Source of the DNA: Porphyridium purpureum
Lineage: Eukaryota
NCBI GenBank assembly: GCA_008690995.1
Contig: VRMN01000004.1
Span: 248,001-312,000 of the forward strand
Direction: 5' to 3'
Length of the DNA: 64,000 nt
Shown: in pieces, positions 1 to 64,000 of the stretch
Layout: every line of letters starts with the position of its first letter
How positions within the stretch are numbered: the stretch's first letter is position 1
Translations under genes and position numbers: made by a program
The notes under the pieces: generated by a model
The model's input: only the letters and a program-made list of their open reading frames with translations
The model's database searches: none
Told to the model about the DNA's origin: nothing

Positions 1-201
1 ATGACCGCGCTGAGTGGGAAGAACATCGAGGAAGTCATGGCGGAGGGCAAGTCAAAATTTGGCTCCGTGCCTATGGGCGCTGGTGCGGCGCCCGCGGCTG
101 CTGGAGGAGCCGCGGCCGCTGCGGCCCCGGCTGCGGCTGCCGCGCCGGAACCGGAACCGGAAGAGGAAGAAGAGGAGGCCGACTTTGATCTGTTTGACTA
201 G
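1..201 (+). CDS. RPLP2: 60S acidic ribosomal protein P2, C-terminal part (5' end outside window)
   Basis: LSGKNIEEVMAEGKSK, Ala-rich hinge and acidic tail EEEEEADFDLFD* are typical of P-stalk proteins. Confidence 0.88.
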   Translation: MTALSGKNIEEVMAEGKSKFGSVPMGAGAAPAAAGGAAAAAAPAAAAAPEPEPEEEEEEADFDLFD

Positions 202-795
202 ATTAAATCGCTGGAACCTCGGAGAATAATCGTCGTCTCGCTTTGATTACCTATGACGTACGTCTAGCTGCTGTCCTTTATCCACGGCACGGCAATGCGT
301 CGAAGCCACATCCATGAAACCGGTTGAACCCGGATCAAATGGGACTGGCAGACTCGTTATTCGTCTCCATGCTGCCACTCTCGTTCACCCCAATCCACAC
401 TCAAACGCACACACACACACACACCGGCGCACGCCAGCCCGAAGAGACGCACAGACACAAACGTAGCTCTGTCTCTCTTGAACCACGAGTATGGAACGCC
501 ACGCACAGATCGCGACTCGGCGACGGACGGACGGACAGACAGACAGACAGACTCGACCGAGCGCTGGCTGAGCCGGTCCGCAGCTTACACCACAGTACAC
601 TACCTCTTGAAGAGCACTGTACTTCCTCGAAGATTTTGGAGCGAGGTCGAGGCTGTGCGCGAGGAAGAGGAAGAGACGACGGGGCAGGAGACGGCTGGCA
701 GTCGGTCTGCGACGCGTTGCACGGACCCATCTGCACGTCCCGCGTGAGAGAATTTGCGTGGCAAGGACACAGCGCCGCGAGAGGGCTTCTTGGCG

Positions 796-3006
796 ATGTT
801 GGCGTGGGTCGTTGTTGCGGCGGGCGCATGCGCGGGTGGGGCAGCAGAAAAGCCAGCCACAAGCGGCAAAAGGGGATTTGGGCACGGCTGGACAGGATTG
901 GCTAGAGGGAGAAGAGTTTTGGGCGTGTCGGGTTCGAAGAGAATGGTAGAGCGCGGCGCATCGGAGCCGTTCAAGTTGAAGTCGGCAGAGGCTGATCATC
1001 TGGTCGAGCATCGGCATGACGATGACATCGTGACCATGCCACTTGAGGGCCTGCACCCGGCGCCGCATCTCCGCGACATGGAACATTACCAGCAGATGTA
1101 CAAGCGGTCGATTGCAGAGCCCGAGCAGTTTTGGGATGACATTGCCCGTACCGGCTTTTACTGGAAGCAAAAATGGGACGCGGTACGAAGCGTCAATTTT
1201 TCGCGCAAGCAAGGTAGAATCGAGAGCAGCTGGTTCATCGGGAGCAAAACAAATATTTGCTTCAATGCATTGGATCGCTGGGTCGAGACTGGCATAGAAG
1301 ATCATGTGGCCTTCCTCTTCGAACCCAACGATCTGAGCGACGACAAGTCACGCAGGGAGTGGACGTACGGGCAAACGTTGGCCGAGGTGAAACGCGTCGC
1401 CAATGTACTCAAGGCAATGGGCGTGAAGAAGGGCGACTGCGTGACTCTGTATATGCCAATGGTCGTCGAATTGCCAGTCTGCATGCTGGCATGCGCACGC
1501 ATTGGCGCCGTCCACTCGGTCGTGTTTGGTGGCTTTTCAGCCGAAGCACTCGCAGGGCGTATTCTAGACGCGGAGAGCAAGGTCGTCATTACCTGCGATG
1601 GTGTGATGCGCGGCAAGAAGCCCATTTTACTGAAGCAGATTGCGGACAAGGCTTGCGAGATTGCACAGAAACGCGGGTTTGCGGTCGCGTCGCAGCTCGT
1701 CCTGCACCGATTGGAGGAGGACAAGTCAACATGCGAAATGCGCGGCGGACGCGACGTTTGGTACGACGAGGCAGTAGCACGTGCAGACACAGAGTGCGAG
1801 GTCGAATGGATGGACGCCGAGGATCCGTTGTTTATTCTCTATACATCTGGCTCGACGGGCTCACCCAAGGGCGTGCTACACACCACCGCCGGCTACATGG
1901 TGTACACGGCAACCACATTCAAGTACTCTTTCGATTACCAACCGCGCGACGTATTCTTTTGTACGGCAGACTGCGGCTGGATTACGGGTCATTCGTATGT
2001 GACGTACGGTCCACTGCTTAATGCGGCTACGCAGGTGGTGTTTGAAGGCGTGCCGACCTACCCAGACGCCGGTCGGCTGTGGGACATTGTGCAGCGGTAC
2101 CGCGTGAACCAGATTTATACAGCGCCGACGGCGATTCGCGCGCTCAAGGCGTACGGTGACAGCTACGTGCAAGCGTATGATCGCAGTTCGCTACGTGTGT
2201 TGGGAACCGTCGGCGAGCCGATCAATCCAGAGGCGTGGCGATGGTACTTTGAGGTGGTGGGCAGCTCGAAATGCGCGGTCGTGGACACCTGGTGGCAGAC
2301 CGAAACGGGCGGACACATGATTGTGTCGTTTGGTGTAAAGGGCATGAAGTTCAAGCCAGGCTCCGCATCGCTGCCTTCGTTTGGCGTGGACCCTGTACTA
2401 CTTGATGAGCAGGGCCAAGAAATTGAAGGCCCTGGTGATGGGTTTCTCATGATCAGGCAAGGCTGGCCTTCGACGATTCGCACGGTGCGCGGCGATCACG
2501 AGCGCATGGAGCAAGTGTACTTTGATCGCTTTGATGGGTATTATCTCACGGGTGACGGCTGTCGCCGTGATGCCGACGGATACTACTGGCTGACGGGCAG
2601 AATAGACGACATTCTGAACGTCAGTGGCCACCGCATCGGTACAGCAGAGGTCGAGTCGGCTCTTGTGCTGCACGAACTGGTCAATGAAGCTGCGGTTGTC
2701 GGCTTTGGACATGATATCAAAGGCGAGGGTATCTACGCGTTTGTGACTTTGAACCAGGGCGCAAAAGCGTCCGAATCGTTGCAGAAGGAGCTTATTGCTT
2801 TGTGTCGCTCGGAAATTGGACCGATTGCCACGCCGGATCGAATCCAGTGGGTGCCGGGTCTTCCAAAAACGAGATCAGGCAAAATTATGCGCCGAATCCT
2901 GCGAAAGATTGCAGAACAAGGCGGAAGCGTCAAAATGGAAGACCTAGGCGACATCACAACTCTTGCAGATCCTTCCGTGGTCGCGCAACTTATCGCATCC
3001 GTCTGA
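796..3006 (+). CDS. ACS: Acetyl-CoA synthetase (AMP-forming) with N-terminal extension, possibly a targeting peptide
   Basis: Motifs YTSGSTGSPKG, ADCGWITGHSY, DTWWQTETGG and PKTRSGKIMRR; first in-frame ATG at 796. Confidence 0.95.
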   Translation: MLAWVVVAAGACAGGAAEKPATSGKRGFGHGWTGLARGRRVLGVSGSKRMVERGASEPFKLKSAEADHLVEHRHDDDIVTMPLEGLHPAPHLRDMEHYQQMYKRSIAEPEQFWDDIARTGFYWKQKWDAVRSVNFSRKQGRIESSWFIGSKTNICFNALDRWVETGIEDHVAFLFEPNDLSDDKSRREWTYGQTLAEVKRVANVLKAMGVKKGDCVTLYMPMVVELPVCMLACARIGAVHSVVFGGFSAEALAGRILDAESKVVITCDGVMRGKKPILLKQIADKACEIAQKRGFAVASQLVLHRLEEDKSTCEMRGGRDVWYDEAVARADTECEVEWMDAEDPLFILYTSGSTGSPKGVLHTTAGYMVYTATTFKYSFDYQPRDVFFCTADCGWITGHSYVTYGPLLNAATQVVFEGVPTYPDAGRLWDIVQRYRVNQIYTAPTAIRALKAYGDSYVQAYDRSSLRVLGTVGEPINPEAWRWYFEVVGSSKCAVVDTWWQTETGGHMIVSFGVKGMKFKPGSASLPSFGVDPVLLDEQGQEIEGPGDGFLMIRQGWPSTIRTVRGDHERMEQVYFDRFDGYYLTGDGCRRDADGYYWLTGRIDDILNVSGHRIGTAEVESALVLHELVNEAAVVGFGHDIKGEGIYAFVTLNQGAKASESLQKELIALCRSEIGPIATPDRIQWVPGLPKTRSGKIMRRILRKIAEQGGSVKMEDLGDITTLADPSVVAQLIASV

Positions 3007-3148
3007 AGGAAGAAAACGGCGCCAGCATGGCCTTGAGTGACGGAATAATCTAGCGAATCTAGTCACGTATTCAGCCACAGATAGAGATTTCGTCTTTGAT
3101 TCTTTTATCTTAAGTTTTTTCTTTCTTCATGTCGTCGTTGCTGGTTGT

Positions 3149-4426
3149 TCAGAGGCGCCAATTATTGGATACTTGCTTGTCCCAATCTTCCTCCCACCAT
3201 GTCGTCGACTTGTAGCCCTTGCGCAAGAGGCCCATAAGGGGTGATGAGGTGACGCCAAACTGACCCATATCAACGCCCTCGACTTTCACATTCTTGGTCA
3301 TGATATCGCGCACTTCACCCAAAGGCGGTCGCTCCTGTTGCGTTGCGACTCTTACATAACCTGCTTCCCCTGACGCATTTCCAGCGGCATACGTGTCCAG
3401 CAAGACCTGCCACGGTCCAGGATACACTCGATACAGCGCGCCCGAGTAATTCACCAGGAACGGAGGTTGCGGAATGCTCTTGGAGTATGCGCGCGTCCGC
3501 AGGTAAAACGCCGGCCTGACCTTGCTCAGGAAGCGGAAATGAAGGTCCTTGGACGGAAAGGCCGGCAACCCAAGATCACCACGCGCCACGTCAAGTTTCA
3601 AGTTGAACAAGATGACTGGCATGTCGCGCTCACTGGCTGCCTTGGCCAGCATCTCCACCTCGGGGAGCTCCTGCGCGGACGCTGCAAGCACCACGAACAT
3701 CTTATCGTTGCTGCACACGGCCGGCTCGACCTCCTGCTGCAGCCATATTCTCTCAAAGAAGTTTTGCTTCGAAGCGTTGCTGATTGTGCCCAGCCGCATA
3801 CCTCGCGCCGGGCGGTCAGTCTCCCCAAGCATTTCAACGAATCGGTCCTTTTCGATGGCGTCCGGGAAGGCGATTACCACGTCCTCGTACCCTTCCTCCA
3901 CGAACCGCTTACAAAAGTCGAGCGCAAGCCTAAAGTTAGCATCGGCCACCTCGTACGAGCCCGTGGACGAGGACTCCAACTGATCAGACGGCAGCGGCGG
4001 GAACTCGACCTCCAGCAGGCGCTCACCATCGCTGATGGCCTTGAGCACGGCGTTCTGCGCCATATTGATTGCCTGAAAGAAGGTTGCCGGCGCTGGTGCA
4101 AGCTCCTGTGCGCTACCTGCCGCCTTCTTCTCCGGCACCGACTTGCCAGCCATCATATGAACGCCGCGAGCAGGCGCGACCGATCGAGCCGCCGCGACGG
4201 CTGGCGCGCGCACTCCGCTGCATTTCCCGCGCACATCGCTGCTCCGCCCATTTCCACTGTGCGCAATCAATACCTGCGCCGCTGTCTGGAACCCGAGGCC
4301 GACTGGTGTGACCATCTTCTCATCCATCTGCTCGCCTCTCATCTCTCTTCCACCACGCCTGTCCTTCTCTCTCCATCCCCGCGCGTGAAAGGGATCTGCA
4401 CCGCACACGCGCGCGAGATCGAGCAC
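3149..4426 (-). CDS. LPA3: DUF1995 / LPA3-like (low PSII accumulation 3) plastid protein; true start probably near 4315-4340
   Basis: LLEVEFPPL, LFNLKLD..RGDLGLPAFPSKDLHFRFLS and YSGALYRVYPGPWQV motifs; Ala/Arg/Ser-rich transit-like N-terminus. Confidence 0.8.
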   Translation of the reverse strand: MLDLARVCGADPFHARGWREKDRRGGREMRGEQMDEKMVTPVGLGFQTAAQVLIAHSGNGRSSDVRGKCSGVRAPAVAAARSVAPARGVHMMAGKSVPEKKAAGSAQELAPAPATFFQAINMAQNAVLKAISDGERLLEVEFPPLPSDQLESSSTGSYEVADANFRLALDFCKRFVEEGYEDVVIAFPDAIEKDRFVEMLGETDRPARGMRLGTISNASKQNFFERIWLQQEVEPAVCSNDKMFVVLAASAQELPEVEMLAKAASERDMPVILFNLKLDVARGDLGLPAFPSKDLHFRFLSKVRPAFYLRTRAYSKSIPQPPFLVNYSGALYRVYPGPWQVLLDTYAAGNASGEAGYVRVATQQERPPLGEVRDIMTKNVKVEGVDMGQFGVTSSPLMGLLRKGYKSTTWWEEDWDKQVSNNWRL

Positions 4427-4582
4427 GCGGGTGTACAGTGATGTTCAGCTGCACGGCGTAGGTACAGTTCTAGCCGTTTCGAGCCGTTTCAAACGTTCGA
4501 AAAATTCCGCGCAGCGGATCCGTTACGGAATCCGATCGCCGTGCGAAGCAAGCAGACCGACGTTGGCTGAGTGACTGCAGCG

Positions 4583-4596
4583 CAACAACAACAACA

Positions 4597-4628
<32 letters not shown>

Positions 4629-4636
4629 CAGCAGCA
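4583..4636. repeat. Compound trinucleotide microsatellite (CAA)n(GCA)n(GTA)n
   Basis: Directly visible in the divergent intergenic region. Confidence 0.9.
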
Positions 4637-5098
4637 CTTCTACGCACAACAAAGGGCAAGAATGACATGGAATGGTAGCGTGGAAAGGCGTAGGTGGTGC
4701 CTTGGATGTGCAGCAAATTGGGTCGTGCCACTTTAAAAACCTGGCTTGCAAGGGCACAACGGATCACATGTGGGAGCCGTGGTAGGTGGTGCGTATGCAG
4801 CAGTCTTTTTTGTCCAGATTGTCTGTCCACAGTGAGCGTGGCGGTTGGTGTTGACCTAGACGGATGTGTTGTGGGTGGATTGCGGCAGATAAGAGCGCAC
4901 TGACGGAGAGCCGGACAAGTCGCGCTGCGTGGTGTGGTGGAGAGTGAGAAGGTTGTTTTGTTGGTTAGAGATAGAGAAAGCATAAGCTTCTGCACACACA
5001 GAGAGGGGAAGGAGCAGCGCTGCACTGCTTCCGTGAACAAAACAGAGAGCCAACCTTGTTCGAATCACGCGTAAGTGGTGGTCCAGTCGCGTCCTATC

Positions 5099-7525
5099 AT
5101 GGCGAGTGGTCAAGGCGCGCCATCGCGCGCGAGAGTGCGGGGCTCGTTGGCTGGAAAGATTGACGAGCTTCAAGGATTGAGCTCTGTTGCGTCGACAAAA
5201 CGCGTGTCGGTACGTGCCGCCGCAGCGTCGGCGGCACTTTCGGCAGGCCATGGTAGCGACTCTGTCGTGGTTTTCATGTGGAAGGGAGAGAAGAAGGCGC
5301 GCGAGGTGTTTTTGGCTGGAAGCTTCAACCAGTGGAAAGACGAGATCCCCATGGTGCAGACGCGCAGCGGTTTGCAGACTGTCTTTGCTGCAGTCCTTGA
5401 GCTTTCAGCCGGCATGTATACTTACCGCTTCAAAGTGGACGGTGAGTGGCGCGTGTCGGAGGACGACGAAGATATTGTGGAAGACACCGACGGGCTTGAC
5501 TCGCATTACCTCGCTGTTGGCGTCTCCGAACAGGAAGTCTACGAACAAGAGCAGGCCATTTTCCGCAACGCAGTCATTGATGCCATACAAGTGCACGCCG
5601 AACAGAACAGAAACGGCGCGCAGGACATGCACCGGTACAAGCAACAGAAGGAGCAGGAGGTCAAAGATATGGAGCGCACGGTCGCTACGTCACGTCACGC
5701 AGCCGTGGCGCAGACCAGTGCAGCGGCCATGGCACCTAAGAAGGGTCTGGTCAGTAAGGTGCTCGATAATTTGCTCTTTGTCGGTGCGCGTCCCACGCCT
5801 GCGGCTGCGGCCTCTCACAAGTCTGGCGTCACCGCATCGGGCCGGGCGGCAGACAGCGAGGACGATGTTTACTGGTCTGGATCCGACGATGGCGATCAAT
5901 ACGACGATTCTGATGACCACGCGGCGGAGAATGTGGCCCCATTGCAGGTTTTTTTCCCCAATGCGGAAGATGGGAAGGTGGACCCAAGTACAATCAAGCC
6001 ACAAACGGGCGCACCACCAACTGCTGCCGGGGCTACGGTAGCAGGGACCGGGCCGTACGAAAAGAGCTCCATGGATATTCCGTACAGCAAGTCCGGCACC
6101 GCGCTGGTGACCAAGACTCCCGCCAAGCAGTTTCTGGTGGCTGAATCGAACGCCATGGACCGGCAAGCCGTCGCGGGTGCCATGTTCAAGCAGGGTAATT
6201 ATGAAGCTGCGCTTGCCATGTACAGCGTAGCTATTCGCATTCGCGAAACAAATGGGCTGCGCATGACGCCCAACAATGCGCTGTGTCACATGGAATTGGG
6301 TGCGACGCTGATTCATTTGGAAGACTATAGCACAGCAGAAAAGCACCTCAAGATTGCGCGCAGCATGTGGAGCAACGGCGGCGTGCGATTTGGAAACGGG
6401 AATATGGAGCAGTATGCGGACATTGTCAGCTTCTTGGCCTGCGCACTGGACCGTCAGAAAAAGCGTTCCGAGGCGGAGTACTACTATCGCAAGGCTTTGC
6501 ATGCGTACGAAAAGGTGCCTGCATCCAAGCGCGAAGAGCGATGCGTCAATCATGAGCTCACCAAGACTAATTTGGAGCAAAACGTGAAAAAGCAGATCCG
6601 CGACGGACAAGAGCCTGGCACCTTCGAGCCCAAAAAGAACCGCGTGGAGCGTACATCGGACATTGTCGAGGCCGTCACGCGACATGCTGATCGTGAGCGC
6701 GCACAACCTTCATCTGCGTCAGCGTCTGCTGTTGCAGCGCTCGGAAAGACCAAACCGCAAGCGGGCTCGGGCACTGGCGCGCTCACGCGCATGAATTCAT
6801 CTGGCAGTGCTGCGCAGGTGCCCAATATGCAGATCCAGTCCGACGAAATGGGCATGTCGGGTCGTTCCAATTTGATGAAAAGTGAGCGCTCGTTTGGTCC
6901 AAACAACTGGAAAGAACTGGCGACAGCTGCGCGCGCTTCGATGCCGCGCAGTCCACCGGCACTCGAGCCGGAAGAAGTTCGCGCGAGTCGTGCCCTGGAC
7001 ACTAAGCATGTGGCGGAGTCTCGCCGATTCGACCAAATGGCACAGGAATGGCACCGTGACGCCAACACCATGGCTCAGAAGAAAGCATTTGACGAGGCCA
7101 ACGACCTCTACACGCTGGCCGTGTATGCGCGCAAGAAGAAGGCCGAGTTCTGGTACACACAGGAAAGCGCTGCCTTGCTGCTCGACTATGCAAACTGCCT
7201 GGTGGGCATGCAGCGCTATGCGGATGCCGAGAGGACCGTCGTGATGGCGATTGCTGTGGTAGAGAAAACCAAGCTCGAGCCAGTAAAGTATGGCATGGTT
7301 TGGCTCACCATGGCGCGCATATCCGGCGCCAAACGTGACTGCGAGAAGGCGCAGAAGCAGTACATGAAAGCCATCGAGGTGTACAAGAAAGAGCAGTACA
7401 AAGGCCCAGAGCTTGCGCAGGCGCTGAGTGGGTACATTTCTGTGAAAAAGATGATTGAGCAAGACGCGTCCGCTGCCAACGCCTCCAACAGTGCCGGATC
7501 CCCTGCCGCACTCACGAGCCGTTAG
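5099..7525 (+). CDS. Protein with AMPK-beta-type CBM48 starch/glycogen-binding domain and two TPR-like helical clusters
   Basis: EVFLAGSFNQWK...YTYRFKVDGEW (CBM48). TPR-like repeats AGAMFKQGNYEAALAMY, LGATLIHLEDYSTAEKHL, YANCLVGMQRYADAE. Confidence 0.75.
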   Translation: MASGQGAPSRARVRGSLAGKIDELQGLSSVASTKRVSVRAAAASAALSAGHGSDSVVVFMWKGEKKAREVFLAGSFNQWKDEIPMVQTRSGLQTVFAAVLELSAGMYTYRFKVDGEWRVSEDDEDIVEDTDGLDSHYLAVGVSEQEVYEQEQAIFRNAVIDAIQVHAEQNRNGAQDMHRYKQQKEQEVKDMERTVATSRHAAVAQTSAAAMAPKKGLVSKVLDNLLFVGARPTPAAAASHKSGVTASGRAADSEDDVYWSGSDDGDQYDDSDDHAAENVAPLQVFFPNAEDGKVDPSTIKPQTGAPPTAAGATVAGTGPYEKSSMDIPYSKSGTALVTKTPAKQFLVAESNAMDRQAVAGAMFKQGNYEAALAMYSVAIRIRETNGLRMTPNNALCHMELGATLIHLEDYSTAEKHLKIARSMWSNGGVRFGNGNMEQYADIVSFLACALDRQKKRSEAEYYYRKALHAYEKVPASKREERCVNHELTKTNLEQNVKKQIRDGQEPGTFEPKKNRVERTSDIVEAVTRHADRERAQPSSASASAVAALGKTKPQAGSGTGALTRMNSSGSAAQVPNMQIQSDEMGMSGRSNLMKSERSFGPNNWKELATAARASMPRSPPALEPEEVRASRALDTKHVAESRRFDQMAQEWHRDANTMAQKKAFDEANDLYTLAVYARKKKAEFWYTQESAALLLDYANCLVGMQRYADAERTVVMAIAVVEKTKLEPVKYGMVWLTMARISGAKRDCEKAQKQYMKAIEVYKKEQYKGPELAQALSGYISVKKMIEQDASAANASNSAGSPAALTSR

Positions 7526-7808
7526 GGCGAGTCGGTGATCTTTTCGTTAATTTATAGTGACAAAGGACCAACACGCAAGGAGCCGGTTTCGAGACCTTGC
7601 TGTGTGGCGCGTGTGAGTGGCCCTGAATCAAAGCAGGCTTCAAATAGAGAGAAAAGTTTGTGGAAAGTAGACATCGACAGAGGGAAAGTCCATCTTTCCT
7701 GTTCCCCTCGCAAAAAAAGGCAACTATGCAAGATGACTCTGTGTACTGTCCAGCAACCGCGTTCTGCGCTACCACTTTCTCTTATTTATCTAAAAGGGTC
7801 CCACGAGC

Positions 7809-9305
7809 CTACGCCGTTGCTTCAGCGGCTGCCGCTGCAGACGATGAGCTCGCAGCCGCCGAGTCCGAAGCCGGTGCCGCGGATGCCGACATCACAAGCG
7901 CGGCCTCTTCGGCGGTCATTTCTTCTGCGGTTTCGAGCCACTCGATGAATGGCTGCATTTGCTCGCGGATGATATTACTGCTCGCGGCGGAACCCTTGAC
8001 GAGCGTTGTGCCTCGTCGGTGCCAACGCAGTATAGTGTCCTCGCTGAAGACGTCCTTCATGTACAGTACGTATGCAATGTCACGGAATACTCCGGCTTTT
8101 AGCAGCTCCATATCGTTAGACACAAAGTGCTGGATCTGGACCATGAGAACCATCTCGTCCTTGCCATTCTTGCATGCCGTGTACAGCGTACGGTGGTGCT
8201 GCGTAAGCGCAGCAAGCAGTGCGACCCGGTTCTGCTGTACCTTGCGGTCCATGTCGACCGTATCGAGCAGGCCGTTCCACACGGCCACCACGCGATCGAC
8301 CTGCGACACCTTGCTCTCCTCGCACTTGGCGTCCACAAACGCCACAATCTCAGCCGGCGAAAGGCCCTCATTAATGCGCTCCGTGACACCGTTACGCACT
8401 TCGGTCACCTTCAGCTGGTGCAGCCGCTTCTCATTCTCCTGCACGAGTTGATCGAGGCCCAGCCGGTGAAAGTACGCGGACAGTTCTTCTGGCGAGCGGA
8501 TCTTAGACGGTAGTAACCCGACCATAAACTCCATGTCGAGCCCCGCAACGCGCAGCAAGTTATTCAGCTTCTCGACGTTCCCGTCATTCTCGCTCATGTA
8601 CGTCTTGATCACGGCGCTGACGTGGTCGAGCGCAAAGTGTCCCTCGACGTTTGCATCCGACTGGATTTCACGGAGAACCGAGGGCGTAAGCATGCTCTTC
8701 GCCATCATAAGTCCCACGACGCTGCCAAAGTTCAAGCGGTTTCGCTCCGAGTAGGAGGAGAGAAACAGCTGCAGTTTCTGGACGACCGCATCGTAGCGCG
8801 CGCGCAGAAACGGCTTCCTGCGCATCATCTGCGCGAGCAGCTCGACGACTTGTGCGACCTGTTCACTGGAAGCGGCCTCAAAGACGCACATTTGGAATGG
8901 CACGCCGCGCAACGAGCCGCCGGGCTCCACGATATTGCCCGCGAGCATGCACTCGGCAAAAACCTCTCCGTAGCGGCTGTAATCAAAAGTCTCCTTATCG
9001 AGCATTGTGACGGCGCGCTTAATGTCTGAGAGCTGCTCGATCTCATCCAGCACCTCGCCAAGCGCGTCCCGAAACGCCTCCGGGTCATGCTTGGTTGTGA
9101 TATTCCGCTTGCGCGTCTTAATGTTCGGCGCGCCACCCAACGTCGGCTTCTGCTCCTTCGCCGCCGACGGCGCCGCCTTTGCCACAACTCCCACCACGCC
9201 TACCCCTCCAGGCCCTGGCGCTCCCGGCACTCCTGGCGCTCCCGGCGCTCCCGGCACGCCCGGCGCCCCCGGCGCTCCAGGCACTCCCGCATACCCGCTC
9301 GACAT
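7809..9305 (-). CDS. BZW: eIF5-mimic protein (BZW/5MP, W2 domain) with N-terminal GAPGVP repeat
   Basis: KPTLGG..IKTRKRNI...HDPEAFRD, DYSRYGEVF, LYMKDVFSEDTILRWH and QMQPFIEWLETAEE. Confidence 0.9.
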   Translation of the reverse strand: MSSGYAGVPGAPGAPGVPGAPGAPGVPGAPGPGGVGVVGVVAKAAPSAAKEQKPTLGGAPNIKTRKRNITTKHDPEAFRDALGEVLDEIEQLSDIKRAVTMLDKETFDYSRYGEVFAECMLAGNIVEPGGSLRGVPFQMCVFEAASSEQVAQVVELLAQMMRRKPFLRARYDAVVQKLQLFLSSYSERNRLNFGSVVGLMMAKSMLTPSVLREIQSDANVEGHFALDHVSAVIKTYMSENDGNVEKLNNLLRVAGLDMEFMVGLLPSKIRSPEELSAYFHRLGLDQLVQENEKRLHQLKVTEVRNGVTERINEGLSPAEIVAFVDAKCEESKVSQVDRVVAVWNGLLDTVDMDRKVQQNRVALLAALTQHHRTLYTACKNGKDEMVLMVQIQHFVSNDMELLKAGVFRDIAYVLYMKDVFSEDTILRWHRRGTTLVKGSAASSNIIREQMQPFIEWLETAEEMTAEEAALVMSASAAPASDSAAASSSSAAAAAEATA

Positions 9306-9749
9306 CCTTTCCCTTCACCCACCTACCCACCCTCTCACCCTCCCTCCCTCCCCTCTCCCTCTCTCGCTCTCCCCCTCTCACCCTTCGCGCCGTCCACTTG
9401 TTTGGCCGCCACGCCCAGAAATGCGGCATTACTATGTAATGAGAAAGTCGCCACAGTAGAGGTACAGTGCTGTACTCCTTCGCACATGACAGATGACAGT
9501 GTGATGCATTACATCATAAACTGTACATTTAGTGTAAAGTGCGACCAGAATGGATAGGACCCCCCACAATTTAATACTCAATTTCAGAGTTTTATATTAA
9601 AAATAAAGTGTTTTAGTATGAAAAGGAAAAGAAACGGAAGAAGGGCACGGAAAAAGGACAAAAAAGTGGGTCAAATAGGATAGGACCCCCAACTTTGTGC
9701 GTGCAATTGCGCAGCAAGGCGCAGGCGAAATCGACTCGGATTGCCTCCC

Positions 9750-9983
9750 ACCTATGCACGCTGACGTTGCGCACATCTCCAAATTCGATTTTCCACTGAC
9801 AAATGCAGTATGTTGAAGCTAGCCAGCTCAACAGCGCCTTGCGCAGCAAAAACAGCACTCTTTAGCCGATCCACGGTCGCGTACTGCCTTTGGTCCCCAA
9901 TAATCTTGCGGTCTGTATTCCTCAGACGTTGGAAACCATGCTGAAGTCTGAAAAGTACTCAAACCACTCCATAATATGGACAT
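9750..9983 (-). pseudogene. Tc3-like transposase, C-terminal fragment
   Basis: Minus strand reads HVHIMEWFEYFSDFSMVSNV*GI (degenerate WPxxSPDLNPIENxWG), then after a frameshift RQYATVDRLKSAVFAA...SVENRIWRC. Confidence 0.75.
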
Positions 9984-10155
9984 CAGTCTGTGTCGTTGAA
10001 ACGTTATATACTGTACCTATGTAAGGTGAAAAGTGTACTTACACAAGGCGACTATGTACGGATATAAGTTGTGTAGACATTATATTTATACCATATACAT
10101 GTTCCAGTCTGACTCATAAACGTACATTTACGCCTCTTATACGTACAGTATATCC

Positions 10156-10503
10156 CAAGATTGGGTCATAGGAATGAACGTGGGGGACGAGGTCCAACAC
10201 TGATAAGGGGAGACAGCAAACCGAAATCCACTGCTGAGAAGACAAGACCAAAAGGGTATCCACGAGAAACCTCCTTTAATCCGCGCCCTGATCTCCTCTG
10301 ACTAAAAGCTAACAAAACACGTCTACGGCGAAGCGAAAGGGTGCTGGTTATATACCCGTGCGGCGCCATGGACGGCCGCCGTCGCCGCCCATATTGGTGC
10401 AGTGTGGGCACAGATTGAGGCTGCCGGCTGCTCACTCATCTGCAGCAGTACGACGGAACTGAACGCCCGCTCGATACTGGAGTACAGCTTGACCCCATTC
10501 ACG
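10156..10503 (-). repeat. 3' LTR (348 bp)
   Basis: Direct repeat of 15521-15868, identical by eye; TATATAA on the minus strand. Confidence 0.95.
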
Positions 10504-10514
10504 CGCCCTCTCAA
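10504..10514 (-). other. Polypurine tract
   Basis: Minus strand TTGAGAGGGCG immediately precedes the 3' LTR. Confidence 0.75.
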
Positions 10515-10678
10515 GCTTAATCCATATCGAGCGCAGGCTAAAAGAGATTCATATCAAAAGCCCCCAACAAGGGGGTGTATAGCTAGGACTAGCCATACCA
10601 TCATCATATCCATAACGGGTTGGTTTCACCATACCCGAACATTCATAAGAGGGCGAATTGGTGCTCTGCCCTCACAAC

Positions 10679-13600
10679 CTAACACGACTCCGTGGCCGAA
10701 GGGGAAAGAAGGGATGACGAGAGGCCCCACGCGCGCGCATGGCCGCGGAATACATCGGCGCTCACCGGCTTCGTGAGCGGGTCAGCCATATTGCCCCGTG
10801 TGGGCACGTGGTCAAAGGTCACGAGTGCTTCACGGTAAAGCTCGTGAAGCCAAGCCAGACAAATTTTCTGGGTCTTGCTCGCATGGAGCAGTCCTGGACT
10901 GAATCCCTTCATCACCGCGCCAAGCGCGGTCTCATTATCGCAGCGGATGGTGGCGCGCGGCCATCCCCGGCCCACATCCTCCAGGAAAAGCGCGATGGGA
11001 AACAGCGCGTTCTGCACTGCGCCATGGAGCGCCACCAGCTCTGCTTCGGCTGTCGAGGTCGCAACGCGCCTCTGACGTCTACTGGACCACTCGACAAGGT
11101 GACGGGTATCACCGGACACCAAGAATAAAGCAGTACCACTGGTTGAGCGACCGGGATCCAAATCGGAATCCACATAAGAATGGATCATTATCTGAGCATT
11201 CTCCGCTTGCGGCACCGGATAGCGCAAGCGCACATCTGCGTGCTTGTACAAGTACGCGAGGACCTCGCTGAGTGCGCGTTCTGCATCAGCCGACCAGCGA
11301 TCTGTGTGACGCGCAATCATTGCCACTGCGTGTGCGACATCGGGGCGTGTGGTCCTGGCGAGCCACATGAGCTTGCCCAGGCATGAGCGCACCTCAGACG
11401 AGCAAGAATTTGCTTCTTCGCTCGTCTTGACTCGGGATGAAAGTGGTGTTGCCCTTGCGCGCCCACCTTTGTGGGCCGCAGTGATGTACCTGGCAAATTC
11501 GCAGCTATCAAAAATCCACGCGCCCTCCTCGCGGTACACATTCACGCCGAGGTAGCGGATTGGTTTTGCGCGCGTGCTTTCCGAGATGAGCTGCGCACTC
11601 TTAGTGATGTTGAACATTCTTACTAGCTCACGCATTGCCTCGCTCACCGAGTGTGTAGTGCCAAGGATGGCACCATCGTCCACGTAAAGGACGAGCAAAG
11701 TAAGCGCGCCATTTCGTCTGCGCCAGTAAATGTTCTTGTCCGAAGCCGACTCTTTCCAGTGTGCGGCACATAACTTTTCGCGAGCATAAGCCGAATAATC
11801 GAATCCCGCTCTGGGCAATCCGTAAAGTGCCATCGGTATTGGCACGACGGGGTTTGGAATCGAAGAAATTTTCCGCATATCAGCTCGCGGCAACACAGAA
11901 TCCAAGAACGGCATCAAGGATTTGAAGTACGCAAAGGTCGGACTTCCGAGTAATGGTGCGTGTACATAGGCAGCATCGATGTCAAAGAACATCGCATCTG
12001 CGGCCTCACCATGAGTATGAAGCGCAACCGACACCGCAGCACGAATGCTCGAAAGGCCCGGAGGCCGGTCAAACTGCGGCACTTCGGGCGGGGCGCGCCG
12101 GCCTGTTGCATCAGTGATGTGGCACCCTTGTGCCACAACGCGGCACTTCAGCACGCGATGCTCGGGAGGCATCTCACTGTTCTTAATAGCCATGATTGGC
12201 TTCATGTTCACAAAGCGTGCTTGCTTTGCGCGCGCAGCCTCGTGCTTGCTGACCACCTTATGAAACGGCAGAGCGCCGCTTCCTATAAGTGTTTGCATCT
12301 CCTTCTGAAACGCAATGCGGCCTGGCTTTGTGTGCGCGTGATCGGCAAATGGCACTATCTCGGCTACACCAAGTTCTACAACTTCACCGCTGCAGCTTGC
12401 GGTGCGCCCATGTTGAGCGCCAAGCCCTTCCTCCGTTGTCTCCTGCTGCGCCAGCTGCGCCACGCCTAACACCATCTGCATAGCGCGCGTGTTCCCGGTC
12501 TTGATGCCGCGCCGATGCTCTTTGAGACCCATGGCGCGCTCGCCGAGTAGGCCCATGGCTGCCGCATGAGATCGCAAACCCTTGCTTCCAATGCCGCGCA
12601 GTGACTCACCTCCGCTTTCACCAATCAAGGACCAATTAGGCCCGTGCTTTTCGTATCCTGCGCTGAGCGCGTTGTTCATATCTGCGCTCCAGACGCGGCG
12701 TTCCTTCTTCCTCTGCGGCGGCGAAACAAGAACAACCTCATTGTCTTCTTGCTGGGCTTCAGCACTTTTATCACCGGGCAGACTTGACTGAGTATGCCCC
12801 GATGATCGATTGCCCTCGGATTCGTGCATGCTATCCCGCTCCGGCATTACCCGAGCCATTACACCCTCTTCAGATGGGCGCTCTTTCTTGGGAAATTCGT
12901 TTGCTGATAAAGACCACTCTCCTACCCACCTCGCCGTTGTGGACCGGAGGTCGGCGTAGGGTGCGACAAGAAGGTTAAGGGGTGTTCGCGTTGTTGTTGG
13001 GGTTGGCATGCGTATGCCGATGACGAGCGCCAATGTGCCTGGCGGATCGTACTTTGTACGCTCGGGCGCCAAGACGTACACGCCGCGGCCGAACGGCGGA
13101 AGCTCACGGTTCCAAGCGAACCCGTAGCGAGCCTCATACGGCGTCTTGCCGTCAGCGCCCTCCCACTTGACGTTTCGGGCAGCTGCCCAGTACTGAGCCG
13201 CAAATGCGAACCACGGCGAATCGAGTCCAGCGGCGGCGAGTAATGCGCGAACGCCCGCGTTCAAGTCACGATGCATTCTTTCGTGGATGGCATGCGTATT
13301 GGGACGGTGTGGGAGCCCGACCTCGTGGGCTACCAGGTTACCTTTCAGGGCTGTCTCGAAAGCGCCTTGAAACTCTCCTCCATCATCGGTCTTGACAAGA
13401 CGCGGCCAGCCGCGTCCGCGCTGTATCTCAATCAGCGCCATCAACGTGCTCTCAGATGTTTTGTTCGCAAGCGGCGCGACTACCAACCAAGCGGTTGCCG
13501 CATCACGGTGGGTCATAAGCCAACGTGTTCCACATATGCCCGTCTCGGTTGGATCAACTAAGTCGACCGATACAACATCGTTAAATCCCTCGAATTGGGA

Positions 13601-14500
13601 ATTTTCCTTCTTACGCGGCGCGCGAAGTACTTTCAACTTCGCCGCCTGACAGGCATCACAACTTGCTTTGGCGGGCATGTGCAGCACTCCGTGCTCATCT
13701 TCTGGCACCTCTTCGTTAGCGCGTGGTGCGTGCGCCTTATGCCCGCTTGCGACGGCACACTCAAATGGTTTCTCCGGCTCATCTGCCGGTGCTTCAATTG
13801 CGGCAGCTGGCCCAGGAATGCTTTTCCCAGCAACTTGAATTTTCAATTCATGTGCATGTAGCCAGTCCAAGCCGAGAATTAACTCATGATGCCCTTGATG
13901 CACCCACGCATTTGTGCTCTCATCAGTCGCGCCGGGCGCGACGAGCAGGAATGAGGCTTTGCCATGAATTGGCTCACTGCGCCCATCGGCCAGTCGAATG
14001 CGTGGCCCGTTCGCTCCGCACTTCGTGTACGGCACTCGCAAGCGGCGACACAGAGCTTGCGAAATGAAGGTTGCGGTGGCGCCAGTATCAACAATGGCCT
14101 GAGCCTTGTGCCCGTTGACGAATACTGGCAGTCGAATTAGATCCGAAGCGCCGCTGACGGCGCTGGTTCCAATCTCGTACTCGGCCACACCCAGCTCTTG
14201 CGTGCAATCTGCGGCCCAGTGGCCGCGTCTTCCGCAATTGCGACAAGTATCAGCACCGAGATGATTGCCTATTAGCGGCCTACGGTTTCCCTTTGATTGT
14301 GCCTTCGGCACGTTCTTGCCTTTGTTGTTTCGTCGGCCATACCTCCGACGCGGCCCTTCAGCCGTCCCAAGATCCATCGGCGCGACGCCATCGTTGGAGA
14401 AGGCGGACGCGTGGACGCTCTGCCGATACACGGCATCAATTGCCAGTGCCGCTCGGAGTGCCTCATGGTAGTCGGCGGGCTGCTTCAACAGCACTTGCAC
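10679..14500 (-). CDS. Retrotransposon polyprotein: end of Gag, CCHC knuckle, protease, integrase, Myb-like domain, RT, RNase H
   Basis: CRNCGRRGHWAADC; IVDTGAT...ILGLDWL; HGVLH...CDAC; SVDLVD/KTDDGGEF/IHER; FDIDAAY, LYGLPRAG, YVDD; YVDSD, WSSRRQ, STAEAE, NMADPLTK. Confidence 0.93.
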   Translation of the reverse strand: MQVLLKQPADYHEALRAALAIDAVYRQSVHASAFSNDGVAPMDLGTAEGPRRRYGRRNNKGKNVPKAQSKGNRRPLIGNHLGADTCRNCGRRGHWAADCTQELGVAEYEIGTSAVSGASDLIRLPVFVNGHKAQAIVDTGATATFISQALCRRLRVPYTKCGANGPRIRLADGRSEPIHGKASFLLVAPGATDESTNAWVHQGHHELILGLDWLHAHELKIQVAGKSIPGPAAAIEAPADEPEKPFECAVASGHKAHAPRANEEVPEDEHGVLHMPAKASCDACQAAKLKVLRAPRKKENSQFEGFNDVVSVDLVDPTETGICGTRWLMTHRDAATAWLVVAPLANKTSESTLMALIEIQRGRGWPRLVKTDDGGEFQGAFETALKGNLVAHEVGLPHRPNTHAIHERMHRDLNAGVRALLAAAGLDSPWFAFAAQYWAAARNVKWEGADGKTPYEARYGFAWNRELPPFGRGVYVLAPERTKYDPPGTLALVIGIRMPTPTTTRTPLNLLVAPYADLRSTTARWVGEWSLSANEFPKKERPSEEGVMARVMPERDSMHESEGNRSSGHTQSSLPGDKSAEAQQEDNEVVLVSPPQRKKERRVWSADMNNALSAGYEKHGPNWSLIGESGGESLRGIGSKGLRSHAAAMGLLGERAMGLKEHRRGIKTGNTRAMQMVLGVAQLAQQETTEEGLGAQHGRTASCSGEVVELGVAEIVPFADHAHTKPGRIAFQKEMQTLIGSGALPFHKVVSKHEAARAKQARFVNMKPIMAIKNSEMPPEHRVLKCRVVAQGCHITDATGRRAPPEVPQFDRPPGLSSIRAAVSVALHTHGEAADAMFFDIDAAYVHAPLLGSPTFAYFKSLMPFLDSVLPRADMRKISSIPNPVVPIPMALYGLPRAGFDYSAYAREKLCAAHWKESASDKNIYWRRRNGALTLLVLYVDDGAILGTTHSVSEAMRELVRMFNITKSAQLISESTRAKPIRYLGVNVYREEGAWIFDSCEFARYITAAHKGGRARATPLSSRVKTSEEANSCSSEVRSCLGKLMWLARTTRPDVAHAVAMIARHTDRWSADAERALSEVLAYLYKHADVRLRYPVPQAENAQIMIHSYVDSDLDPGRSTSGTALFLVSGDTRHLVEWSSRRQRRVATSTAEAELVALHGAVQNALFPIALFLEDVGRGWPRATIRCDNETALGAVMKGFSPGLLHASKTQKICLAWLHELYREALVTFDHVPTRGNMADPLTKPVSADVFRGHARAWGLSSSLLSPSATESC

Positions 14501-15244
14501 TTAGATCTTTGCCTGCAAACCGCGCACGAAGCGATCGAGACGTTCCGAATCGCTGACGGACGGAAGGCGAAGTAGGCAATTACCGAAATCGTTTGCGTAC
14601 TCATGCACGCTTCGATTGCGCTGCACGCAGGCAGCGAGTCGGTCACGAGCGATCTGACTTGAAGCAATGGGTTCAAATTCCCTCTTAAAGACGCCAATGA
14701 AGCGGTCGAACCTGATCGGTTTCGGTTCCAGCACGGACCACCATAGCCTCGCGGCTCCGTGAAAGAAAGATGCGGCTACACGCACACATTTCAGCTCCGC
14801 GTCGTCATCCCATGTACGACCGGCAAGCTGGTATTCCTCTCTCAACTGTGAGAGGATGCGATCGTTCGCGGCGTCGCACCACGACGCGACCACAAGCGCG
14901 TCGCGTTCTCCGAGGAAAGCGGGCATGGGAGCGTGCTTGACTTGAGACGTCGCGTCAACGCGCGAGTATGCGTCATTGCGCACGCGGTGCAATTCAGCGG
15001 CGAGCGCTGCGCGCTCTTCCTGCACCTGTCCAATGAGTTCCTCGCGCATGCGCGAAAACTCTTGAGACATGGCCTGTCGCATGAGCTCAATATCGCTCTG
15101 CGCGGCGGCCATCGTCGGCTGATGATGCTGCTGTGCAGCTGCCTGCGCAGCCAGCTCGGCCTGCATGGCCTGCTGCTGCTGGCGAGCTAGCGCCGCGTTG
15201 CGCTCTTGCTCCAGCCGGGTGGGGGTCCTATGACCTGACTCCAT
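14501..15244 (-). CDS. Gag, N-terminal part; in frame with the downstream ORF across a single TAA
   Basis: Retrotransposon-gag pattern ARLWW...F.REFEP....ARDRL....Q..SV.EY...F...LLRLP.....RLDRFVRGL. Confidence 0.85.
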   Translation of the reverse strand: MESGHRTPTRLEQERNAALARQQQQAMQAELAAQAAAQQHHQPTMAAAQSDIELMRQAMSQEFSRMREELIGQVQEERAALAAELHRVRNDAYSRVDATSQVKHAPMPAFLGERDALVVASWCDAANDRILSQLREEYQLAGRTWDDDAELKCVRVAASFFHGAARLWWSVLEPKPIRFDRFIGVFKREFEPIASSQIARDRLAACVQRNRSVHEYANDFGNCLLRLPSVSDSERLDRFVRGLQAKI

Positions 15245-15509
15245 ATGGGAGTAACTTCTGCTCCGTGCCTACTACACGGGCCTACGTGCGATCGTTCCTT
15301 TGCAACGAGCCTCTCGTTCTAGTTGCACGCTACAAGCCTCTTGCTCGTACGTCTGTTTGTGCGCGCCGTGCCTTCTTGCACGCGTCACTCAACGATCACC
15401 GGTGCGGCGAGCTCCTCGCTCGAGCCGTCTTTGCGCAACTGTCGCGTTCGCGCTTCACGCCGTGCCCTTGCACGCGTTACTTTGTTGCAGCTGTGTTGTT
15501 AGCGACCTA

Positions 15510-15520
15510 GGCTCATAACC
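15510..15520 (-). other. Primer-binding site GGTTATGAGCC (internal initiator tRNA-Met fragment type, as in Ty5 and copia)
   Basis: Directly follows the 5' LTR on the minus strand; the same motif occurs at 50821 in the second element. Confidence 0.8.
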
Positions 15521-15868
15521 CAAGATTGGGTCATAGGAATGAACGTGGGGGACGAGGTCCAACACTGATAAGGGGAGACAGCAAACCGAAATCCACTGCT
15601 GAGAAGACAAGACCAAAAGGGTATCCACGAGAAACCTCCTTTAATCCGCGCCCTGATCTCCTCTGACTAAAAGCTAACAAAACACGTCTACGGCGAAGCG
15701 AAAGGGTGCTGGTTATATACCCGTGCGGCGCCATGGACGGCCGCCGTCGCCGCCCATATTGGTGCAGTGTGGGCACAGATTGAGGCTGCCGGCTGCTCAC
15801 TCATCTGCAGCAGTACGACGGAACTGAACGCCCGCTCGATACTGGAGTACAGCTTGACCCCATTCACG
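15521..15868 (-). repeat. 5' LTR (348 bp)
   Basis: Direct repeat of 10156-10503. Confidence 0.95.
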
Positions 15869-16163
15869 TATCCTGCCCTCAAGACATTATATCTGTATAT
15901 TCTACGCCCTACATACGTATTGTATAAATGTGTATTGTTTAGTCATATGTGTACCTTTTTATCATTGGTTCACGGTTTATATTTGTCAAGTATAAGCGTA
16001 CATACATGACTTCTGTATTTACATAAAGGGATATATATGCGTATGGTATATAGTACATGAAAACGTCTAGTATATTTATAGTATATTGATGAAATATATA
16101 CGGACCAACACGGCTTTTAGTGGATTGCTATACTATGACGTATGCACAGAGACTGCAATCGTG

Positions 16164-16715
16164 CGACAAGCACCGAAGAAAACAGACAGGAAGCAGGACA
16201 AACACAGCGAGCGAGAACACAGGCATACGACAAGCACCGAAGAAAACAGACAATACGCAGGACAAACACAGCGAGCGAGAACACAGGCATACGACAAGCA
16301 CCGAAGAAAACAGACAATACGCACGACAAACACAGCGAGCAATAACGCAGTCGTACAACAAGCACCGAAGAAAACAGACAATACGCACGACAAACACAGC
16401 GAGCGAGAACACAGGCATACACAAGCACCGAAGAAAACAGACAATACGCACGACAAACACAGCGAGCAATAACGCAGTCGTACAACAAGCACCGAAGAAA
16501 ACAGACAATACGCACGACAAACACAGCGAGCGAGAACACAGGCATACGACAAGCACCGAAGAAAACAGACAGGAAGCAGGACAAACACAGCGAGCAATAA
16601 CGCAGTCGTACAACAAGCACCGAAGAAAACAGACAATACGCACGACAAACACAGCGAGCGAGAACACAGGCATACGACAAGCACCGAAAGAAACAGACAA
16701 GAAGCACGACAAACA
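16164..16715. repeat. 64-bp tandem array (about 8.6 copies, two alternating 32-bp half-units)
   Basis: CAAGCACCGAAGAAAACAGAC recurs at 16167, 16231, 16295, 16359, 16422, 16486, 16550, 16614 and 16678 (last copy slightly variant). Confidence 0.95.
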
Positions 16716-16868
16716 TGGTACGTGAATAAAAAAATCAAAAGTCAGAGGGTTGTCCGTACGGAAATGCTCGAGCCAAGAGGACTGGTATGGCGTTCCGAAA
16801 CTGATGTGTACCAACGTACCAAACGCGTGACATGCACATTCAGAGATACTTCGAGGTACCTCTGTTCA

Positions 16869-18950
16869 TCAGTCGTCCAAAAGCCGCGCGTCGACAACAG
16901 TCGCAAGACCACTCTTGATGGTGGTTTCATTGTCGGGATCGAGCGAAAGTCGCGTACGCGAAGATAGGGATGAGTCGCTCATTTGTCCGTTCATCTCCTC
17001 CAGCGTTTTCATCAGGTCCATGTTCTTCTGTGCGGTACCGCGATCAAGCACCTGCAGCTTCATGCGAATTTGTTCAAGCTGCATGACGACTTTCTCGTGC
17101 CCGATCGGGATTTCGCACGTCGTATTTGCGAACGCAGACCATTCAATTGGGGTATCCCAAGGCCATTCAATGGTTCTCTGTGCGGGCATCGGTGTATCGT
17201 GTACACGAATGTATTCCTCTCCGTCGCATTCTACCTCTGCGCTTCGAGACCCGGTATCGGACTGCAACGCGCACGCTACAGTTCTTAGGATCTCCATGCA
17301 GATGATCTCGTAGCGCATCAAGCAACGGATTGCCTCACGTGACAAGCCGTACGGTGATGCCTCAGTGGCTGTGGTCGCGGCATATGCCTGCAATGGCGTT
17401 GGCGCGTGCGCTTGCAATCGTCCGTGGGTCGTACGGCTACGAGGCCAAAAAGGATTGCTTGGTTTCGAAACGCACAAAGCAAGAATTCCGTGTACAATGA
17501 CTTTTACAAGCTTCTTCCTCCACTTCATCACAATTTGGTCGTGTGACGAGAACAGGCTTCGCACCTTGTGGAGTTCGAATGCCTTCGCGATTGCCGGGTA
17601 CCCGAACACCTGCTTCACCATGTCCACGGCTCCACTCCTTCCGGTACCGGGATCAATCTGAAATGTGTGATGAAACATTTCATGCATTGCGCTCCTTGCG
17701 CGGCGTACCATGATCTGCAGAACAGCGCGCAAGGTGAACCGCAATTCCCGGAGTACTCCTTTCGCCTTGTCCAAATCGCTGTGCATGTCCATGAAGTTCT
17801 CTGAACTTGAGCACAACGAGGTACCTCCAGCTTTGAGCGCACACAGCAACTCGAACGTTTCGAGCGGAGGGACCACAGAGCTGCCGCTCTCGGAACCCGC
17901 GTCCCAAGTCTTGCGTGCATTCTCGAAGTAGTATGGACTGGTACCAGAGCAGAGGGGCAAGAGTCCGGTACGGAACAAATTGCGCGTTGACATGTCGCAC
18001 ACCGAACCACGTGACCGACGCAGTTGGCTCGGCCTTGGTTCCATCGCATCAACATTGCCGTGCGGCTCTGTTTCTGTTCGTGTGATATCCGCGTGTGCGC
18101 CTGATGTGTCGTGCGACGAGCCATCTTGCACATTCCTTGCACCACTCACAGCACTACGCCCAGCATTCGACAGCTCACCGTCAATATGCGGGGTACCCCT
18201 CCGCATTAGAGCGGATTGTAAGGTCTCCGACGCAAGCGGATCACCCGGTGCGTTACGAGCGCTTTGCGGTTCCTCTGTTGCGCGTGCGCGTTCATCCTGC
18301 GCTGCTGTATTTGTCCTCGCTGCGGTGTCCGCACTCTCGCAGCTGTCCAGCCTTGATACCAAACCCGTATTACTTTGCGGTACTGCTACTACGTCAACTG
18401 TCTGTCGACCACCCGCAAGTCGGTTTGATCGCGACGAGCTACTTGTATTCGAGTGCGCATCATCCACCTGTGCAAGTCCGGTACCAGGATGATCTTTCGC
18501 AGTCTGTGATCCCGTTCGCTGGGCAGTACTGCATGCCAGGGCAAGCATACGCTGCCGCGTGGCCTCATACGGCTCGCTCCTCTTCTCGATCGAGACAGAG
18601 GTACTCAAAGACCCGCCGACCTCGCCTCCGGACGTGCGTGCCCTTTTTTTCCGGCCCACCGTACCCGCATCAGCCTCCGCTGCCTTCGTGGAAGGTTTGC
18701 GCGTACGCGTTTTGGAGCCGGGCGTACCCGCGTGTTCCTGTTCCATCTGCCCGGACACCGACGCCTGCCTCCTACACCGCCCCTTTCGTCGACCAACGCG
18801 CAACACTTGTCGCTCGACTCTGCGTCGATCCTGGCCTTCGAGCCATGCGCGGCAGAGGCGTATGCCCGTCCAGGTCCCTAGATATGTAGGAAAACATTCC
18901 CTTTTGATACGAAAACATATACAATACACTCGGTTTCTTCTGTACAGCAT
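16869..18950 (-). CDS. Transposon cargo protein of unknown function (likely start 18746, MEQEH); disordered N-half, helical C-half
   Basis: 693-codon ORF inside the TIR-bounded element; NLS-like RKKRAR. Confidence 0.65.
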   Translation of the reverse strand: MLYRRNRVYCICFRIKRECFPTYLGTWTGIRLCRAWLEGQDRRRVERQVLRVGRRKGRCRRQASVSGQMEQEHAGTPGSKTRTRKPSTKAAEADAGTVGRKKRARTSGGEVGGSLSTSVSIEKRSEPYEATRQRMLALACSTAQRTGSQTAKDHPGTGLAQVDDAHSNTSSSSRSNRLAGGRQTVDVVAVPQSNTGLVSRLDSCESADTAARTNTAAQDERARATEEPQSARNAPGDPLASETLQSALMRRGTPHIDGELSNAGRSAVSGARNVQDGSSHDTSGAHADITRTETEPHGNVDAMEPRPSQLRRSRGSVCDMSTRNLFRTGLLPLCSGTSPYYFENARKTWDAGSESGSSVVPPLETFELLCALKAGGTSLCSSSENFMDMHSDLDKAKGVLRELRFTLRAVLQIMVRRARSAMHEMFHHTFQIDPGTGRSGAVDMVKQVFGYPAIAKAFELHKVRSLFSSHDQIVMKWRKKLVKVIVHGILALCVSKPSNPFWPRSRTTHGRLQAHAPTPLQAYAATTATEASPYGLSREAIRCLMRYEIICMEILRTVACALQSDTGSRSAEVECDGEEYIRVHDTPMPAQRTIEWPWDTPIEWSAFANTTCEIPIGHEKVVMQLEQIRMKLQVLDRGTAQKNMDLMKTLEEMNGQMSDSSLSSRTRLSLDPDNETTIKSGLATVVDARLLDD

Positions 18951-19217
18951 GTATCAAAACGCACTATGTTTCATATAAAGTACGCACAAAACCACACGTG
19001 AAACCAAAAAAGAGACTACGTTCCTGGGAAAAAAAGGCGCGCTCAAAGCAGAAACAGGAGTGTACCCTAGGGCCCCGGTGTCCAGTGCTTCAAAATATGT
19101 AAGCTTTACACGCACAACTTCGCGTGCGCGCGCGGAGTTGCCTGACTTTGTGTGTGCGCAGAGGTGACAGAGCTCTCGTGCGAGTCGATTGGGGAGCTGG
19201 AGTTGTTGGGTGCAAGA

Positions 19218-20261
19218 ATGGGCAGCGTTGAAGGAGCGAGAGGCGTGATCCATTCATTGCTGTACAGCGTCGTAGAGCGTCTGGATGACTGTGCCGCACG
19301 GCTCGACAGGATGCGTGCTACGGTTGGCCGGCATTTAGAGATGCTGGGCGACTCGGACGAGACAGATCACGTACGTGCAGATGAGGAAGCACTCGCTCAA
19401 CGTGAAGCACACTCACAGGTACCTGCAGAAGAAGAGTCTGAGAGAACGAGGAGCAACAGCCCTATGCGCAGGCGCAAGTTGCGAAAGGTCGGGGAAGCAG
19501 GTCGCATACGTGTCGATGACGGCGAGCGCATGAATCGCGTACGCGTTGAAGAAAGCGAACGTGCGAAGCGTGCAGAAAAGCGCACACGCGTCAAAGATGG
19601 AAACAGTACGAAGCGCGTACGCGATGATGGCAAAGACCAGTCTGTGAGGCGCGCACGCGATGAAGGAGATGCCCGTCGGCTCGATGCGCTTAGGAGTGCA
19701 ATCGAGGCTATAACCAGCGGTGACGCGAAGCACCTAAAGATGTACATCCCTTGCAGGACTCTGGACGTCGTGTGCAAAGCTGAACAGCAGATTTGGTGGC
19801 CTGCAAATGTGGTCGTGGACGAGCGTCAGATTCCTGCGTCTGTTAAACGATTGCGAGAGCAAATTCGCGCACGCGTAGGTGAAGAGGTTGCATTGGCTGC
19901 CGTACGGTACTATCCTGTCACCCGCAGAGAATGGGGCATTGTACGCGTCGTCCCGGAGAAGTTCATTCCTATTGAAGTTTTTAAGCAGAATGCCTTTGCT
20001 GTACAGCGATACCACATTTGGGACAGTATTCCTGCTGCGATGAGCGAAGCCTTCAGTGAAGCATTCCTGAGCACGTGCGAGGAAAGGGACGATGGATATG
20101 CTCTCGCACGAGACGTCATAAGCAGTGCGCGACTACCAGGGGCGTCTGAGGTGCGCCGCAACATTTCTGACCATGCGCATAGCCACGTGGATTTGGAACA
20201 TCGTGTACACGATCTTAATGCATATCATAGCCAGTTTTCTTCATCATCAAGTGAGCATTAA
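19218..20261 (+). CDS. Transposon cargo protein: coiled-coil/charged N-terminus plus PWWP-like domain
   Basis: DVVCKAEQQIWWPANVV...IPASV...AVRYYP....WGIV resembles the PWWP consensus (VWAK..G.PWWPA.V...V.FF...W). Confidence 0.65.
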   Translation: MGSVEGARGVIHSLLYSVVERLDDCAARLDRMRATVGRHLEMLGDSDETDHVRADEEALAQREAHSQVPAEEESERTRSNSPMRRRKLRKVGEAGRIRVDDGERMNRVRVEESERAKRAEKRTRVKDGNSTKRVRDDGKDQSVRRARDEGDARRLDALRSAIEAITSGDAKHLKMYIPCRTLDVVCKAEQQIWWPANVVVDERQIPASVKRLREQIRARVGEEVALAAVRYYPVTRREWGIVRVVPEKFIPIEVFKQNAFAVQRYHIWDSIPAAMSEAFSEAFLSTCEERDDGYALARDVISSARLPGASEVRRNISDHAHSHVDLEHRVHDLNAYHSQFSSSSSEH

Positions 20262-20365
20262 ACGGGTACCCGCGTGGGCACGTTATTGAGCCAAACATTT
20301 CATATCGCTCGGAAGTTTCAGTCATGCGCGCCGGATCTGTTGCGTCTGTGATCAGCGCGTGCGCG

Positions 20366-21262
20366 TCATTCGTCGTCTGCTGTGGAAGAGATGACAGCTT
20401 GTATAAGATCTTCTGGTTCCGAGAGAATACTTGCACTTGCTTGCGTACGCAGAGATGCTCGCAGATGTCGATGCTCAGGTGTCTGTGGGCTTGACTGTGG
20501 CGGTGTCGCAACGAAAATGGTGGGCCCTCTGTCACGGCTATCTCCACCCGGCAACCGGTCAGCTGGTACCAGACGTTGTTGGACAACTTCGGATTGAACC
20601 AGGTGGTCAACACCGCCGTACTCTTGTAGGCATGTGTGAACAGCATACGCGTCCAACGCGAACACCGGCGGTTCTGCCCAGCGATACTTTCTGCGGCCGT
20701 ACGGCAAGGCTTGTCCACCAGTATCTTTCTTGAACAGCTTGCTGGCCGTCCACTGATGTTGAAGCTGACACCACGCCAGCCACATGCGCTCGTCCAATTC
20801 GGGTACCCGTAACGGTCCATCCTCAGGGTACAACGCGGTCTCGAAGACTGTCACCGAAAGCGCGGCACATTCTAGTGCGAGTTCCCAGAATTCAAACGCG
20901 TATACCAAACGCCTGTACTCAATGTCATCTACCGACGCGATGCTGCCTTCCCCGAATGGCTTATCATTGAGGATTCTTCCATGATACTGGGGGTACCCCT
21001 GGTAACTGCGATTCGGAGCCTGCAAGCGCGCAATGTCGTACCCTGGTACTTTGTCCAGGATATCCTTGAAGCGCATACGCCACATCTGTCGCGCGACCGC
21101 TCTTGTACAGTCCGAGAATATCGTCCAGTCTCTCTCCGTTAAGCGATAGAAGTCACGCACCGCTGGTATGGAATAAGCGCGTACGCGAGGCAGAAACGAC
21201 CCGACCAAGCCGCGGTCCCATGCCCAATAGTGCGTGGACAACAGAGCCGGATCAACATCCAT
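20366..21262 (-). CDS. Transposon cargo protein of unknown function, paralog A
   Basis: Open frame (to 21433; first ATG 21262) sharing motifs with the divergent neighbouring frame. Confidence 0.6.
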   Translation of the reverse strand: MDVDPALLSTHYWAWDRGLVGSFLPRVRAYSIPAVRDFYRLTERDWTIFSDCTRAVARQMWRMRFKDILDKVPGYDIARLQAPNRSYQGYPQYHGRILNDKPFGEGSIASVDDIEYRRLVYAFEFWELALECAALSVTVFETALYPEDGPLRVPELDERMWLAWCQLQHQWTASKLFKKDTGGQALPYGRRKYRWAEPPVFALDAYAVHTCLQEYGGVDHLVQSEVVQQRLVPADRLPGGDSRDRGPTIFVATPPQSSPQTPEHRHLRASLRTQASASILSEPEDLIQAVISSTADDE

Positions 21263-21602
21263 TTCGTGCTCCGTCCAATTGGCGTGCGCCCTTTTCCCCG
21301 AAACCCCAATATCCTGCTTCCTGCCCTCTTCCCCGAAACTCCAACAACATGCTTCCCACCCTCCCGTTTCCAAAGCCTCGTCACATGCGCACGTACGTGT
21401 CTGCGCTTTCTGTCGCACCCTCGACGGCCGCACCGATTGCTCGCAAGCATTTGAACATCGGCGACACAGACATTGGAGTTCATGCGCAGAGTATTTACAT
21501 GTTCAAGCAGAGGCGAGTGCGTGAGTGAAGCATTTCGTGTACGCGAAAGGAATGGCGGTGCACAGGCTGGTACGCGTACGCGACACTTGACAATCTGACA
21601 GG

Positions 21603-23972
21603 ATGGCAGAGCGTGCGCTGGACAGCCCTAGGCGGCGGGATGTATCGGTTGGAGTCGCGCGCCGAGAGCTCATCGACCTGCAGAGCAAGCAGCGCGGTGT
21701 CGGATACGACCGGGAGCTCCAGCGGCTCGTAATGGGTGAGCCGCTCTCGTACGAGGAATAGACGGTTTTGCACCGGGTAACAGCCATGCACTTCATCTTC
21801 AGTAGGTACAACACGATGCATGGCTCGGATCTTGCATACGCCCAAAAGCTGCAAGTTCAGTACGCTGGTTCCGGGCACCTGCGTACTCCTGAATTGGGCT
21901 GCGGCTGGCCGCACGGCAGACGAGCACGAGGCGCAGTACGCCATTATCCCGAGAAGACCTCGGCGTACTGGATTTGGTCGCTCGCACGAGTCTGTGCACG
22001 GCGTGCCGTACGGCGAGATTTGCGTTTGCGTGGCGTCGACGTCGACGACGCAGATGCTGCGTCGAATTTCTCGAACGAGTACGACCTGGAACCAGTCGAA
22101 AAGGAGAATATCCTTTGGTACGCGTGGTGCATGTTCAATCACGCGTACGCGTCAAGTCACGCCTTTGAGAAGGTCGATCCAGGTACCAGGGAGCAGCCAT
22201 TCTGTGACACACCGTTAGGCTCTCCGTTGCAATTGAGTGCGGTACCGCTTTCGTATTCAACTATGTGGATGCCGCGACTTATTGCAGACTATGCCGTACG
22301 GCCCACAGATCCCGAATGGATTGTGCTGGTCCTCAACCGGTTCGTCGCACAGGCCGACATCACGAACGTGGTCGAGCCGCAATTGGGCGACCTGGCCAAC
22401 CCAACGTACGTCCGTGAACTCCAGAGACAGCCTCTGGACCCAGGCGAAGGATCGTTGAGGCTCGTACGTGCATAGCTGCGCATGGAGCGTAGCCTGCAGG
22501 CGTTTCAAACGCGGGAGGCTGAGGTACCTCTGCATGGGAGCACACACGTGGTGGATCTCTTCGAGCCTCAGGGCCATGAGACGGCGATCGGCGAGCAACA
22601 GCCAACGGAAGGATGGCCGTCTTTTCAGACGTTCCTGCCGCACGGCTACTTTGATGCTCTGGGCTTGTACAAGGGACCAGAAGACATGCGCAACGTGCGC
22701 GGCTTCAGCGATACCGCTAATCATCCAAGTGCTCTCTTTCGGACGCGCGACAGATTCGCAGAAGAAGGCAGGATGGCGGCGACAGGTGCGTACCAGCCGA
22801 GCCTCCGCCTCGCGCACGCGCTTTCAGAGTCAGGAGCACAGGAACGCGTACGCGACAATACACAAGATGTCCCAGACATCGATTACGGGACTGAGTGGGG
22901 CGAGATCCCTTGAAAGCGAGCCGCGGCGACTGCGGGGCCTGTCGATGCAGCACGTCGTACGACAGATGGCGAAGGGAGTCCACGCATTCCACGATTCCGA
23001 AGAGCTTCTGAGTTTGGTCACGATGACCAACGGGACCCGAAGATTCGCCGTACGGTAACTACGGGAGTTCCTGTGCAGGCACGCGCACAGCATATGCATG
23101 CTTTTCCTCCGCGGACGCCTGGATCCGTGCGGCGCCCAGAAAATGAGGGCGTAGTTGAGGTACCTTCCTGGGGTTACCAGGCATCCGCGCGTAGGCCGAG
23201 GCCCATGTATGATGAACGCGTGCGCGTTTCGCAGGGCACCGAACCGTTTTATCGTCATGTTTTGAGACCCGTACTATCGCCTGGGGTACCCCCTCTGTAT
23301 GGACAGGGCTCAAGGCCGTACGATGAGCCCGTCGAGTGGCCATACGAAAGATGGCCTGCACCAGTGCAGGCCCAAGACTATGCGGTGCCCTTTGCAAGCA
23401 CGCGTGCACCGATGTATGCACCTGTTCGTGCACGCGCATTGCATGAAGTACCAGATGAGACTGCGCTTTGGGAAGCATTGCAGCGGCAAGAGTATGATCC
23501 GCATGCACGGACGTACGTCAGATCTCCAGGCACCTGGCATGAAGCAGGTGCTTCTTCGCACATGCCTCCTGGAGGATGGCCCCAACCCGCACGGGCGCCT
23601 GCCGCGTACGAAAGGTCTTTCGGGTACGACAGGCCTCCTCGCTACGAGAGACCTTGGCCAGCGCAACGTGTACACGAGAATCCGGTTGGGTACGACAGTT
23701 CATCCTTTCCATTGCGCTTTCGTGTACACGATGTTCCCACCGGGTATGAAAGGCAGCATCTGCCCCCCCTGCATACGGACGTGAACCAGCCGGATAAACG
23801 CACGTGCATGACGCTTCGGGTCATTCGTTTCACGGTAGCGTCTCTGATTTACCATCGGGTCAGCCGACAGACGAACAGATGTACATCAATCCAGAGCATG
23901 AGCCGGAAGCGTATGACCCTGCGAGCTGGAGCTTGCACTAGTTGTGAGCTGTACAGCATGTGCTTGCTGTAG
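21603..23972 (+). pseudogene. Transposon cargo gene, paralog B: one reading frame interrupted by three in-frame stops
   Basis: ORFs at 21768, 22482 and 23073 share a frame with ATG 21603. Stops are TAG 21759, TAG 22473 and TGA 22911. Motifs IWSLARVCA and LWYAWCMFNHAYASSHAF match paralog A. Confidence 0.6.
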
Positions 23973-24029
23973 ACGCTGCCCAGAGATGTTTGTTGTCGAA
24001 TAAACGACGTACGTCCTTGTTTCCACACT

Positions 24030-27000
24030 TTACGCCCACAACTCTATACCATCGAATATATCGGGTCGTAGAATGAACCACCACCTAGCAGGTACCTGTT
24101 CATCAACACCTGCACGCCCAATACCACAGCGCGAAGCGCATTGAGATGAAGAAGCATACGCTTCACCTGGATCAAGAGCGGTACCGCTATTGTAAGTATC
24201 CAGAAAGGCTGTAATCTTGCAACGGAGCTGCGACGCAAGCACAATTTTGACTTCATCGTCTTCACGTACGTGATCAAAAATGCCTCGTAAGTGTGTACAT
24301 GCTGTCGCGCCACCACGGCTCCGAGGCACACGCTCTACTTTCAAGTGTCGTACGATGGCGATATCCTGTACAGACGGCATACCCTGCACAGGGTCCCGTG
24401 GTAATACTCCTTTCGTCTGGATTGGATGTACATCAACGTCGATTGTCCCAATCAAGACGAGACGGGCATATCGAAGACGCTGACGTACGTCATCCCAATA
24501 CTGAATAAAGTCATACCTTTCCTTGCCGTAGTAGTCCCAGTACGCAACAAAGCGCTCACTCTGCATGTTCGCATGGTTGTGCCGCACGGCGATACGAGGC
24601 GTATAGCACACCTTATACTCTTGCTCGTACGAGTTTTGCATTTCATCCGACATCCATGTGCGCCGACCCTTCTGAACGTGATGCGTAAGTGAGTCCCACA
24701 CCGTGACTGCTTCTTTCATGGTCGATCTACATCCAACTGACGCTGAGACCGTGTGTGTAGTGCTTGGAAACGAAGGCATCGCCGTCACTTGAAAAGACCA
24801 TTCATCTGTCGATCGCGCACGGACACAGGTCCAGGAGTAGACAATCCCTTCCGGCCACGACCCCGTGCATACCACATCTTCCGGTACTGGAGCTGCTCTA
24901 AACTCTAAAGGATGTGTCGGTTCACCGATTCCATGGTCGTGCGACATTGACGGGATGCGCTCTGCCGGATCTAAAAGTAAGCTACTGATGTCTGCAAGAT
25001 CGAATCGCTCATGCTGTTCAAGCATGTATCTATGCGGTACCGCCAGATTTACGCCAGCCACTTTTCTGTGCACCCTTTTGCATATGCGCATGAGAGACTC
25101 GCTTGTACAAGTGTCGTGTAATCGCTTGCGCCCGAACTCCTCCAGATCTTTGCACAGATGCAAGAGCGCATGAAGTTTTGGCGCATCCCAAACAATTCCC
25201 GTCAAGTACTTGAGCTGCTGTATCTTATCCATGAGACTCGATACTAGATCTCTTCCTTCACGTACGTGTGCATCTGTTGGTCGAGCAAGACACATCTTCG
25301 CGTACACGGATAAGGCTTGACAACACGTGATAAGATACACTGCTTTCCAGGCAGGGCCCATGGTCTTGTAATATCCATCGCAGGCGACAGCCACAATGAC
25401 TTGTACAAGTAGTCCTGGCGAGTACTTATTCTCCACCATCTTGGACAACTGCTCGAACGGATTTGGCGTACGTCGGATCGGAATGTATACTCCGGAAGAA
25501 CGTGATAGACGCTCACGATCTTGTACCGTGCTGATTACAACCAAGTACTTGCCCAATGCAGAGTTACGAATGCGTGTAATGTTGTCAGCCGTTCGGCGTC
25601 CACCACTTATCTTTCGGCGTTTCTTTTGTCGTGTGGTACCACCATCATCACCGTCACTCGTTTCCGAGGAGGTGATCTCGTCACTGTCAATTTCCATATC
25701 TTGCCCGAACCCAGACGCGTCGAGTTGCGCCACGGAAGCTGTTCCGCGTATGCGTCTTTCTTGTGCGTACCGGTCCAGAATGTACAAGGCTATGTTTGCC
25801 AGTTGACGGAGTATTCCAAGCTTGAAGCCATGCATCCAGTCCACACCAACGAGTGCAAAGAGACCGCGTTTATCCCAACGATTGAGGTACCTCGCTTTTG
25901 CACCTGGAATATGGCGTATATTATATTTTGCACGCTGCCTGGCAGCACCTCCGCCCGACTGCTCAGCTATCGCAAACATGGGCTCTTCTTCGCGGTACTC
26001 AAAGCTCGTGTACGCGTTGAATGCCTCAGATCCAGGAACAAGACATACTTGACAGGGCCGCTCCTGAGTCATACGCGAGTTCAACGTAACACTGATGGTC
26101 GCAACCATGGGCATATCGCACGCGAATCTGAACAGAACTGGGAGCCATTTGATCATGGACCCATTGCACCGTACGGCCAAAGCGTGACGCTGCAAAGCGG
26201 TCGGCTCCGACAATGTCATAAATGGATCAAGCAAGAACTGTAGCACACTGTGCATGACACAAGGAGTATCATCCGTCGCTTTGCCCGCATCCGGTAGAAC
26301 TGGCGCGTACGCGATCACACGCGGCTCAAGAGGTCCATCGTGCATGTACCTATGCACGAGGTACAACGAGATGGGAGTGAGCGAATGAATTCCGTTTGCT
26401 CGCATCTGAGCACCATCAATGCAAACCATGACAGGCACCAGCATGATATCGGGCGGTACCGCTTCACGTATACGGCGCAAGTGCGCAGCATTCTGCGCAT
26501 GCGTTAATACAGTCTCGCCGCGCTCATTTGTTATGTGTGCAACCTCAAATGCTTGGTCGCCATAGCGATGCAATGCAACAACAAGCTCTCGCGCAATCAA
26601 AACCATGGGGTCGCGGTACCGCAAATCCACGCACAGTGTCTTTCCTGCACATGCAACGGAAAGTTGTTTGATGTGCACCGGCATCTTCGCGAGTCCAACG
26701 CGCTGCAAAATATTTCCGCTCAAAAATCCTTTCCTGTGTAGTGGCCGGTCACGTACATGAGTCTGACTGCGAGTGAACCAGGTCTTCAAGGCCGCTCTAC
26801 AGCGGGCACTCAGCACGTACTTGCACATGATATGCTCGAACTCCAACTCAATAAGAGGTATCCCACTGATTTCTTTTTCCGCGTACGCGGACAACAGTGC
26901 CTGTATACTCTCCGTTGTCTGCTGTGCCGAGTACCCCACGGCATCCGCGGCTAACATGGGCATCGCTTCACGCACATGAGGTGCCTCTTCTTGCGTGCCA

Positions 27001-27317
27001 GCAGCGATTTCCTGTACACATTCCGAGTCCTGATCAGCCCAATATTCCACCGCGTGCGCGAAGCCTGCGTCCGTGTCTTGGCTCGCTCCACTCAGAGTCG
27101 ATTGTCCGTCCGACTCAGTGCACTCCGCGACCGCGTTTGCGGAAGCAACGACGGGGTGCCCCATGTCAATAGCGCTCTGACCATCAGGGCATGCCACGAT
27201 TCGTACCGGAACCCTGCAATGGCCCACGTGCGCTGCAAGACTCTGACGGATGGTAAATCCGAGCTGCAGCATGGACTTCCCACAAATTGGGCAGTGCTCC
27301 TGCATTTCTCCAGTCAT
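24030..27317 (-). CDS. Plavaka/CACTA-like DDE transposase with N-terminal zinc finger
   Basis: CPICG...H..HC; YRDPM; PVMVCIDG...SLTPISL; CDMP; PCQVC; DWMHGFKLG; PKLHALLH; FG...DTCTSE; RYDFI. Confidence 0.8.
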   Translation of the reverse strand: MTGEMQEHCPICGKSMLQLGFTIRQSLAAHVGHCRVPVRIVACPDGQSAIDMGHPVVASANAVAECTESDGQSTLSGASQDTDAGFAHAVEYWADQDSECVQEIAAGTQEEAPHVREAMPMLAADAVGYSAQQTTESIQALLSAYAEKEISGIPLIELEFEHIMCKYVLSARCRAALKTWFTRSQTHVRDRPLHRKGFLSGNILQRVGLAKMPVHIKQLSVACAGKTLCVDLRYRDPMVLIARELVVALHRYGDQAFEVAHITNERGETVLTHAQNAAHLRRIREAVPPDIMLVPVMVCIDGAQMRANGIHSLTPISLYLVHRYMHDGPLEPRVIAYAPVLPDAGKATDDTPCVMHSVLQFLLDPFMTLSEPTALQRHALAVRCNGSMIKWLPVLFRFACDMPMVATISVTLNSRMTQERPCQVCLVPGSEAFNAYTSFEYREEEPMFAIAEQSGGGAARQRAKYNIRHIPGAKARYLNRWDKRGLFALVGVDWMHGFKLGILRQLANIALYILDRYAQERRIRGTASVAQLDASGFGQDMEIDSDEITSSETSDGDDGGTTRQKKRRKISGGRRTADNITRIRNSALGKYLVVISTVQDRERLSRSSGVYIPIRRTPNPFEQLSKMVENKYSPGLLVQVIVAVACDGYYKTMGPAWKAVYLITCCQALSVYAKMCLARPTDAHVREGRDLVSSLMDKIQQLKYLTGIVWDAPKLHALLHLCKDLEEFGRKRLHDTCTSESLMRICKRVHRKVAGVNLAVPHRYMLEQHERFDLADISSLLLDPAERIPSMSHDHGIGEPTHPLEFRAAPVPEDVVCTGSWPEGIVYSWTCVRARSTDEWSFQVTAMPSFPSTTHTVSASVGCRSTMKEAVTVWDSLTHHVQKGRRTWMSDEMQNSYEQEYKVCYTPRIAVRHNHANMQSERFVAYWDYYGKERYDFIQYWDDVRQRLRYARLVLIGTIDVDVHPIQTKGVLPRDPVQGMPSVQDIAIVRHLKVERVPRSRGGATACTHLRGIFDHVREDDEVKIVLASQLRCKITAFLDTYNSGTALDPGEAYASSSQCASRCGIGRAGVDEQVPARWWFILRPDIFDGIELWA

Positions 27318-27549
27318 TGCAGTGCTGCTTCACTTGGATGTTGCGTCTGTGTCTGGATGCTCTTACGCAATTAGAACGTGAACACGTGATCCACAGAATC
27401 GGTACCGGAACGAGTTGACGAATGCCGACAGATTCTTTAACCACACCAAATGCCACGGCGCCAACTTTGTTTCGCACGTCAAACCTTCCTAGACCTTTCC
27501 CGGAAACCATCTATAAGCGTTCGTCCTTTCAAATTTCAAGTTTAAGTGC

Positions 27550-28095
27550 ATCACCCTACATACGTACACCGCAGTTTATATACTTACATTGCACGGGTGC
27601 ATTATGTGTCGCGCATTTTATACGTATATGATGGTATATCTGTGTACATTATATCAGTACATTCTATCTGCACCACCTTCTTTGTGTTCATCGCGATGTA
27701 AATTTTGTAGCGTACTACCCTACATACGTACACCGAAGTGTATATATGTACAATACATGGGTTCATTTTGTAGTATGCATTATATGTTTGTATAAGGAGT
27801 TACATATGTACATTGTATGAGTACATTGTACGTGCTGCCTTAAATGGGTACGTAGTGGTTTACATCTTGCAAGTCGTCGCATTGTACATGTCCATAAAGA
27901 AGTATATGTGTACTATAAGCCGTGTATATGTGAGACTCGCCTTATATCGGTACATGGACATACTGTACGGAAACAAGGTATGGATATACGGCGACCATGT
28001 ACGAATATAATATTCTTCGCCTTACATCGGTACATGTTCGCCGTATAGTGGTACATTTCGCCTTATATAGGTGAAAATGTGCCTTATATACTGCA
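27550..28095. repeat. AT-rich subterminal repeat region of the large transposon
   Basis: CGCCTTATAT..GTACAT-like units at 27938, 28018, 28039, 28059 and 28080, with inverted versions near 10018-10060. CCCTACATACGTA at 27554, 27718 and also 15907. Confidence 0.75.
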
Positions 28096-28124
28096 AATCC
28101 TCAAAATAAAAGACACAGACTGAT

Positions 28125-28890
28125 GGCTGCTTCGAAAGTGCTGCCTTCTTGGTCAGTAGTTTGCCGCTTCGTATTTTCTTTCACCCATATGAAGCCATGG
28201 TTCTCTAAATCGCGGCGTTTCTGAAGCTTCTCTTTGCCCTGCAACATGCGCACGTACCTATCTGCACTCACTCTGCGTTCACCAATGTGCAAACACAAAC
28301 GTTTACAGCTCAAAATTTTGCCCCAGATCATGATGCTTCCCCAGCAGTATAATTAGACCAGCACGAATGAGTATCGTCCACCTCATTTGACCATGCGGCG
28401 TGAAAGACATCTGAGCACATCGAAATCGAACCTTTTCTTGTCAGAAGAAAGAATCTTCTTTCACTTTTCACGAAACGACGTTTGAGCTCTGGCACAATCA
28501 AGTCTTGCTAGCTTTCGGTCGAGTGTCAAAAGACAGATTATTCACCACACGATGGAAGGTATATTGCTGGTGCATTGCGCTCCGGACTGTGGTCCATGAT
28601 GCAATTTTTGTTCCTCCGCAGGAGCAGATTCTCGGCTGGTAGTCACGCTTTTCGAAAAGCTCGCTCAAACTTTCACTATTCATGATCCTTTCGACAACGG
28701 CCGGCGTGAGCTTCGACGGGTTGGTGGAAGTGTACTTGAGACTGTATGCATCAGTACCTGCTGAGAAGCGGCGAATTGCGCTACCGGAGCGGTTTATCTT
28801 ACGCGATATTCCCTGCAGAGCGTCGCATGCTGCCTTGAAGGCCAAAATGGCTCTTTTTCCGCGCTCTGAGAGTCCGCATTTGCGTCGCAT
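28125..28890 (-). pseudogene. Tc3-like transposase, N-terminal two-thirds (frameshifts and stops)
   Basis: LSERGKRAILAFK...ISRKINRSGSAIRRF...PSKLT (Tc3 HTH); K*KKILSSDKKRFDFD (cf. FSDEKKFNLD); IMIWG; FIWVKEN (cf. FIFQQDN). Confidence 0.85.
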
Positions 28891-29247
28891 GGTACCTGGG
28901 CGATGGTGTCACACATGAGCGCACACGAAGATCAAAATTCGTGCCGCCTGTTCACGCGCAGCCTTGGATTGTCGCTGATATTGTTCCCGGTCCTATCCTT
29001 TTTGTGCTCGCTTTTCACTGTACCTGCAGTGGAGAACACCGCCTTACATAGTAAAACGATCGAATTTATTATAAAGTCCAGAAAAACTTGGGGGGGTCCT
29101 ATCCTATTTGTCCGCACTTTACATGAACAATTGGGTACAGTGTAGTACAGTGGGAGACAACCGCAGGCGGTGAGCGCGCCAAGAGCGAGGAGAACAGAGT
29201 TTGTGCAAAAGGTAGGTAGGTAGAGAGACAGTAAGAGAGAGAGAGAG

Positions 29248-30681
29248 ATGTATACCACGGGGAATGCGGTGCCGGCGGTGGTGCTGGATCTAGGCACCCA
29301 CACGTCGAAATGCGGTTTTGCAGGAGAGGACCTGCCGTCGCGCGTGTTTGCGTCTGCGATGGGAGTGCGCGAGCCGCGAGCCACGACAGAGCAAGGCGCC
29401 GCCGCGTCGCCGCAAAGGGCGCACACGCACAAGGTCGAGTATGTGGTCGGTGATGAGATGCTGACAAAAATGCATGCGGGACTGGAAATGGCGTCCGCGT
29501 TCGGGAACGACGGCGTCGTGTCTCATTGGCACGCGTTTGAAAACTTGCTGGATTATTGCTTCACCGCAGGCTTGCGCATCGACGCGCAGGATTACGCGCT
29601 CATGTTTGCGGAGCCCGTGTACAATTCGCGCGCAGCGAGGGAAAAGCTGTGCCAGTTGGTGCTTGAAAAGTATAATGCTCCGGCGATATTTACCTGTAAG
29701 GCGCCCGTCCTCTCGGCGTTTGCCAACGGAAAGACTGCGGCGCTGGTGCTCGACCTCGGCGCCAGCGGGACCACTGCCGTGCCCGTGTTTGACGGCGCTG
29801 TGGTCAAGAACAAGGTGCTCTTCTCCCCGATTGGAGGACAAGCCATAGGTGACGCGCTCCTCGACATCTGCAACGAGCGCAAGGTGGACATCCGGCCCAG
29901 CTACAAGTTTCGGCGGACCACCGTGTCTGGCGGAGGCGTACCCGACAGCGTGGTTCCGCAGCGCCTGTCAAGCCCGGCAGCGTCTGACGGCGCTCCAAAT
30001 GCGAGCGAGGCAGAAGACCCGGAAGAAGAGCGTGCATTTGACGTGCAGGAGCTCGAGGACCGCATGCTTACGACGCCTTCTTACGACCAGTGGCGCCGCT
30101 CACAGATCATTGACGATATCAAAGAATCTGGTATCATGCAAGTCAGTGACAGTTCCGCGGCCGACGCAGCAGTCGCACAAGGTGATCTAGGCTTTCAATT
30201 GCCCGGTATGAACTACTACCTGCCGGACGGAAACAAGCTCGTATTCGGGCAGGAGCGATACAAGCCCGCGGGCCTGCTATTCAGTAAGCTACCCGTTGTG
30301 TCGTTTCTGCCACAATATGATGCTACTGTGAACGGTACTCGCGCGCCGCACAATATGGGCACACGCAATGGCCTGTCTGACCTCGTCAAGGCCGCGATCG
30401 AGCGGTGCGACGCAAGCATGCACCGCGACCTCTATTCGAGCGTATGCCTGACAGGTGGCTGCTCAAACTTTCCAGGCCTGTTTGAGCGACTTGGCAACGA
30501 GCTCATGTACATCACGAATCGCGTTCGCGTGATTGCCGCTCAAGGCAAACAGGAGCGTCGATACTGCGCGTGGACGGGCGGTTCCATTCTCGCCACGTTC
30601 AGCGAGTTCCAGCGCCTCTGGTTCAGCCGCACCGAATACGAGGAGCACGGTGCTCCGTTTATTCACAAAAAGTGCTCCTGA
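29248..30681 (+). CDS. ARP4: Actin-related protein 4 (ACTL6/BAF53-like)
   Basis: VVLDLGTHTSKCGFAGEDLP, LSAFANGK, ERRYCAWTGGSILATFSEFQRLWFSRTEYEEHG..FIHKKC. Confidence 0.9.
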   Translation: MYTTGNAVPAVVLDLGTHTSKCGFAGEDLPSRVFASAMGVREPRATTEQGAAASPQRAHTHKVEYVVGDEMLTKMHAGLEMASAFGNDGVVSHWHAFENLLDYCFTAGLRIDAQDYALMFAEPVYNSRAAREKLCQLVLEKYNAPAIFTCKAPVLSAFANGKTAALVLDLGASGTTAVPVFDGAVVKNKVLFSPIGGQAIGDALLDICNERKVDIRPSYKFRRTTVSGGGVPDSVVPQRLSSPAASDGAPNASEAEDPEEERAFDVQELEDRMLTTPSYDQWRRSQIIDDIKESGIMQVSDSSAADAAVAQGDLGFQLPGMNYYLPDGNKLVFGQERYKPAGLLFSKLPVVSFLPQYDATVNGTRAPHNMGTRNGLSDLVKAAIERCDASMHRDLYSSVCLTGGCSNFPGLFERLGNELMYITNRVRVIAAQGKQERRYCAWTGGSILATFSEFQRLWFSRTEYEEHGAPFIHKKCS

Positions 30682-30767
30682 AGAGACTTCAAATAGAACG
30701 CGTTCTGTAAATAGCTTTCTCATGCTATCGTGCGTTTCTGGCATGACTCGACTCTTCGCCGTTGCGA

Positions 30768-32972
30768 TCATTCATTTGGAGACACGGACGACAGATGTAT
30801 TTGCTGTTCGCTCGTGGCGAGTGCCATCGCCTTTTCGTACTCGCCCTCATCACCCGCGATGCGGCAAAGCACTCTGAATCGCGCGCTCGTCTCCCAGACT
30901 GCTGGCGCTCTCCGTGTCTTCGTCATGCACTCGTTGTCCTCTTCCGTGATGCGAATCTTGGGCAGCTCATGAATCCCCAGCGCAGAACACACGCCACGAA
31001 CCCTGATGCATCGCGTTCCCGTGCGCGCCGCAAGCGTCTCGGTCCGAAAGTCCAGCGTGTCTACCCTGAGAGCTGCATATTCGCGCCCCATGTTGTTCAT
31101 CAGGCCGCCGCCGCCGCCGCCTGCATCGTCCATAAAGGATATTCGAGGCGACCGAATCTCTCGCGCGGAGTAATTTCGAATCTCAATGTCGAGCGTGAAG
31201 ACTTCTGCAAAGTACACGATCTGCGGATGACGAATGACCAACTGTAGCTCAAAGTCCGAAGCGCTCGGAGGACTCCAGCGGCCAAATACCACCAAGTCTG
31301 AGTCTTGCGCCCACAAGCTTCGCGGAAATTGCGTTTCGGGGAACGGCAGCGACACGCAGAATGGTGTGTCGAGCGTGGCACAATCCGGCAGAGCCTGCCA
31401 CATCCTCGTGTCAGCATTCGCGTGCTGCACACGGAACGAGTACATGAGCTCCTCGTCAAATCGCAGGGTCTCCCGTGCGTCGCTACGACCCTTAAATAGT
31501 GGCTGTGCGCAGATAACTTCAGCAACCTGGGAGAGCGTGCTCCCTCTGAGATGTTGCCAAGACGCAAAAGTTGGCGTCGAAGCGTCTACAAGAATGGTAC
31601 GCGCAAGATCAATTCGAGGCTGTGACAGGACCACGTCTTTCTTGTCCGCCCGGCAATTCTGCACCTTCACCGCTATGATCGCGCACGGCCGTGAGATCCA
31701 ATGCGCTTGACGAAGAACCGTAGACAGCTGGACAGGTGAGCGCATGGTGATTTGCGAGGCGTGCACGAAGCTTGCCGGCAGCTGAGCATTGCTTATACTT
31801 ACAGACTTCATACCACGACCCACAAGCGCCAGCACATTAGACGTATCTAGGTCGCGGTAAAGCTCGTCGCACAAAACAGATACGTGCAGCGTCTTTTCCA
31901 AAATAATGCGTGACTCGAGGCAGCCACTAGCGTGAATCCACATGAGCCGAATCGGTGCCAATCGCACCAGGCGCTCGTGACCGTCAGCCGCGGTCATATC
32001 AAACTGAAGCATCTGCGCCGTCCTCGCAGGGTTGGACTTACCACCGAGAGCACGATCATCGAGCTTCGGCAGCAGGAACTGTTTTGGCTGATCTGGGCTC
32101 GGCAGCTGTACCGTTAGCCAGCCCGTGTCATGCAGAACATTGCGCATCGCCACGTGCTTGTGCAGGGGTGCGGACAGAAGCGCGCTTTGCGTCAAAGGCA
32201 GCCCGTTTCGATACTGCTGCTGCTTGAAAGGCCCGCCTACACTGGAGGAGGGCAGCACGTCATGTAGTGACAGATTGTCTGTTAGTGACAGCTCCACACA
32301 CGAGAAGCTCTGAGCGGTTTCATTCAAGCTCGTCAGAATCGCTTGCGGAGTGCCTGCGAAATGCACTGTTTCCTTAGGCTCAAGCGATAGCGCTACGCAG
32401 ACAACATCATTAAAGTATACGGTGTTGAGTTCTGGTGCATCATGCACTTTGGCAGCCATCTGCTCGTGACTGGGTGTTGGCGCGTTGGTGACTTGACTCC
32501 TGTCCACGTGCAAAGGTAGATCGATGGCGTGCAAGGAGACCGCGAGCCTACATTCGTGTGGAGAAAAAGGAATGCGCTTGGCTTGCACCGAAGCGGCCGC
32601 TGCAGCGCCTGCAGCGGCCACTGCCGCAGCCGCCGATGCGTTGCCCGATCGGTCTGTCGCAGCCTTTGTCTCGCCTTGTTTGCTGGGCACCCGTCTATGA
32701 TGATGTTGCCTTTCGGACGCAGAGCCCGCAGCGGTCCTGCTATTCTTCTGAGCGGCTGCGTCTGGCGAGGCGCCACGCGCCGCGTCCACCATCACATCCG
32801 GGCTGGCATTCCCACTGCCAGTGCGACTGCCAGACGGCGGCGGCGCACCTATAGCACCGTTTGAACTGGCGCGCCGGCCATGTGCGCGGCTCATACCCGC
32901 CGCTGTTATCTGCGGCGCCTCATCTGACGCAAGATCATCTCGACTCGAAAACACCTCGCGCGGCGTATCCAT
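30768..32972 (-). CDS. Hypothetical protein; C-terminal Ig-like region reminiscent of TRAPP accessory subunits (Trs65/TRAPPC14-like)
   Basis: Long ORF; PQIVYFAEVFTLDIEIRN...GIHELPKIRITE pattern. Family call is tentative. Confidence 0.5.
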   Translation of the reverse strand: MDTPREVFSSRDDLASDEAPQITAAGMSRAHGRRASSNGAIGAPPPSGSRTGSGNASPDVMVDAARGASPDAAAQKNSRTAAGSASERQHHHRRVPSKQGETKAATDRSGNASAAAAVAAAGAAAAASVQAKRIPFSPHECRLAVSLHAIDLPLHVDRSQVTNAPTPSHEQMAAKVHDAPELNTVYFNDVVCVALSLEPKETVHFAGTPQAILTSLNETAQSFSCVELSLTDNLSLHDVLPSSSVGGPFKQQQYRNGLPLTQSALLSAPLHKHVAMRNVLHDTGWLTVQLPSPDQPKQFLLPKLDDRALGGKSNPARTAQMLQFDMTAADGHERLVRLAPIRLMWIHASGCLESRIILEKTLHVSVLCDELYRDLDTSNVLALVGRGMKSVSISNAQLPASFVHASQITMRSPVQLSTVLRQAHWISRPCAIIAVKVQNCRADKKDVVLSQPRIDLARTILVDASTPTFASWQHLRGSTLSQVAEVICAQPLFKGRSDARETLRFDEELMYSFRVQHANADTRMWQALPDCATLDTPFCVSLPFPETQFPRSLWAQDSDLVVFGRWSPPSASDFELQLVIRHPQIVYFAEVFTLDIEIRNYSAREIRSPRISFMDDAGGGGGGLMNNMGREYAALRVDTLDFRTETLAARTGTRCIRVRGVCSALGIHELPKIRITEEDNECMTKTRRAPAVWETSARFRVLCRIAGDEGEYEKAMALATSEQQIHLSSVSPNE

Positions 32973-33404
32973 TTGCTCTTGCCACACATCCTCTTGTTCA
33001 TTCGCCTCTCCGCATCTTCTCGCCTTCTTCACACCACTTTTATTTCCCGCGAGTTTCGAACTTTGCGTTCCAAAATCCAAATCCAGCACGAAAAAAAACA
33101 CGAACGCAAAACTGAACAAGTGTCAAAAATCGCATCGAGTTTTATGGTGAAAATGGAGCGAACAGCCACAAACACACAAAGAACGACAGCAGTAGTGTGC
33201 CTAGTAGAACGAGCTGGTTTGTCCATGAAACATTGAACTTGGATGCGAGCAAAAGTGGGTGACATGCGGCTGGAAAAGGGGGCGGAAAAGTGGCGTGTCT
33301 GAACTGGAAACCGCGTGGGTTGAACAGGTTTTTGGGCAGAATTGTGGGAAAAAACAGAGAGAGAACGAGAGAAAGAGGGAAAGGGCGAGAGACGAGGAGA
33401 AGCC

Positions 33405-34535
33405 ATGGCGGAACATGGAACGTGCCAGAGCCACAGTGAGAATGAGAGCCAGAACCAGAACCTGAATCTCATGGGTTTGGAAGGCGAGGCGCTGTTCCAT
33501 TTCAAACAGGCGATCACGCACTTGGACATGGTGAGAGGCGCAGTGGGTTCGACGCCAGAGGGCCTGTTGACGCTGAGTTGGACGCCCAACCTTGGGTTTA
33601 CAAAGTTGGTGTATCAGGCGAGGCTGTGCGCTCAAACGGCGCGAAACTCCGCGCGCCGCAACAGCGCGCAGCCCGTGTCGGCGCCACATGGTGATGTGTC
33701 GTGGCTGGCGGACGTGGTGATACCAGTCGACCCACTAGACGCGGAGCTCTCTGTGCTGCCTCGAGAACAGCTGCCGCTTTTCACCGAGTGCCAGGATACA
33801 AGGCAGAGCTTGAAGAATGCAGATGTTTCGCGATTGGTCAACATGACCCCCGTTTTCATCGCTGACGAAACTGTTCGTGAGCTGTCATCGCGACTGCTTC
33901 GCAGGTCAAATGTGAAGTATGCCATGGACTACAAAGCCCGGAACAACCGGTACAATGGTATTCACGGTATCGGGCAGCCAATGGAAGAGCGGCTGCGCCG
34001 GGCCCTTTTCTACACGGCGCTTTCTGCGCTTGGTGTGCGGTCGTCGAAGCGAACGGCGTTGTCCAACATGTTTCCACATGCAATGAAGAACAAATATGCC
34101 TTGTTTGCAGGCGAGGCCGACCCGGTGGAGGAGCGGGCGCCCAAAGTGCTCATGTTTGCTCCACGAATGTTTCGCGGAGCCATGACCCGGATGTTTTGCT
34201 ACGGACTGCAACATCCGGAAACGCGCCCACTCTTCCGGATGGCGCTGCGTGCGGTCGAGAAGGAATTGCAGGACTTGAAAGCGGGGCCAGGGGCGAAAGA
34301 TGCCAAGGAAGAAAGTGAAGGCAAGGAGAGCGTGCTTGACTTGGAAGAAGACGACGAAGACGTGCATGCGGAAAAAGATCCAACCATCACTGCAAATGCA
34401 TCGAATGGTGGTGCCGCCGCGACAGTTCCTCCACAAACTTATGTGGATGTGCGAGAGCAGGACCCGCTACCTGTCAGCAAGAAGCGGAACCATGCATCCA
34501 ACTCTTTCGAGCCCGTGAAGAAAGCCCGAGACTAA
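33405..34535 (+). CDS. Hypothetical protein with acidic/NLS-like C-terminus
   Basis: Long ORF preceded by a GA-rich leader like neighbouring host genes. Confidence 0.6.
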   Translation: MAEHGTCQSHSENESQNQNLNLMGLEGEALFHFKQAITHLDMVRGAVGSTPEGLLTLSWTPNLGFTKLVYQARLCAQTARNSARRNSAQPVSAPHGDVSWLADVVIPVDPLDAELSVLPREQLPLFTECQDTRQSLKNADVSRLVNMTPVFIADETVRELSSRLLRRSNVKYAMDYKARNNRYNGIHGIGQPMEERLRRALFYTALSALGVRSSKRTALSNMFPHAMKNKYALFAGEADPVEERAPKVLMFAPRMFRGAMTRMFCYGLQHPETRPLFRMALRAVEKELQDLKAGPGAKDAKEESEGKESVLDLEEDDEDVHAEKDPTITANASNGGAAATVPPQTYVDVREQDPLPVSKKRNHASNSFEPVKKARD

Positions 34536-34913
34536 GAGTCGATGTTCAGAGGACGCTCCGCTCAATAGGCGCGCTGGTGTTTACGCTGCCCAGCTTTGCA
34601 TGGCGTCTGCTCGAAGAAACGCTGTGAGCCATTTCGGCGATATTCTAACTTGTAGATCTTTGAGATTAACACTTCGATCCTGTGTCGCGTCGGCCACAAT
34701 GCGCACATACCCCGTTTGCCCTGCTGCTTGCGGTTGGACATTTTTTTTGTAAACTCATGCGCAGTCGACGCTTCCGCTGCGCCGCAACACCGTTGACCTT
34801 GCTTCATTGACGTTGCGAATCGAAATCAAGCACGCGCACCTTGTTGCCGTGATCTGGGCCTGCTGGACTGCACGTGGCATCGGAGAGACGAAGTGCGAGA
34901 CGAGACTCTACAG

Positions 34914-36842
34914 ATGGCATTTCTTGTGGCTGTGCCGCACGCCCGGGTGCCCGGTGCTAATGCGCCGCTCCCTCAGTGTGCGCAGAATAGGCCCGCGCAT
35001 TCGCGTCCTGTTGTGCCAATGGCGGAGCGGCGGCGGAGTCGTCACAGTCCATGCGTGGCAATGAGTAGCGTAGGTTTGGAGCACAGCGTGGTCAACACGG
35101 GAATGCCCTTACATGAGCGTATGGCAAATATGCCCCGGTTTGCCGCCGCCGAGCGTCGCGTCGATCCGTTTGCGGGCAGCCAGCGTGCAGACATGCGAGA
35201 GGGTGACAGTGACGCCGAGGCGGTCAACATGTTGAACGTGGTGTACGCGTATCCCAGTACTTACGCGGTGGGGATTTGCAGTTTGGGATATCAGCTCGTG
35301 CACGAAGCACTGAGAAAAATGCGACACGTTTCGACCGCACGCCTCTTCACCGACGCGTGCGAGCGCTTGCCTGCCCAAATTGATGTGCTGGGCATTTCCT
35401 TGTCGTGGGAGCTGGACTACGTGAATATAATGCAGCATTTCACGCTCCTGGGCATTCCCATGATGAGCATAGAGCGGAACGCTCCTCGTGAAGACGCGAG
35501 CGCTCCGTATCCGCTCGTGTTTGGTGGCGGGCCTGTTCTGTCTGCCAATCCAGAGCCTTTTGCCGAGTTCTTTGATGTCGTGCTTCTCGGAGACGGTGAG
35601 GAGCTTCTACCAGAATTTATTGAAGCTTTGCAGCGACTCCGGTCGAGCACGAAGTCACGGCGAGAGTTGCTTATCGAGCTTGCAAAGGGCGTGCCGGGAG
35701 TGTACGTTCCGCAGCTCTTTGAGATTGAGTACGAATCGTCTGTGGGCCCGATTGCTGCGATTCGTCTTGCGGAAGACGCCAGGCAAGCTGGAGTGCCGGA
35801 AACAGTGCAGAAAAGAACGTTTCGGGGAAGACAGTTGGCAACGAGCACCATTGTTACGGAATATTCAGCATGGGAAAACATTTTCATGGTCGAAGCGGTA
35901 CGTTCGTGCCCAGAAATGTGCCGTTTCTGTCTAGCAAGTTATGTCACGCTTCCATTTCGGGCAACAGACGTGGATAATTTTCTCATCCCCAGCATAGAGT
36001 CTGCTATGCGTGTCACAGACCGGATCGGTATTCTAGGCGCATCGGTGACCCAGCATCCGCAGTGGGATGCAGTGGTGGATGCTTTGTTGGAACCACGCTT
36101 TGACGGTTTGCGCATCTCGCTCTCTTCGGTTCGCACTAACACGGTCACACAGCGCCTCGCCGAGATGCTGGTCAAGCACGGCTCAAAGTCGATCACAATT
36201 GCGGTGGAAAGTGGGAGCAAGCGTGTTCGCGAGATTGTGAACAAGAAATTGGCGCAGGAGGACATTGAGAAGGCCGTCCTTAGTGCGTGCCGAGGCGGCC
36301 TGTCGAGTCTAAAACTTTACGGTATGACCGGGATACCGGGCGAGAGCGATGAGGATGTGCGCCTTACCATCGAAATGTTTGCGCGTTTGAAAGAACTGGT
36401 CAAGAAGGAAAAGTCATCGCTAAAGCTCACATTTGGCTGCTCTACGTTTGTGCCCAAGGCGCACACACCGTTTCAGTGGTTCGGTGTGCGGCCCGAAGCG
36501 CAGAAGCGGCTAAAGACGATCGAAAAGAACTTGAAAAAGATAGGTGTTGACTTTCGGCCCGAGTCGTATAAGTGGTCAGTCATTCAGGCCCTTCTTGCGC
36601 GTGGCGACCGTCGCATCATGAAGGTTCTGATCATGGCCGTAGCGTATGGAGACTCATTTGGCGCATTCAACCGCGTCTTCAAGGCGCTCAAGGGTCAAGT
36701 TCCACCGCTGGAAATGTACGCCTTCGAGGATTACCCTCTCGACCGCCAGCTGCCGTGGTCGCATCTACGGACCGCCATTGCGCCTGAACTTATCGAAGAC
36801 CATTTCCGTTCTTCCGAGCAAGTGATGTCCGTGGAAGTGTGA
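34914..36842 (+). CDS. B12-binding-like radical SAM protein, probably plastid-targeted and of cyanobacterial type
   Basis: RSCPEMCRFC (CxxxCxxC), GGGPVLSANPEP, LLGDGEE, FVPKAHTPFQW; MAFLV transit-like start. Confidence 0.85.
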   Translation: MAFLVAVPHARVPGANAPLPQCAQNRPAHSRPVVPMAERRRSRHSPCVAMSSVGLEHSVVNTGMPLHERMANMPRFAAAERRVDPFAGSQRADMREGDSDAEAVNMLNVVYAYPSTYAVGICSLGYQLVHEALRKMRHVSTARLFTDACERLPAQIDVLGISLSWELDYVNIMQHFTLLGIPMMSIERNAPREDASAPYPLVFGGGPVLSANPEPFAEFFDVVLLGDGEELLPEFIEALQRLRSSTKSRRELLIELAKGVPGVYVPQLFEIEYESSVGPIAAIRLAEDARQAGVPETVQKRTFRGRQLATSTIVTEYSAWENIFMVEAVRSCPEMCRFCLASYVTLPFRATDVDNFLIPSIESAMRVTDRIGILGASVTQHPQWDAVVDALLEPRFDGLRISLSSVRTNTVTQRLAEMLVKHGSKSITIAVESGSKRVREIVNKKLAQEDIEKAVLSACRGGLSSLKLYGMTGIPGESDEDVRLTIEMFARLKELVKKEKSSLKLTFGCSTFVPKAHTPFQWFGVRPEAQKRLKTIEKNLKKIGVDFRPESYKWSVIQALLARGDRRIMKVLIMAVAYGDSFGAFNRVFKALKGQVPPLEMYAFEDYPLDRQLPWSHLRTAIAPELIEDHFRSSEQVMSVEV

Positions 36843-36908
36843 AGATGATCCTCAAGTTGGAAAGGCAGAAAGCAGCGGCTTGTCCAGTATCATAATGATG
36901 GCAATTTT

Positions 36909-36910
<2 letters not shown>

Positions 36911-36938
<28 letters not shown>
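36911..36938. repeat. Poly(T)28 tract between convergent genes
   Basis: Directly visible. Confidence 0.9.
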
Positions 36939-36942
<4 letters not shown>

Positions 36943-36994
36943 AAAGAAAATTTTGTATTGCGGCACCGCCGGAGCTAGCGACAACCACGGCGGA

Positions 36995-39106
36995 CTACTT
37001 TTTCTCAGCAAGCTTCTTCTCCAGCGCCTCAATGCGCTTTTCACTGGCCTCTAATTTCTTCGCAGTGTCGTTACGAGCTCGTTCCGTGTCGGCCAACATC
37101 TTTTGCTGTTCTCTGAGCTGCTTTTGGAAATCGTCCGCACTTTTCCTGAGCTCAGCCTGCTTATCCTTATCTGCTTGTGCAAGCTTGGCCTTGAGTTCTT
37201 GGTCTTTTGCAGCAAGCTGCTTATCAAAACTTTTTTGCGTGCTTGCTAATGCAGACGTGCTGCTCTTCTCAGTTTCCGCAAGCTGCTTCTTCAAGCCTGC
37301 AATGGTCGTCTGGGATTCCTTCTGAGTCTCTGCAAATCTTGCAGCGACTCGCTTCTCGGCAGCCTTCTCGGCCTCTGCTAACTGTTTCTTCAAGTCAGAA
37401 ATCACTGCCTGATCCTGTTTGGACAGATCAGCCAGCTTCGCGGCTGTCTGTTTCTCTCCGTTCTGCTCCGCGGACTTCACAGCCGACTGCATGGCCACAT
37501 CCTTTGCTTTCAACTGGGCCTCCAGTTTCTTCGCCTCCTGCTCGGCCGCCTTTTTCATGCTGTCCAATGCACTCGCAGCCTTCTTCTCCGACTCCGCAAT
37601 CACCTTCTTTAGCCGCTCTTCACTCGCTTTTTTCTCCGCGTCCACCGCGGCCACGCGCCGCTTGTCCAGTTCCGCAATTTGCTGCTCAAACTTACTCGCT
37701 GCCTTCTTAGCCGCATCGGCCATTTCCACCCGCATTTTTTCCGAATCACCAAGCTTCGCGCGAATTTCTGCGAGCGCCGCATCCCCCTCCTTTTTCAGCG
37801 CAAGAAGCTTGACTTCTGTCTCTTTCGCAGCCTCCTTCTGGGTCGCGACCACCTGCGCTTCAAGTTCCTTGATACGCGCAGCGTCGGTGACTCGGTTATC
37901 CGCAATCTGCTTTTCCAATTGTGCTTGTGCCGCAGCTATGCGATCCGCAGCTTCCTTCTCGATCTTCGCGCGCTCCAACCCAAGCGACTTCATCAACTCC
38001 TCAGACTGCTGCGTCTTGATCTTGGCATTTTCGAACGCCTCCATCTGGTCGTCGGTCAGCTCTAGTAATCTACGGTTCTCTGCTTCCTTCGCCCGAAACG
38101 CGCTCTCCAGGGACTTGAGTTCGGGCTGTGCCGTAAGTTTGCTCTCGAGCGCCTTGACAGCTTGTGTGAGCCTAGCGTTCTCGGCGTCGCGTCGCAAAAG
38201 CTCAGCATCCATCTGCACGCGTGAGTCCAACAGTCTTTCACGCGCGAGCGCCACCTCTTCTTGTCCAGCGTCCAGTGCTACCTTGAGCTCGTTGGACTGC
38301 GCTTGCACCTTTTCCAGTTGCTTTTTGAGCGCAGTGATCTGCGCCTGGTCTTTTATCGGCCCATCTGCAAAACTCACTTGAATGCCGGCGCGAGCCAGGA
38401 ACTCGCCCTTCTTTCCGAGCAACACAACACGCTCGAGGTTGAACTTGGCCTGCGCCGACGCGAGTAAGTCGTCCACCAACCCGCGCTGTTCTGAATTCGT
38501 CAGGCGCACAAACTTTGCTGCGTCCACTTGGATGTTCGCGCATCGCTCGTCGAGAGGATCGATCACTGCATTCTCTACAAGCTTAACATTTTTACCGCCG
38601 CTCTGCTTCAGCGCCTTGGACAGCGCGTCCATCGATTCGGCTGAGCTTGAGATCGACGATCCGCCGGGAGCCGTTGACGATGACGACGATGGCGATGTCT
38701 TTTCAGTCTGCGATTTGGAGGAATTCCCACCACCACCACCGAAACCAAACGGATTTGGCAGCGAAATGGCCTCGCTCTCGGAGCTGCCGATCAGCTGCAC
38801 GATCAGGACGACCGCAACCGTCACAATCGCGTGGCGGAGCTTTTCCGGAACGACGTTTGCCGCGAGAGCACGCGATTCTCTCGGCACGGATGACGCTGAT
38901 TCCGACTCGGCACGATGGCGTCGAGCCATGACGAGCGCACCAAAGCGCACCGCAGTACGCCGATGCAGCCTCGAGCTCAACCCTACATCTCGACACGAAC
39001 GCGTCCTTGTGTGCGACAACGGCGCAACGCACGGCGCGCTGCCAGGCAGCACGACAAATCCCGCCGAGCGCGCCAGCATTGTACGCAGCGCTCGATGCCG
39101 ATCCAC
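36995..39106 (-). CDS. Long coiled-coil protein with bipartite (plastid plus thylakoid-signal-like) N-terminus
   Basis: GFVV transit-like start, hydrophobic stretch ending SEA, then about 450 aa of K/E/A-rich heptads. Confidence 0.7.
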   Translation of the reverse strand: MDRHRALRTMLARSAGFVVLPGSAPCVAPLSHTRTRSCRDVGLSSRLHRRTAVRFGALVMARRHRAESESASSVPRESRALAANVVPEKLRHAIVTVAVVLIVQLIGSSESEAISLPNPFGFGGGGGNSSKSQTEKTSPSSSSSTAPGGSSISSSAESMDALSKALKQSGGKNVKLVENAVIDPLDERCANIQVDAAKFVRLTNSEQRGLVDDLLASAQAKFNLERVVLLGKKGEFLARAGIQVSFADGPIKDQAQITALKKQLEKVQAQSNELKVALDAGQEEVALARERLLDSRVQMDAELLRRDAENARLTQAVKALESKLTAQPELKSLESAFRAKEAENRRLLELTDDQMEAFENAKIKTQQSEELMKSLGLERAKIEKEAADRIAAAQAQLEKQIADNRVTDAARIKELEAQVVATQKEAAKETEVKLLALKKEGDAALAEIRAKLGDSEKMRVEMADAAKKAASKFEQQIAELDKRRVAAVDAEKKASEERLKKVIAESEKKAASALDSMKKAAEQEAKKLEAQLKAKDVAMQSAVKSAEQNGEKQTAAKLADLSKQDQAVISDLKKQLAEAEKAAEKRVAARFAETQKESQTTIAGLKKQLAETEKSSTSALASTQKSFDKQLAAKDQELKAKLAQADKDKQAELRKSADDFQKQLREQQKMLADTERARNDTAKKLEASEKRIEALEKKLAEKK

Positions 39107-39376
39107 TGCCAGCGGCTACTGTCACTTCCACCACGCAGATAGAGCGACCACACACACCCAAGCACAAACGCATCTCTTCACTCCTCTCGATACGAACCAC
39201 TCTTATCGGTTTCGCTCATCGAGCCAATCGGTTCACCGACTACTTTCATATTAAAACAGACGTATTTTACTATAAAACGGCACGAGATGCACGCACCTTG
39301 CATTTGTATGGCAATCTCGCAAAGCACCTCGGAGCAGAGTACAGTTGGGGTACACGACGGAGTATTTAAGGTACAC

Positions 39377-41275
39377 TTACAGCGGCAATTCAGACTCGAT
39401 GGAAAGCAGCGACGAGGCGAGTTGCATCTCGGCATGTTGCAATGCGTACGCTGCTTCTTGTTTGACGGGCACGGGTAGCGCTCGCGGAAGGCATGGATGG
39501 AAAGCTGACTGGTTGACTCGCACGTTGTTCTCCATAATCTCCGTAGAAATGTCCGACCGGTTTGCGCAGACCGGGGTAGTCGAGCTGAGCTGACGCGAAA
39601 GCAGCGCAACATTGTCTGCAATCAGCGCATCGACGCCCAGTTCCAGCTGCCTTCGCGCGCTTGCCGCGTCAGAGTTTGTTCGGCCGTAAGTAAGCACTGT
39701 GTTGAGACCATGGTCTCGGATGCACGCCGGAAGCTGCGCGTTTTCCAGGACCATGTCTGACAGAACAACCATTCCATCCAGGCGCGACGCCGCTGCATAC
39801 TCGGCGGCGTGCTCAATGGATACAGTGCGCGGGTCCTTCATGTCATTCCCTCGCTCGCGACGCTCGCTATTTAAAAACAACACCGGGAAACGCTCCTGCT
39901 TCATTCGAAGCATCGCACACAGGTCGGCGTCAAAGGACAAGAAGACAATGGAGCGCCTTGGGTGATGGTGCAGACTGGACGCGACGCGATTCAAGACCGC
40001 ATCCACAAAGTGATTTCTGTTAGGGTACGGAATTTCGTGCGTCTGTTCTGGCGTCGGATACTTGAGCTCAATCAGCAGACCGACGCTTTCCGGTAACATA
40101 CAACAAACATCATGCAAGCTCGGAAGGTCATCTGGTATTTCACCCGAGTCCTCATGCGCGTGCACAGCCAAGTCGTCGTCATCTTTTGCAACACACCAGC
40201 TCTGTTGCAGCCCCCGCCACTCCGCAAAAGTCACGCTGTACGGGGCGACTCGAATCTCTTGGCTTGTGCTCCATTGGCTGTCACGCTTGCGGAAGAAGAA
40301 ATCATGGAAAACAATGGGCTCTCCGTCACGCGTCAATTGGACGTCCAGCTCTACGTGGGTGATGTTGGCAGCCATCACCGCAGCCAGGAAGCTTAGAATG
40401 GTGTTTTCCTGCACGTAATGGGTCCTGCGGCCACCAGACCCACGGTGTCCAATCAGTTTGCTGAATTGAGGTATGCGAGATGCCGCGCTCACCGGCTCAC
40501 GCACTAGTAGAACAGAGTCTGGGCACGGCGTGCACATCATAAACTCAAGCGAAAGCTTGCCGACAATCGCCTGCTTGCCCATTTCTCGGCGAAGCACGGG
40601 GCGTGTGAGCACACCATGCATGCCAGCCGCCATTTCCGACGCCAGCACAAAGGAATTTCCAACAATCACAAAATTACCGTGCAACTTGTTGCGGCACAAA
40701 ATTTGCACGCTGACGTCAAAGTCGTCCAGCTTTTCGGCCTGGAAGTCAAGCCACATGGGAGCAAAGCCATCCTGCAGCCGAACGTGAACATTCTCACTCA
40801 TCACGCTGACGTCGAGAGCAAAGTGAAGGTCGTTCGAACCCGAAGTGCCAAACAGGTTAGATATCTGGTCCAGGACGCGGTCATGCAACTGCACAGCCGG
40901 CCTGCTTTCTCGCGGGTGCCCCATGACCATTCGCAAAAGACAGCGTCGCAGTGGGAAGTCTGACGGCAGAACGCCCAAGCCAGTCCGTGGCCATCTCGGC
41001 ACACCTAACTTCTGCTCTGTCTCCATGATGTGTCGCTGTGCAAGCAAGACCCCAAAACCCCACCTCGCAAAATACCCTCAGCTTTGTCTCTTCCAGGCCC
41101 AGACCGCCTCCTCGTATCCACTTACGAGCAACTTGTCAATAGTAGGACCGCTGCTCCGCTGCAGCTGATATACCCCGTGTTGTCTGTGCGATTCTGCGTT
41201 TGCATCGCTGCGTACAGATGAGTCCATGCGTGGCGTGACGCGTATCGCCGTGAGTATCTTGTGCGCGCGGTTCAT
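39377..41275 (-). CDS. Glycerophosphodiester phosphodiesterase (GDE1/GPCPD1-like), with a predicted 90-bp intron at 41036-41125
   Basis: IGHRGSG, ENTILSF, VELDVQLTRDG.P++FHD, IELKYP, FLSFD. A GTAAGT donor and CAG acceptor join two ORFs in phase 0; the 5' exon is tentative. Confidence 0.8.
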
Positions 41276-41522
41276 CGAATCTCGTTCATTCTCTGCGCTG
41301 TCCACATGACAGAATGGCCCAATACACACTCCATCTTCTCATCGCCACATCATACTCACACATAACCATAGAGCACCACCACACCACCACCGCCAACCCA
41401 CGATACGACACACATCCGTCAACGGTTCATAAAAACAAAAACCAAAAAAAATGTGTGTCGCATTTCTGTTGAATCGAATTTCCAGATGCACTGTACCTGG
41501 TGATCATGTTGTCCAAGACCAT

Positions 41523-44426
41523 TCAGGAATTGGCGGAGGTCACCAGGATTTCTGTGCCAAGGCAGATGGGCGTTCTGGAGCCAATCCAGGAGCCCACGTC
41601 AAAGACCACCGCCTGTTCGTTCGGGTCTGGAGCGCTCAGCGCCTGTACCGGCGTGCCTGTACTCGCGCTCACGTTGAAGGACGCAGTGCCCATGCCCGTG
41701 GCCTGGCGCACGCACATGCGGTTCAGCAGCCAGCTGTTTCCCGTGTGCGACACCTGCAGCGTGCCAATCTGGTCCAACGAAAGCGGTGCTGACACCAGGA
41801 AGAAGTCGACGCCGCCCCGCTGGAAGCCATGCCGCTCGCGAGGCAGCCGGATGCTGTGCAAATTGGTGTTCGTCGGGTCATGCTCGTGCGGCAGCAGCGC
41901 CACGTAAATGTCACCGTCAGCGGCCGCGTGGTTGTCCCGTCCGGTGCTGATTTCAAGGACATACGAGTGCATCTCAACTTTCACGCTTGACTCAGACACC
42001 TCGTAAGCATACACAGCTTCGACACCGTCGTCGTTCTCTTCGGCGTTCTCCGAATCACTCGCCTGGCCCTGATCCTCACTTGCGTGCCCACCGTTGCCTC
42101 CACCCAAAACCTCACTGAATGCGAGCCGCGCGCCCAACGCACCAACTCCAAAAATGGAGTGCGGCAGCCGCCGCGCGACCATCCAAAGCAATGAGCCTGG
42201 TTGTTCAGGGTCACGTCCGTCCATTGCAGCCCAGTCTTCGAGCGGGCCTCCTCCAGCTTCGGCGCGACCCCCGCGCAAGTTGCGCACATGCTGCTGCTGC
42301 TGCTCTTTCCCTTCGCGCTTGATTGACGCATCACGTTCTCGCATCACAATCATGGGAGGGTTAATCAAAATGGTGCACTTGGACCGCACAAAGTCCCCTG
42401 TGTTGTCACCATACCGCTGTGCGTATGCCTTGAACGACACCCACATATGAATCCAGCCACATGTCACAGTCAGCTTGCTGCCCGCTTTTGTTCTGCGTTT
42501 TAACCGCACCCATAGTTCAGTGGGTTGCACGTCCCCGAGTCCTTCGAGAGCCAACAGCGAATCTCCTACGTACGAGCTCGCCGCGAAAGGCGAGTGGTCG
42601 ACGCCCACGATGTGCAAAACGTCCGTCACTTCGTCGTACACAGGAAACTCAAAGTATTGCGTGAAATTGAAATTTTGCGAAGAAGACGTCACGATGCGAC
42701 TCTTCATGTGTGACTTGCCACAGTACAAGTTGCAGCGCGCCTCCATCACAGGCGCATCGTCCTGCCGTTTCCACAGTCCTCCGTCGAGCAAATGCAACTG
42801 CCAAACACCAAGTGGCCCCTCAGGTGTCTTTTGCTGGTCTTCATGCGCTGTGACCGGCAGAGGCACAGCAGCGGGTGTCTGGCCCTTTGCCTGGTTTGAT
42901 TGGGACTTGCTCGCAGCTGGTCGTTTCCCGGAGATACGCTTTTCTTTCAAGTCCAAGACCGACTCGTATAGGAGCTGAATACGCACGTATCCTAGAGGCT
43001 CGTTGAGAGGGGTGGCCTGGCTCATTTTGGTAATGCCTAGCCACAGGTCAATCCACTGTCCTTGCTTGCTCTCTGCTTCTTGTACTCCGAGCCATGCTGA
43101 CCCAATAAGCGTCGGCTCAACAAAAAGCCGGTCCAACTTGTGATGCTGGTAGGACAGCGCCTGTATCAGCAGCACTTCTCGTCGCGGGTCCTTCACGTAA
43201 AGCTCGAAAAGCTGGTCGTCCGTAAAGTACGGCGAGCTTGAGAGCGCCTCGATCTTCGTTGACAAAGAGCGCTCGCCAAGGGTTATCGTAACACTCGAGT
43301 TAAGACTCTTCTCTTCTGATGGTCCCAAATGAAGCAGGCTTGGCTTGCTTTTCCCCCCATGAAGTGAGGCAGCTGATTCTTCGTCAAAACGCAAGCGGCT
43401 CGCCTCAATGACACGCACGTGAAGTACCCCTTTCGTGTCGTGCGGCATGCGCGCGTGCAATCCCGGTACTGCTCGTAGCACGTTGGTGCGTACCCATGCC
43501 GACGGTGCGAGCACCGAACCTTCGACTTTAAAAAGCCATTTCTTCAAGAACTCTTCAAACAAATTGACGCCTTCACCCGCCGCGGCGGTCTGAAGCTTTC
43601 TCACCCGTCGCTTGATCTGATCATGCGTCTCAGAGATGGCATTATCACCAATCGGACCGTGTCCGCTGTCGCTGTCATCATTGCGCAAGTCCACTTTGGC
43701 AAACCTGGGCCACAAAAGTGCCTCAGACATGGTGACCGAAATGAAGTTGAACACCCAGTTTGACAGGGCTGGCAGGGAGCAAATGTCGAAGCTGAGACTG
43801 AGAGGCTCGACCGACATTTCAACGCGCGGGCGCTCAACAAAGGCCACCTTGAGCGCGTGGAACTCGCCCGTGTAGTCATCGAGCTCGAGCACGAGCCGCA
43901 GCTTGCAACGCACGTTGAGCTTCTCGACCGAAATGAGCGGAATGTTGGCGGTCATCCACTTGGTGGCGAGACGGAACTCGAACTTGCTTGTCAGCCAGTC
44001 CACGTCCGCATCGAGGACAAGCCGCTTATCCTCCTGAGACGTGCGAAACGTCTTGAGGTGATCCAACTGCGGCGCGCGGTTCCCCAAGCACAGGTTCTGA
44101 ACGAACAGGTCCGGTACGAATGGTGGCGGGTTTTCTGAGATCTTTGCGCGCAGGGTCTCCAGCAAAATTGCAGCGAAAAACGGAGCCTGCCTGAGCCATA
44201 GTTGGGCGAGGATCCTATTCAACCACGCAGCAGACTCCATCTGCTCATAGAGAGGCAATTGGCGCCTGACCGGCGGCGGCACTGCGTCGTCTGACACCGG
44301 AGGCACGAGCTGCCGGCCAGACAACACGCGCAACACGCGGCTCAGAATCCATGGCGTCAGCAGGCCAGCGACAAACGGAGACAGCTGCTGGACCAGCCCG
44401 CAGATCCGTACGGCCACTGCCTTCAT
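41523..44426 (-). CDS. Extended-synaptotagmin-like protein: TM-SMP-C2-C2 plus C-terminal PLAT/LH2 domain
   Basis: ESAAWLNRILAQLW...LGNRAP...LLWP (SMP); GVLHVRVIEA (C2); YVLEISTG...DIYVAL...FQRGGVDFF...WLLNRM (PLAT). Confidence 0.8.
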   Translation of the reverse strand: MKAVAVRICGLVQQLSPFVAGLLTPWILSRVLRVLSGRQLVPPVSDDAVPPPVRRQLPLYEQMESAAWLNRILAQLWLRQAPFFAAILLETLRAKISENPPPFVPDLFVQNLCLGNRAPQLDHLKTFRTSQEDKRLVLDADVDWLTSKFEFRLATKWMTANIPLISVEKLNVRCKLRLVLELDDYTGEFHALKVAFVERPRVEMSVEPLSLSFDICSLPALSNWVFNFISVTMSEALLWPRFAKVDLRNDDSDSGHGPIGDNAISETHDQIKRRVRKLQTAAAGEGVNLFEEFLKKWLFKVEGSVLAPSAWVRTNVLRAVPGLHARMPHDTKGVLHVRVIEASRLRFDEESAASLHGGKSKPSLLHLGPSEEKSLNSSVTITLGERSLSTKIEALSSSPYFTDDQLFELYVKDPRREVLLIQALSYQHHKLDRLFVEPTLIGSAWLGVQEAESKQGQWIDLWLGITKMSQATPLNEPLGYVRIQLLYESVLDLKEKRISGKRPAASKSQSNQAKGQTPAAVPLPVTAHEDQQKTPEGPLGVWQLHLLDGGLWKRQDDAPVMEARCNLYCGKSHMKSRIVTSSSQNFNFTQYFEFPVYDEVTDVLHIVGVDHSPFAASSYVGDSLLALEGLGDVQPTELWVRLKRRTKAGSKLTVTCGWIHMWVSFKAYAQRYGDNTGDFVRSKCTILINPPMIVMRERDASIKREGKEQQQQHVRNLRGGRAEAGGGPLEDWAAMDGRDPEQPGSLLWMVARRLPHSIFGVGALGARLAFSEVLGGGNGGHASEDQGQASDSENAEENDDGVEAVYAYEVSESSVKVEMHSYVLEISTGRDNHAAADGDIYVALLPHEHDPTNTNLHSIRLPRERHGFQRGGVDFFLVSAPLSLDQIGTLQVSHTGNSWLLNRMCVRQATGMGTASFNVSASTGTPVQALSAPDPNEQAVVFDVGSWIGSRTPICLGTEILVTSANS

Positions 44427-44774
44427 CCTTCACCAACCGCACCCACACGATCTTGTTCTCCTCTCTACCACCCCTTTGCACCCACCACCTCATCTCGCTT
44501 CCACCTCAACCCGTTACTTCACCGTTATTCTGAGCCCAACCCTGGGTACAGTAGTAATCCTAGTCCGCAACGGTTGGGTACAGTTTGATTTAAACATTGA
44601 ATATTAAATAATGGTTTCTTTTAATATTCTAACTGTACTGAAAGTACAGCGAATGGACGAGAGCGAAAATTGAAGAAAAATAAATTTGGGGGCGCGAGGC
44701 GGAGACGGGGGGTGGGGATGAGAGGACGGGCCCGGAGAGAAGGCGCGCGCGTGAATGTAGTGGGAGAATGAAGC

Positions 44775-45755
44775 GTGATGATGCAGATGGTGATAGGGAG
44801 GCGGCACGCGCTGGGCGCTACGGTCCTACAGCCATGTCGAAGATTTTGGCCGGTGATGGGATGTACGGAGAAGAAGCACGACATGTGGCATGGGAGTAAC
44901 GCGCCTGGGCTGATTGCACGATGGAGTAGTCAAGACGCAGACGCCGGGGAGCCAGGAAATGTGGTCTGGCCATTGCTGCCGTTTCCCTTGAGCCGAGCTA
45001 GAGATATGCCGGATGATTATCCTGATGGCGTGTACTTGTGGAAGACCAAGAAAGTCGTCTGGAATGGTAGGAATTGCGTGCGATGTTGCAATTACGCCGG
45101 CTGCGTGAAGAAAGCTGCAACAGCCAGCAAGCTGTGCAAAATGCATGGCGGTGGTCTCCGCTGCGAACGCGATGGCTGCTCGAAAGTTGCACAGGGAAAC
45201 ACCAAGCTATGCGTTGCACACGGCGGCGGTTACCGCTGCCAGCATCCCGGCTGCTCAAAAGCTGCACAGGGAACCACCAAGTTTTGCGTGGCGCACGGCG
45301 GTGGTTGCCGCTGCGAGTATAGCGGCTGCTTGCGAGCTACACAGGGAGCCTCCAAGTTTTGCCTGAGACACGGCGGCGGTCGCCGCTGCGAGCACGTTGG
45401 CTGCTCAAAAGCTGCACGGGGAGCCACCAAGCTGTGCGTAATGCATGGCGGCGGTCTCCGCTGCGAGCGCGATGGCTGCTCGAAAGTTGCACAGGGAACC
45501 ACCAAGCTGTGCGTTGCACACGGCGGCGGTTACCGCTGCGAGCATCCCGGCTGCACAAAAGCTGCACAGGGAGCCACCAAGCTGTGTACTGCACATGGTG
45601 GCGATCGCCGATGCCAGCATCCCGGCTGCTCAAACGCTGCTCGAGCTTCCCCCTTGTTTTGCGCTCGGCACGCGAATAGGACAGACATCGCTGTTGCAGT
45701 TGGTGAAGCAGCCCAGTCAAATCTTTTGAATAACTCAGAAACGTCCACACCTTGA
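44775..45755 (+). CDS. Protein with 8 tandem Cx4C...Cx2HGGG (WRKY19-like) zinc fingers; start uncertain
   Basis: 25-aa repeats such as RCERDGCSKVAQGTTKLCVAHGGG. Confidence 0.85.
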   Translation: MMMQMVIGRRHALGATVLQPCRRFWPVMGCTEKKHDMWHGSNAPGLIARWSSQDADAGEPGNVVWPLLPFPLSRARDMPDDYPDGVYLWKTKKVVWNGRNCVRCCNYAGCVKKAATASKLCKMHGGGLRCERDGCSKVAQGNTKLCVAHGGGYRCQHPGCSKAAQGTTKFCVAHGGGCRCEYSGCLRATQGASKFCLRHGGGRRCEHVGCSKAARGATKLCVMHGGGLRCERDGCSKVAQGTTKLCVAHGGGYRCEHPGCTKAAQGATKLCTAHGGDRRCQHPGCSNAARASPLFCARHANRTDIAVAVGEAAQSNLLNNSETSTP

Positions 45756-46046
45756 TTATTAGCTGGTCCACTCGCTCGCGTCCGGCCTGGGCGATGTGTC
45801 ATGTCAGCCACATATGCAGACACCGTTTCGGTGGTACGACGTCGAATGTGCCAAGTTTGACCGGGAACAGCGCGACCTTCGGTACACAAATTCGACTATA
45901 AGCACATTCTGCCTACCAGCTGTGGCGTCTCTTGCAAATTGACAATGGAGGAAAGAAACAAAAATTCAAAAGGCAGGCCGGCGGCACTTCTTCTGCTCGC
46001 ACGTCAATCACATCAATCATCATTCATTTTTACATCTCCTTTGCTC

Positions 46047-47342
46047 CTACTTGTGCAAGTCACGGCCCTGAACACTGACGTTGTGTGCGCGTGTGAGTCC
46101 TGCCTGCCCGGTAGCTTTGATCTTTTTCGCAGCCTTTTCCAGCGACTTCAACTTGTCGGTCGAAAGCGCATGCTCGCTCTCTGCCACCTTGCTAGATACG
46201 CTCGCGCTGCCCATTCCGGGCTCTGGCCGCTTCGCAAAGTTACCAAGCGACAGGCGCTCTGGCGGGCGCGCGTAGCTCTCGGCGATCCTCTCTGTCTTTT
46301 TCAAGTTGCGCTTTTTCTCGAACTCCTCCGCCGCACGCTGCGTCTCACTGAGGCGCATGATCCTCTCTCTCCGGCGACGCTCCATTTCCTCTCTCTTCCT
46401 CTGCTGTTCCTCAGGATCGTCAACCTGGTTGTCCCCCGTGGCAAGCGTTCGGCTCCACCTGTTCACGATGCTTCGAGCTAGCCTCCCGTTCGGCGGATGC
46501 GGTTCCTTCTTGCTGTACACTGTCAGTAGCTTTGGCAGACCCTGCGACTCTTCCATTCGCGACGGCCACTCTGCATCGACCGGGAGTTGATCCAAAATGG
46601 TCAGGAGGCGTGTGCGTAGAGGCTGCAAGGGAAAGTCCTCATTAGGCAGCAGGTCCATCCATGTCTTCAAGATCTGGAGAGCGTTCATGTCGAGAAACTG
46701 ATCACGACACTCCACTTTTTTGAACGCCTGTTCGACCTTGGGTAGTAGCTTCATCTTATAAATCGCCGGCTTGCCGTTTTCCAACATGATCCTGTCCTTG
46801 TCACACGCCGCCATCATGGCCGTCACCAGATCAGTCAACTCTTCTTCGACCTCCTGCGGAGTCTTGCTCTTTCGCTTTTTCTTCGCGAGCTTGGCGTCTG
46901 CCATTGTCCGCAGAAAGGTTGACTGGAGAGCACTTTGATCGCCTTCTCCCTCACGCTCCTCAATGTCTGAGTCGTTTCCCCAACCGCCCTCAGTCCGGAT
47001 AACATCGTCCGGGTCTTCGCGAAAGCCTTCATCTTGGACAATGAAGCCGTCATCGTCCGCCGCCGCAGACGCATGCTCGTCGCTTTCATTATCCTCAAGC
47101 TCCTTTATCAGCTCATCTTTCTCCTCATTCGCATTTCCCGCTGGTACGCCACGCTCCACCTTGGCACGCTTGGGCCCCTTCCCTTCCTCCTCGTCCTCGT
47201 CGTCGTCATCGTCCGGCGCATCGGCCTCGTCCATCCGCATCAGCCTCTTCCGCGGCTTTCCCCCTGCCGCCTCTTCACCCTCCCTATTCTCTGCGTCGCT
47301 CGCCAGCACATCTTCCAGGTTCGAGTCTTCTTCGTCACTCAT
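46047..47342 (-). CDS. IWS1: Transcription elongation factor IWS1/SPN1
   Basis: Acidic N-terminus; D....ENGKPAIYKMKLLP, FLD...L..LKTWMDLLP...P, ARSIVNRWSR. Confidence 0.85.
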   Translation of the reverse strand: MSDEEDSNLEDVLASDAENREGEEAAGGKPRKRLMRMDEADAPDDDDDEDEEEGKGPKRAKVERGVPAGNANEEKDELIKELEDNESDEHASAAADDDGFIVQDEGFREDPDDVIRTEGGWGNDSDIEEREGEGDQSALQSTFLRTMADAKLAKKKRKSKTPQEVEEELTDLVTAMMAACDKDRIMLENGKPAIYKMKLLPKVEQAFKKVECRDQFLDMNALQILKTWMDLLPNEDFPLQPLRTRLLTILDQLPVDAEWPSRMEESQGLPKLLTVYSKKEPHPPNGRLARSIVNRWSRTLATGDNQVDDPEEQQRKREEMERRRRERIMRLSETQRAAEEFEKKRNLKKTERIAESYARPPERLSLGNFAKRPEPGMGSASVSSKVAESEHALSTDKLKSLEKAAKKIKATGQAGLTRAHNVSVQGRDLHK

Positions 47343-47655
47343 CGTCTGCACGGTCAACAGTTCCCAGCGAGCGACCTACAAGCCACAACACCGACACGCA
47401 CCAGAACACTTGATCGACACGGTCAATGTCACGCACAACAGCCGCCGGCCGTCCACGTTGTGCGAGCGTACCCGCGCGTTCCCAGCGCCTTCACTAAGCA
47501 AGCTCTCTTCGCGTCGACCACCATCCACTCCGCCTTTCTCAGCTTCAACTGCTCATCTTCCCCACGTGCCACACGCGTCGTGTCTGTCGCGTTCGCAAGC
47601 GCCTTTTATTAGTAAATCAGGTGGATTTACTAGAATGTAATGCGCAGAGAAATGA

Positions 47656-48345
47656 CTACTTGGTACGGTTGGTGTTGGGCTTCTTGGTATCCATGGCCGC
47701 GATGCCGTCCGCAGCAGCACGTAACACTGCTGCGGCTCGTTTGGAGGTGGCCGCCAGCGCGGCGCACATGGTGCGGATTTCGTCCAAGGTTATTTTCCTG
47801 GCTGCCGCAATGGACGAAGCGACGGCGGCAACGCCTTCGGGCAGAGATTCCAACAGCGCGACACAAACGGCGGTTTTCGGGATCAGCTCCGCGAGCGCCA
47901 GCATCGCGTCACAGTGACGTGCGCACTCGTTCAGCGCTGCGATATCCTTCGAGTTGTCTCGTCCTAGTGACGCTTGAGTGCCTTCCTGCATCCACCAATT
48001 CACGTCGCGCGGCGGAGTTTTCAGTGCCTGTGCGCAGCTGAGCAGCTGTTTGGTCTGCCTGTGAAGCGCAGCCAAGTGCTCACCGGCAAGCTTCTGGACG
48101 CCATCTGATGACATTGACTTGCCAACATGGTATGACTTGCTTGCCGACTCCAATTTGCTCAGTGTCTTTTGCGCAGGCTCCACAATTGCCCATATCCTGG
48201 CCGCCGAGGCCACTGCAGAATCCATTTCTAGCTCGAGGGCGCACACTCGGAAAGAAAAGTCGTTCCAACTACCACACGCGGGGACCAGGCTGCTCCAGAT
48301 GTCTGCCTTGTACCGTTTGCATGCTCGGCATCTTCTGGTCTCCAC
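47656..48345 (-). CDS. Hypothetical helical protein
   Basis: ORF with natural amino-acid composition filling the gap between two host genes. Confidence 0.5.
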   Translation of the reverse strand: METRRCRACKRYKADIWSSLVPACGSWNDFSFRVCALELEMDSAVASAARIWAIVEPAQKTLSKLESASKSYHVGKSMSSDGVQKLAGEHLAALHRQTKQLLSCAQALKTPPRDVNWWMQEGTQASLGRDNSKDIAALNECARHCDAMLALAELIPKTAVCVALLESLPEGVAAVASSIAAARKITLDEIRTMCAALAATSKRAAAVLRAAADGIAAMDTKKPNTNRTK

Positions 48346-48535
48346 CGCTCGCCGTGTTCGCCCGGCTGCTTATATGGCCAGAAGCATGCTACGAGGCGTT
48401 TCACACAGAAAGGGAATCGCAGCGTCGATTCAACTGGAAAGTGTGATTTTCGTCTAGGCTCGCGAGTCGGGACGATGGTTTTTTTTTTACTTAGCGAAGC
48501 AAAGGATACCGCTGGCTTGCCAACTGCATAATCGC

Positions 48536-50365
48536 TCACGACTCCTCCATATGTTGCGGCGAGGTCGAGCCGCAAGCAACGTCGAGCGGGTTAGGTTCCG
48601 AACGCGAGGGTTCAGCGGCGGCGGTCGGCGACAGAGACGGCTGCGCGGGCGCGCTTCGCTTGGGACCCCAAATGCGGATAGAGCAATCGTCAGACGCGGA
48701 GCACCACTGGTCGTGTCTTTTCGGGTTCCATGCGACACAGTTCACGGTGCCCGTGTGCCCCTCGAGCGAAAGCAGCAACTCGCCCGACGCGCGATTCCAC
48801 ATGAACACGCGATTGTCCTCGGAGCCACTCAGCACAAACATTTGGTTCGCACCTCCAAAGCAGCTGCGAATGACAAAACGCACTTGCTGCTGTCCACGGT
48901 ACTTTTGCACAATGCGACGCTCTTGCAAGTCCCAGGCGTGGATTTCCGGCTGTGTCTGACTGCTCAGATTCACGAGCAACGTGTTTCCATCATCCGATAA
49001 GCTGATGGATGTTAGATTCTCGCTTTCACTGATCTGGCCGTCCGGCAGGCGCGTCTCAAGATCATGCACAAAGATCCTCTTCTCGCTGGAGATTGTGACC
49101 ATTTTCTTGCCGTCTGCCGAGACGGCCAGGTCGCTCACCCGCACGCCGTGCTCAAAAGTGTATATACACGTCCTAGACTCGACATCGAACAAGTGGCACC
49201 GCCTATCCAGTCCGCCACTGATAAATTGCTTGTCACCGGGCAGCCACGCACACGACGTGACCGACTCGGTATGCTTATTGAACTCGGCTTCACATCCACC
49301 GGATGAGGTGTTCCACAATCGGATGACACGATCATTGCCGCAAGACAGTAGGTACCTGTCGTTATGACTCCACGCCAGAAAGGAAAGGGCGTCCATATGC
49401 CCTTCAAGCTGTAGCACGCGACGCGGCGGGCTTGCTTCCATGTCAAAGATTTTGACCGTCATGTCACGCGATGCGGACGCGAGCCGTGTGCCGTCATGCG
49501 AGAACTGAACAAACCAAACCTCGTCCGTGTGCTCGCGCAGAATATGGTGCGTTACGTGTGGCACCTTTTCCGGGTCGTACGTCAGGTCTTCAAGCAAGCC
49601 CATGCGTTCCTGCCTTGTGTAGGGAAACATGGCAACCTCTGCTTGCTGCGTCAGCGCGCGCTTCAATAGAACTTCTAGTCGCGACTCGGGAATCAAAACA
49701 CTTGCCTTCATGAGCTCGTGCAGACGTGCCATCACTTTGAGCCGACTTTGCGTGCAGGCACCAGGCCACTTTGCGCGCTGATGCAGCTCCTGCCGGGACT
49801 GGCACATCAGTAAAAGAGTCAATTCGTGCAGTCGCTGCCTGTCGTGCTCCATGCCCTGGCCAGCTGGGTCCAGCAGCACTGCCAACTCATGTTGCAGACA
49901 TTCGACCGCGCGGGCGCAGTCCTGCACCTCGAGCATTTCCAGGTACTTTTGCTCGCAGATCACCGCGCGCGCCAGGCGGTTGTGCTCGGTGCTCGCAAAC
50001 GCGTCCAGCCCGGCCAGCACGCCCTCTGCGCGCGCCCATTCTCCGCGCATGACGCAGTCCCTGAACAGCACGACCTCTGGCGCCAATGCCTGCACACCCG
50101 ACTCCTGCTCCAAATGACGCGCCGAGCGCTCCAATCCAAGCTCATCCAAGCTCTGCACCAAGATCCGCAGCAGCTCGTTCTTATCCAGCTCGACGCCGCG
50201 CGCGGCCTCGCAGCCACGTGGCCCTTTCGCCGCGCCACGCGCCGCCACTCCATTCACCCCCGCCATCGCCGCCGCTCCTCCCGACGAGCACACATCCATC
50301 ACCTCTTGCGACCCGGAGCTACCCCCATCCTCACCTTCCTCCTCCAACACCACTCCTTCCCTCAT
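48536..50365 (-). CDS. WDR26: WD40 protein 26 / GID7 (LisH-CTLH-WD40)
   Basis: ELLRILVQSLDELGL..SA..LEQESG (LisH), EQKYLE, IPESRLEVLL, HTDEVWFVQFSHDG, VIRSCFGG, SGSED. Confidence 0.9.
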   Translation of the reverse strand: MREGVVLEEEGEDGGSSGSQEVMDVCSSGGAAAMAGVNGVAARGAAKGPRGCEAARGVELDKNELLRILVQSLDELGLERSARHLEQESGVQALAPEVVLFRDCVMRGEWARAEGVLAGLDAFASTEHNRLARAVICEQKYLEMLEVQDCARAVECLQHELAVLLDPAGQGMEHDRQRLHELTLLLMCQSRQELHQRAKWPGACTQSRLKVMARLHELMKASVLIPESRLEVLLKRALTQQAEVAMFPYTRQERMGLLEDLTYDPEKVPHVTHHILREHTDEVWFVQFSHDGTRLASASRDMTVKIFDMEASPPRRVLQLEGHMDALSFLAWSHNDRYLLSCGNDRVIRLWNTSSGGCEAEFNKHTESVTSCAWLPGDKQFISGGLDRRCHLFDVESRTCIYTFEHGVRVSDLAVSADGKKMVTISSEKRIFVHDLETRLPDGQISESENLTSISLSDDGNTLLVNLSSQTQPEIHAWDLQERRIVQKYRGQQQVRFVIRSCFGGANQMFVLSGSEDNRVFMWNRASGELLLSLEGHTGTVNCVAWNPKRHDQWCSASDDCSIRIWGPKRSAPAQPSLSPTAAAEPSRSEPNPLDVACGSTSPQHMEES

Positions 50366-50599
50366 CCTCTCTCTCCTCCCTCTCTCTCTCTCTCTCCCCG
50401 TCCTATCTTTCTCTGCCTTCACGCTCTTTCTCCGTCTTGCTCTTTTTCCTTCCTTTCCTTTGACCGAAGGTACAGCGAAAGTACTGTTACGTTCTGTTAA
50501 AGTACAGTCCACAGTCCAGTCCCGTGGAATATTGTCATCCCTCTCTGCCTGCCTGATGACGTGATGAGGAGTCATCAAATGCTTAATGATGACAACTCT

Positions 50600-53500
50600 C
50601 CGTTGGTTGGTGACCGTAATGGTTAACCACAGTAGTATATCATTAGAGTGTGAGAGACGGCCGACGAGTCGGCGCTCTGTCTTCTTTTGAGGTAAGAGCT
50701 AGGTTGTGTTAAGGAGTAAAGTCGTCTTGTTGTGGACCTCTTGCTTCAGCTAGCCACCAGTAGGTTACTATTGGTACACGTTTGGTATACGCGTGCTTCA
50801 CGAAGACGCTATCATCAAAGGGTTATGAGCCCAGCCTTTGCGCTGTGGTGTTTCCCTCATCTTTCTTCTTCTTGCTTGCTTGACTAACCACCTATTGTGG
50901 TTGCGTTTCTATCATTCGGTCATTCCCCAACTCTACCCTCGATCACGCTTTGGAAAAGCGACTGTGGCAGCGCGACAGCCAAGACGCTGATCGGCGCCGC
51001 GAACATCGAGAAGGAAAAAAGAGGCGCTCGAAGCGCAACTGGTGAGCGCGACGCGCCCAGTGTTTGGTCATGGAATATGACATGGATAGGGCTGCGGGTG
51101 CTAGTACCCCAGCAACACCGTCGCCGGCACGCGGTGGTGCAAACGCCTCGGCAACCCGCCTTGGCGCGGCAGCAAGTGCGCGGCGCGAGTCCGCGCGCGA
51201 GGAAACGAAACGAGAGATGGCGGCGATGCTGAATGCGGCATACGCCCAAATGCATCGCCAACTCTCGGAGGAATTCGGCGCCAAGATGGCGACCGAACTG
51301 AATACCCGGACGGCGATTGTTCAGAGTGAGCTCGCCGAGCTGCGGAGCGAGAACGTTCGTCTGAGGGCGCTTCGCGATGGATCCGGTGGAAGTGGCGCTT
51401 TGCCGAGCTGCATGCGCCCTGCGGCCATGCTGTACTATGGCGGCGAGCGATCCACTGCGGCCATTATGACCTGGACGGCAGCAGCGCGTTCGCGGGTGTA
51501 CAACCCGGCGCGCTCGGATTGGCGGTCGCAGGGCCGTCTATGGACGGAAACCGAGGAAGAGGAAGCAGTGTCGACGCTTTCGACTCACCTCTTCGGATTG
51601 GCGCAACTCTGGTACCAGGCATTACAACCTGATCAGAGACCCACCTCGGTAGAAGAGTTTCTGCTCGCGCTTCAGCGGCGCTTCGAGCCAAAAGAAACAG
51701 AAAATGACGTGCGGGATGAACTGCAAAAGATGAAGCAGGGTGCAATGAGTGTCCAAGATTTTGAATCTGCATTTAGTGAAGTTTGTCTGCGTATACCAAA
51801 TTTGGTAGACAAAGATAAACTTCACTATTTTACAGAATCTCTTGACACTTCTATTGCCACTCACGTAGCGCTTCACTTCCCTCCCACCTATGACGACGCT
51901 TTGCGTTTGGCTCTAGTTGCCGACAAAGTCATATTTAAGCGTGGTCGAGACCAGCAGCCCATCACAGCACGCACGTACCCGTCAGCCATGCAGCCTGCAT
52001 ACCACCCCCAGATGAACTATAACCAGCATGGTCCGGTGCCAATGGACTTGGGCACCGCCAGCGGCAGCCGCGCACGGGTGCACGAACGAGGATACAACGA
52101 CTTCCAGCGGGATCGCTCGAACGAGTATCAACAGCAACAGCATGACCAATGGTCACCAGCTGGACCGCACCGGAACCTGCGTGCGAATCATGCAGAGCAG
52201 TACGCGCAGAGCCGCGCGGACGGACGAGACGGCGGCTGGCGAGAGCCGAGCACGCACGGTTGGAACCGTGGTGGCGGCCAGAACGACGCGCGTGGGCGCG
52301 GACAGAAGCGTGGCGCACCGCAACGAGGCGGTGCCAGTAGACCACGACCGCGACAGACGCCGAAGTCGCAACAAGATGGCAAGAAGAGTAATCAGCGTGG
52401 GCGCTATTACTGCCATCGGTGCTCCGTGTGGGGGCCAGCGACGCACAACTGTGCAGATAGGCGCGATGATCGCGATGCCAATCTCGGCGGAGCCGAGTTG
52501 ATGACCGCCAGTGCGGGCAAAGGGTTGCTCAAGGTGAATGCTTGGGTGAACGGCCGGGCGATGAAAGCAGTCATCGATACCGGCGCAACGCACACCTTTC
52601 TGAGCGAGAGCGCATGCGCGATGGTGCGAGTGCGCACAAATAGCACCGCGAATGCCTTGACCATTCGATTGGCAGACGGCACGCAGTGCATGTCTCGCGG
52701 GCGCGCGACAGTGAATCTGGCGGTGCTGGATTCAGCAGAGAAGCAGCAGGACGTGGTCGTGTACAATGGCCACAATGACCTCGTGATCGGTCTCGATTGG
52801 CTTCGAACCAACCGCTTCGAAATGACCATCGGCGGTCACAGTCTTGGCACAGCCGAGGCTGAGCATGTAGAGCAGGACCATTGCGTTCTGCACATGCCGT
52901 CGCGCGACACGTGCGGAATATGCAGCGCGGCAAAGCTGCGGCGCGCGCGTGCTGTGAGGCGAGACGACTCGGTTGGCAAAGAGCGCGGACGAGCGCGCGA
53001 GTTCAACGACGTGGTGTCGATTGACATTGTGGATCCCGGACTGGCAGCCGTGGAGGGCAGCAGGTGGCTGCTCACTCACCTCGACGAAGCCACTGGGTGG
53101 TTCTCAGCAATTGGGCTGGCGGACAAGTCCGCCGCTGAGTGCATTCGCGGGTTGACGGAGCTGCAGCGCGGACGTGGTGATTGGCCACGAGTGTTGCGGT
53201 GTGACGAGGGCCGCGAGTTCATGGGCGAATTCGACGGATTCATCGCGGAAAAGGGCGTGAAGAAAGTCACTGGTGTACCGTACCGGGCGAACACGCACGC
53301 GACGCATGAACGCAAGCACGCAGACTTGAACGGAGCAGTGCGAGCACTGCTGATGCAGTCTGGTTTGCCGACCGCGTGGTATCCGTTCGCCGCCGCCTAC
53401 TTTTGCCTGGCCAGAAACCTTGCCTGGCGCGGCGCAAAGCAGGAGCAGACCAGCTTCGAGCAACGGCTCGGTCTGACATGGCACAAGCCCATCCCTGGAT

Positions 53501-55521
53501 TCGGGAGCGGCATTCTCATATACGATGAGAGCCGCGGCAAATTTGAGCCGAAAGGCTTGCCTGCAATCGTCGTTGGGTTCACGGCACCGAGGCCAAATGA
53601 CCGGCGGCAGCCGATAAACCTGCTCGCCCTGCCCATTGCCGACTTGCGGCCATCTGCGATCAGGAAGGTCGGCGAATGGAAGCCACTTCCCGACAGGTGG
53701 CCATTGCGACGTTTGGCACTGCGGCCTCCGGATGAGGCCATTGCGACGGGTGATCAATGGTCGCGAGCACGCGACAATGCACCGGACCGTGCATTCTGCA
53801 CACAGTGCAAGAAAATAGTCGGTGGGAGCACCGAATGCGAGAAATGCATTTTGGGTCCGGCGCCCAACCGACGTCACACTGGTGACGGCGCATGCAGGCA
53901 AATGCACTGCCAGTGCAACCGAGACGAGCACGGAAAGCTCGCGTCGCGTGCACAGTATCGGCGCATTGAGCTGCCGTGGAGTCCGGCCGAGGACATTGCC
54001 ATATCCGAAGGCATTGCCCGTTTTGGTGAGGACTGGCTTGCCATCGCGGGTAGGCCAGCATTCTTCATGCGCGGCCGCAAACCAGCCGGCTTGCGCGCGC
54101 GCGCAGCGGAACTGGGTGTGCTTCCAGTGCACGCAGCAGCAGCGAGCGACGCGACGCGGAACGACGCGACGCGAGCAGAGAGTAGCAGCAACGCAACGTA
54201 CACAAGCGCGGCGACAGGAGGACCAGAGGACGAAGCGGCAGGTCTGGGGGTGGCAGAAGTTGTGGCCACAGCGGTGGCGATGGCCACGCCCGCCGGCCGC
54301 CATGCATTAGCATCCGAGCTTCGTGCGCTCACCAGCACCGGCGCTCTGCCTTTCCGCCGCACGATGGACAAGGCAGTGGCGGCGCGCGTTCCGAACGCGC
54401 AATTTGTTAAGTTGAAGCTCCTCTTCAACAAGAAGAATTCAGAAATGCCTCCGTCTTTCCACAAGACGAAGTGCCGCATCGTCGCGCAAGGATGCGTCGT
54501 GCTGGACGCCGATGGGCGTCGCGCGCGCGAAGAACCGTATCCTTTTGATCGCCCACCAGGTTTGCTGGCGATCCGCGCCTCGATGAGCATGGCGCTCATG
54601 CTCCATGGACCATCCGCCGACGGCGCCTTTTTCGATGTAACGTGTGCCTACCCCAGTGCACCATTGGGCGGCCGTCCGACATTCGGATATCTGCGCGACC
54701 TGGTCCCGGTCGTGAAGGGTCTAGTCAGCGAAGCTGACTACAGGAAGATGGCCGCATGCAGCGAGCCTGTCGTCGAGCTACCGCAGGCTCTGTACGGAAT
54801 GAAAAGGAGCGGCAGCGACTTCAGCCACGACGCTCGCGAGCGTGTCCGGCGGCTTGGATGGCAAGAATCCAACGCGGACAAGAACCAGTACTGGCGCCGC
54901 GACGCGAACGGCAGCATGCTCACGCTGAGCATGTACGTCGACGATGGCGCACTCTTCGGCAATGCGGATGCGGTACGAGTGGCGGTCAAACAACTGAAGA
55001 CCGTTTTCAGAATCGACCAGAAGGTCGAATACATTGCAGACTCGGCGCGTACACGCCCTATCAAGTATCTCGGCATGCATATCTATCGCGACGGCGGCCG
55101 ATGGATATTGGATTCGGGGGTGTACGCCACCCATGTGGCGAACGGCCACACCGCGGACAACTTGCGCGTGCGCAGCACGCCACTCAGCGAGCGGGTCGAC
55201 GACAATGGACCCGGCGGGCGCGCGTGCCCGACGAACAAGCGAACAGTCATTGGCCAACTGCTGTGGCTCAGCCGAACCACGCGAGCAGACATCGCTTATG
55301 CCACGGCGCATGTGGCGCGTTATGTCGACCGGTGGGGGCCAAGCGCGGATCGCGCGCTCGACGAGATCGTCGGGTATCTGAAGAAGCATGCGGACGTCTG
55401 TCTGCAATACGACATACCCGCGACAGGCAGTCGCGACGTTCGGTTGCACGCGTGGGCTGATGCCGACTTTTCGGCACCGTCATCCACGAGCGGCGCCGTG
55501 CTCTTCATATCGAATGGCAGA
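50600..55521 (+). mobile_element. Second LTR retrotransposon of the same family, interrupted in RNase H; left limit of the 5' LTR approximate
   Basis: PBS GGTTATGAGCCCAG at 50821; polyprotein collinear with the first element; no 3' LTR in the window. Confidence 0.85.
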
Positions 55522-55536
55522 CAGTCCGTGTGCTAA
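51070..55536 (+). CDS. Single-ORF Gag-PR-IN-(Cys cluster)-Myb-like-RT-RNase H polyprotein, truncated at the C-terminus
   Basis: PVPMDLG; CHRC....HNC; VIDTGAT...IGLDWL; HCVLH...CGIC; SIDIVD/RCDEGREF/THER; LYGMKRSG; YVDD; WADAD..STSG, then an abrupt end. Confidence 0.92.
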   Translation: MEYDMDRAAGASTPATPSPARGGANASATRLGAAASARRESAREETKREMAAMLNAAYAQMHRQLSEEFGAKMATELNTRTAIVQSELAELRSENVRLRALRDGSGGSGALPSCMRPAAMLYYGGERSTAAIMTWTAAARSRVYNPARSDWRSQGRLWTETEEEEAVSTLSTHLFGLAQLWYQALQPDQRPTSVEEFLLALQRRFEPKETENDVRDELQKMKQGAMSVQDFESAFSEVCLRIPNLVDKDKLHYFTESLDTSIATHVALHFPPTYDDALRLALVADKVIFKRGRDQQPITARTYPSAMQPAYHPQMNYNQHGPVPMDLGTASGSRARVHERGYNDFQRDRSNEYQQQQHDQWSPAGPHRNLRANHAEQYAQSRADGRDGGWREPSTHGWNRGGGQNDARGRGQKRGAPQRGGASRPRPRQTPKSQQDGKKSNQRGRYYCHRCSVWGPATHNCADRRDDRDANLGGAELMTASAGKGLLKVNAWVNGRAMKAVIDTGATHTFLSESACAMVRVRTNSTANALTIRLADGTQCMSRGRATVNLAVLDSAEKQQDVVVYNGHNDLVIGLDWLRTNRFEMTIGGHSLGTAEAEHVEQDHCVLHMPSRDTCGICSAAKLRRARAVRRDDSVGKERGRAREFNDVVSIDIVDPGLAAVEGSRWLLTHLDEATGWFSAIGLADKSAAECIRGLTELQRGRGDWPRVLRCDEGREFMGEFDGFIAEKGVKKVTGVPYRANTHATHERKHADLNGAVRALLMQSGLPTAWYPFAAAYFCLARNLAWRGAKQEQTSFEQRLGLTWHKPIPGFGSGILIYDESRGKFEPKGLPAIVVGFTAPRPNDRRQPINLLALPIADLRPSAIRKVGEWKPLPDRWPLRRLALRPPDEAIATGDQWSRARDNAPDRAFCTQCKKIVGGSTECEKCILGPAPNRRHTGDGACRQMHCQCNRDEHGKLASRAQYRRIELPWSPAEDIAISEGIARFGEDWLAIAGRPAFFMRGRKPAGLRARAAELGVLPVHAAAASDATRNDATRAESSSNATYTSAATGGPEDEAAGLGVAEVVATAVAMATPAGRHALASELRALTSTGALPFRRTMDKAVAARVPNAQFVKLKLLFNKKNSEMPPSFHKTKCRIVAQGCVVLDADGRRAREEPYPFDRPPGLLAIRASMSMALMLHGPSADGAFFDVTCAYPSAPLGGRPTFGYLRDLVPVVKGLVSEADYRKMAACSEPVVELPQALYGMKRSGSDFSHDARERVRRLGWQESNADKNQYWRRDANGSMLTLSMYVDDGALFGNADAVRVAVKQLKTVFRIDQKVEYIADSARTRPIKYLGMHIYRDGGRWILDSGVYATHVANGHTADNLRVRSTPLSERVDDNGPGGRACPTNKRTVIGQLLWLSRTTRADIAYATAHVARYVDRWGPSADRALDEIVGYLKKHADVCLQYDIPATGSRDVRLHAWADADFSAPSSTSGAVLFISNGRQSVC

Positions 55537-55840
55537 ATGGCAAAAAAACGCCCGGAAAAACTCTTGGAAAAACTCCTTGCAGTGTCAGCACGAAAAGTAC
55601 AGTGCTTTTTCCATTGTCTGTCTTTTTTGAGAAAACTCTAATAATAAATGGCAGAAAAACTCGTGGAAAATCTGTTCAGCCGCTGTCCTTTCAGAATAGG
55701 AGAGTGATCTGAGGTATTTCAAACGCATCTTCGTGAATTTTGGAAAAACGTTTCTTGTACGAATTGAAAAACTCGGAGGAAAACAGCCGGAAAAAGCATG
55801 GGACTCGCGTGAAAGGGGAAGTGATTCGTGTACCGCAACT

Positions 55841-58800
55841 TCAATTATATGCTTGTACGCCCTCAAATGTGTTCGGGTTCACGAAGTAATACCATCGGCT
55901 AAGCTTCTGCGATGTATCCTGGAATGCTGTCACCCTCCCTGTTATCATCGTCGCGTCTATCACTTGCACGGAGTCGCTTTGCAATCTCTGGTGGTGGAAC
56001 ACGGGCTCGAGATGCATGCACTTGCTGGCGCACTGCGACTTGGAGGATTCTCCATCATGCCCTTCGAAGTCCTGAATCACTGCGACATCGAAGGTCTCGT
56101 TGTGCTCATCCGTATTTATCGTGATCCGGGCGATTAAGATGCATTTCCCGTACGCGTACTGGTCCGGGTGGGTCGAGTGCTTTGAGTACTCGACGAAGTC
56201 CCATCGCGGATTCTTATAGTGATCCGGATGCGCGACGATGCATTCGACAGTCTGCCTTCGGTGCTTGAGCTGCATTTGTCGAAAAGCCTCGAGTACAACT
56301 GATCCATGCGTCGCTTCAGCGCGGAACTTGTTCATCGCGAAACGTTTCAAAGCGCTATCCATTCTCGCCCATAGAGCTACCCTTTCAGCGTTGCTGTTTG
56401 TGCTGTTGGATGTACGCGAAGCGTATGGGTTCCATATTTGTGGTTGCCATTCCAAAGCACTTCGAAACCCGTTCTCTCTGGTATATGTCCAGACGGTGCA
56501 TGCGTCGCGCCAGACACCGAATAAAGACGATGAGAAATGTATTGACGATCCTCGATGCCGGTACCATGGGTGTCTTTGATTTGCTGTGTTCTCATTTGGT
56601 GCCGTGTTGGTGAACGTCCGCACGTCTGATTGTTGGCCCTCATTCGAATACGCGTCTCGCGTTAGTTGCCAGAGCCAGCGATTCGAAAACGATGCAAGTT
56701 GGTGCTTAGCAGCGCGGCGTAGCATAGATTCATGCGGCTTCCAAGTGTCCGAACCAACCAGCGACTTGAACCAGACCTTGTCAACTTGGAAGGATTTTTC
56801 ACCGTCCGTCGTATCCCAAAATTTCATCGGCCCGAAGTCCGCCAAATTATCGCCAAAGTGAGAAAGCGCATGGATCTTTGGAGCATTCCAAGGTAGATTA
56901 ATGCGCTGTGTGAATATTCGAAGCCGCGATTGCACTTCACGTGTGAGACTTGGGATGCGAATCAGCAGGTCACGGGGAATCACTCGCAGATATAGTACGC
57001 CGTACAACTGAATACATCGAATTGCAAGATTGGTGAAGGCAATGCGTGCATGATCCTCGAGGATGTCTTCCTGTTGTATGAGTACGACCATTTGGAGAAG
57101 GTGACCAAGCGAGTATGATTGTTCAGCGAGTTTTGTCAAGTCGAGTAAGAAGTTAGAGGAGCGAATTCGCGTGTACACAGCGTGTCGTCGGAAGCTGGCT
57201 TCATTCATGATATTCGTGGCTATTCGGCTCCATGCTTTTCCAGCGGCTGAGTCAATGATTCCGCGAAGCTGATCTGTTGCGCTGCCTTTGTGCTTTGGAG
57301 TTGCCGTCTTCAATGGGAGCGCACGGCCATGTGCACTCGAGTGTGAAAATCTCGTCCCGCTGGGCGGAGCGCTTGCTGTCTTTCGTTTCTTTGCGGGTGA
57401 CGCTTGTCCAGATTGTGATGGTCCATCGATGTCAGACGCGCATTCGCTGTTGGATTCGGAACCATGTTCGCTGTTGCTCTCGCCTGCACTGGCACATGTA
57501 TCTTCGCTTCTATCAAGCGATGCCATGGCACCGATTGCGTCTTCTTCCTCCCCATGCTTTGAATATTGCTTCGCGCGCTCTTGCGCTTCCGTGAGTTCAA
57601 AGACAACGTTTGCTACTCGGTGGGTGACATTTGGCTTGCTCAGTAATGCCTTGAGTCCGGCAACGGTTATGCCGCGGAACCAGAAAGCCAAGAAACCGTG
57701 AAGCCCATCGATACCGGTCAGTTGGAACCTTCCACGATTAAGAAGCCTTATGTGTTCCTCGTATCCAGCTGCAAGTTCGTTGAAATCTTTGTCATCATTC
57801 TCGTCGAAGCGATTCCATCCGATCGCTGCATGTTCTCCGATGAACTGCAGAGAATGTGCCTTTCTCATCGAAGCTCCCCATTCGGATAAGTGTTGGGTCA
57901 GAAGGTGTTCAATTTTCTTCTCTGATCGATACTGCAGGGGACGTCGTGTAACCCAGAACTCATCATTTTCTGTTTGATGTGGCGCCGCTGGTGTGCTGAG
58001 CGTGTGTATCGATGATTGTGGAGCTTGTACCATACATTGATGACAGGGCATTTTCTGCGCGCGCCCACCGGATACAAACGATGCCTTGGTGAAAGAGCAC
58101 TTTGACATCATTGGCATGTCCATCGATAATTTGTACACGATGGGAAAGAAAAGCAGTCGACGCTGCTGCCATGTTACTGGGATGCCATGTTTGTTAGCAG
58201 CTAGCGTGTCGTAAAATGTTTTGCTCATGATCGCGTGATACATCGACGATTCGAGCTCACGTCGAGCCAACTTTGCATTGATGTGGAGGTTTTGGCTCGC
58301 TCCGAATGCTCTAGCAACGCATTCAGTGTCCACCGCAGGTAAATACGCGACGACATGTGGCTCACGGTGAGCATCTGAGCAGAACATGCGACGATGGACG
58401 ATACGGATCTTGAGCGGCGTCATTGTATGACGCCCGTTCTGTGTCATGTGCGCTTCGTCAGCGTATATCTGCAGCGGAAGTAGAACTGCCTCAGGTGGGT
58501 CCGGACCATATTTCTGCCTGACTTCGAATGCGATGCGACGAGCTGCGTTGACACACAGGTTACCATCTTGCGGGAAAACGAGGGACTTGCGCTGTTGGTC
58601 TTCGAAGAGATTGATTTTCAAGGCGTCCAAACCGTATTCCCTGATGATGGAAACAACCGAATTTACTGCGAGCTCCATTGGCTCACGGAAGCGAATCTTT
58701 TGGACCACATTGCGAGGTAAAATCTTCCCATGCAGTGTCTTCCCTGCGCCGTATTCAATAACTGCCTCCTGACCATCGATGACTGTGTTTCCGATGATAT

Positions 58801-59755
58801 CCGATATGCATTGCTTAGATCTGTGGGTGAAAAGAAGGGTCGAAGCTCGCTTAACCAGACCCGCAGCTGATTCGTTGATACTTGTTTGCATCACAGAGAA
58901 GGCCTTCTCAAGTAAAGATGCATCGCAGGTCGATAGATTCCTTCTCAAATCCGTAAAGGCACGCCTGATTATTCGAGTAATATACCGAAGAGTCGTGCGA
59001 GTAGTGATGCGTAACAGCTGCATCTCCATCGACTTTAGTTCAAGTGCTTCGCGAGTGGAAATGGCGTGCTTGTGCATAAACATCTCCTGTTCACTTTTAA
59101 ACCTTAGAACTTCGACTGCATCGTCGATGTCAATGTTCTCCGATGAGCCTATGCCAGTCAACGTGCGCACGTACTTCGAGATGCTGTCGTCGCGGTGTTG
59201 TAGGCGCTGGCGTAAAGTCTTCTGGTCGAGTAATCTCTCAAAACGCTTTGCATAACGGGTCACAAGCGTTTCGACGTCAATCTCTCGACTAGGATACGCA
59301 TCGCTCATCTGTGCTGCATCGTGTCCCATACGTTCTGCTTCGTTGGCTTCATCATCGTCTGCCGCGTCATTCTCTAGAGCAAGATCATCATCCGATTCAA
59401 TCTGCTCTTCTGGGTCCACGAAGTCATCACCGCCATCATTGTCGCTGTCCCGTGCGCTGTCGTCATGATTGTCTATGCCGGCACTGACGTCAAAGTCAAT
59501 TCCACTGCGTGTATCGTCATCGCATGAGCCACCGTACACAGCAGTCGACCGTCGAAGATTCGCGTATGGAATGCGCCCTGTGCGTACACGCAGTCTGCAG
59601 CACAGTTTGTGTTCTCGCATGACTTGGACCCGCGCAGTGTAAGATAAACCTTGTCCTTCAGGCGGTGAAAAATCGCAGTTGACACCATCGCATTGTAATC
59701 TTTTCTCTCGACGACGATGCCACGGCTTGTGGGCAAGGCTCTCACGACTATCCAT
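55841..59755 (-). CDS. Plavaka/CACTA-like DDE transposase (ORF open to 59836; first ATG 59755)
   Basis: FREPM; PLQIYADE...TMTPLKI; MDMP; PCHQC; DGLHG; PKIHALSH; FG...DTTDGE; RWDFVE, all collinear with 24030-27317. Confidence 0.8.
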   Translation of the reverse strand: MDSRESLAHKPWHRRREKRLQCDGVNCDFSPPEGQGLSYTARVQVMREHKLCCRLRVRTGRIPYANLRRSTAVYGGSCDDDTRSGIDFDVSAGIDNHDDSARDSDNDGGDDFVDPEEQIESDDDLALENDAADDDEANEAERMGHDAAQMSDAYPSREIDVETLVTRYAKRFERLLDQKTLRQRLQHRDDSISKYVRTLTGIGSSENIDIDDAVEVLRFKSEQEMFMHKHAISTREALELKSMEMQLLRITTRTTLRYITRIIRRAFTDLRRNLSTCDASLLEKAFSVMQTSINESAAGLVKRASTLLFTHRSKQCISDIIGNTVIDGQEAVIEYGAGKTLHGKILPRNVVQKIRFREPMELAVNSVVSIIREYGLDALKINLFEDQQRKSLVFPQDGNLCVNAARRIAFEVRQKYGPDPPEAVLLPLQIYADEAHMTQNGRHTMTPLKIRIVHRRMFCSDAHREPHVVAYLPAVDTECVARAFGASQNLHINAKLARRELESSMYHAIMSKTFYDTLAANKHGIPVTWQQRRLLFFPIVYKLSMDMPMMSKCSFTKASFVSGGRAQKMPCHQCMVQAPQSSIHTLSTPAAPHQTENDEFWVTRRPLQYRSEKKIEHLLTQHLSEWGASMRKAHSLQFIGEHAAIGWNRFDENDDKDFNELAAGYEEHIRLLNRGRFQLTGIDGLHGFLAFWFRGITVAGLKALLSKPNVTHRVANVVFELTEAQERAKQYSKHGEEEDAIGAMASLDRSEDTCASAGESNSEHGSESNSECASDIDGPSQSGQASPAKKRKTASAPPSGTRFSHSSAHGRALPLKTATPKHKGSATDQLRGIIDSAAGKAWSRIATNIMNEASFRRHAVYTRIRSSNFLLDLTKLAEQSYSLGHLLQMVVLIQQEDILEDHARIAFTNLAIRCIQLYGVLYLRVIPRDLLIRIPSLTREVQSRLRIFTQRINLPWNAPKIHALSHFGDNLADFGPMKFWDTTDGEKSFQVDKVWFKSLVGSDTWKPHESMLRRAAKHQLASFSNRWLWQLTRDAYSNEGQQSDVRTFTNTAPNENTANQRHPWYRHRGSSIHFSSSLFGVWRDACTVWTYTRENGFRSALEWQPQIWNPYASRTSNSTNSNAERVALWARMDSALKRFAMNKFRAEATHGSVVLEAFRQMQLKHRRQTVECIVAHPDHYKNPRWDFVEYSKHSTHPDQYAYGKCILIARITINTDEHNETFDVAVIQDFEGHDGESSKSQCASKCMHLEPVFHHQRLQSDSVQVIDATMITGRVTAFQDTSQKLSRWYYFVNPNTFEGVQAYN

Positions 59756-59810
59756 GCCTATGCGCCGAATCTCTTTAACTCCCCTCGCACGGCCCCCTCG
59801 CGCCGTCCAA

Positions 59811-59913
59811 TCGTCTCGTCCTCTCGTCCGGCCCACTCGTCCCGTCCTATCGTCCGGCCCACTCGTCCCGTCCTATCGTCCGGCCCACTCGTCCGACCCA
59901 CTCGTCCGACCCT
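59811..59913. repeat. Tandem 13/26-bp repeat (CGTCCGGCCCACT/CGTCCCGTCCTAT) upstream of the transposase
   Basis: Directly visible; about 8 units. Confidence 0.85.
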
Positions 59914-60748
59914 TTCTTCGCGTGCGTCTAAGTTGACGCTATTTTCTTCAAGTTGTTGGTGTGCATTACATCACCGCACTCTTCAAATATTATTACTAAA
60001 ATGGCGTAGTTTCACAATACGTGCAATATGGGAATGCTTGGCTAGACTTTAAGATTTGGAAAGGGTCAAATTTATAATGGATGCAAAGGATCAGACTGAG
60101 CCTCTTGAGCTGACCAGCACTGATGGTGTAAGTGCATAGCATACGAAGCGGCAGAGTGGGGCTTCGAATACAGGGCCGCGGTGGTAGAGCAGGTTCCGGC
60201 GAGAGAGCCAGTATTTGGGCGCGGCGGCTGGGCATTGGGTTCGAAAGGAAGCCACGCTTAGAAGCAGTCACAATCTGGAAAGTGTCATTATTTCTCGACA
60301 TTTGACCCAGGAATCGAGTGGAGAAGTAGGGCGCTTCCGTCTTTCCGTGTGATCTAGCTTAGAATCATACTTGCAGTTATCGGCGTGTATTTACTGGGAG
60401 AATACTTTTTTCCCGCGCATTTGATTCCTCTTTTCAGTTGTGGGTATTTGGCAGTAGTATTAGTGCACAGTGGTGTATAGCGTCCACACTCTGTGTCGCG
60501 GTGAAAGAGAAAAGAAAATCGCTGAGAGTGAAGCATCAAAATCAGCCCTCGGCACAAGTGCAACACATGAGAAAACGTCGTCGTCTGAGGAGAGCACCTA
60601 GAGTGTGGAGGCCAGCGGTTCTGGAGAGGAGGAAAGTAGCGATGCAGAGGACTGAGCGAATGCCGAGGGATCTGAACCGCGAACTGCTCCGGAGTGCAAA
60701 CATCGCTGGTTTATGTGACGTTGAATGGAATGTAAATGTTCCATATCG

Positions 60749-61702
60749 TTAAAGGCCATGCGTTGCCTGAAGTAAGTAATCGTGCGCACGTCTGCAATCA
60801 GTGATCAAGTCGGCCGCCACGCGGCCGCGTCTGCGACAGGATCCGCTGACACAGTCACGCGAGCACGCCAGAGGAGCATCCATAGCTGCATCGGCAGAGC
60901 GCTTCGATAATCCAAACCTGATACAAGCAGAACCGTACGTGGCCTCGTAACATTCGAACACTCCGCGAATCTTATCCTGAGCAACCCACGAATAATCAGG
61001 CCAAGGATAACGGCACGAACCTTTGATATTCCAGCGGACCAGTAAGTACGATGACAATTTGCTCCAGATCACGTTGACGTCTGGCAGAGCACGAGCCCCA
61101 ACAAGCTCAACTGTCAAGGGCCGACCTTCGAAGCGCACATACACGCGACTGATCCGATGGTTTTTGGTTTTCAATCGCATATCGAACGCCGGATGTTCCA
61201 ATAGAATTGCCTCGGGGATCGGTGATTGTACATCGTCGATGCGCTCAACCCTCGCTGGCCAACCGTCCGCATTCTTCTCTGGCCATTCCACCATCACCAG
61301 CTCAGGTACACTGTGCTTCTCCTTACATCCCGTGTACGCACAGTCGACTCCAGCCAAGAAGCCAGTCAAACCTTGCTGTGCATTGACCATCGATGCACGT
61401 AGCCAGACCAGTTCTGCGTGAAAGCTTGACTCGGTGGGATACTTTACACGGGGCTCCATCGGAGGCGTCGGAAGCGATACACGCTGCCACTCGCACTGCT
61501 TCAAGATATCGATGAGTTCATTGACATCGTTGCGCAGACTATGCAGTTCTGCCTCAACACGCGCAAGCTTGGAGTCGGTGATCATCGCGTGCAGCGCATA
61601 CTCGCGTGCCTTTAATTCGCTGGTATTTTGCGCAATAATATTGGCGTTCAGCGCCATCGCGAGCTGCATCCGCAATTGCTCCACTTCCTCTCTATCCGAC
61701 AT
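60749..61702 (-). CDS. Transposon cargo protein: N-terminal coiled coil plus PWWP-like domain
   Basis: ELVMVEWPEKNADGWPARV...IPEAIL...YLLVRW...YSWVAQDKI. Confidence 0.6.
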   Translation of the reverse strand: MSDREEVEQLRMQLAMALNANIIAQNTSELKAREYALHAMITDSKLARVEAELHSLRNDVNELIDILKQCEWQRVSLPTPPMEPRVKYPTESSFHAELVWLRASMVNAQQGLTGFLAGVDCAYTGCKEKHSVPELVMVEWPEKNADGWPARVERIDDVQSPIPEAILLEHPAFDMRLKTKNHRISRVYVRFEGRPLTVELVGARALPDVNVIWSKLSSYLLVRWNIKGSCRYPWPDYSWVAQDKIRGVFECYEATYGSACIRFGLSKRSADAAMDAPLACSRDCVSGSCRRRGRVAADLITDCRRAHDYLLQATHGL

Positions 61703-62411
61703 GACTGAATGGCGTAAAGGACGGAGCCTTCTCAGCGACTACACCACCGTTGATCTAAACTGCTCGCCTTCGTCCAACTTGGGCACAGACGCCAATACAT
61801 CAGACATGCATACAGTCGTTAGCCGTTCACCCTGAGCGAGCACTTTCTAGTAAAACGAACGTGCTTTGATGTGATGCCCCATAAACCCACACGGCAGACC
61901 TGTTACACTACACGGAAGATGCACATGAAAACTTCGCCGCAGGATCACATTTCCAGCGTAGCGCGCCAAAAATGCTCAAATACAAGAACCGCACGCAAGG
62001 TGGCGCTCACACTTGACATGTCAAGACAAAGTTGAGAAGCGGAAGAGTTGGTGGTGCAGCGTGTTGCCGCTTGCGAAACGGGGTGTGGAGCGGCTTGTCG
62101 AACGGTTTGCGGCGGGCAGTGCTCGGCGGTTTGCGGCGCGCAGCGATCGGCGTTTCATGCTGTGGCTCGGGTGCGGGATGTGTTGCTGAGGAAGGTGCGG
62201 GTTGACGTACAAATACGACGATTCATCACGAGGAGTCATGTGGCGAGCCGCGAAGTCTGGGTGGCCTGCGTGTAGTCGATGACGCGACACTTTGGCGCAT
62301 TGAACGACACACGGATCGGAGACCAGCTTGTGGCATCGACGAAATATCTGCGGTGGTTGCGATTACACGTGCATATCAGCTGCGAAGAGAACTGGAAGAA
62401 CTCGCTCTCAC

Positions 62412-64000
62412 ATGGGACCAAACCCGCGCCCTCCAGGTCTGCGCGGACGCGCCGGAAAACATGTTGCTAGAAAGAAGTGTCGAGCTGGTGAACGCAATTG
62501 CGAAACCCGAATAGCACCGACGTACGCACAAACAGCAGCGATGAATACAACGACGGAAGTCGAGGAACAAGATCCATTCATAAGTCTGAAAACTGGCGCG
62601 GCAGCATCGAACACGTTCCCGGACAGTAATGTGGATGCTTATGTTACATCCATGGAAACCGTTGCGTCGTTTTTGTATGAAAGCGAAACCACCGTGATGC
62701 AGCCAACGACGACTGGCGAAGGCCTCAATGCACAGCTGCCCATTAACCCCGTCGATCGCATATGTTTTACGCCATCGGATGCGACTCAGGACATCAGCTT
62801 CGAAACAGTTTACCCGACGGCAACCACTGCGCGAATAGTATGCCCTGAATCAAAAAGCCCCACCGGGATCCGCGCAAAGACCTACTCGATGAATATTTCG
62901 ATGAATACTTCGATGACCAAGCAGACATCTAAATTGAAGAAGCGCAACGTGACACAGAAGCCGTATACCAAAGGAAGTATATGTGATCTTGACCTCGTGA
63001 GATTTTTTCGACAAGGGACGGCGCCGCTGATGCCTTTGACAATTACGGAAGAGTGTTTGGCAGCGATGGATTCATTTGCAGCGATGCGCGACCCCAAGCG
63101 CGCGGCGCCCAACCATGTCGACAATGATCATCCGATGGGAATCCGAGATACCGCTCTCAATGAGACGCGCGGTACGGACCATGGACGCAACGTTGTGGTA
63201 CCACAGACACAACAGACGAACGCATGGTATACGGATTACTACACGTCTAACACATCCCCGTCCACCAATGGCTTCGCCTTCGCGTACATTTCAAAGTGCA
63301 TGACTAAGCTGAGTTCATCGCACATCCTCGAATTGAAAGCAGCGCGTGAACGAGCTTTGACGTTGACCTACACTACGATCCGGCGATACTTATTCATCGG
63401 CGTCTCGCTTATCGCCCCGCTGGCTGGCAATGATATGCTATCACATGACTTCGCTGGACAATTGAAGGATACAGCATTTCCAGACGACGCAGGTGCTTGC
63501 GCTGACTTGACTTACGATTTCCTGAAGTCCCTCGACGCAATGAATATGTCACCAGAGCTACAAAGAAAAATCCTTGTTCGAAGCATGACACGATGTCTCA
63601 TCGGGCATCAAGCTTGGTCCGTTTTCCTGAACCCAGCGGCGTTTCCCATCAAACATATTCCGAATGCGCTCAAAGACCTGGGCGTCATCGATATCAGCGA
63701 GTTCAAGGACGTGCATTCCTGGGTATTCGTCGAACTGATCGCAACCGGATTGCGCATATACGCAGTGCTATATGCGACGATCTGCTCGCTCCAACCCATA
63801 ACGTCATGCGAAAATGACCAATCAGAGGAACGATGGACACCGGAACATTTCGAAAGCATCTTGATATCCGAATCTGCAGCGAATCGACACTTCGAACAAG
63901 CGACGTCGACTATTCTCTCGTATATGCTGTCCTGCAACCATGCTTCCAACGAACCGGCATGTTTGATTAACGAATCTCAAGTCGAAGACAGTCCGCTGCA
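62412..64000 (+). CDS. Transposon cargo protein of unknown function, 3'-truncated by the window (absent from the ORF track)
   Basis: Hand translation shows a stop-free frame from ATG 62412 to the window end (about 530 codons). Confidence 0.65.
   Translation, partial: MGPNPRPPGLRGRAGKHVARKKCRAGERNCETRIAPTYAQTAAMNTTTEVEEQDPFISLKTGAAASNTFPDSNVDAYVTSMETVASFLYESETTVMQPTTTGEGLNAQLPINPVDRICFTPSDATQDISFETVYPTATTARIVCPESKSPTGIRAKTYSMNISMNTSMTKQTSKLKKRNVTQKPYTKGSICDLDLVRFFRQGTAPLMPLTITEECLAAMDSFAAMRDPKRAAPNHVDNDHPMGIRDTALNETRGTDHGRNVVVPQTQQTNAWYTDYYTSNTSPSTNGFAFAYISKCMTKLSSSHILELKAARERALTLTYTTIRRYLFIGVSLIAPLAGNDMLSHDFAGQLKDTAFPDDAGACADLTYDFLKSLDAMNMSPELQRKILVRSMTRCLIGHQAWSVFLNPAAFPIKHIPNALKDLGVIDISEFKDVHSWVFVELIATGLRIYAVLYATICSLQPITSCENDQSEERWTPEHFESILISESAANRHFEQATSTILSYMLSCNHASNEPACLINESQVEDSPL

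Follow-up and report, generated by a model that had tools for sequence, protein, structure and literature searches.

Porphyridium LTR retrotransposons with a Tbf1/TRF-like Myb domain at the integrase-reverse transcriptase junction, a candidate reader of insertion sites

Elements of the Ty1/Copia superfamily are expected to have LTRs with TG...CA ends, and in hemivirus-type priming (e.g., Ty5 and copia) the primer-binding site (PBS) is complementary to an internal half of the initiator tRNA-Met. Tf1 belongs to the Ty3/gypsy elements. A copia-like element with a gypsy-like integrase has reportedly been found in Porphyra yezoensis by Peddigari et al. in 2008. In Ty1 and Ty5, the parts responsible for targeting (through AC40 and Sir4, respectively) lie at the integrase's C-terminal end (excerpts of PMC5911963), and a chromodomain occupies the integrase C terminus in CoDi-A Copia elements (excerpts of PMC2774666). 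R2 and R4/Dong carry an N-terminal Myb domain, accompanied in R2 by zinc fingers, that is reported to direct site-specific insertion (excerpts of PMC7998251).

Two retrotransposons of mixed architecture

The window, i.e., the whole 64,000-nucleotide stretch of Porphyridium purpureum DNA analyzed here, is gene dense and holds two LTR retrotransposons. Element 1 (family P0004/P0025; 10156..15868, minus strand) is full length, as delimited by its repeats and by an empty-site joint; its neighbors are a 5MP/W2-domain gene on one side and an unannotated ORF on the other. Its 5' LTR (348 bp; 15521..15868, minus strand) ends in CG...TG in the element sense and is identical to the 3' LTR (10156..10503, minus strand), a single mismatch falling outside the LTR. 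The PBS, GGTTATGAGCC (15510..15520, minus strand), lies directly behind the 5' LTR, and a Gag-PR-IN-RT-RH frame spans 10679..15244 (minus strand) with a stop at 14501-14503. A 5-bp target-site duplication (10151-10155 = 15869-15873) flanks the element. Contigs of all three DNA runs and nine RNA reads contain a joint from 10150 to 15869 with five shared letters, which establishes that the site also occurs unoccupied and that 5 bp were duplicated. The insertion of element 1 is recent.

The stop at 14501-14503 is absent from the sister protein P0025 and from contigs of three runs, which read through at this place, and on these grounds we discarded the idea that a stop codon is read through from gag into pol. 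Four differences from all DNA contigs, the stop codon included, fall within 35 bp (14476-14510), and this cluster is either a private patch or an assembly error. One RNA run, of which about 20% was covered, contained low-level reads of element 1, increasing towards the 3' end and mostly oriented as sense transcription would give in a stranded library. Public runs contain other insertions, absent from the window, at 10096-10099 and at about 15961-15967; the former, with inverted ends starting CAG and at a TA site, is presumably Tc1/mariner-like. The intergenic stretch of element 1 thus takes further insertions and is a general insertion hot spot. Nearby lie an expressed, high-depth repeat fragment (9700-9983), from which 123 RNA reads continue into other sequence at 9983, and a tandem array with a 64-bp unit (16100-16740), about 230 bp from element 1.

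Element 2 (family P0002, 16 members) lies upstream of a WDR26-like gene. Its 5' LTR (298 bp; 50523..50820, plus strand) ends in CG...AG, and in four of four runs both of its borders (50523 and 50820) show a step in depth together with loose ends. The same PBS follows (50821-50831, plus strand), and the Gag-PR-IN-RT frame (51070..55521, plus strand) ends within RNase H; past this break, neither a 3' LTR nor the rest of the frame was found within the window. A Cys/His module (CxxC..CxxC..H..C..CxC; 53797..53916, plus strand), a predicted zinc finger, is present in element 2 but not in element 1. It had no Pfam family and no named match in the ESM Atlas, and its pattern recurs in about 25 of 150 relatives, mostly Myb-less and including metagenomic and protist-transcriptome sources. 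Just beyond the break lies a long ORF (55841-59872, minus strand) that is 23% identical over about 1,050 aa to another at 24030-27329 (minus strand); neither has a Pfam match, and both look like transposases of the Plavaka type. A further ORF (44772-45755, plus strand) contains 75-bp repeats encoding WRKY19-type zinc fingers. The earlier note on this DNA had regarded element 2 as a second copy of element 1; their polyproteins are 40% identical at the amino acid level, and the two therefore represent different families.

Both elements have the order PR-IN-RT-RH in one frame, as in Ty1/Copia, and the only model matching their RT is RVT_2 (E values of 0.0027 and 4.9e-6 for the window copies, under the cut-off, with relatives above it). 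The 5-bp duplication, measured for element 1 alone, also agrees with Ty1/Copia. The Gag (Retrotrans_gag/Ty3_capsid) and protease (gag-asp_proteas) are gypsy-type by Pfam, which gave no Copia-type Gag or protease match (Retrotran_gag_2, Pol_BBD) in the window elements. Neither element has TG...CA ends; a variant LTR end in two runs would read CGTGA...TCACG. In an RT tree (FastTree; 135 RT/RH rows, omitting near-identical copies and tandem and fragmentary rows, and without named reference elements), the elements belong to a branch of 87 rows that is separate from the 48 rows of standard Copia elements. The PBS, an 11-mer common to both elements and immediately behind each LTR, may correspond to the half-tRNA(iMet) priming site of Ty5/copia. 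No tRNA gene was found in the window, and a literature search gave no paper confirming a half-tRNA(iMet) site. Excerpts of PMC5445492 assign to the GalEa clade the PBS TGGTAGCAGAGC and the RT motif KARLVA; here, in contrast, the PBS is GGTTATGAGCC and the RT motif reads KCRV/IVA, so that both GalEa features are missing.

Four relatives (P0182, P0184, P0042, and P0044) join a classical Copia integrase to the divergent RT branch, and their 5' halves have likely been swapped. In P0182 and P0184, the Gag, protease, and integrase are all classical Copia types, the RT falls in the elements' own branch, and a Myb segment occupies the same junction. With this mixture, either the Myb moved along with the RT in a swap of 5' halves or it was captured more than once. 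A related Copia-order polyprotein, P0048, ends in an AAA_28 NTPase-like domain. The Copia-order lineage with gypsy-type Gag and protease and unusual LTR ends is little described.

A divergent Myb segment between integrase and reverse transcriptase

The Myb peptides that the earlier note had placed between integrase and RT are in frame in both elements. In element 1, the peptide (12700-12563, minus strand) lies in the pol frame (14500-10679), and the domain (12545..12700, minus strand) separates the RT start, at about 12373, from the integrase region, whose core is at about 13693-13094. In element 2, the peptide (about 53971-54114, plus strand) lies in the ORF at 51046-55536, and the domain (53968..54126, plus strand) stands just downstream of the Cys/His module. 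Of the Myb pattern originally read from both segments, the first two Trp residues are kept, and the third Trp and the RT..L part are lost; the third-Trp position is occupied by Ala, as in Tbf1.

Pfam Myb_DNA-binding matched element 2 with 21.6 bits (E = 2.4e-4) and element 1 with 13.9 bits (E = 0.06), both below the 24.4-bit gathering cut-off and spanning helices 1 and 2 only, and matched P0194 with 23 bits. In a wider alignment, nine of ten members matched PF00249 at E ≤ 1 (best E, 5.5e-7). Myb/SANT chains accounted for 42 of the 43 PDB matches of a three-member profile at E ≤ 10, and the best alignment of a 14-member profile was to Schizosaccharomyces pombe Tbf1, across all three helices (E = 4.7e-7). 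Helix 3 has the element consensus lrsrA against LKDKA in Tbf1, with both basic positions and the Ala kept and the Asp lost; the LKDK(W/A) core of the Tbf1/TRF telobox Myb is not preserved, the elements reading V/L-R-S/A-K/H/R. For P0194, the most canonical member (17-member cluster), human TRF1 was the first match (E = 4.6e-4), and its domain lies near Myb clusters at 0.87 in the ESM Atlas, which serves as a lead only. NCBIfam gave no Myb-class match for the domain, and an assignment to the SHAQKYF type, hinted at by "RSHA," is for this reason unsupported.

An AlphaFold model built on the 14-member alignment has three helices (12-25, 29-35, and 45-55; mean pLDDT, 77.6), as a Myb assignment had predicted; an earlier fold from three sequences had a pLDDT of 54 and no useful Foldseek match. 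In a broad structural comparison, the top places went to TBF1 (Z, 7.3; rmsd, 3.7; 63 aligned), TRF1 (7.2; 2.5; 51), and S. pombe Tbf1 (7.0; 2.5; 56), tied at middling scores of a size (near 7) common among small helical models; SANT domains had Z scores of 5 to 6.4. The Foldseek list consisted mostly of Myb/SANT chains, none at E ≤ 0.001. The TRF-like type is borne out by these comparisons, in which Tbf1 and TRF1 come first by both profile and structure. Judged from profiles and a predicted fold, the segment is a Myb domain that has diverged but most resembles those of fungal Tbf1 and TRF1. A histone-binding SANT function appears less likely, since helix 3 retains two basic positions of Tbf1.

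Conservation of the domain amid unconserved linkers also held: mean identity is 32% for the Myb, a figure lowered by a misaligned helix 3 in one family, and 12% and 15% for the linkers, compared with 48% for the integrase core and 44% for the RT (21 pairs, 7 families). In the survey of retention suggested at the outset, the domain was found in 14 of the 17 Porphyridium-labelled clusters (it is absent from P0030, P0046, and P0055), and none of the 7 relatives whose sources (Logan, JGI, ENA, and MMETSP) are unlabelled has it; these 24 are the clusters whose source was looked up, a minority of the 150 representatives. Among all 150, which came from an exhaustive search, the three-member profile detected the segment in 9 (one partial), and wider profiles detected it in 12, one of these profiles being circular for members of its own alignment. 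A 27-row RT tree distributes the domain over three supported subclades and requires at least four changes of state, gains and losses not being distinguishable there, and related elements without it include P0028, P0030, P0046, and P0190. Some copies are distorted, with an insertion in P0029 and loss of the first Trp in P0089, and some segments are not net basic. The domain accompanies two unrelated integrase types. A word-limited Myb-profile search for a host donor returned 12 matches, 10 to Porphyridium elements and the rest to two double-Myb proteins (one named fungal); among shorter proteins, the same kind of search gave one element fragment only, and neither search turned up a donor.

Insertion sites and the GTACAGT motif

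Besides the window copies, further flanks were taken from loose ends at LTR edges in public runs. The motif GTACAGT lies within 30 bp of the element in seven of the eight readable genomic flanks, representing seven of seven sites, among the rows listed. Measured from the LTR end on either strand, it stands at 7 to 13 bp on the left of element 1 (10143..10149, plus strand), with none on the right, at 13 to 19 bp in an RNA-read flank, and at 7 to 13 bp in a variant-LTR flank. On the left of element 2, it stands at 15 to 21 bp (50502..50508, plus strand), and three new flanks of this family have it at 21 to 27, 20 to 26, and 20 to 26 bp. If a 5-bp duplication is assumed at every site, the duplication center is 16.5, 18.5, 18.5, and 19.5 bp from the GTAC center at the four sites of the element 2 family and 8.5, 8.5, and 11.5 bp from it at the three sites of the element 1 family and one variant-LTR relative taken together. 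The spacing looks family specific.

Several rows required separate treatment. A blended row (two X4 records; agreement, 0.62) can be read as a known flank mixed with a second, motif-less one; as it probably holds a motif-less flank, a cautious count is seven of eight sites. An X4/X5 row before the LTR also lacks the motif and was taken for internal sequence and not counted, because a single X5 contig shows no duplication shared with the opposite flank, and adapter-like loose ends in X3 were left out. The background, computed from the single 64-kb window with ORFs as gene borders, is 3.1% per 30-bp flank for intergenic DNA, 4.7% for promoter-proximal DNA, and at most about 7% for AT-rich intergenic DNA. 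GTACAGT was chosen post hoc from the first flanks and the window, and the choice was put on record only after the three later flanks of the element 2 family had been read; by hand calculation at 7%, the chance for those later flanks is about 3e-4 for three of three or about 1e-3 for three of four.

The window contains 20 occurrences of GTACAGT against 3.9 expected; 17 are intergenic, most of them 80 to 230 bp upstream of an ORF, and the motif is the top intergenic 7-mer after poly-A. Examples are at 9462, 29135, 29145, and 44546-44638. It is absent inside both elements. The heptamer is a candidate for a promoter motif in general use in Porphyridium. TTAGGG-type sites are typical of Tbf1/TRF Mybs, and GTACAGT is unlike them. 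Telomere targeting was rejected for the window copies, both of which lie between genes, with CCCTAAA absent from the window; the readable flanks are not telomeric arrays, and the excerpts of PMC3622300 do not identify a Porphyridium telomere repeat. The domain had been proposed to direct insertion to particular DNA or chromatin, and the motif shared at short, apparently family-specific distances from seven sites lends indirect support to such a targeting role; the bias may come from the Myb or from a host factor.

Candidate mechanism and comparison with known systems

We propose, with a probability of roughly 0.45, that the Myb forms the predicted C-terminal tip of the integrase, where it would likely bind GTACAGT in promoter regions and steer insertion into intergenic DNA. 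The starting point is the conserved segment, predicted to form a three-helix Myb-type domain, found between integrase and RT in most Porphyridium families. A conserved hydrophobic strand opens the RT alignment just downstream of the Myb; were the protease to cut there, between integrase and RT, the Myb would stay on the integrase. Helix 3 would then read GTACAGT, with avidity added by a multimeric intasome, and the geometry of the linker, with or without the Cys/His module, may fix the family-specific distance, placing integration one to two helical turns from the motif. In the small sample of sites at hand, insertions appear to adjoin GTACAGT, an intergenic motif that stands mostly 80 to 230 bp upstream of ORFs. 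Targeting of this kind would spare coding sequence in a gene-dense genome, and keeping insertions out of coding sequence could account for the retention of the domain. The elements likely acquired it by capture of a Tbf1/TRF-type factor from a host.

The same sites might be chosen by a host factor at GTACAGT that acts as a tether for the integrase, the part played by Sap1 in the case of Tf1; the Myb would then be a protein-contact or helper module or have no part in the bias. Relative to the Sap1 motif, Tf1 insertions cluster at -9 and +19 (excerpts of PMC5741268), distances much like those found here, and GTACAGT behaves as a host promoter element in its excess (20 against 3.9) and its intergenic placement (17 occurrences). 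Moreover, helix 3 differs between families sharing the motif. Tethering leaves unexplained, however, a Tbf1-type domain whose basic recognition positions are kept across three RT subclades, and a bound protein would crowd the sites 1 bp from the motif (two of seven); we regard this explanation as credible but doubtful.

Open chromatin alone would not be expected to yield offsets of 20, 20, and 21 bp, and promoter-proximal and AT-rich backgrounds reach just 5 to 7% per flank. Both observations speak against the idea that the Myb is functional without reading the motif, binding instead nucleosomes or histones in the manner of SANT domains, or the element's own cDNA or LTR, while the link to the motif arises only because insertions enter, or persist in, promoter DNA that is open. 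SANT domains do share the fold (Z, 5 to 6.4), the element 1 region is a general insertion hot spot, and in a compact genome selection alone clears insertions from genes. The best matches, however, are the DNA-binding Tbf1 and TRF1 rather than SANT domains, and GTACAGT is missing from both elements, which makes this explanation unlikely. It is very unlikely, in our view, that the domain was captured a single time, has since lost its function, and is decaying as a passenger. Such a passenger could account for two window copies under the Pfam cut-off, for absence from 3 of 17 Porphyridium clusters, and for the distortions in P0029 and P0089; it fits poorly with a domain two to three times better conserved than its linkers in families whose RTs are only 30 to 50% identical and with a confident three-helix model built on the elements' own alignment.

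Returning to direct reading of the motif by the Myb, the fuller account is put forward tentatively, at somewhat less than an even chance: the integrase would carry its own sequence-specific DNA-binding domain, derived from a Tbf1-type promoter factor, that reads a host motif directly at a linker-set distance and is portable, together with the RT, between gypsy- and Copia-type Gag-IN halves. If true, LTR elements would have a targeting route that is new for them and that parallels the one of the non-LTR elements R2 and R4, and sequence-directed integrases would have a model from nature. The proposal lends itself to testing: the alga's genome is public, Myb-bearing families occur side by side with Myb-less ones, and the insertions, which are recent, vary from run to run. 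A literature search (titles and starts of abstracts) found no Myb in an LTR-retrotransposon integrase, no report of these Porphyridium families, and no GTACAGT promoter motif in algae; genome papers or repeat databases may already annotate the elements.

The segment shares with the Myb domains of Tbf1 and TRF1 (S. pombe Tbf1, 8ynu/6k5u; TBF1, 8x6d; human TRF1, 1w0t) the fold, two Trp residues, a long loop between helices 2 and 3, and two basic helix 3 positions, and differs in lying within a retrotransposon polyprotein and in having GTACAGT, not a telomeric repeat, as its candidate site. By its title, the Porphyra yezoensis report concerns a similar case, a red-algal Copia-order element with gypsy-like parts. 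Like the modules of Ty1, Ty5, and the chromoviruses and CoDi-A, the Myb would be an accessory part at the integrase C terminus of an LTR element. The partners of those modules are host proteins or chromatin marks, through which the LTR-element targeting modules in the excerpts of the papers cited here also work, whereas the Myb has a DNA-binding fold; the chromodomain characteristic of CoDi-A had no Pfam match at E ≤ 1 in the window elements. With Tf1 and Sap1, the Porphyridium elements have in common promoter insertions at set distances from a DNA motif, but the reader there is a host protein, and here the element encodes the candidate reader. An element-encoded Myb is shared with R2 and R4/Dong, which, in contrast, are non-LTR, target-primed elements with a REL endonuclease, without an integrase, and with the Myb at the N terminus.

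What the first reader, a model, noticed from the sequence alone, without database searches (positions are those of the whole stretch)
19218..20261. Both Plavaka-like elements carry a separate coiled-coil plus PWWP-like gene
Seen: IWWPANVV...IP...VRYY...W in this ORF and GWPARV...IP...LLVRW...YSWV in 60749-61702. Each follows a coiled-coil or charged N-terminus, although the two elements are highly diverged. Known: PWWP domains read methylated histones (often H3K36me) and DNA, and LEDGF uses one to tether lentiviral integrase. Inference: a transposon-encoded chromatin reader for target selection or anti-silencing. Both elements sit inside other transposons, which would fit targeting of TE chromatin.
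Basis: partly seen in the sequence, partly recalled or inferred. Interest (0 to 1): 0.8.

Follow-up and report, generated by a model that had tools for sequence, protein, structure and literature searches.

The report
Algal transposons carrying chromatin-reader genes
Two families of cut-and-paste jumping genes in a red alga each carry a small extra gene beside their cutting enzyme; in one family it encodes a PWWP chromatin-binding domain (only likely in the other), which would let the transposon steer itself on chromatin or resist silencing.

Summary
The window's proteins match Porphyridium purpureum. It holds two distant CMCT (EnSpm/Plavaka-like) DNA transposons, with transposases 23% identical. 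Element 1 (9537-29119, inverted ends, TA duplication) carries ORF 19218-20261. This is a diverged PWWP gene: it scores weakly itself (Pfam E 0.012), but its 41%-identical relative FVE85_7759 passes the Pfam cut-off. All 3 family-1 transposase loci found have the gene 3-4 locus tags away. Element 2's ORF 60749-61702 has a partner at 7 of 9 family-2 transposase loci, across lineages 37% identical. It shows PWWP/Tudor-like motifs around a long insert, but no test proved the fold, and it has no significant similarity to ORF1. ORF1's aromatic cage is incomplete (Gln at the first cage site), so H3K36me3 reading is doubtful. The nesting claim is half wrong: element 2 interrupts a Copia, but element 1 lies between host genes and has a Copia inside it. 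Best reading: a transposon-encoded chromatin-binding helper, most likely a tether for the transposase; this function is untested. My literature searches found no stand-alone PWWP accessory gene in a DNA transposon. New variant of a known kind.

The parts
9537..29119 (.). Element 1: CMCT-type DNA transposon, about 19.6 kb with the nested Copia (about 13.9 kb without), imperfect terminal inverted repeats, flanked by TA on both sides
   Evidence: Inverted arms 9533-9572 / 29084-29123. Loose ends with four different flanks behind 29121-29123 in 3 of 4 runs. Junctions printed.
19218..20261 (+). ORF1, 347 aa: short N-terminal helix, charged/basic linker, PWWP domain at about residues 183-290 (19764-20087)
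   Evidence: Pfam weak hit, homolog P0004 above cut-off; hhalign E 4.4e-4 against 30 PWWP domains.
24030..27317 (-). Element 1 transposase, 1095 aa: D301, D401, C422-x2-C425, H716-x3-H720, E740
   Evidence: Alignments; motif definition from PMC12730594.
16869..18950 (-). Element 1 accessory ORF, 693 aa, divergent from ORF1, no known domain; copy FVE85_0045
   Evidence: covered by a contig of RNA run X11.
20366..21502 (-). Element 1 accessory ORF, convergent with ORF1, no known domain
   Evidence: covered by a contig of RNA run X11.
21786..23972 (+). Element 1 accessory coding region, in several frames here; one 445-aa gene model (FVE85_0048) in another copy
10150..15868 (-). Copia-type LTR retrotransposon inserted inside element 1 (LTRs 10150-10503 and 15515-15868)
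55522..64000 (.). Element 2: CMCT-type DNA transposon, left end 5'-CAG, right end beyond the window
   Evidence: Loose ends at 55520-55522; junction.
60749..61702 (-). ORF2, 317 aa: N-terminal long helix, then a Trp/Cys-rich domain with PWWP/Tudor-like motifs around an insert of about 60 residues (fold unproven)
55841..59755 (-). Element 2 transposase, with the same catalytic motifs as element 1
62541..64000 (+). Element 2 accessory ORF, divergent from ORF2, open at the window end, no known domain
51046..55521 (+). Copia-type gag-pol frame, interrupted in RNase H by element 2

Best explanation
Both transposon families carry a separate small gene beside the transposase; in family 1 it encodes a diverged PWWP domain, in family 2 a likely PWWP/Tudor-like domain, and the protein likely binds chromatin and would tether the transposase to nucleosomal DNA to bias where the element inserts. 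Shown: the genes lie inside the elements and are kept across diverged lineages; the family-1 domain is PWWP. Inferred: the N-terminal helix dimerises or binds a partner, the basic linker gives nuclear import or DNA contact, and the barrel binds nucleosomes. Because the family-1 cage lacks one of three aromatics, its ligand is probably DNA/nucleosome or a non-standard mark rather than H3K36me3. Family 2 keeps three tryptophans at cage-like places and is the better methyl-lysine candidate if its fold is right.
For: PWWP in family 1: P0004 passes the Pfam cut-off; hhalign of the family-1 pair against 30 Pfam-verified PWWP domains gives E 4.4e-4 over 64 columns; a gap-tolerant block profile gives P0004 0 of 400 shuffles as high and ORF1 6-13 of 400. 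Linkage: family 1, 3 of 3 transposase loci (window; FVE85_0046/0050; 7759/7762, with matching contig lengths). Family 2, 7 of 9 (window; 8721/8722; 9360/9359; 4586/4585; 4208 as one fused gene model; 2437/2435; 1205/1203). All 10 named loci of these genes lie within 4 tags of a transposase, and tags run to at least 9360. The copies are related and stand for four lineages, not ten events. ORF1 lies between the inverted ends. The domain is more conserved than the N-terminus: 50% vs 28% in family 1; 43 vs 37% and 38 vs 26% in family 2. The four differences between the two near-identical ORF1 copies fall outside the domain. Precedent: LEDGF PWWP tethers HIV integrase (PMC10018349, passages); chromodomains and a Tudor domain on Gypsy integrases (PMC12477816, passages); an 84-residue insert (aa 27-110) in Ioc4 PWWP (10.1101/2021.02.26.432832, passages).
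Against: ORF1 itself is below the Pfam cut-off. ORF2 and both homologs have no PWWP hit. hhalign against the PWWP set found only a 10-column match at another place. In the block test ORF2 scored 2-6 of 400 shuffles, but its homologs scored no better than shuffles (116-241 of 400). The two families share no significant similarity, so they may be unrelated genes. The family-1 cage is incomplete: Q191 stands where dP75 has Y23, and E189 where it has the DNA-binding K21 (register; PMC11910589, passages). Insertion sites show no common chromatin type: element 1 is intergenic, element 2 is in a Copia. For 2 of 9 family-2 transposases (4214, 8538) no partner was found; a partner over 50% identical to ORF2 would be hidden by clustering.
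Confidence: 0.45

Rival explanations
1. The protein is an anti-silencing or self-regulating factor: it binds chromatin on its own element and keeps it transcribed or protected, without touching the transposase.
For: It is a separate gene, not fused to the transposase in the window. Red algal Plavaka elements carry accessory genes for DNA/histone-modifying proteins, and VANDAL elements carry an anti-silencing protein (10.1101/2025.02.11.637652, passages). Both elements hold tandem arrays that could be binding sites (16102-16803; 59767-59922).
Against: No catalytic chromatin domain was found in any accessory ORF scanned. PWWP domains have little sequence specificity as a rule (established knowledge), so self-recognition would need another protein.
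Confidence: 0.27
2. Only family 1 has a PWWP gene; ORF2 is an unrelated transposon accessory protein, perhaps zinc-binding, whose WP, IP and SW motifs resemble PWWP by chance.
For: No Pfam or profile support for ORF2; homologs no better than shuffles in the block test; no ORF1-ORF2 similarity; several conserved Cys/His outside the PWWP pattern.
Against: In all three family-2 proteins the block profile lands on nearly the same homologous segments in PWWP order. The low-confidence model puts short strands at those four segments. Both elements have the same layout: helix-plus-barrel gene, head to head with a large unknown ORF. The best language-model hit is a chromodomain cluster, but at 0.82, a lead only.
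Confidence: 0.4
3. The PWWP gene is a captured host fragment carried passively, with no role for the element.
For: Giant DNA transposons often carry cargo of unknown function (PMC12477816, passages). The cage is degenerate.
Against: The frame is intact in lineages 41% (family 1) and 35-39% (family 2) identical, with the domain better conserved than the N-terminus. No unlinked host parent was found among named hits.
Confidence: 0.1

Closest known systems
Red algal giant Plavaka elements with PAG1-3 (Bostrychia; bioRxiv 10.1101/2025.02.11.637652, passages read)
   Same: Large EnSpm-related DNA transposons in a red alga, with several accessory genes and internal tandem arrays.
   Different: PAG2 is an adenine methylase plus SET and PAG3 is ParB plus 2OG oxygenase; no such domain was found here. 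The main text has 0 occurrences of PWWP or Porphyridium and reports Plavaka only in Bangiophyceae and Florideophyceae. Its supplements could not be seen.
CMCT clade: EnSpm, Plavaka A/B, ESTA (Kojima 2025, PMC12730594; passages, section 3.1.6 and supplement excerpts read)
   Same: D..D..E with C(2)C and H(3)H motifs; 2-bp TA duplication as in ESTA (element 1); CA terminus (element 2).
   Different: No Pfam Plavaka hit; termini are neither TGT..ACA nor CATCA..TGATG; the accessory gene is a reader, not TET/JBP.
LEDGF/p75 and Drosophila dP75 PWWP (PMC10018349, PMC11910589, passages)
   Same: PWWP domain proposed to link a DDE enzyme to chromatin; W, F/Y and E cage sites are kept in ORF1.
   Different: Host-encoded there, element-encoded here; the first cage Tyr and the loop Lys are lost in family 1; no integrase-binding domain is recognised.
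Chromodomain- and Tudor-bearing Gypsy integrases (PMC12477816, passages)
   Same: Element-encoded Royal-family reader.
   Different: Fused to a retrotransposon integrase there; a separate gene in a DNA transposon here.
Ioc4 PWWP with long insert (bioRxiv 10.1101/2021.02.26.432832, passages)
   Same: Shows that a PWWP barrel tolerates an insert longer than the one ORF2 would need.
   Different: Host remodeller subunit; no sequence link tested.

Membership tests
PWWP domain (PF00855), family 1 | Profile score above Pfam gathering cut-off | tested here: met
   Met by homolog P0004 (32.4 bits vs 25.6); ORF1 itself scores 16.6-18.3 bits, below, and is tied to P0004 at E 6.5e-38.
PWWP domain (PF00855), family 1 | Five-strand barrel followed by helices | not tested
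The Pfam match spans profile 3-92 of 93 in P0004.
PWWP domain (PF00855), family 1 | Three-aromatic methyl-lysine cage (Y23, W26, F43 in dP75) | tested here: not met
   By alignment register only: Q191, W194, Y231; two of three, the same in P0004. A neighbouring Trp might compensate; no structure.
PWWP domain (PF00855), family 2 | Profile score above cut-off | tested here: not met
   No hit for P0007, P0021, P0022; a long insert would lower such scores.
PWWP/Tudor (Royal family), family 2 | SH3-like barrel fold | tested here: inconclusive
   Models at pLDDT 36.8 and 40.5 are too poor to test.
PWWP/Tudor (Royal family), family 2 | Aromatic cage | tested here: inconclusive
   W140, W148 and W224 are invariant in 3 of 3; their cage role depends on the unproven register.
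PWWP domain, both | Binding to methylated histone, nucleosome or DNA | not testable with these tools
   Needs bench assays.
CMCT clade DNA transposon | D, D, E with C(2)C and H(3-4)H between the second D and E | tested here: met
   Present in 5 of 5 aligned transposases.
CMCT clade DNA transposon | Terminal inverted repeats and 2-5 bp target duplication | tested here: met
   Element 1: inverted ends with TA on both sides. Element 2's right end is outside the window.
CMCT clade DNA transposon | 5'-CA..TG-3' termini (most lineages) | tested here: inconclusive
   Element 2 starts CAG; element 1 runs AAGTG..CACTT.
Plavaka A or B | TGT..ACA or CATCA..TGATG termini | tested here: not met
   The window reads TGT..ACA at 9533/29123, but 3 of the 4 listed right flanks diverge after 29121 and the 2-bp flanks (AG, TG) do not match. 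Element 2 starts CAGTC.
Plavaka A or B | Pfam Plavaka transposase profile | tested here: not met
   No such hit at E 0.1-10 for the window's two transposases or the relatives scanned.
Plavaka / ESTA / EnSpm | Phylogenetic placement of the transposase | not tested
   No reference transposases were available as session sequences.

The most novel reading that the evidence does not exclude
An old lineage of red algal CMCT transposons encodes its own LEDGF equivalent: a stand-alone, dimerising PWWP reader that docks the transposase on marked nucleosomes. Rewired cages in two families would send them to different chromatin: TA sites in promoter-like intergenic DNA for family 1, silenced Copia elements for family 2.
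Probability: 0.2. Interest if true: 0.8.

Novelty: new variant of a known kind. Interest (0 to 1): 0.58.

Why it matters
How cut-and-paste transposons choose sites and escape silencing in gene-dense genomes is open. Reader domains are known on retrotransposon integrases, and modifying enzymes on DNA transposons. A dedicated PWWP gene kept by DNA transposon lineages would add a self-encoded reader. It gives small, directly testable proteins in a culturable alga, and a probe for red algal chromatin marks, which are little studied. It also extends EnSpm/Plavaka-like elements to a unicellular red alga not covered in the main text of the Bostrychia survey.

Tried and rejected
No whole genome was held, so linkage rests on locus tags and contig lengths. 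AlphaFold2 models of ORF2, alone and with 3 sequences, were poor; Foldseek gave 0 matches at E 0.001 and VIA-align no Z of 5 or more, which is uninformative. Sequence searches of solved structures with ORF1, ORF2, P0004 and transposase queries gave nothing meaningful. Atlas hits were all below 0.9. A plain HMM from 31 metagenome PWWP domains (of 118 loci; 43 had an open frame of 80 aa or more, 31 kept after removing near-duplicates; one without a Pfam hit was dropped for later tests) ranked P0004 first but not significantly. That set was picked by one motif and has short loops, so it is a narrow test. A scripted hhalign shuffle control timed out. Complex prediction of transposase 500-1180 with ORF2 gave no answer. 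No related elements were found in metagenome contigs. Expression of ORF1 is unsettled: RNA run X11 has little cover over its 5' half, and contigs give no strand. Homology of the two head-to-head accessory ORFs rests on one short motif (15 of 500 shuffles as high): not accepted. The VWAK-like motif in family 2 falls in a predicted helix and was not taken as the PWWP first strand. Flanks of other copies did not match the window's Copia elements. A Pfam scan of the two halves of the ORF2 domain was not done, so partial matches remain untested. Literature searches that found no PWWP accessory gene in a DNA transposon: (listings only, except the papers named); the library lacks most subscription papers, and Repbase was not searched.

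Full report
Source and layout. The closest relatives of the window's transposon proteins are named Porphyridium purpureum. Intron-poor host genes flank two repeat regions. No whole genome was held.

Observation. ORF1 (19218-20261, +, 347 aa) and ORF2 (60749-61702, -, 317 aa) hold the quoted motifs. They do not align significantly by BLASTP, by profile (E 0.2), or by Smith-Waterman with shuffles (6 pairs, best 40 of 500). The two transposases do align (23%, E 9e-47).

The elements. Five aligned transposases share two Asp, C-x2-C, H-x3-H and a Glu, the CMCT signature of PMC12730594 (section read). None hits a Pfam transposase model. Element 1 has inverted ends. Contigs from three runs leave the sequence behind 29121-29123 with four different flanks, which places the ends at 9537 and 29119 with TA on both sides. 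It lies between a 5MP/eIF5-mimic gene and an actin-related gene, and a Copia with near-identical LTRs sits inside it. Element 2 begins at 55522 with CAG; the interrupted Copia RNase H frame continues in contigs of three runs. So only element 2 is inside another transposon. One other family-2 gene model (FVE85_8722) runs into Copia-like RT sequence (RVT_2, E 0.21), a weak second case.

Linkage. Family 1: the window pair, FVE85_0046 with transposase 0050, and 7759 with 7762 (transposase 71%, PWWP protein 41% identical): 3 of 3. Family 2: nine transposase loci. Partners were found for seven: window, 8721/8722, 9360/9359, 4586/4585, 2437/2435, 1205/1203, and 4208, whose gene model fuses ORF2 to the transposase. 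None was found for 4214 or 8538. A further homolog, P0022 (35%), comes from an unnamed contig of unknown context. A search of 1.84 billion representatives with ORF2 returned only 3 proteins.

PWWP identity. ORF1 scores 16.6 bits in Pfam, while P0004 scores 32.4 (cut-off 25.6) over nearly the whole profile. I fetched 118 metagenome loci with a PWWP motif, kept 31 open, non-redundant domains, and 30 had a Pfam PWWP hit. The family-1 pair aligns to them at E 4.4e-4. A gap-tolerant block profile gave P0004 0 of 400 shuffles as high and ORF1 6-13 of 400; two control accessory proteins were at background. Family 2 is unresolved: ORF2 2-6 of 400, its homologs 116-241 of 400, though all three place the blocks on nearly the same segments in PWWP order with an insert of about 60 residues. 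Ioc4 shows that such inserts occur (passages). Three tryptophans (140, 148, 224) and several cysteines are invariant. That a Trp at the first of these places recalls Tudor domains is from memory, not from a call.

Cage. In dP75 the cage residues are Y23, W26, F43 and E48, and K21 contacts DNA (PMC11910589, passages). In the register, ORF1 has Q191, W194, Y231 and E238, with E189 at the lysine site; P0004 is the same. Yet this loop is identical in the two lineages, and about 33 bases over it match at 90% or more in run X3. It is therefore conserved for something other than a standard cage, or was homogenised by gene conversion.

Mechanism. Shown: element-borne genes, kept in four lineages, with the domain more conserved than the N-terminus. 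Inferred: a nuclear chromatin-binding helper. I favour tethering of the transposase (0.45 for the whole statement) by analogy with LEDGF and reader-bearing integrases, over anti-silencing (0.27) and passive cargo (0.1). Separately, there is about a 0.4 chance that ORF2 is not a Royal-family domain. Nothing here tests binding or target bias.

Novelty. Accessory genes on Plavaka/EnSpm elements are known (TET/JBP in fungi; PAG1-3 in seaweeds). A 2025 paper calls a Gypsy element the first TE with a Tudor domain. Six searches listed no PWWP accessory gene in a DNA transposon; bioRxiv supplements and Repbase were not visible and may bear on this. UniRef already names FVE85_7759 a PWWP protein, without transposon context. 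Verdict: new variant of a known kind, interest 0.58.

Noticed in passing
window 51046-55521 and 10679-14500: Both Copia-order elements have a Ty3/gypsy-like gag and a Myb/SANT-like stretch between integrase and RT (PF00249, E 0.015, in the first; a similar stretch by eye in the second), possibly another chromatin or DNA-binding module.
   Followed up: no
window 14501-14503: An in-frame stop splits gag from pol in the first Copia; the second is continuous at the matching place, so a nonsense change is likelier than read-through.
   Followed up: no
window 27575-29290: Summed contig depth in run X3 is 1300-4300 over element 1's right end, against 520-780 inside and 211 on the flanking gene: a hint of many short non-autonomous derivatives.
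   Followed up: no
P0018 (FVE85_4208); window 59859-60811: A public gene model splices ORF2 onto the transposase. If real, it would be a reader-transposase fusion by alternative splicing; no RNA evidence was seen.
   Followed up: partly
window 20232-20272: DNA conserved between family-1 lineages where ORF1's end overlaps an opposite-strand frame (20215-20850), suggesting overlapping genes.
   Followed up: no
window 9520-9540, 29120-29150 and other-copy flanks: GTAC occurs within 30 bases in both window flanks and 3 of 4 other right flanks of element 1; no background was computed.
   Followed up: no
window 16102-16803 and 59767-59922: A 64-bp tandem array inside element 1 and a 13-bp array upstream of element 2's transposase.
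   Followed up: no
P0001 (FVE85_0050): This copy of the family-1 transposase has Glu at the first catalytic Asp; the window's copy has Asp.
   Followed up: no
window 23227: A poly-T loose end in run X5 suggests a polyadenylated minus-strand transcript ending about 800 bases past the transposase stop.
   Followed up: no
window 44772-45755: ORF of six WRKY19-type zinc-finger repeats on a 75-bp period.
   Followed up: no
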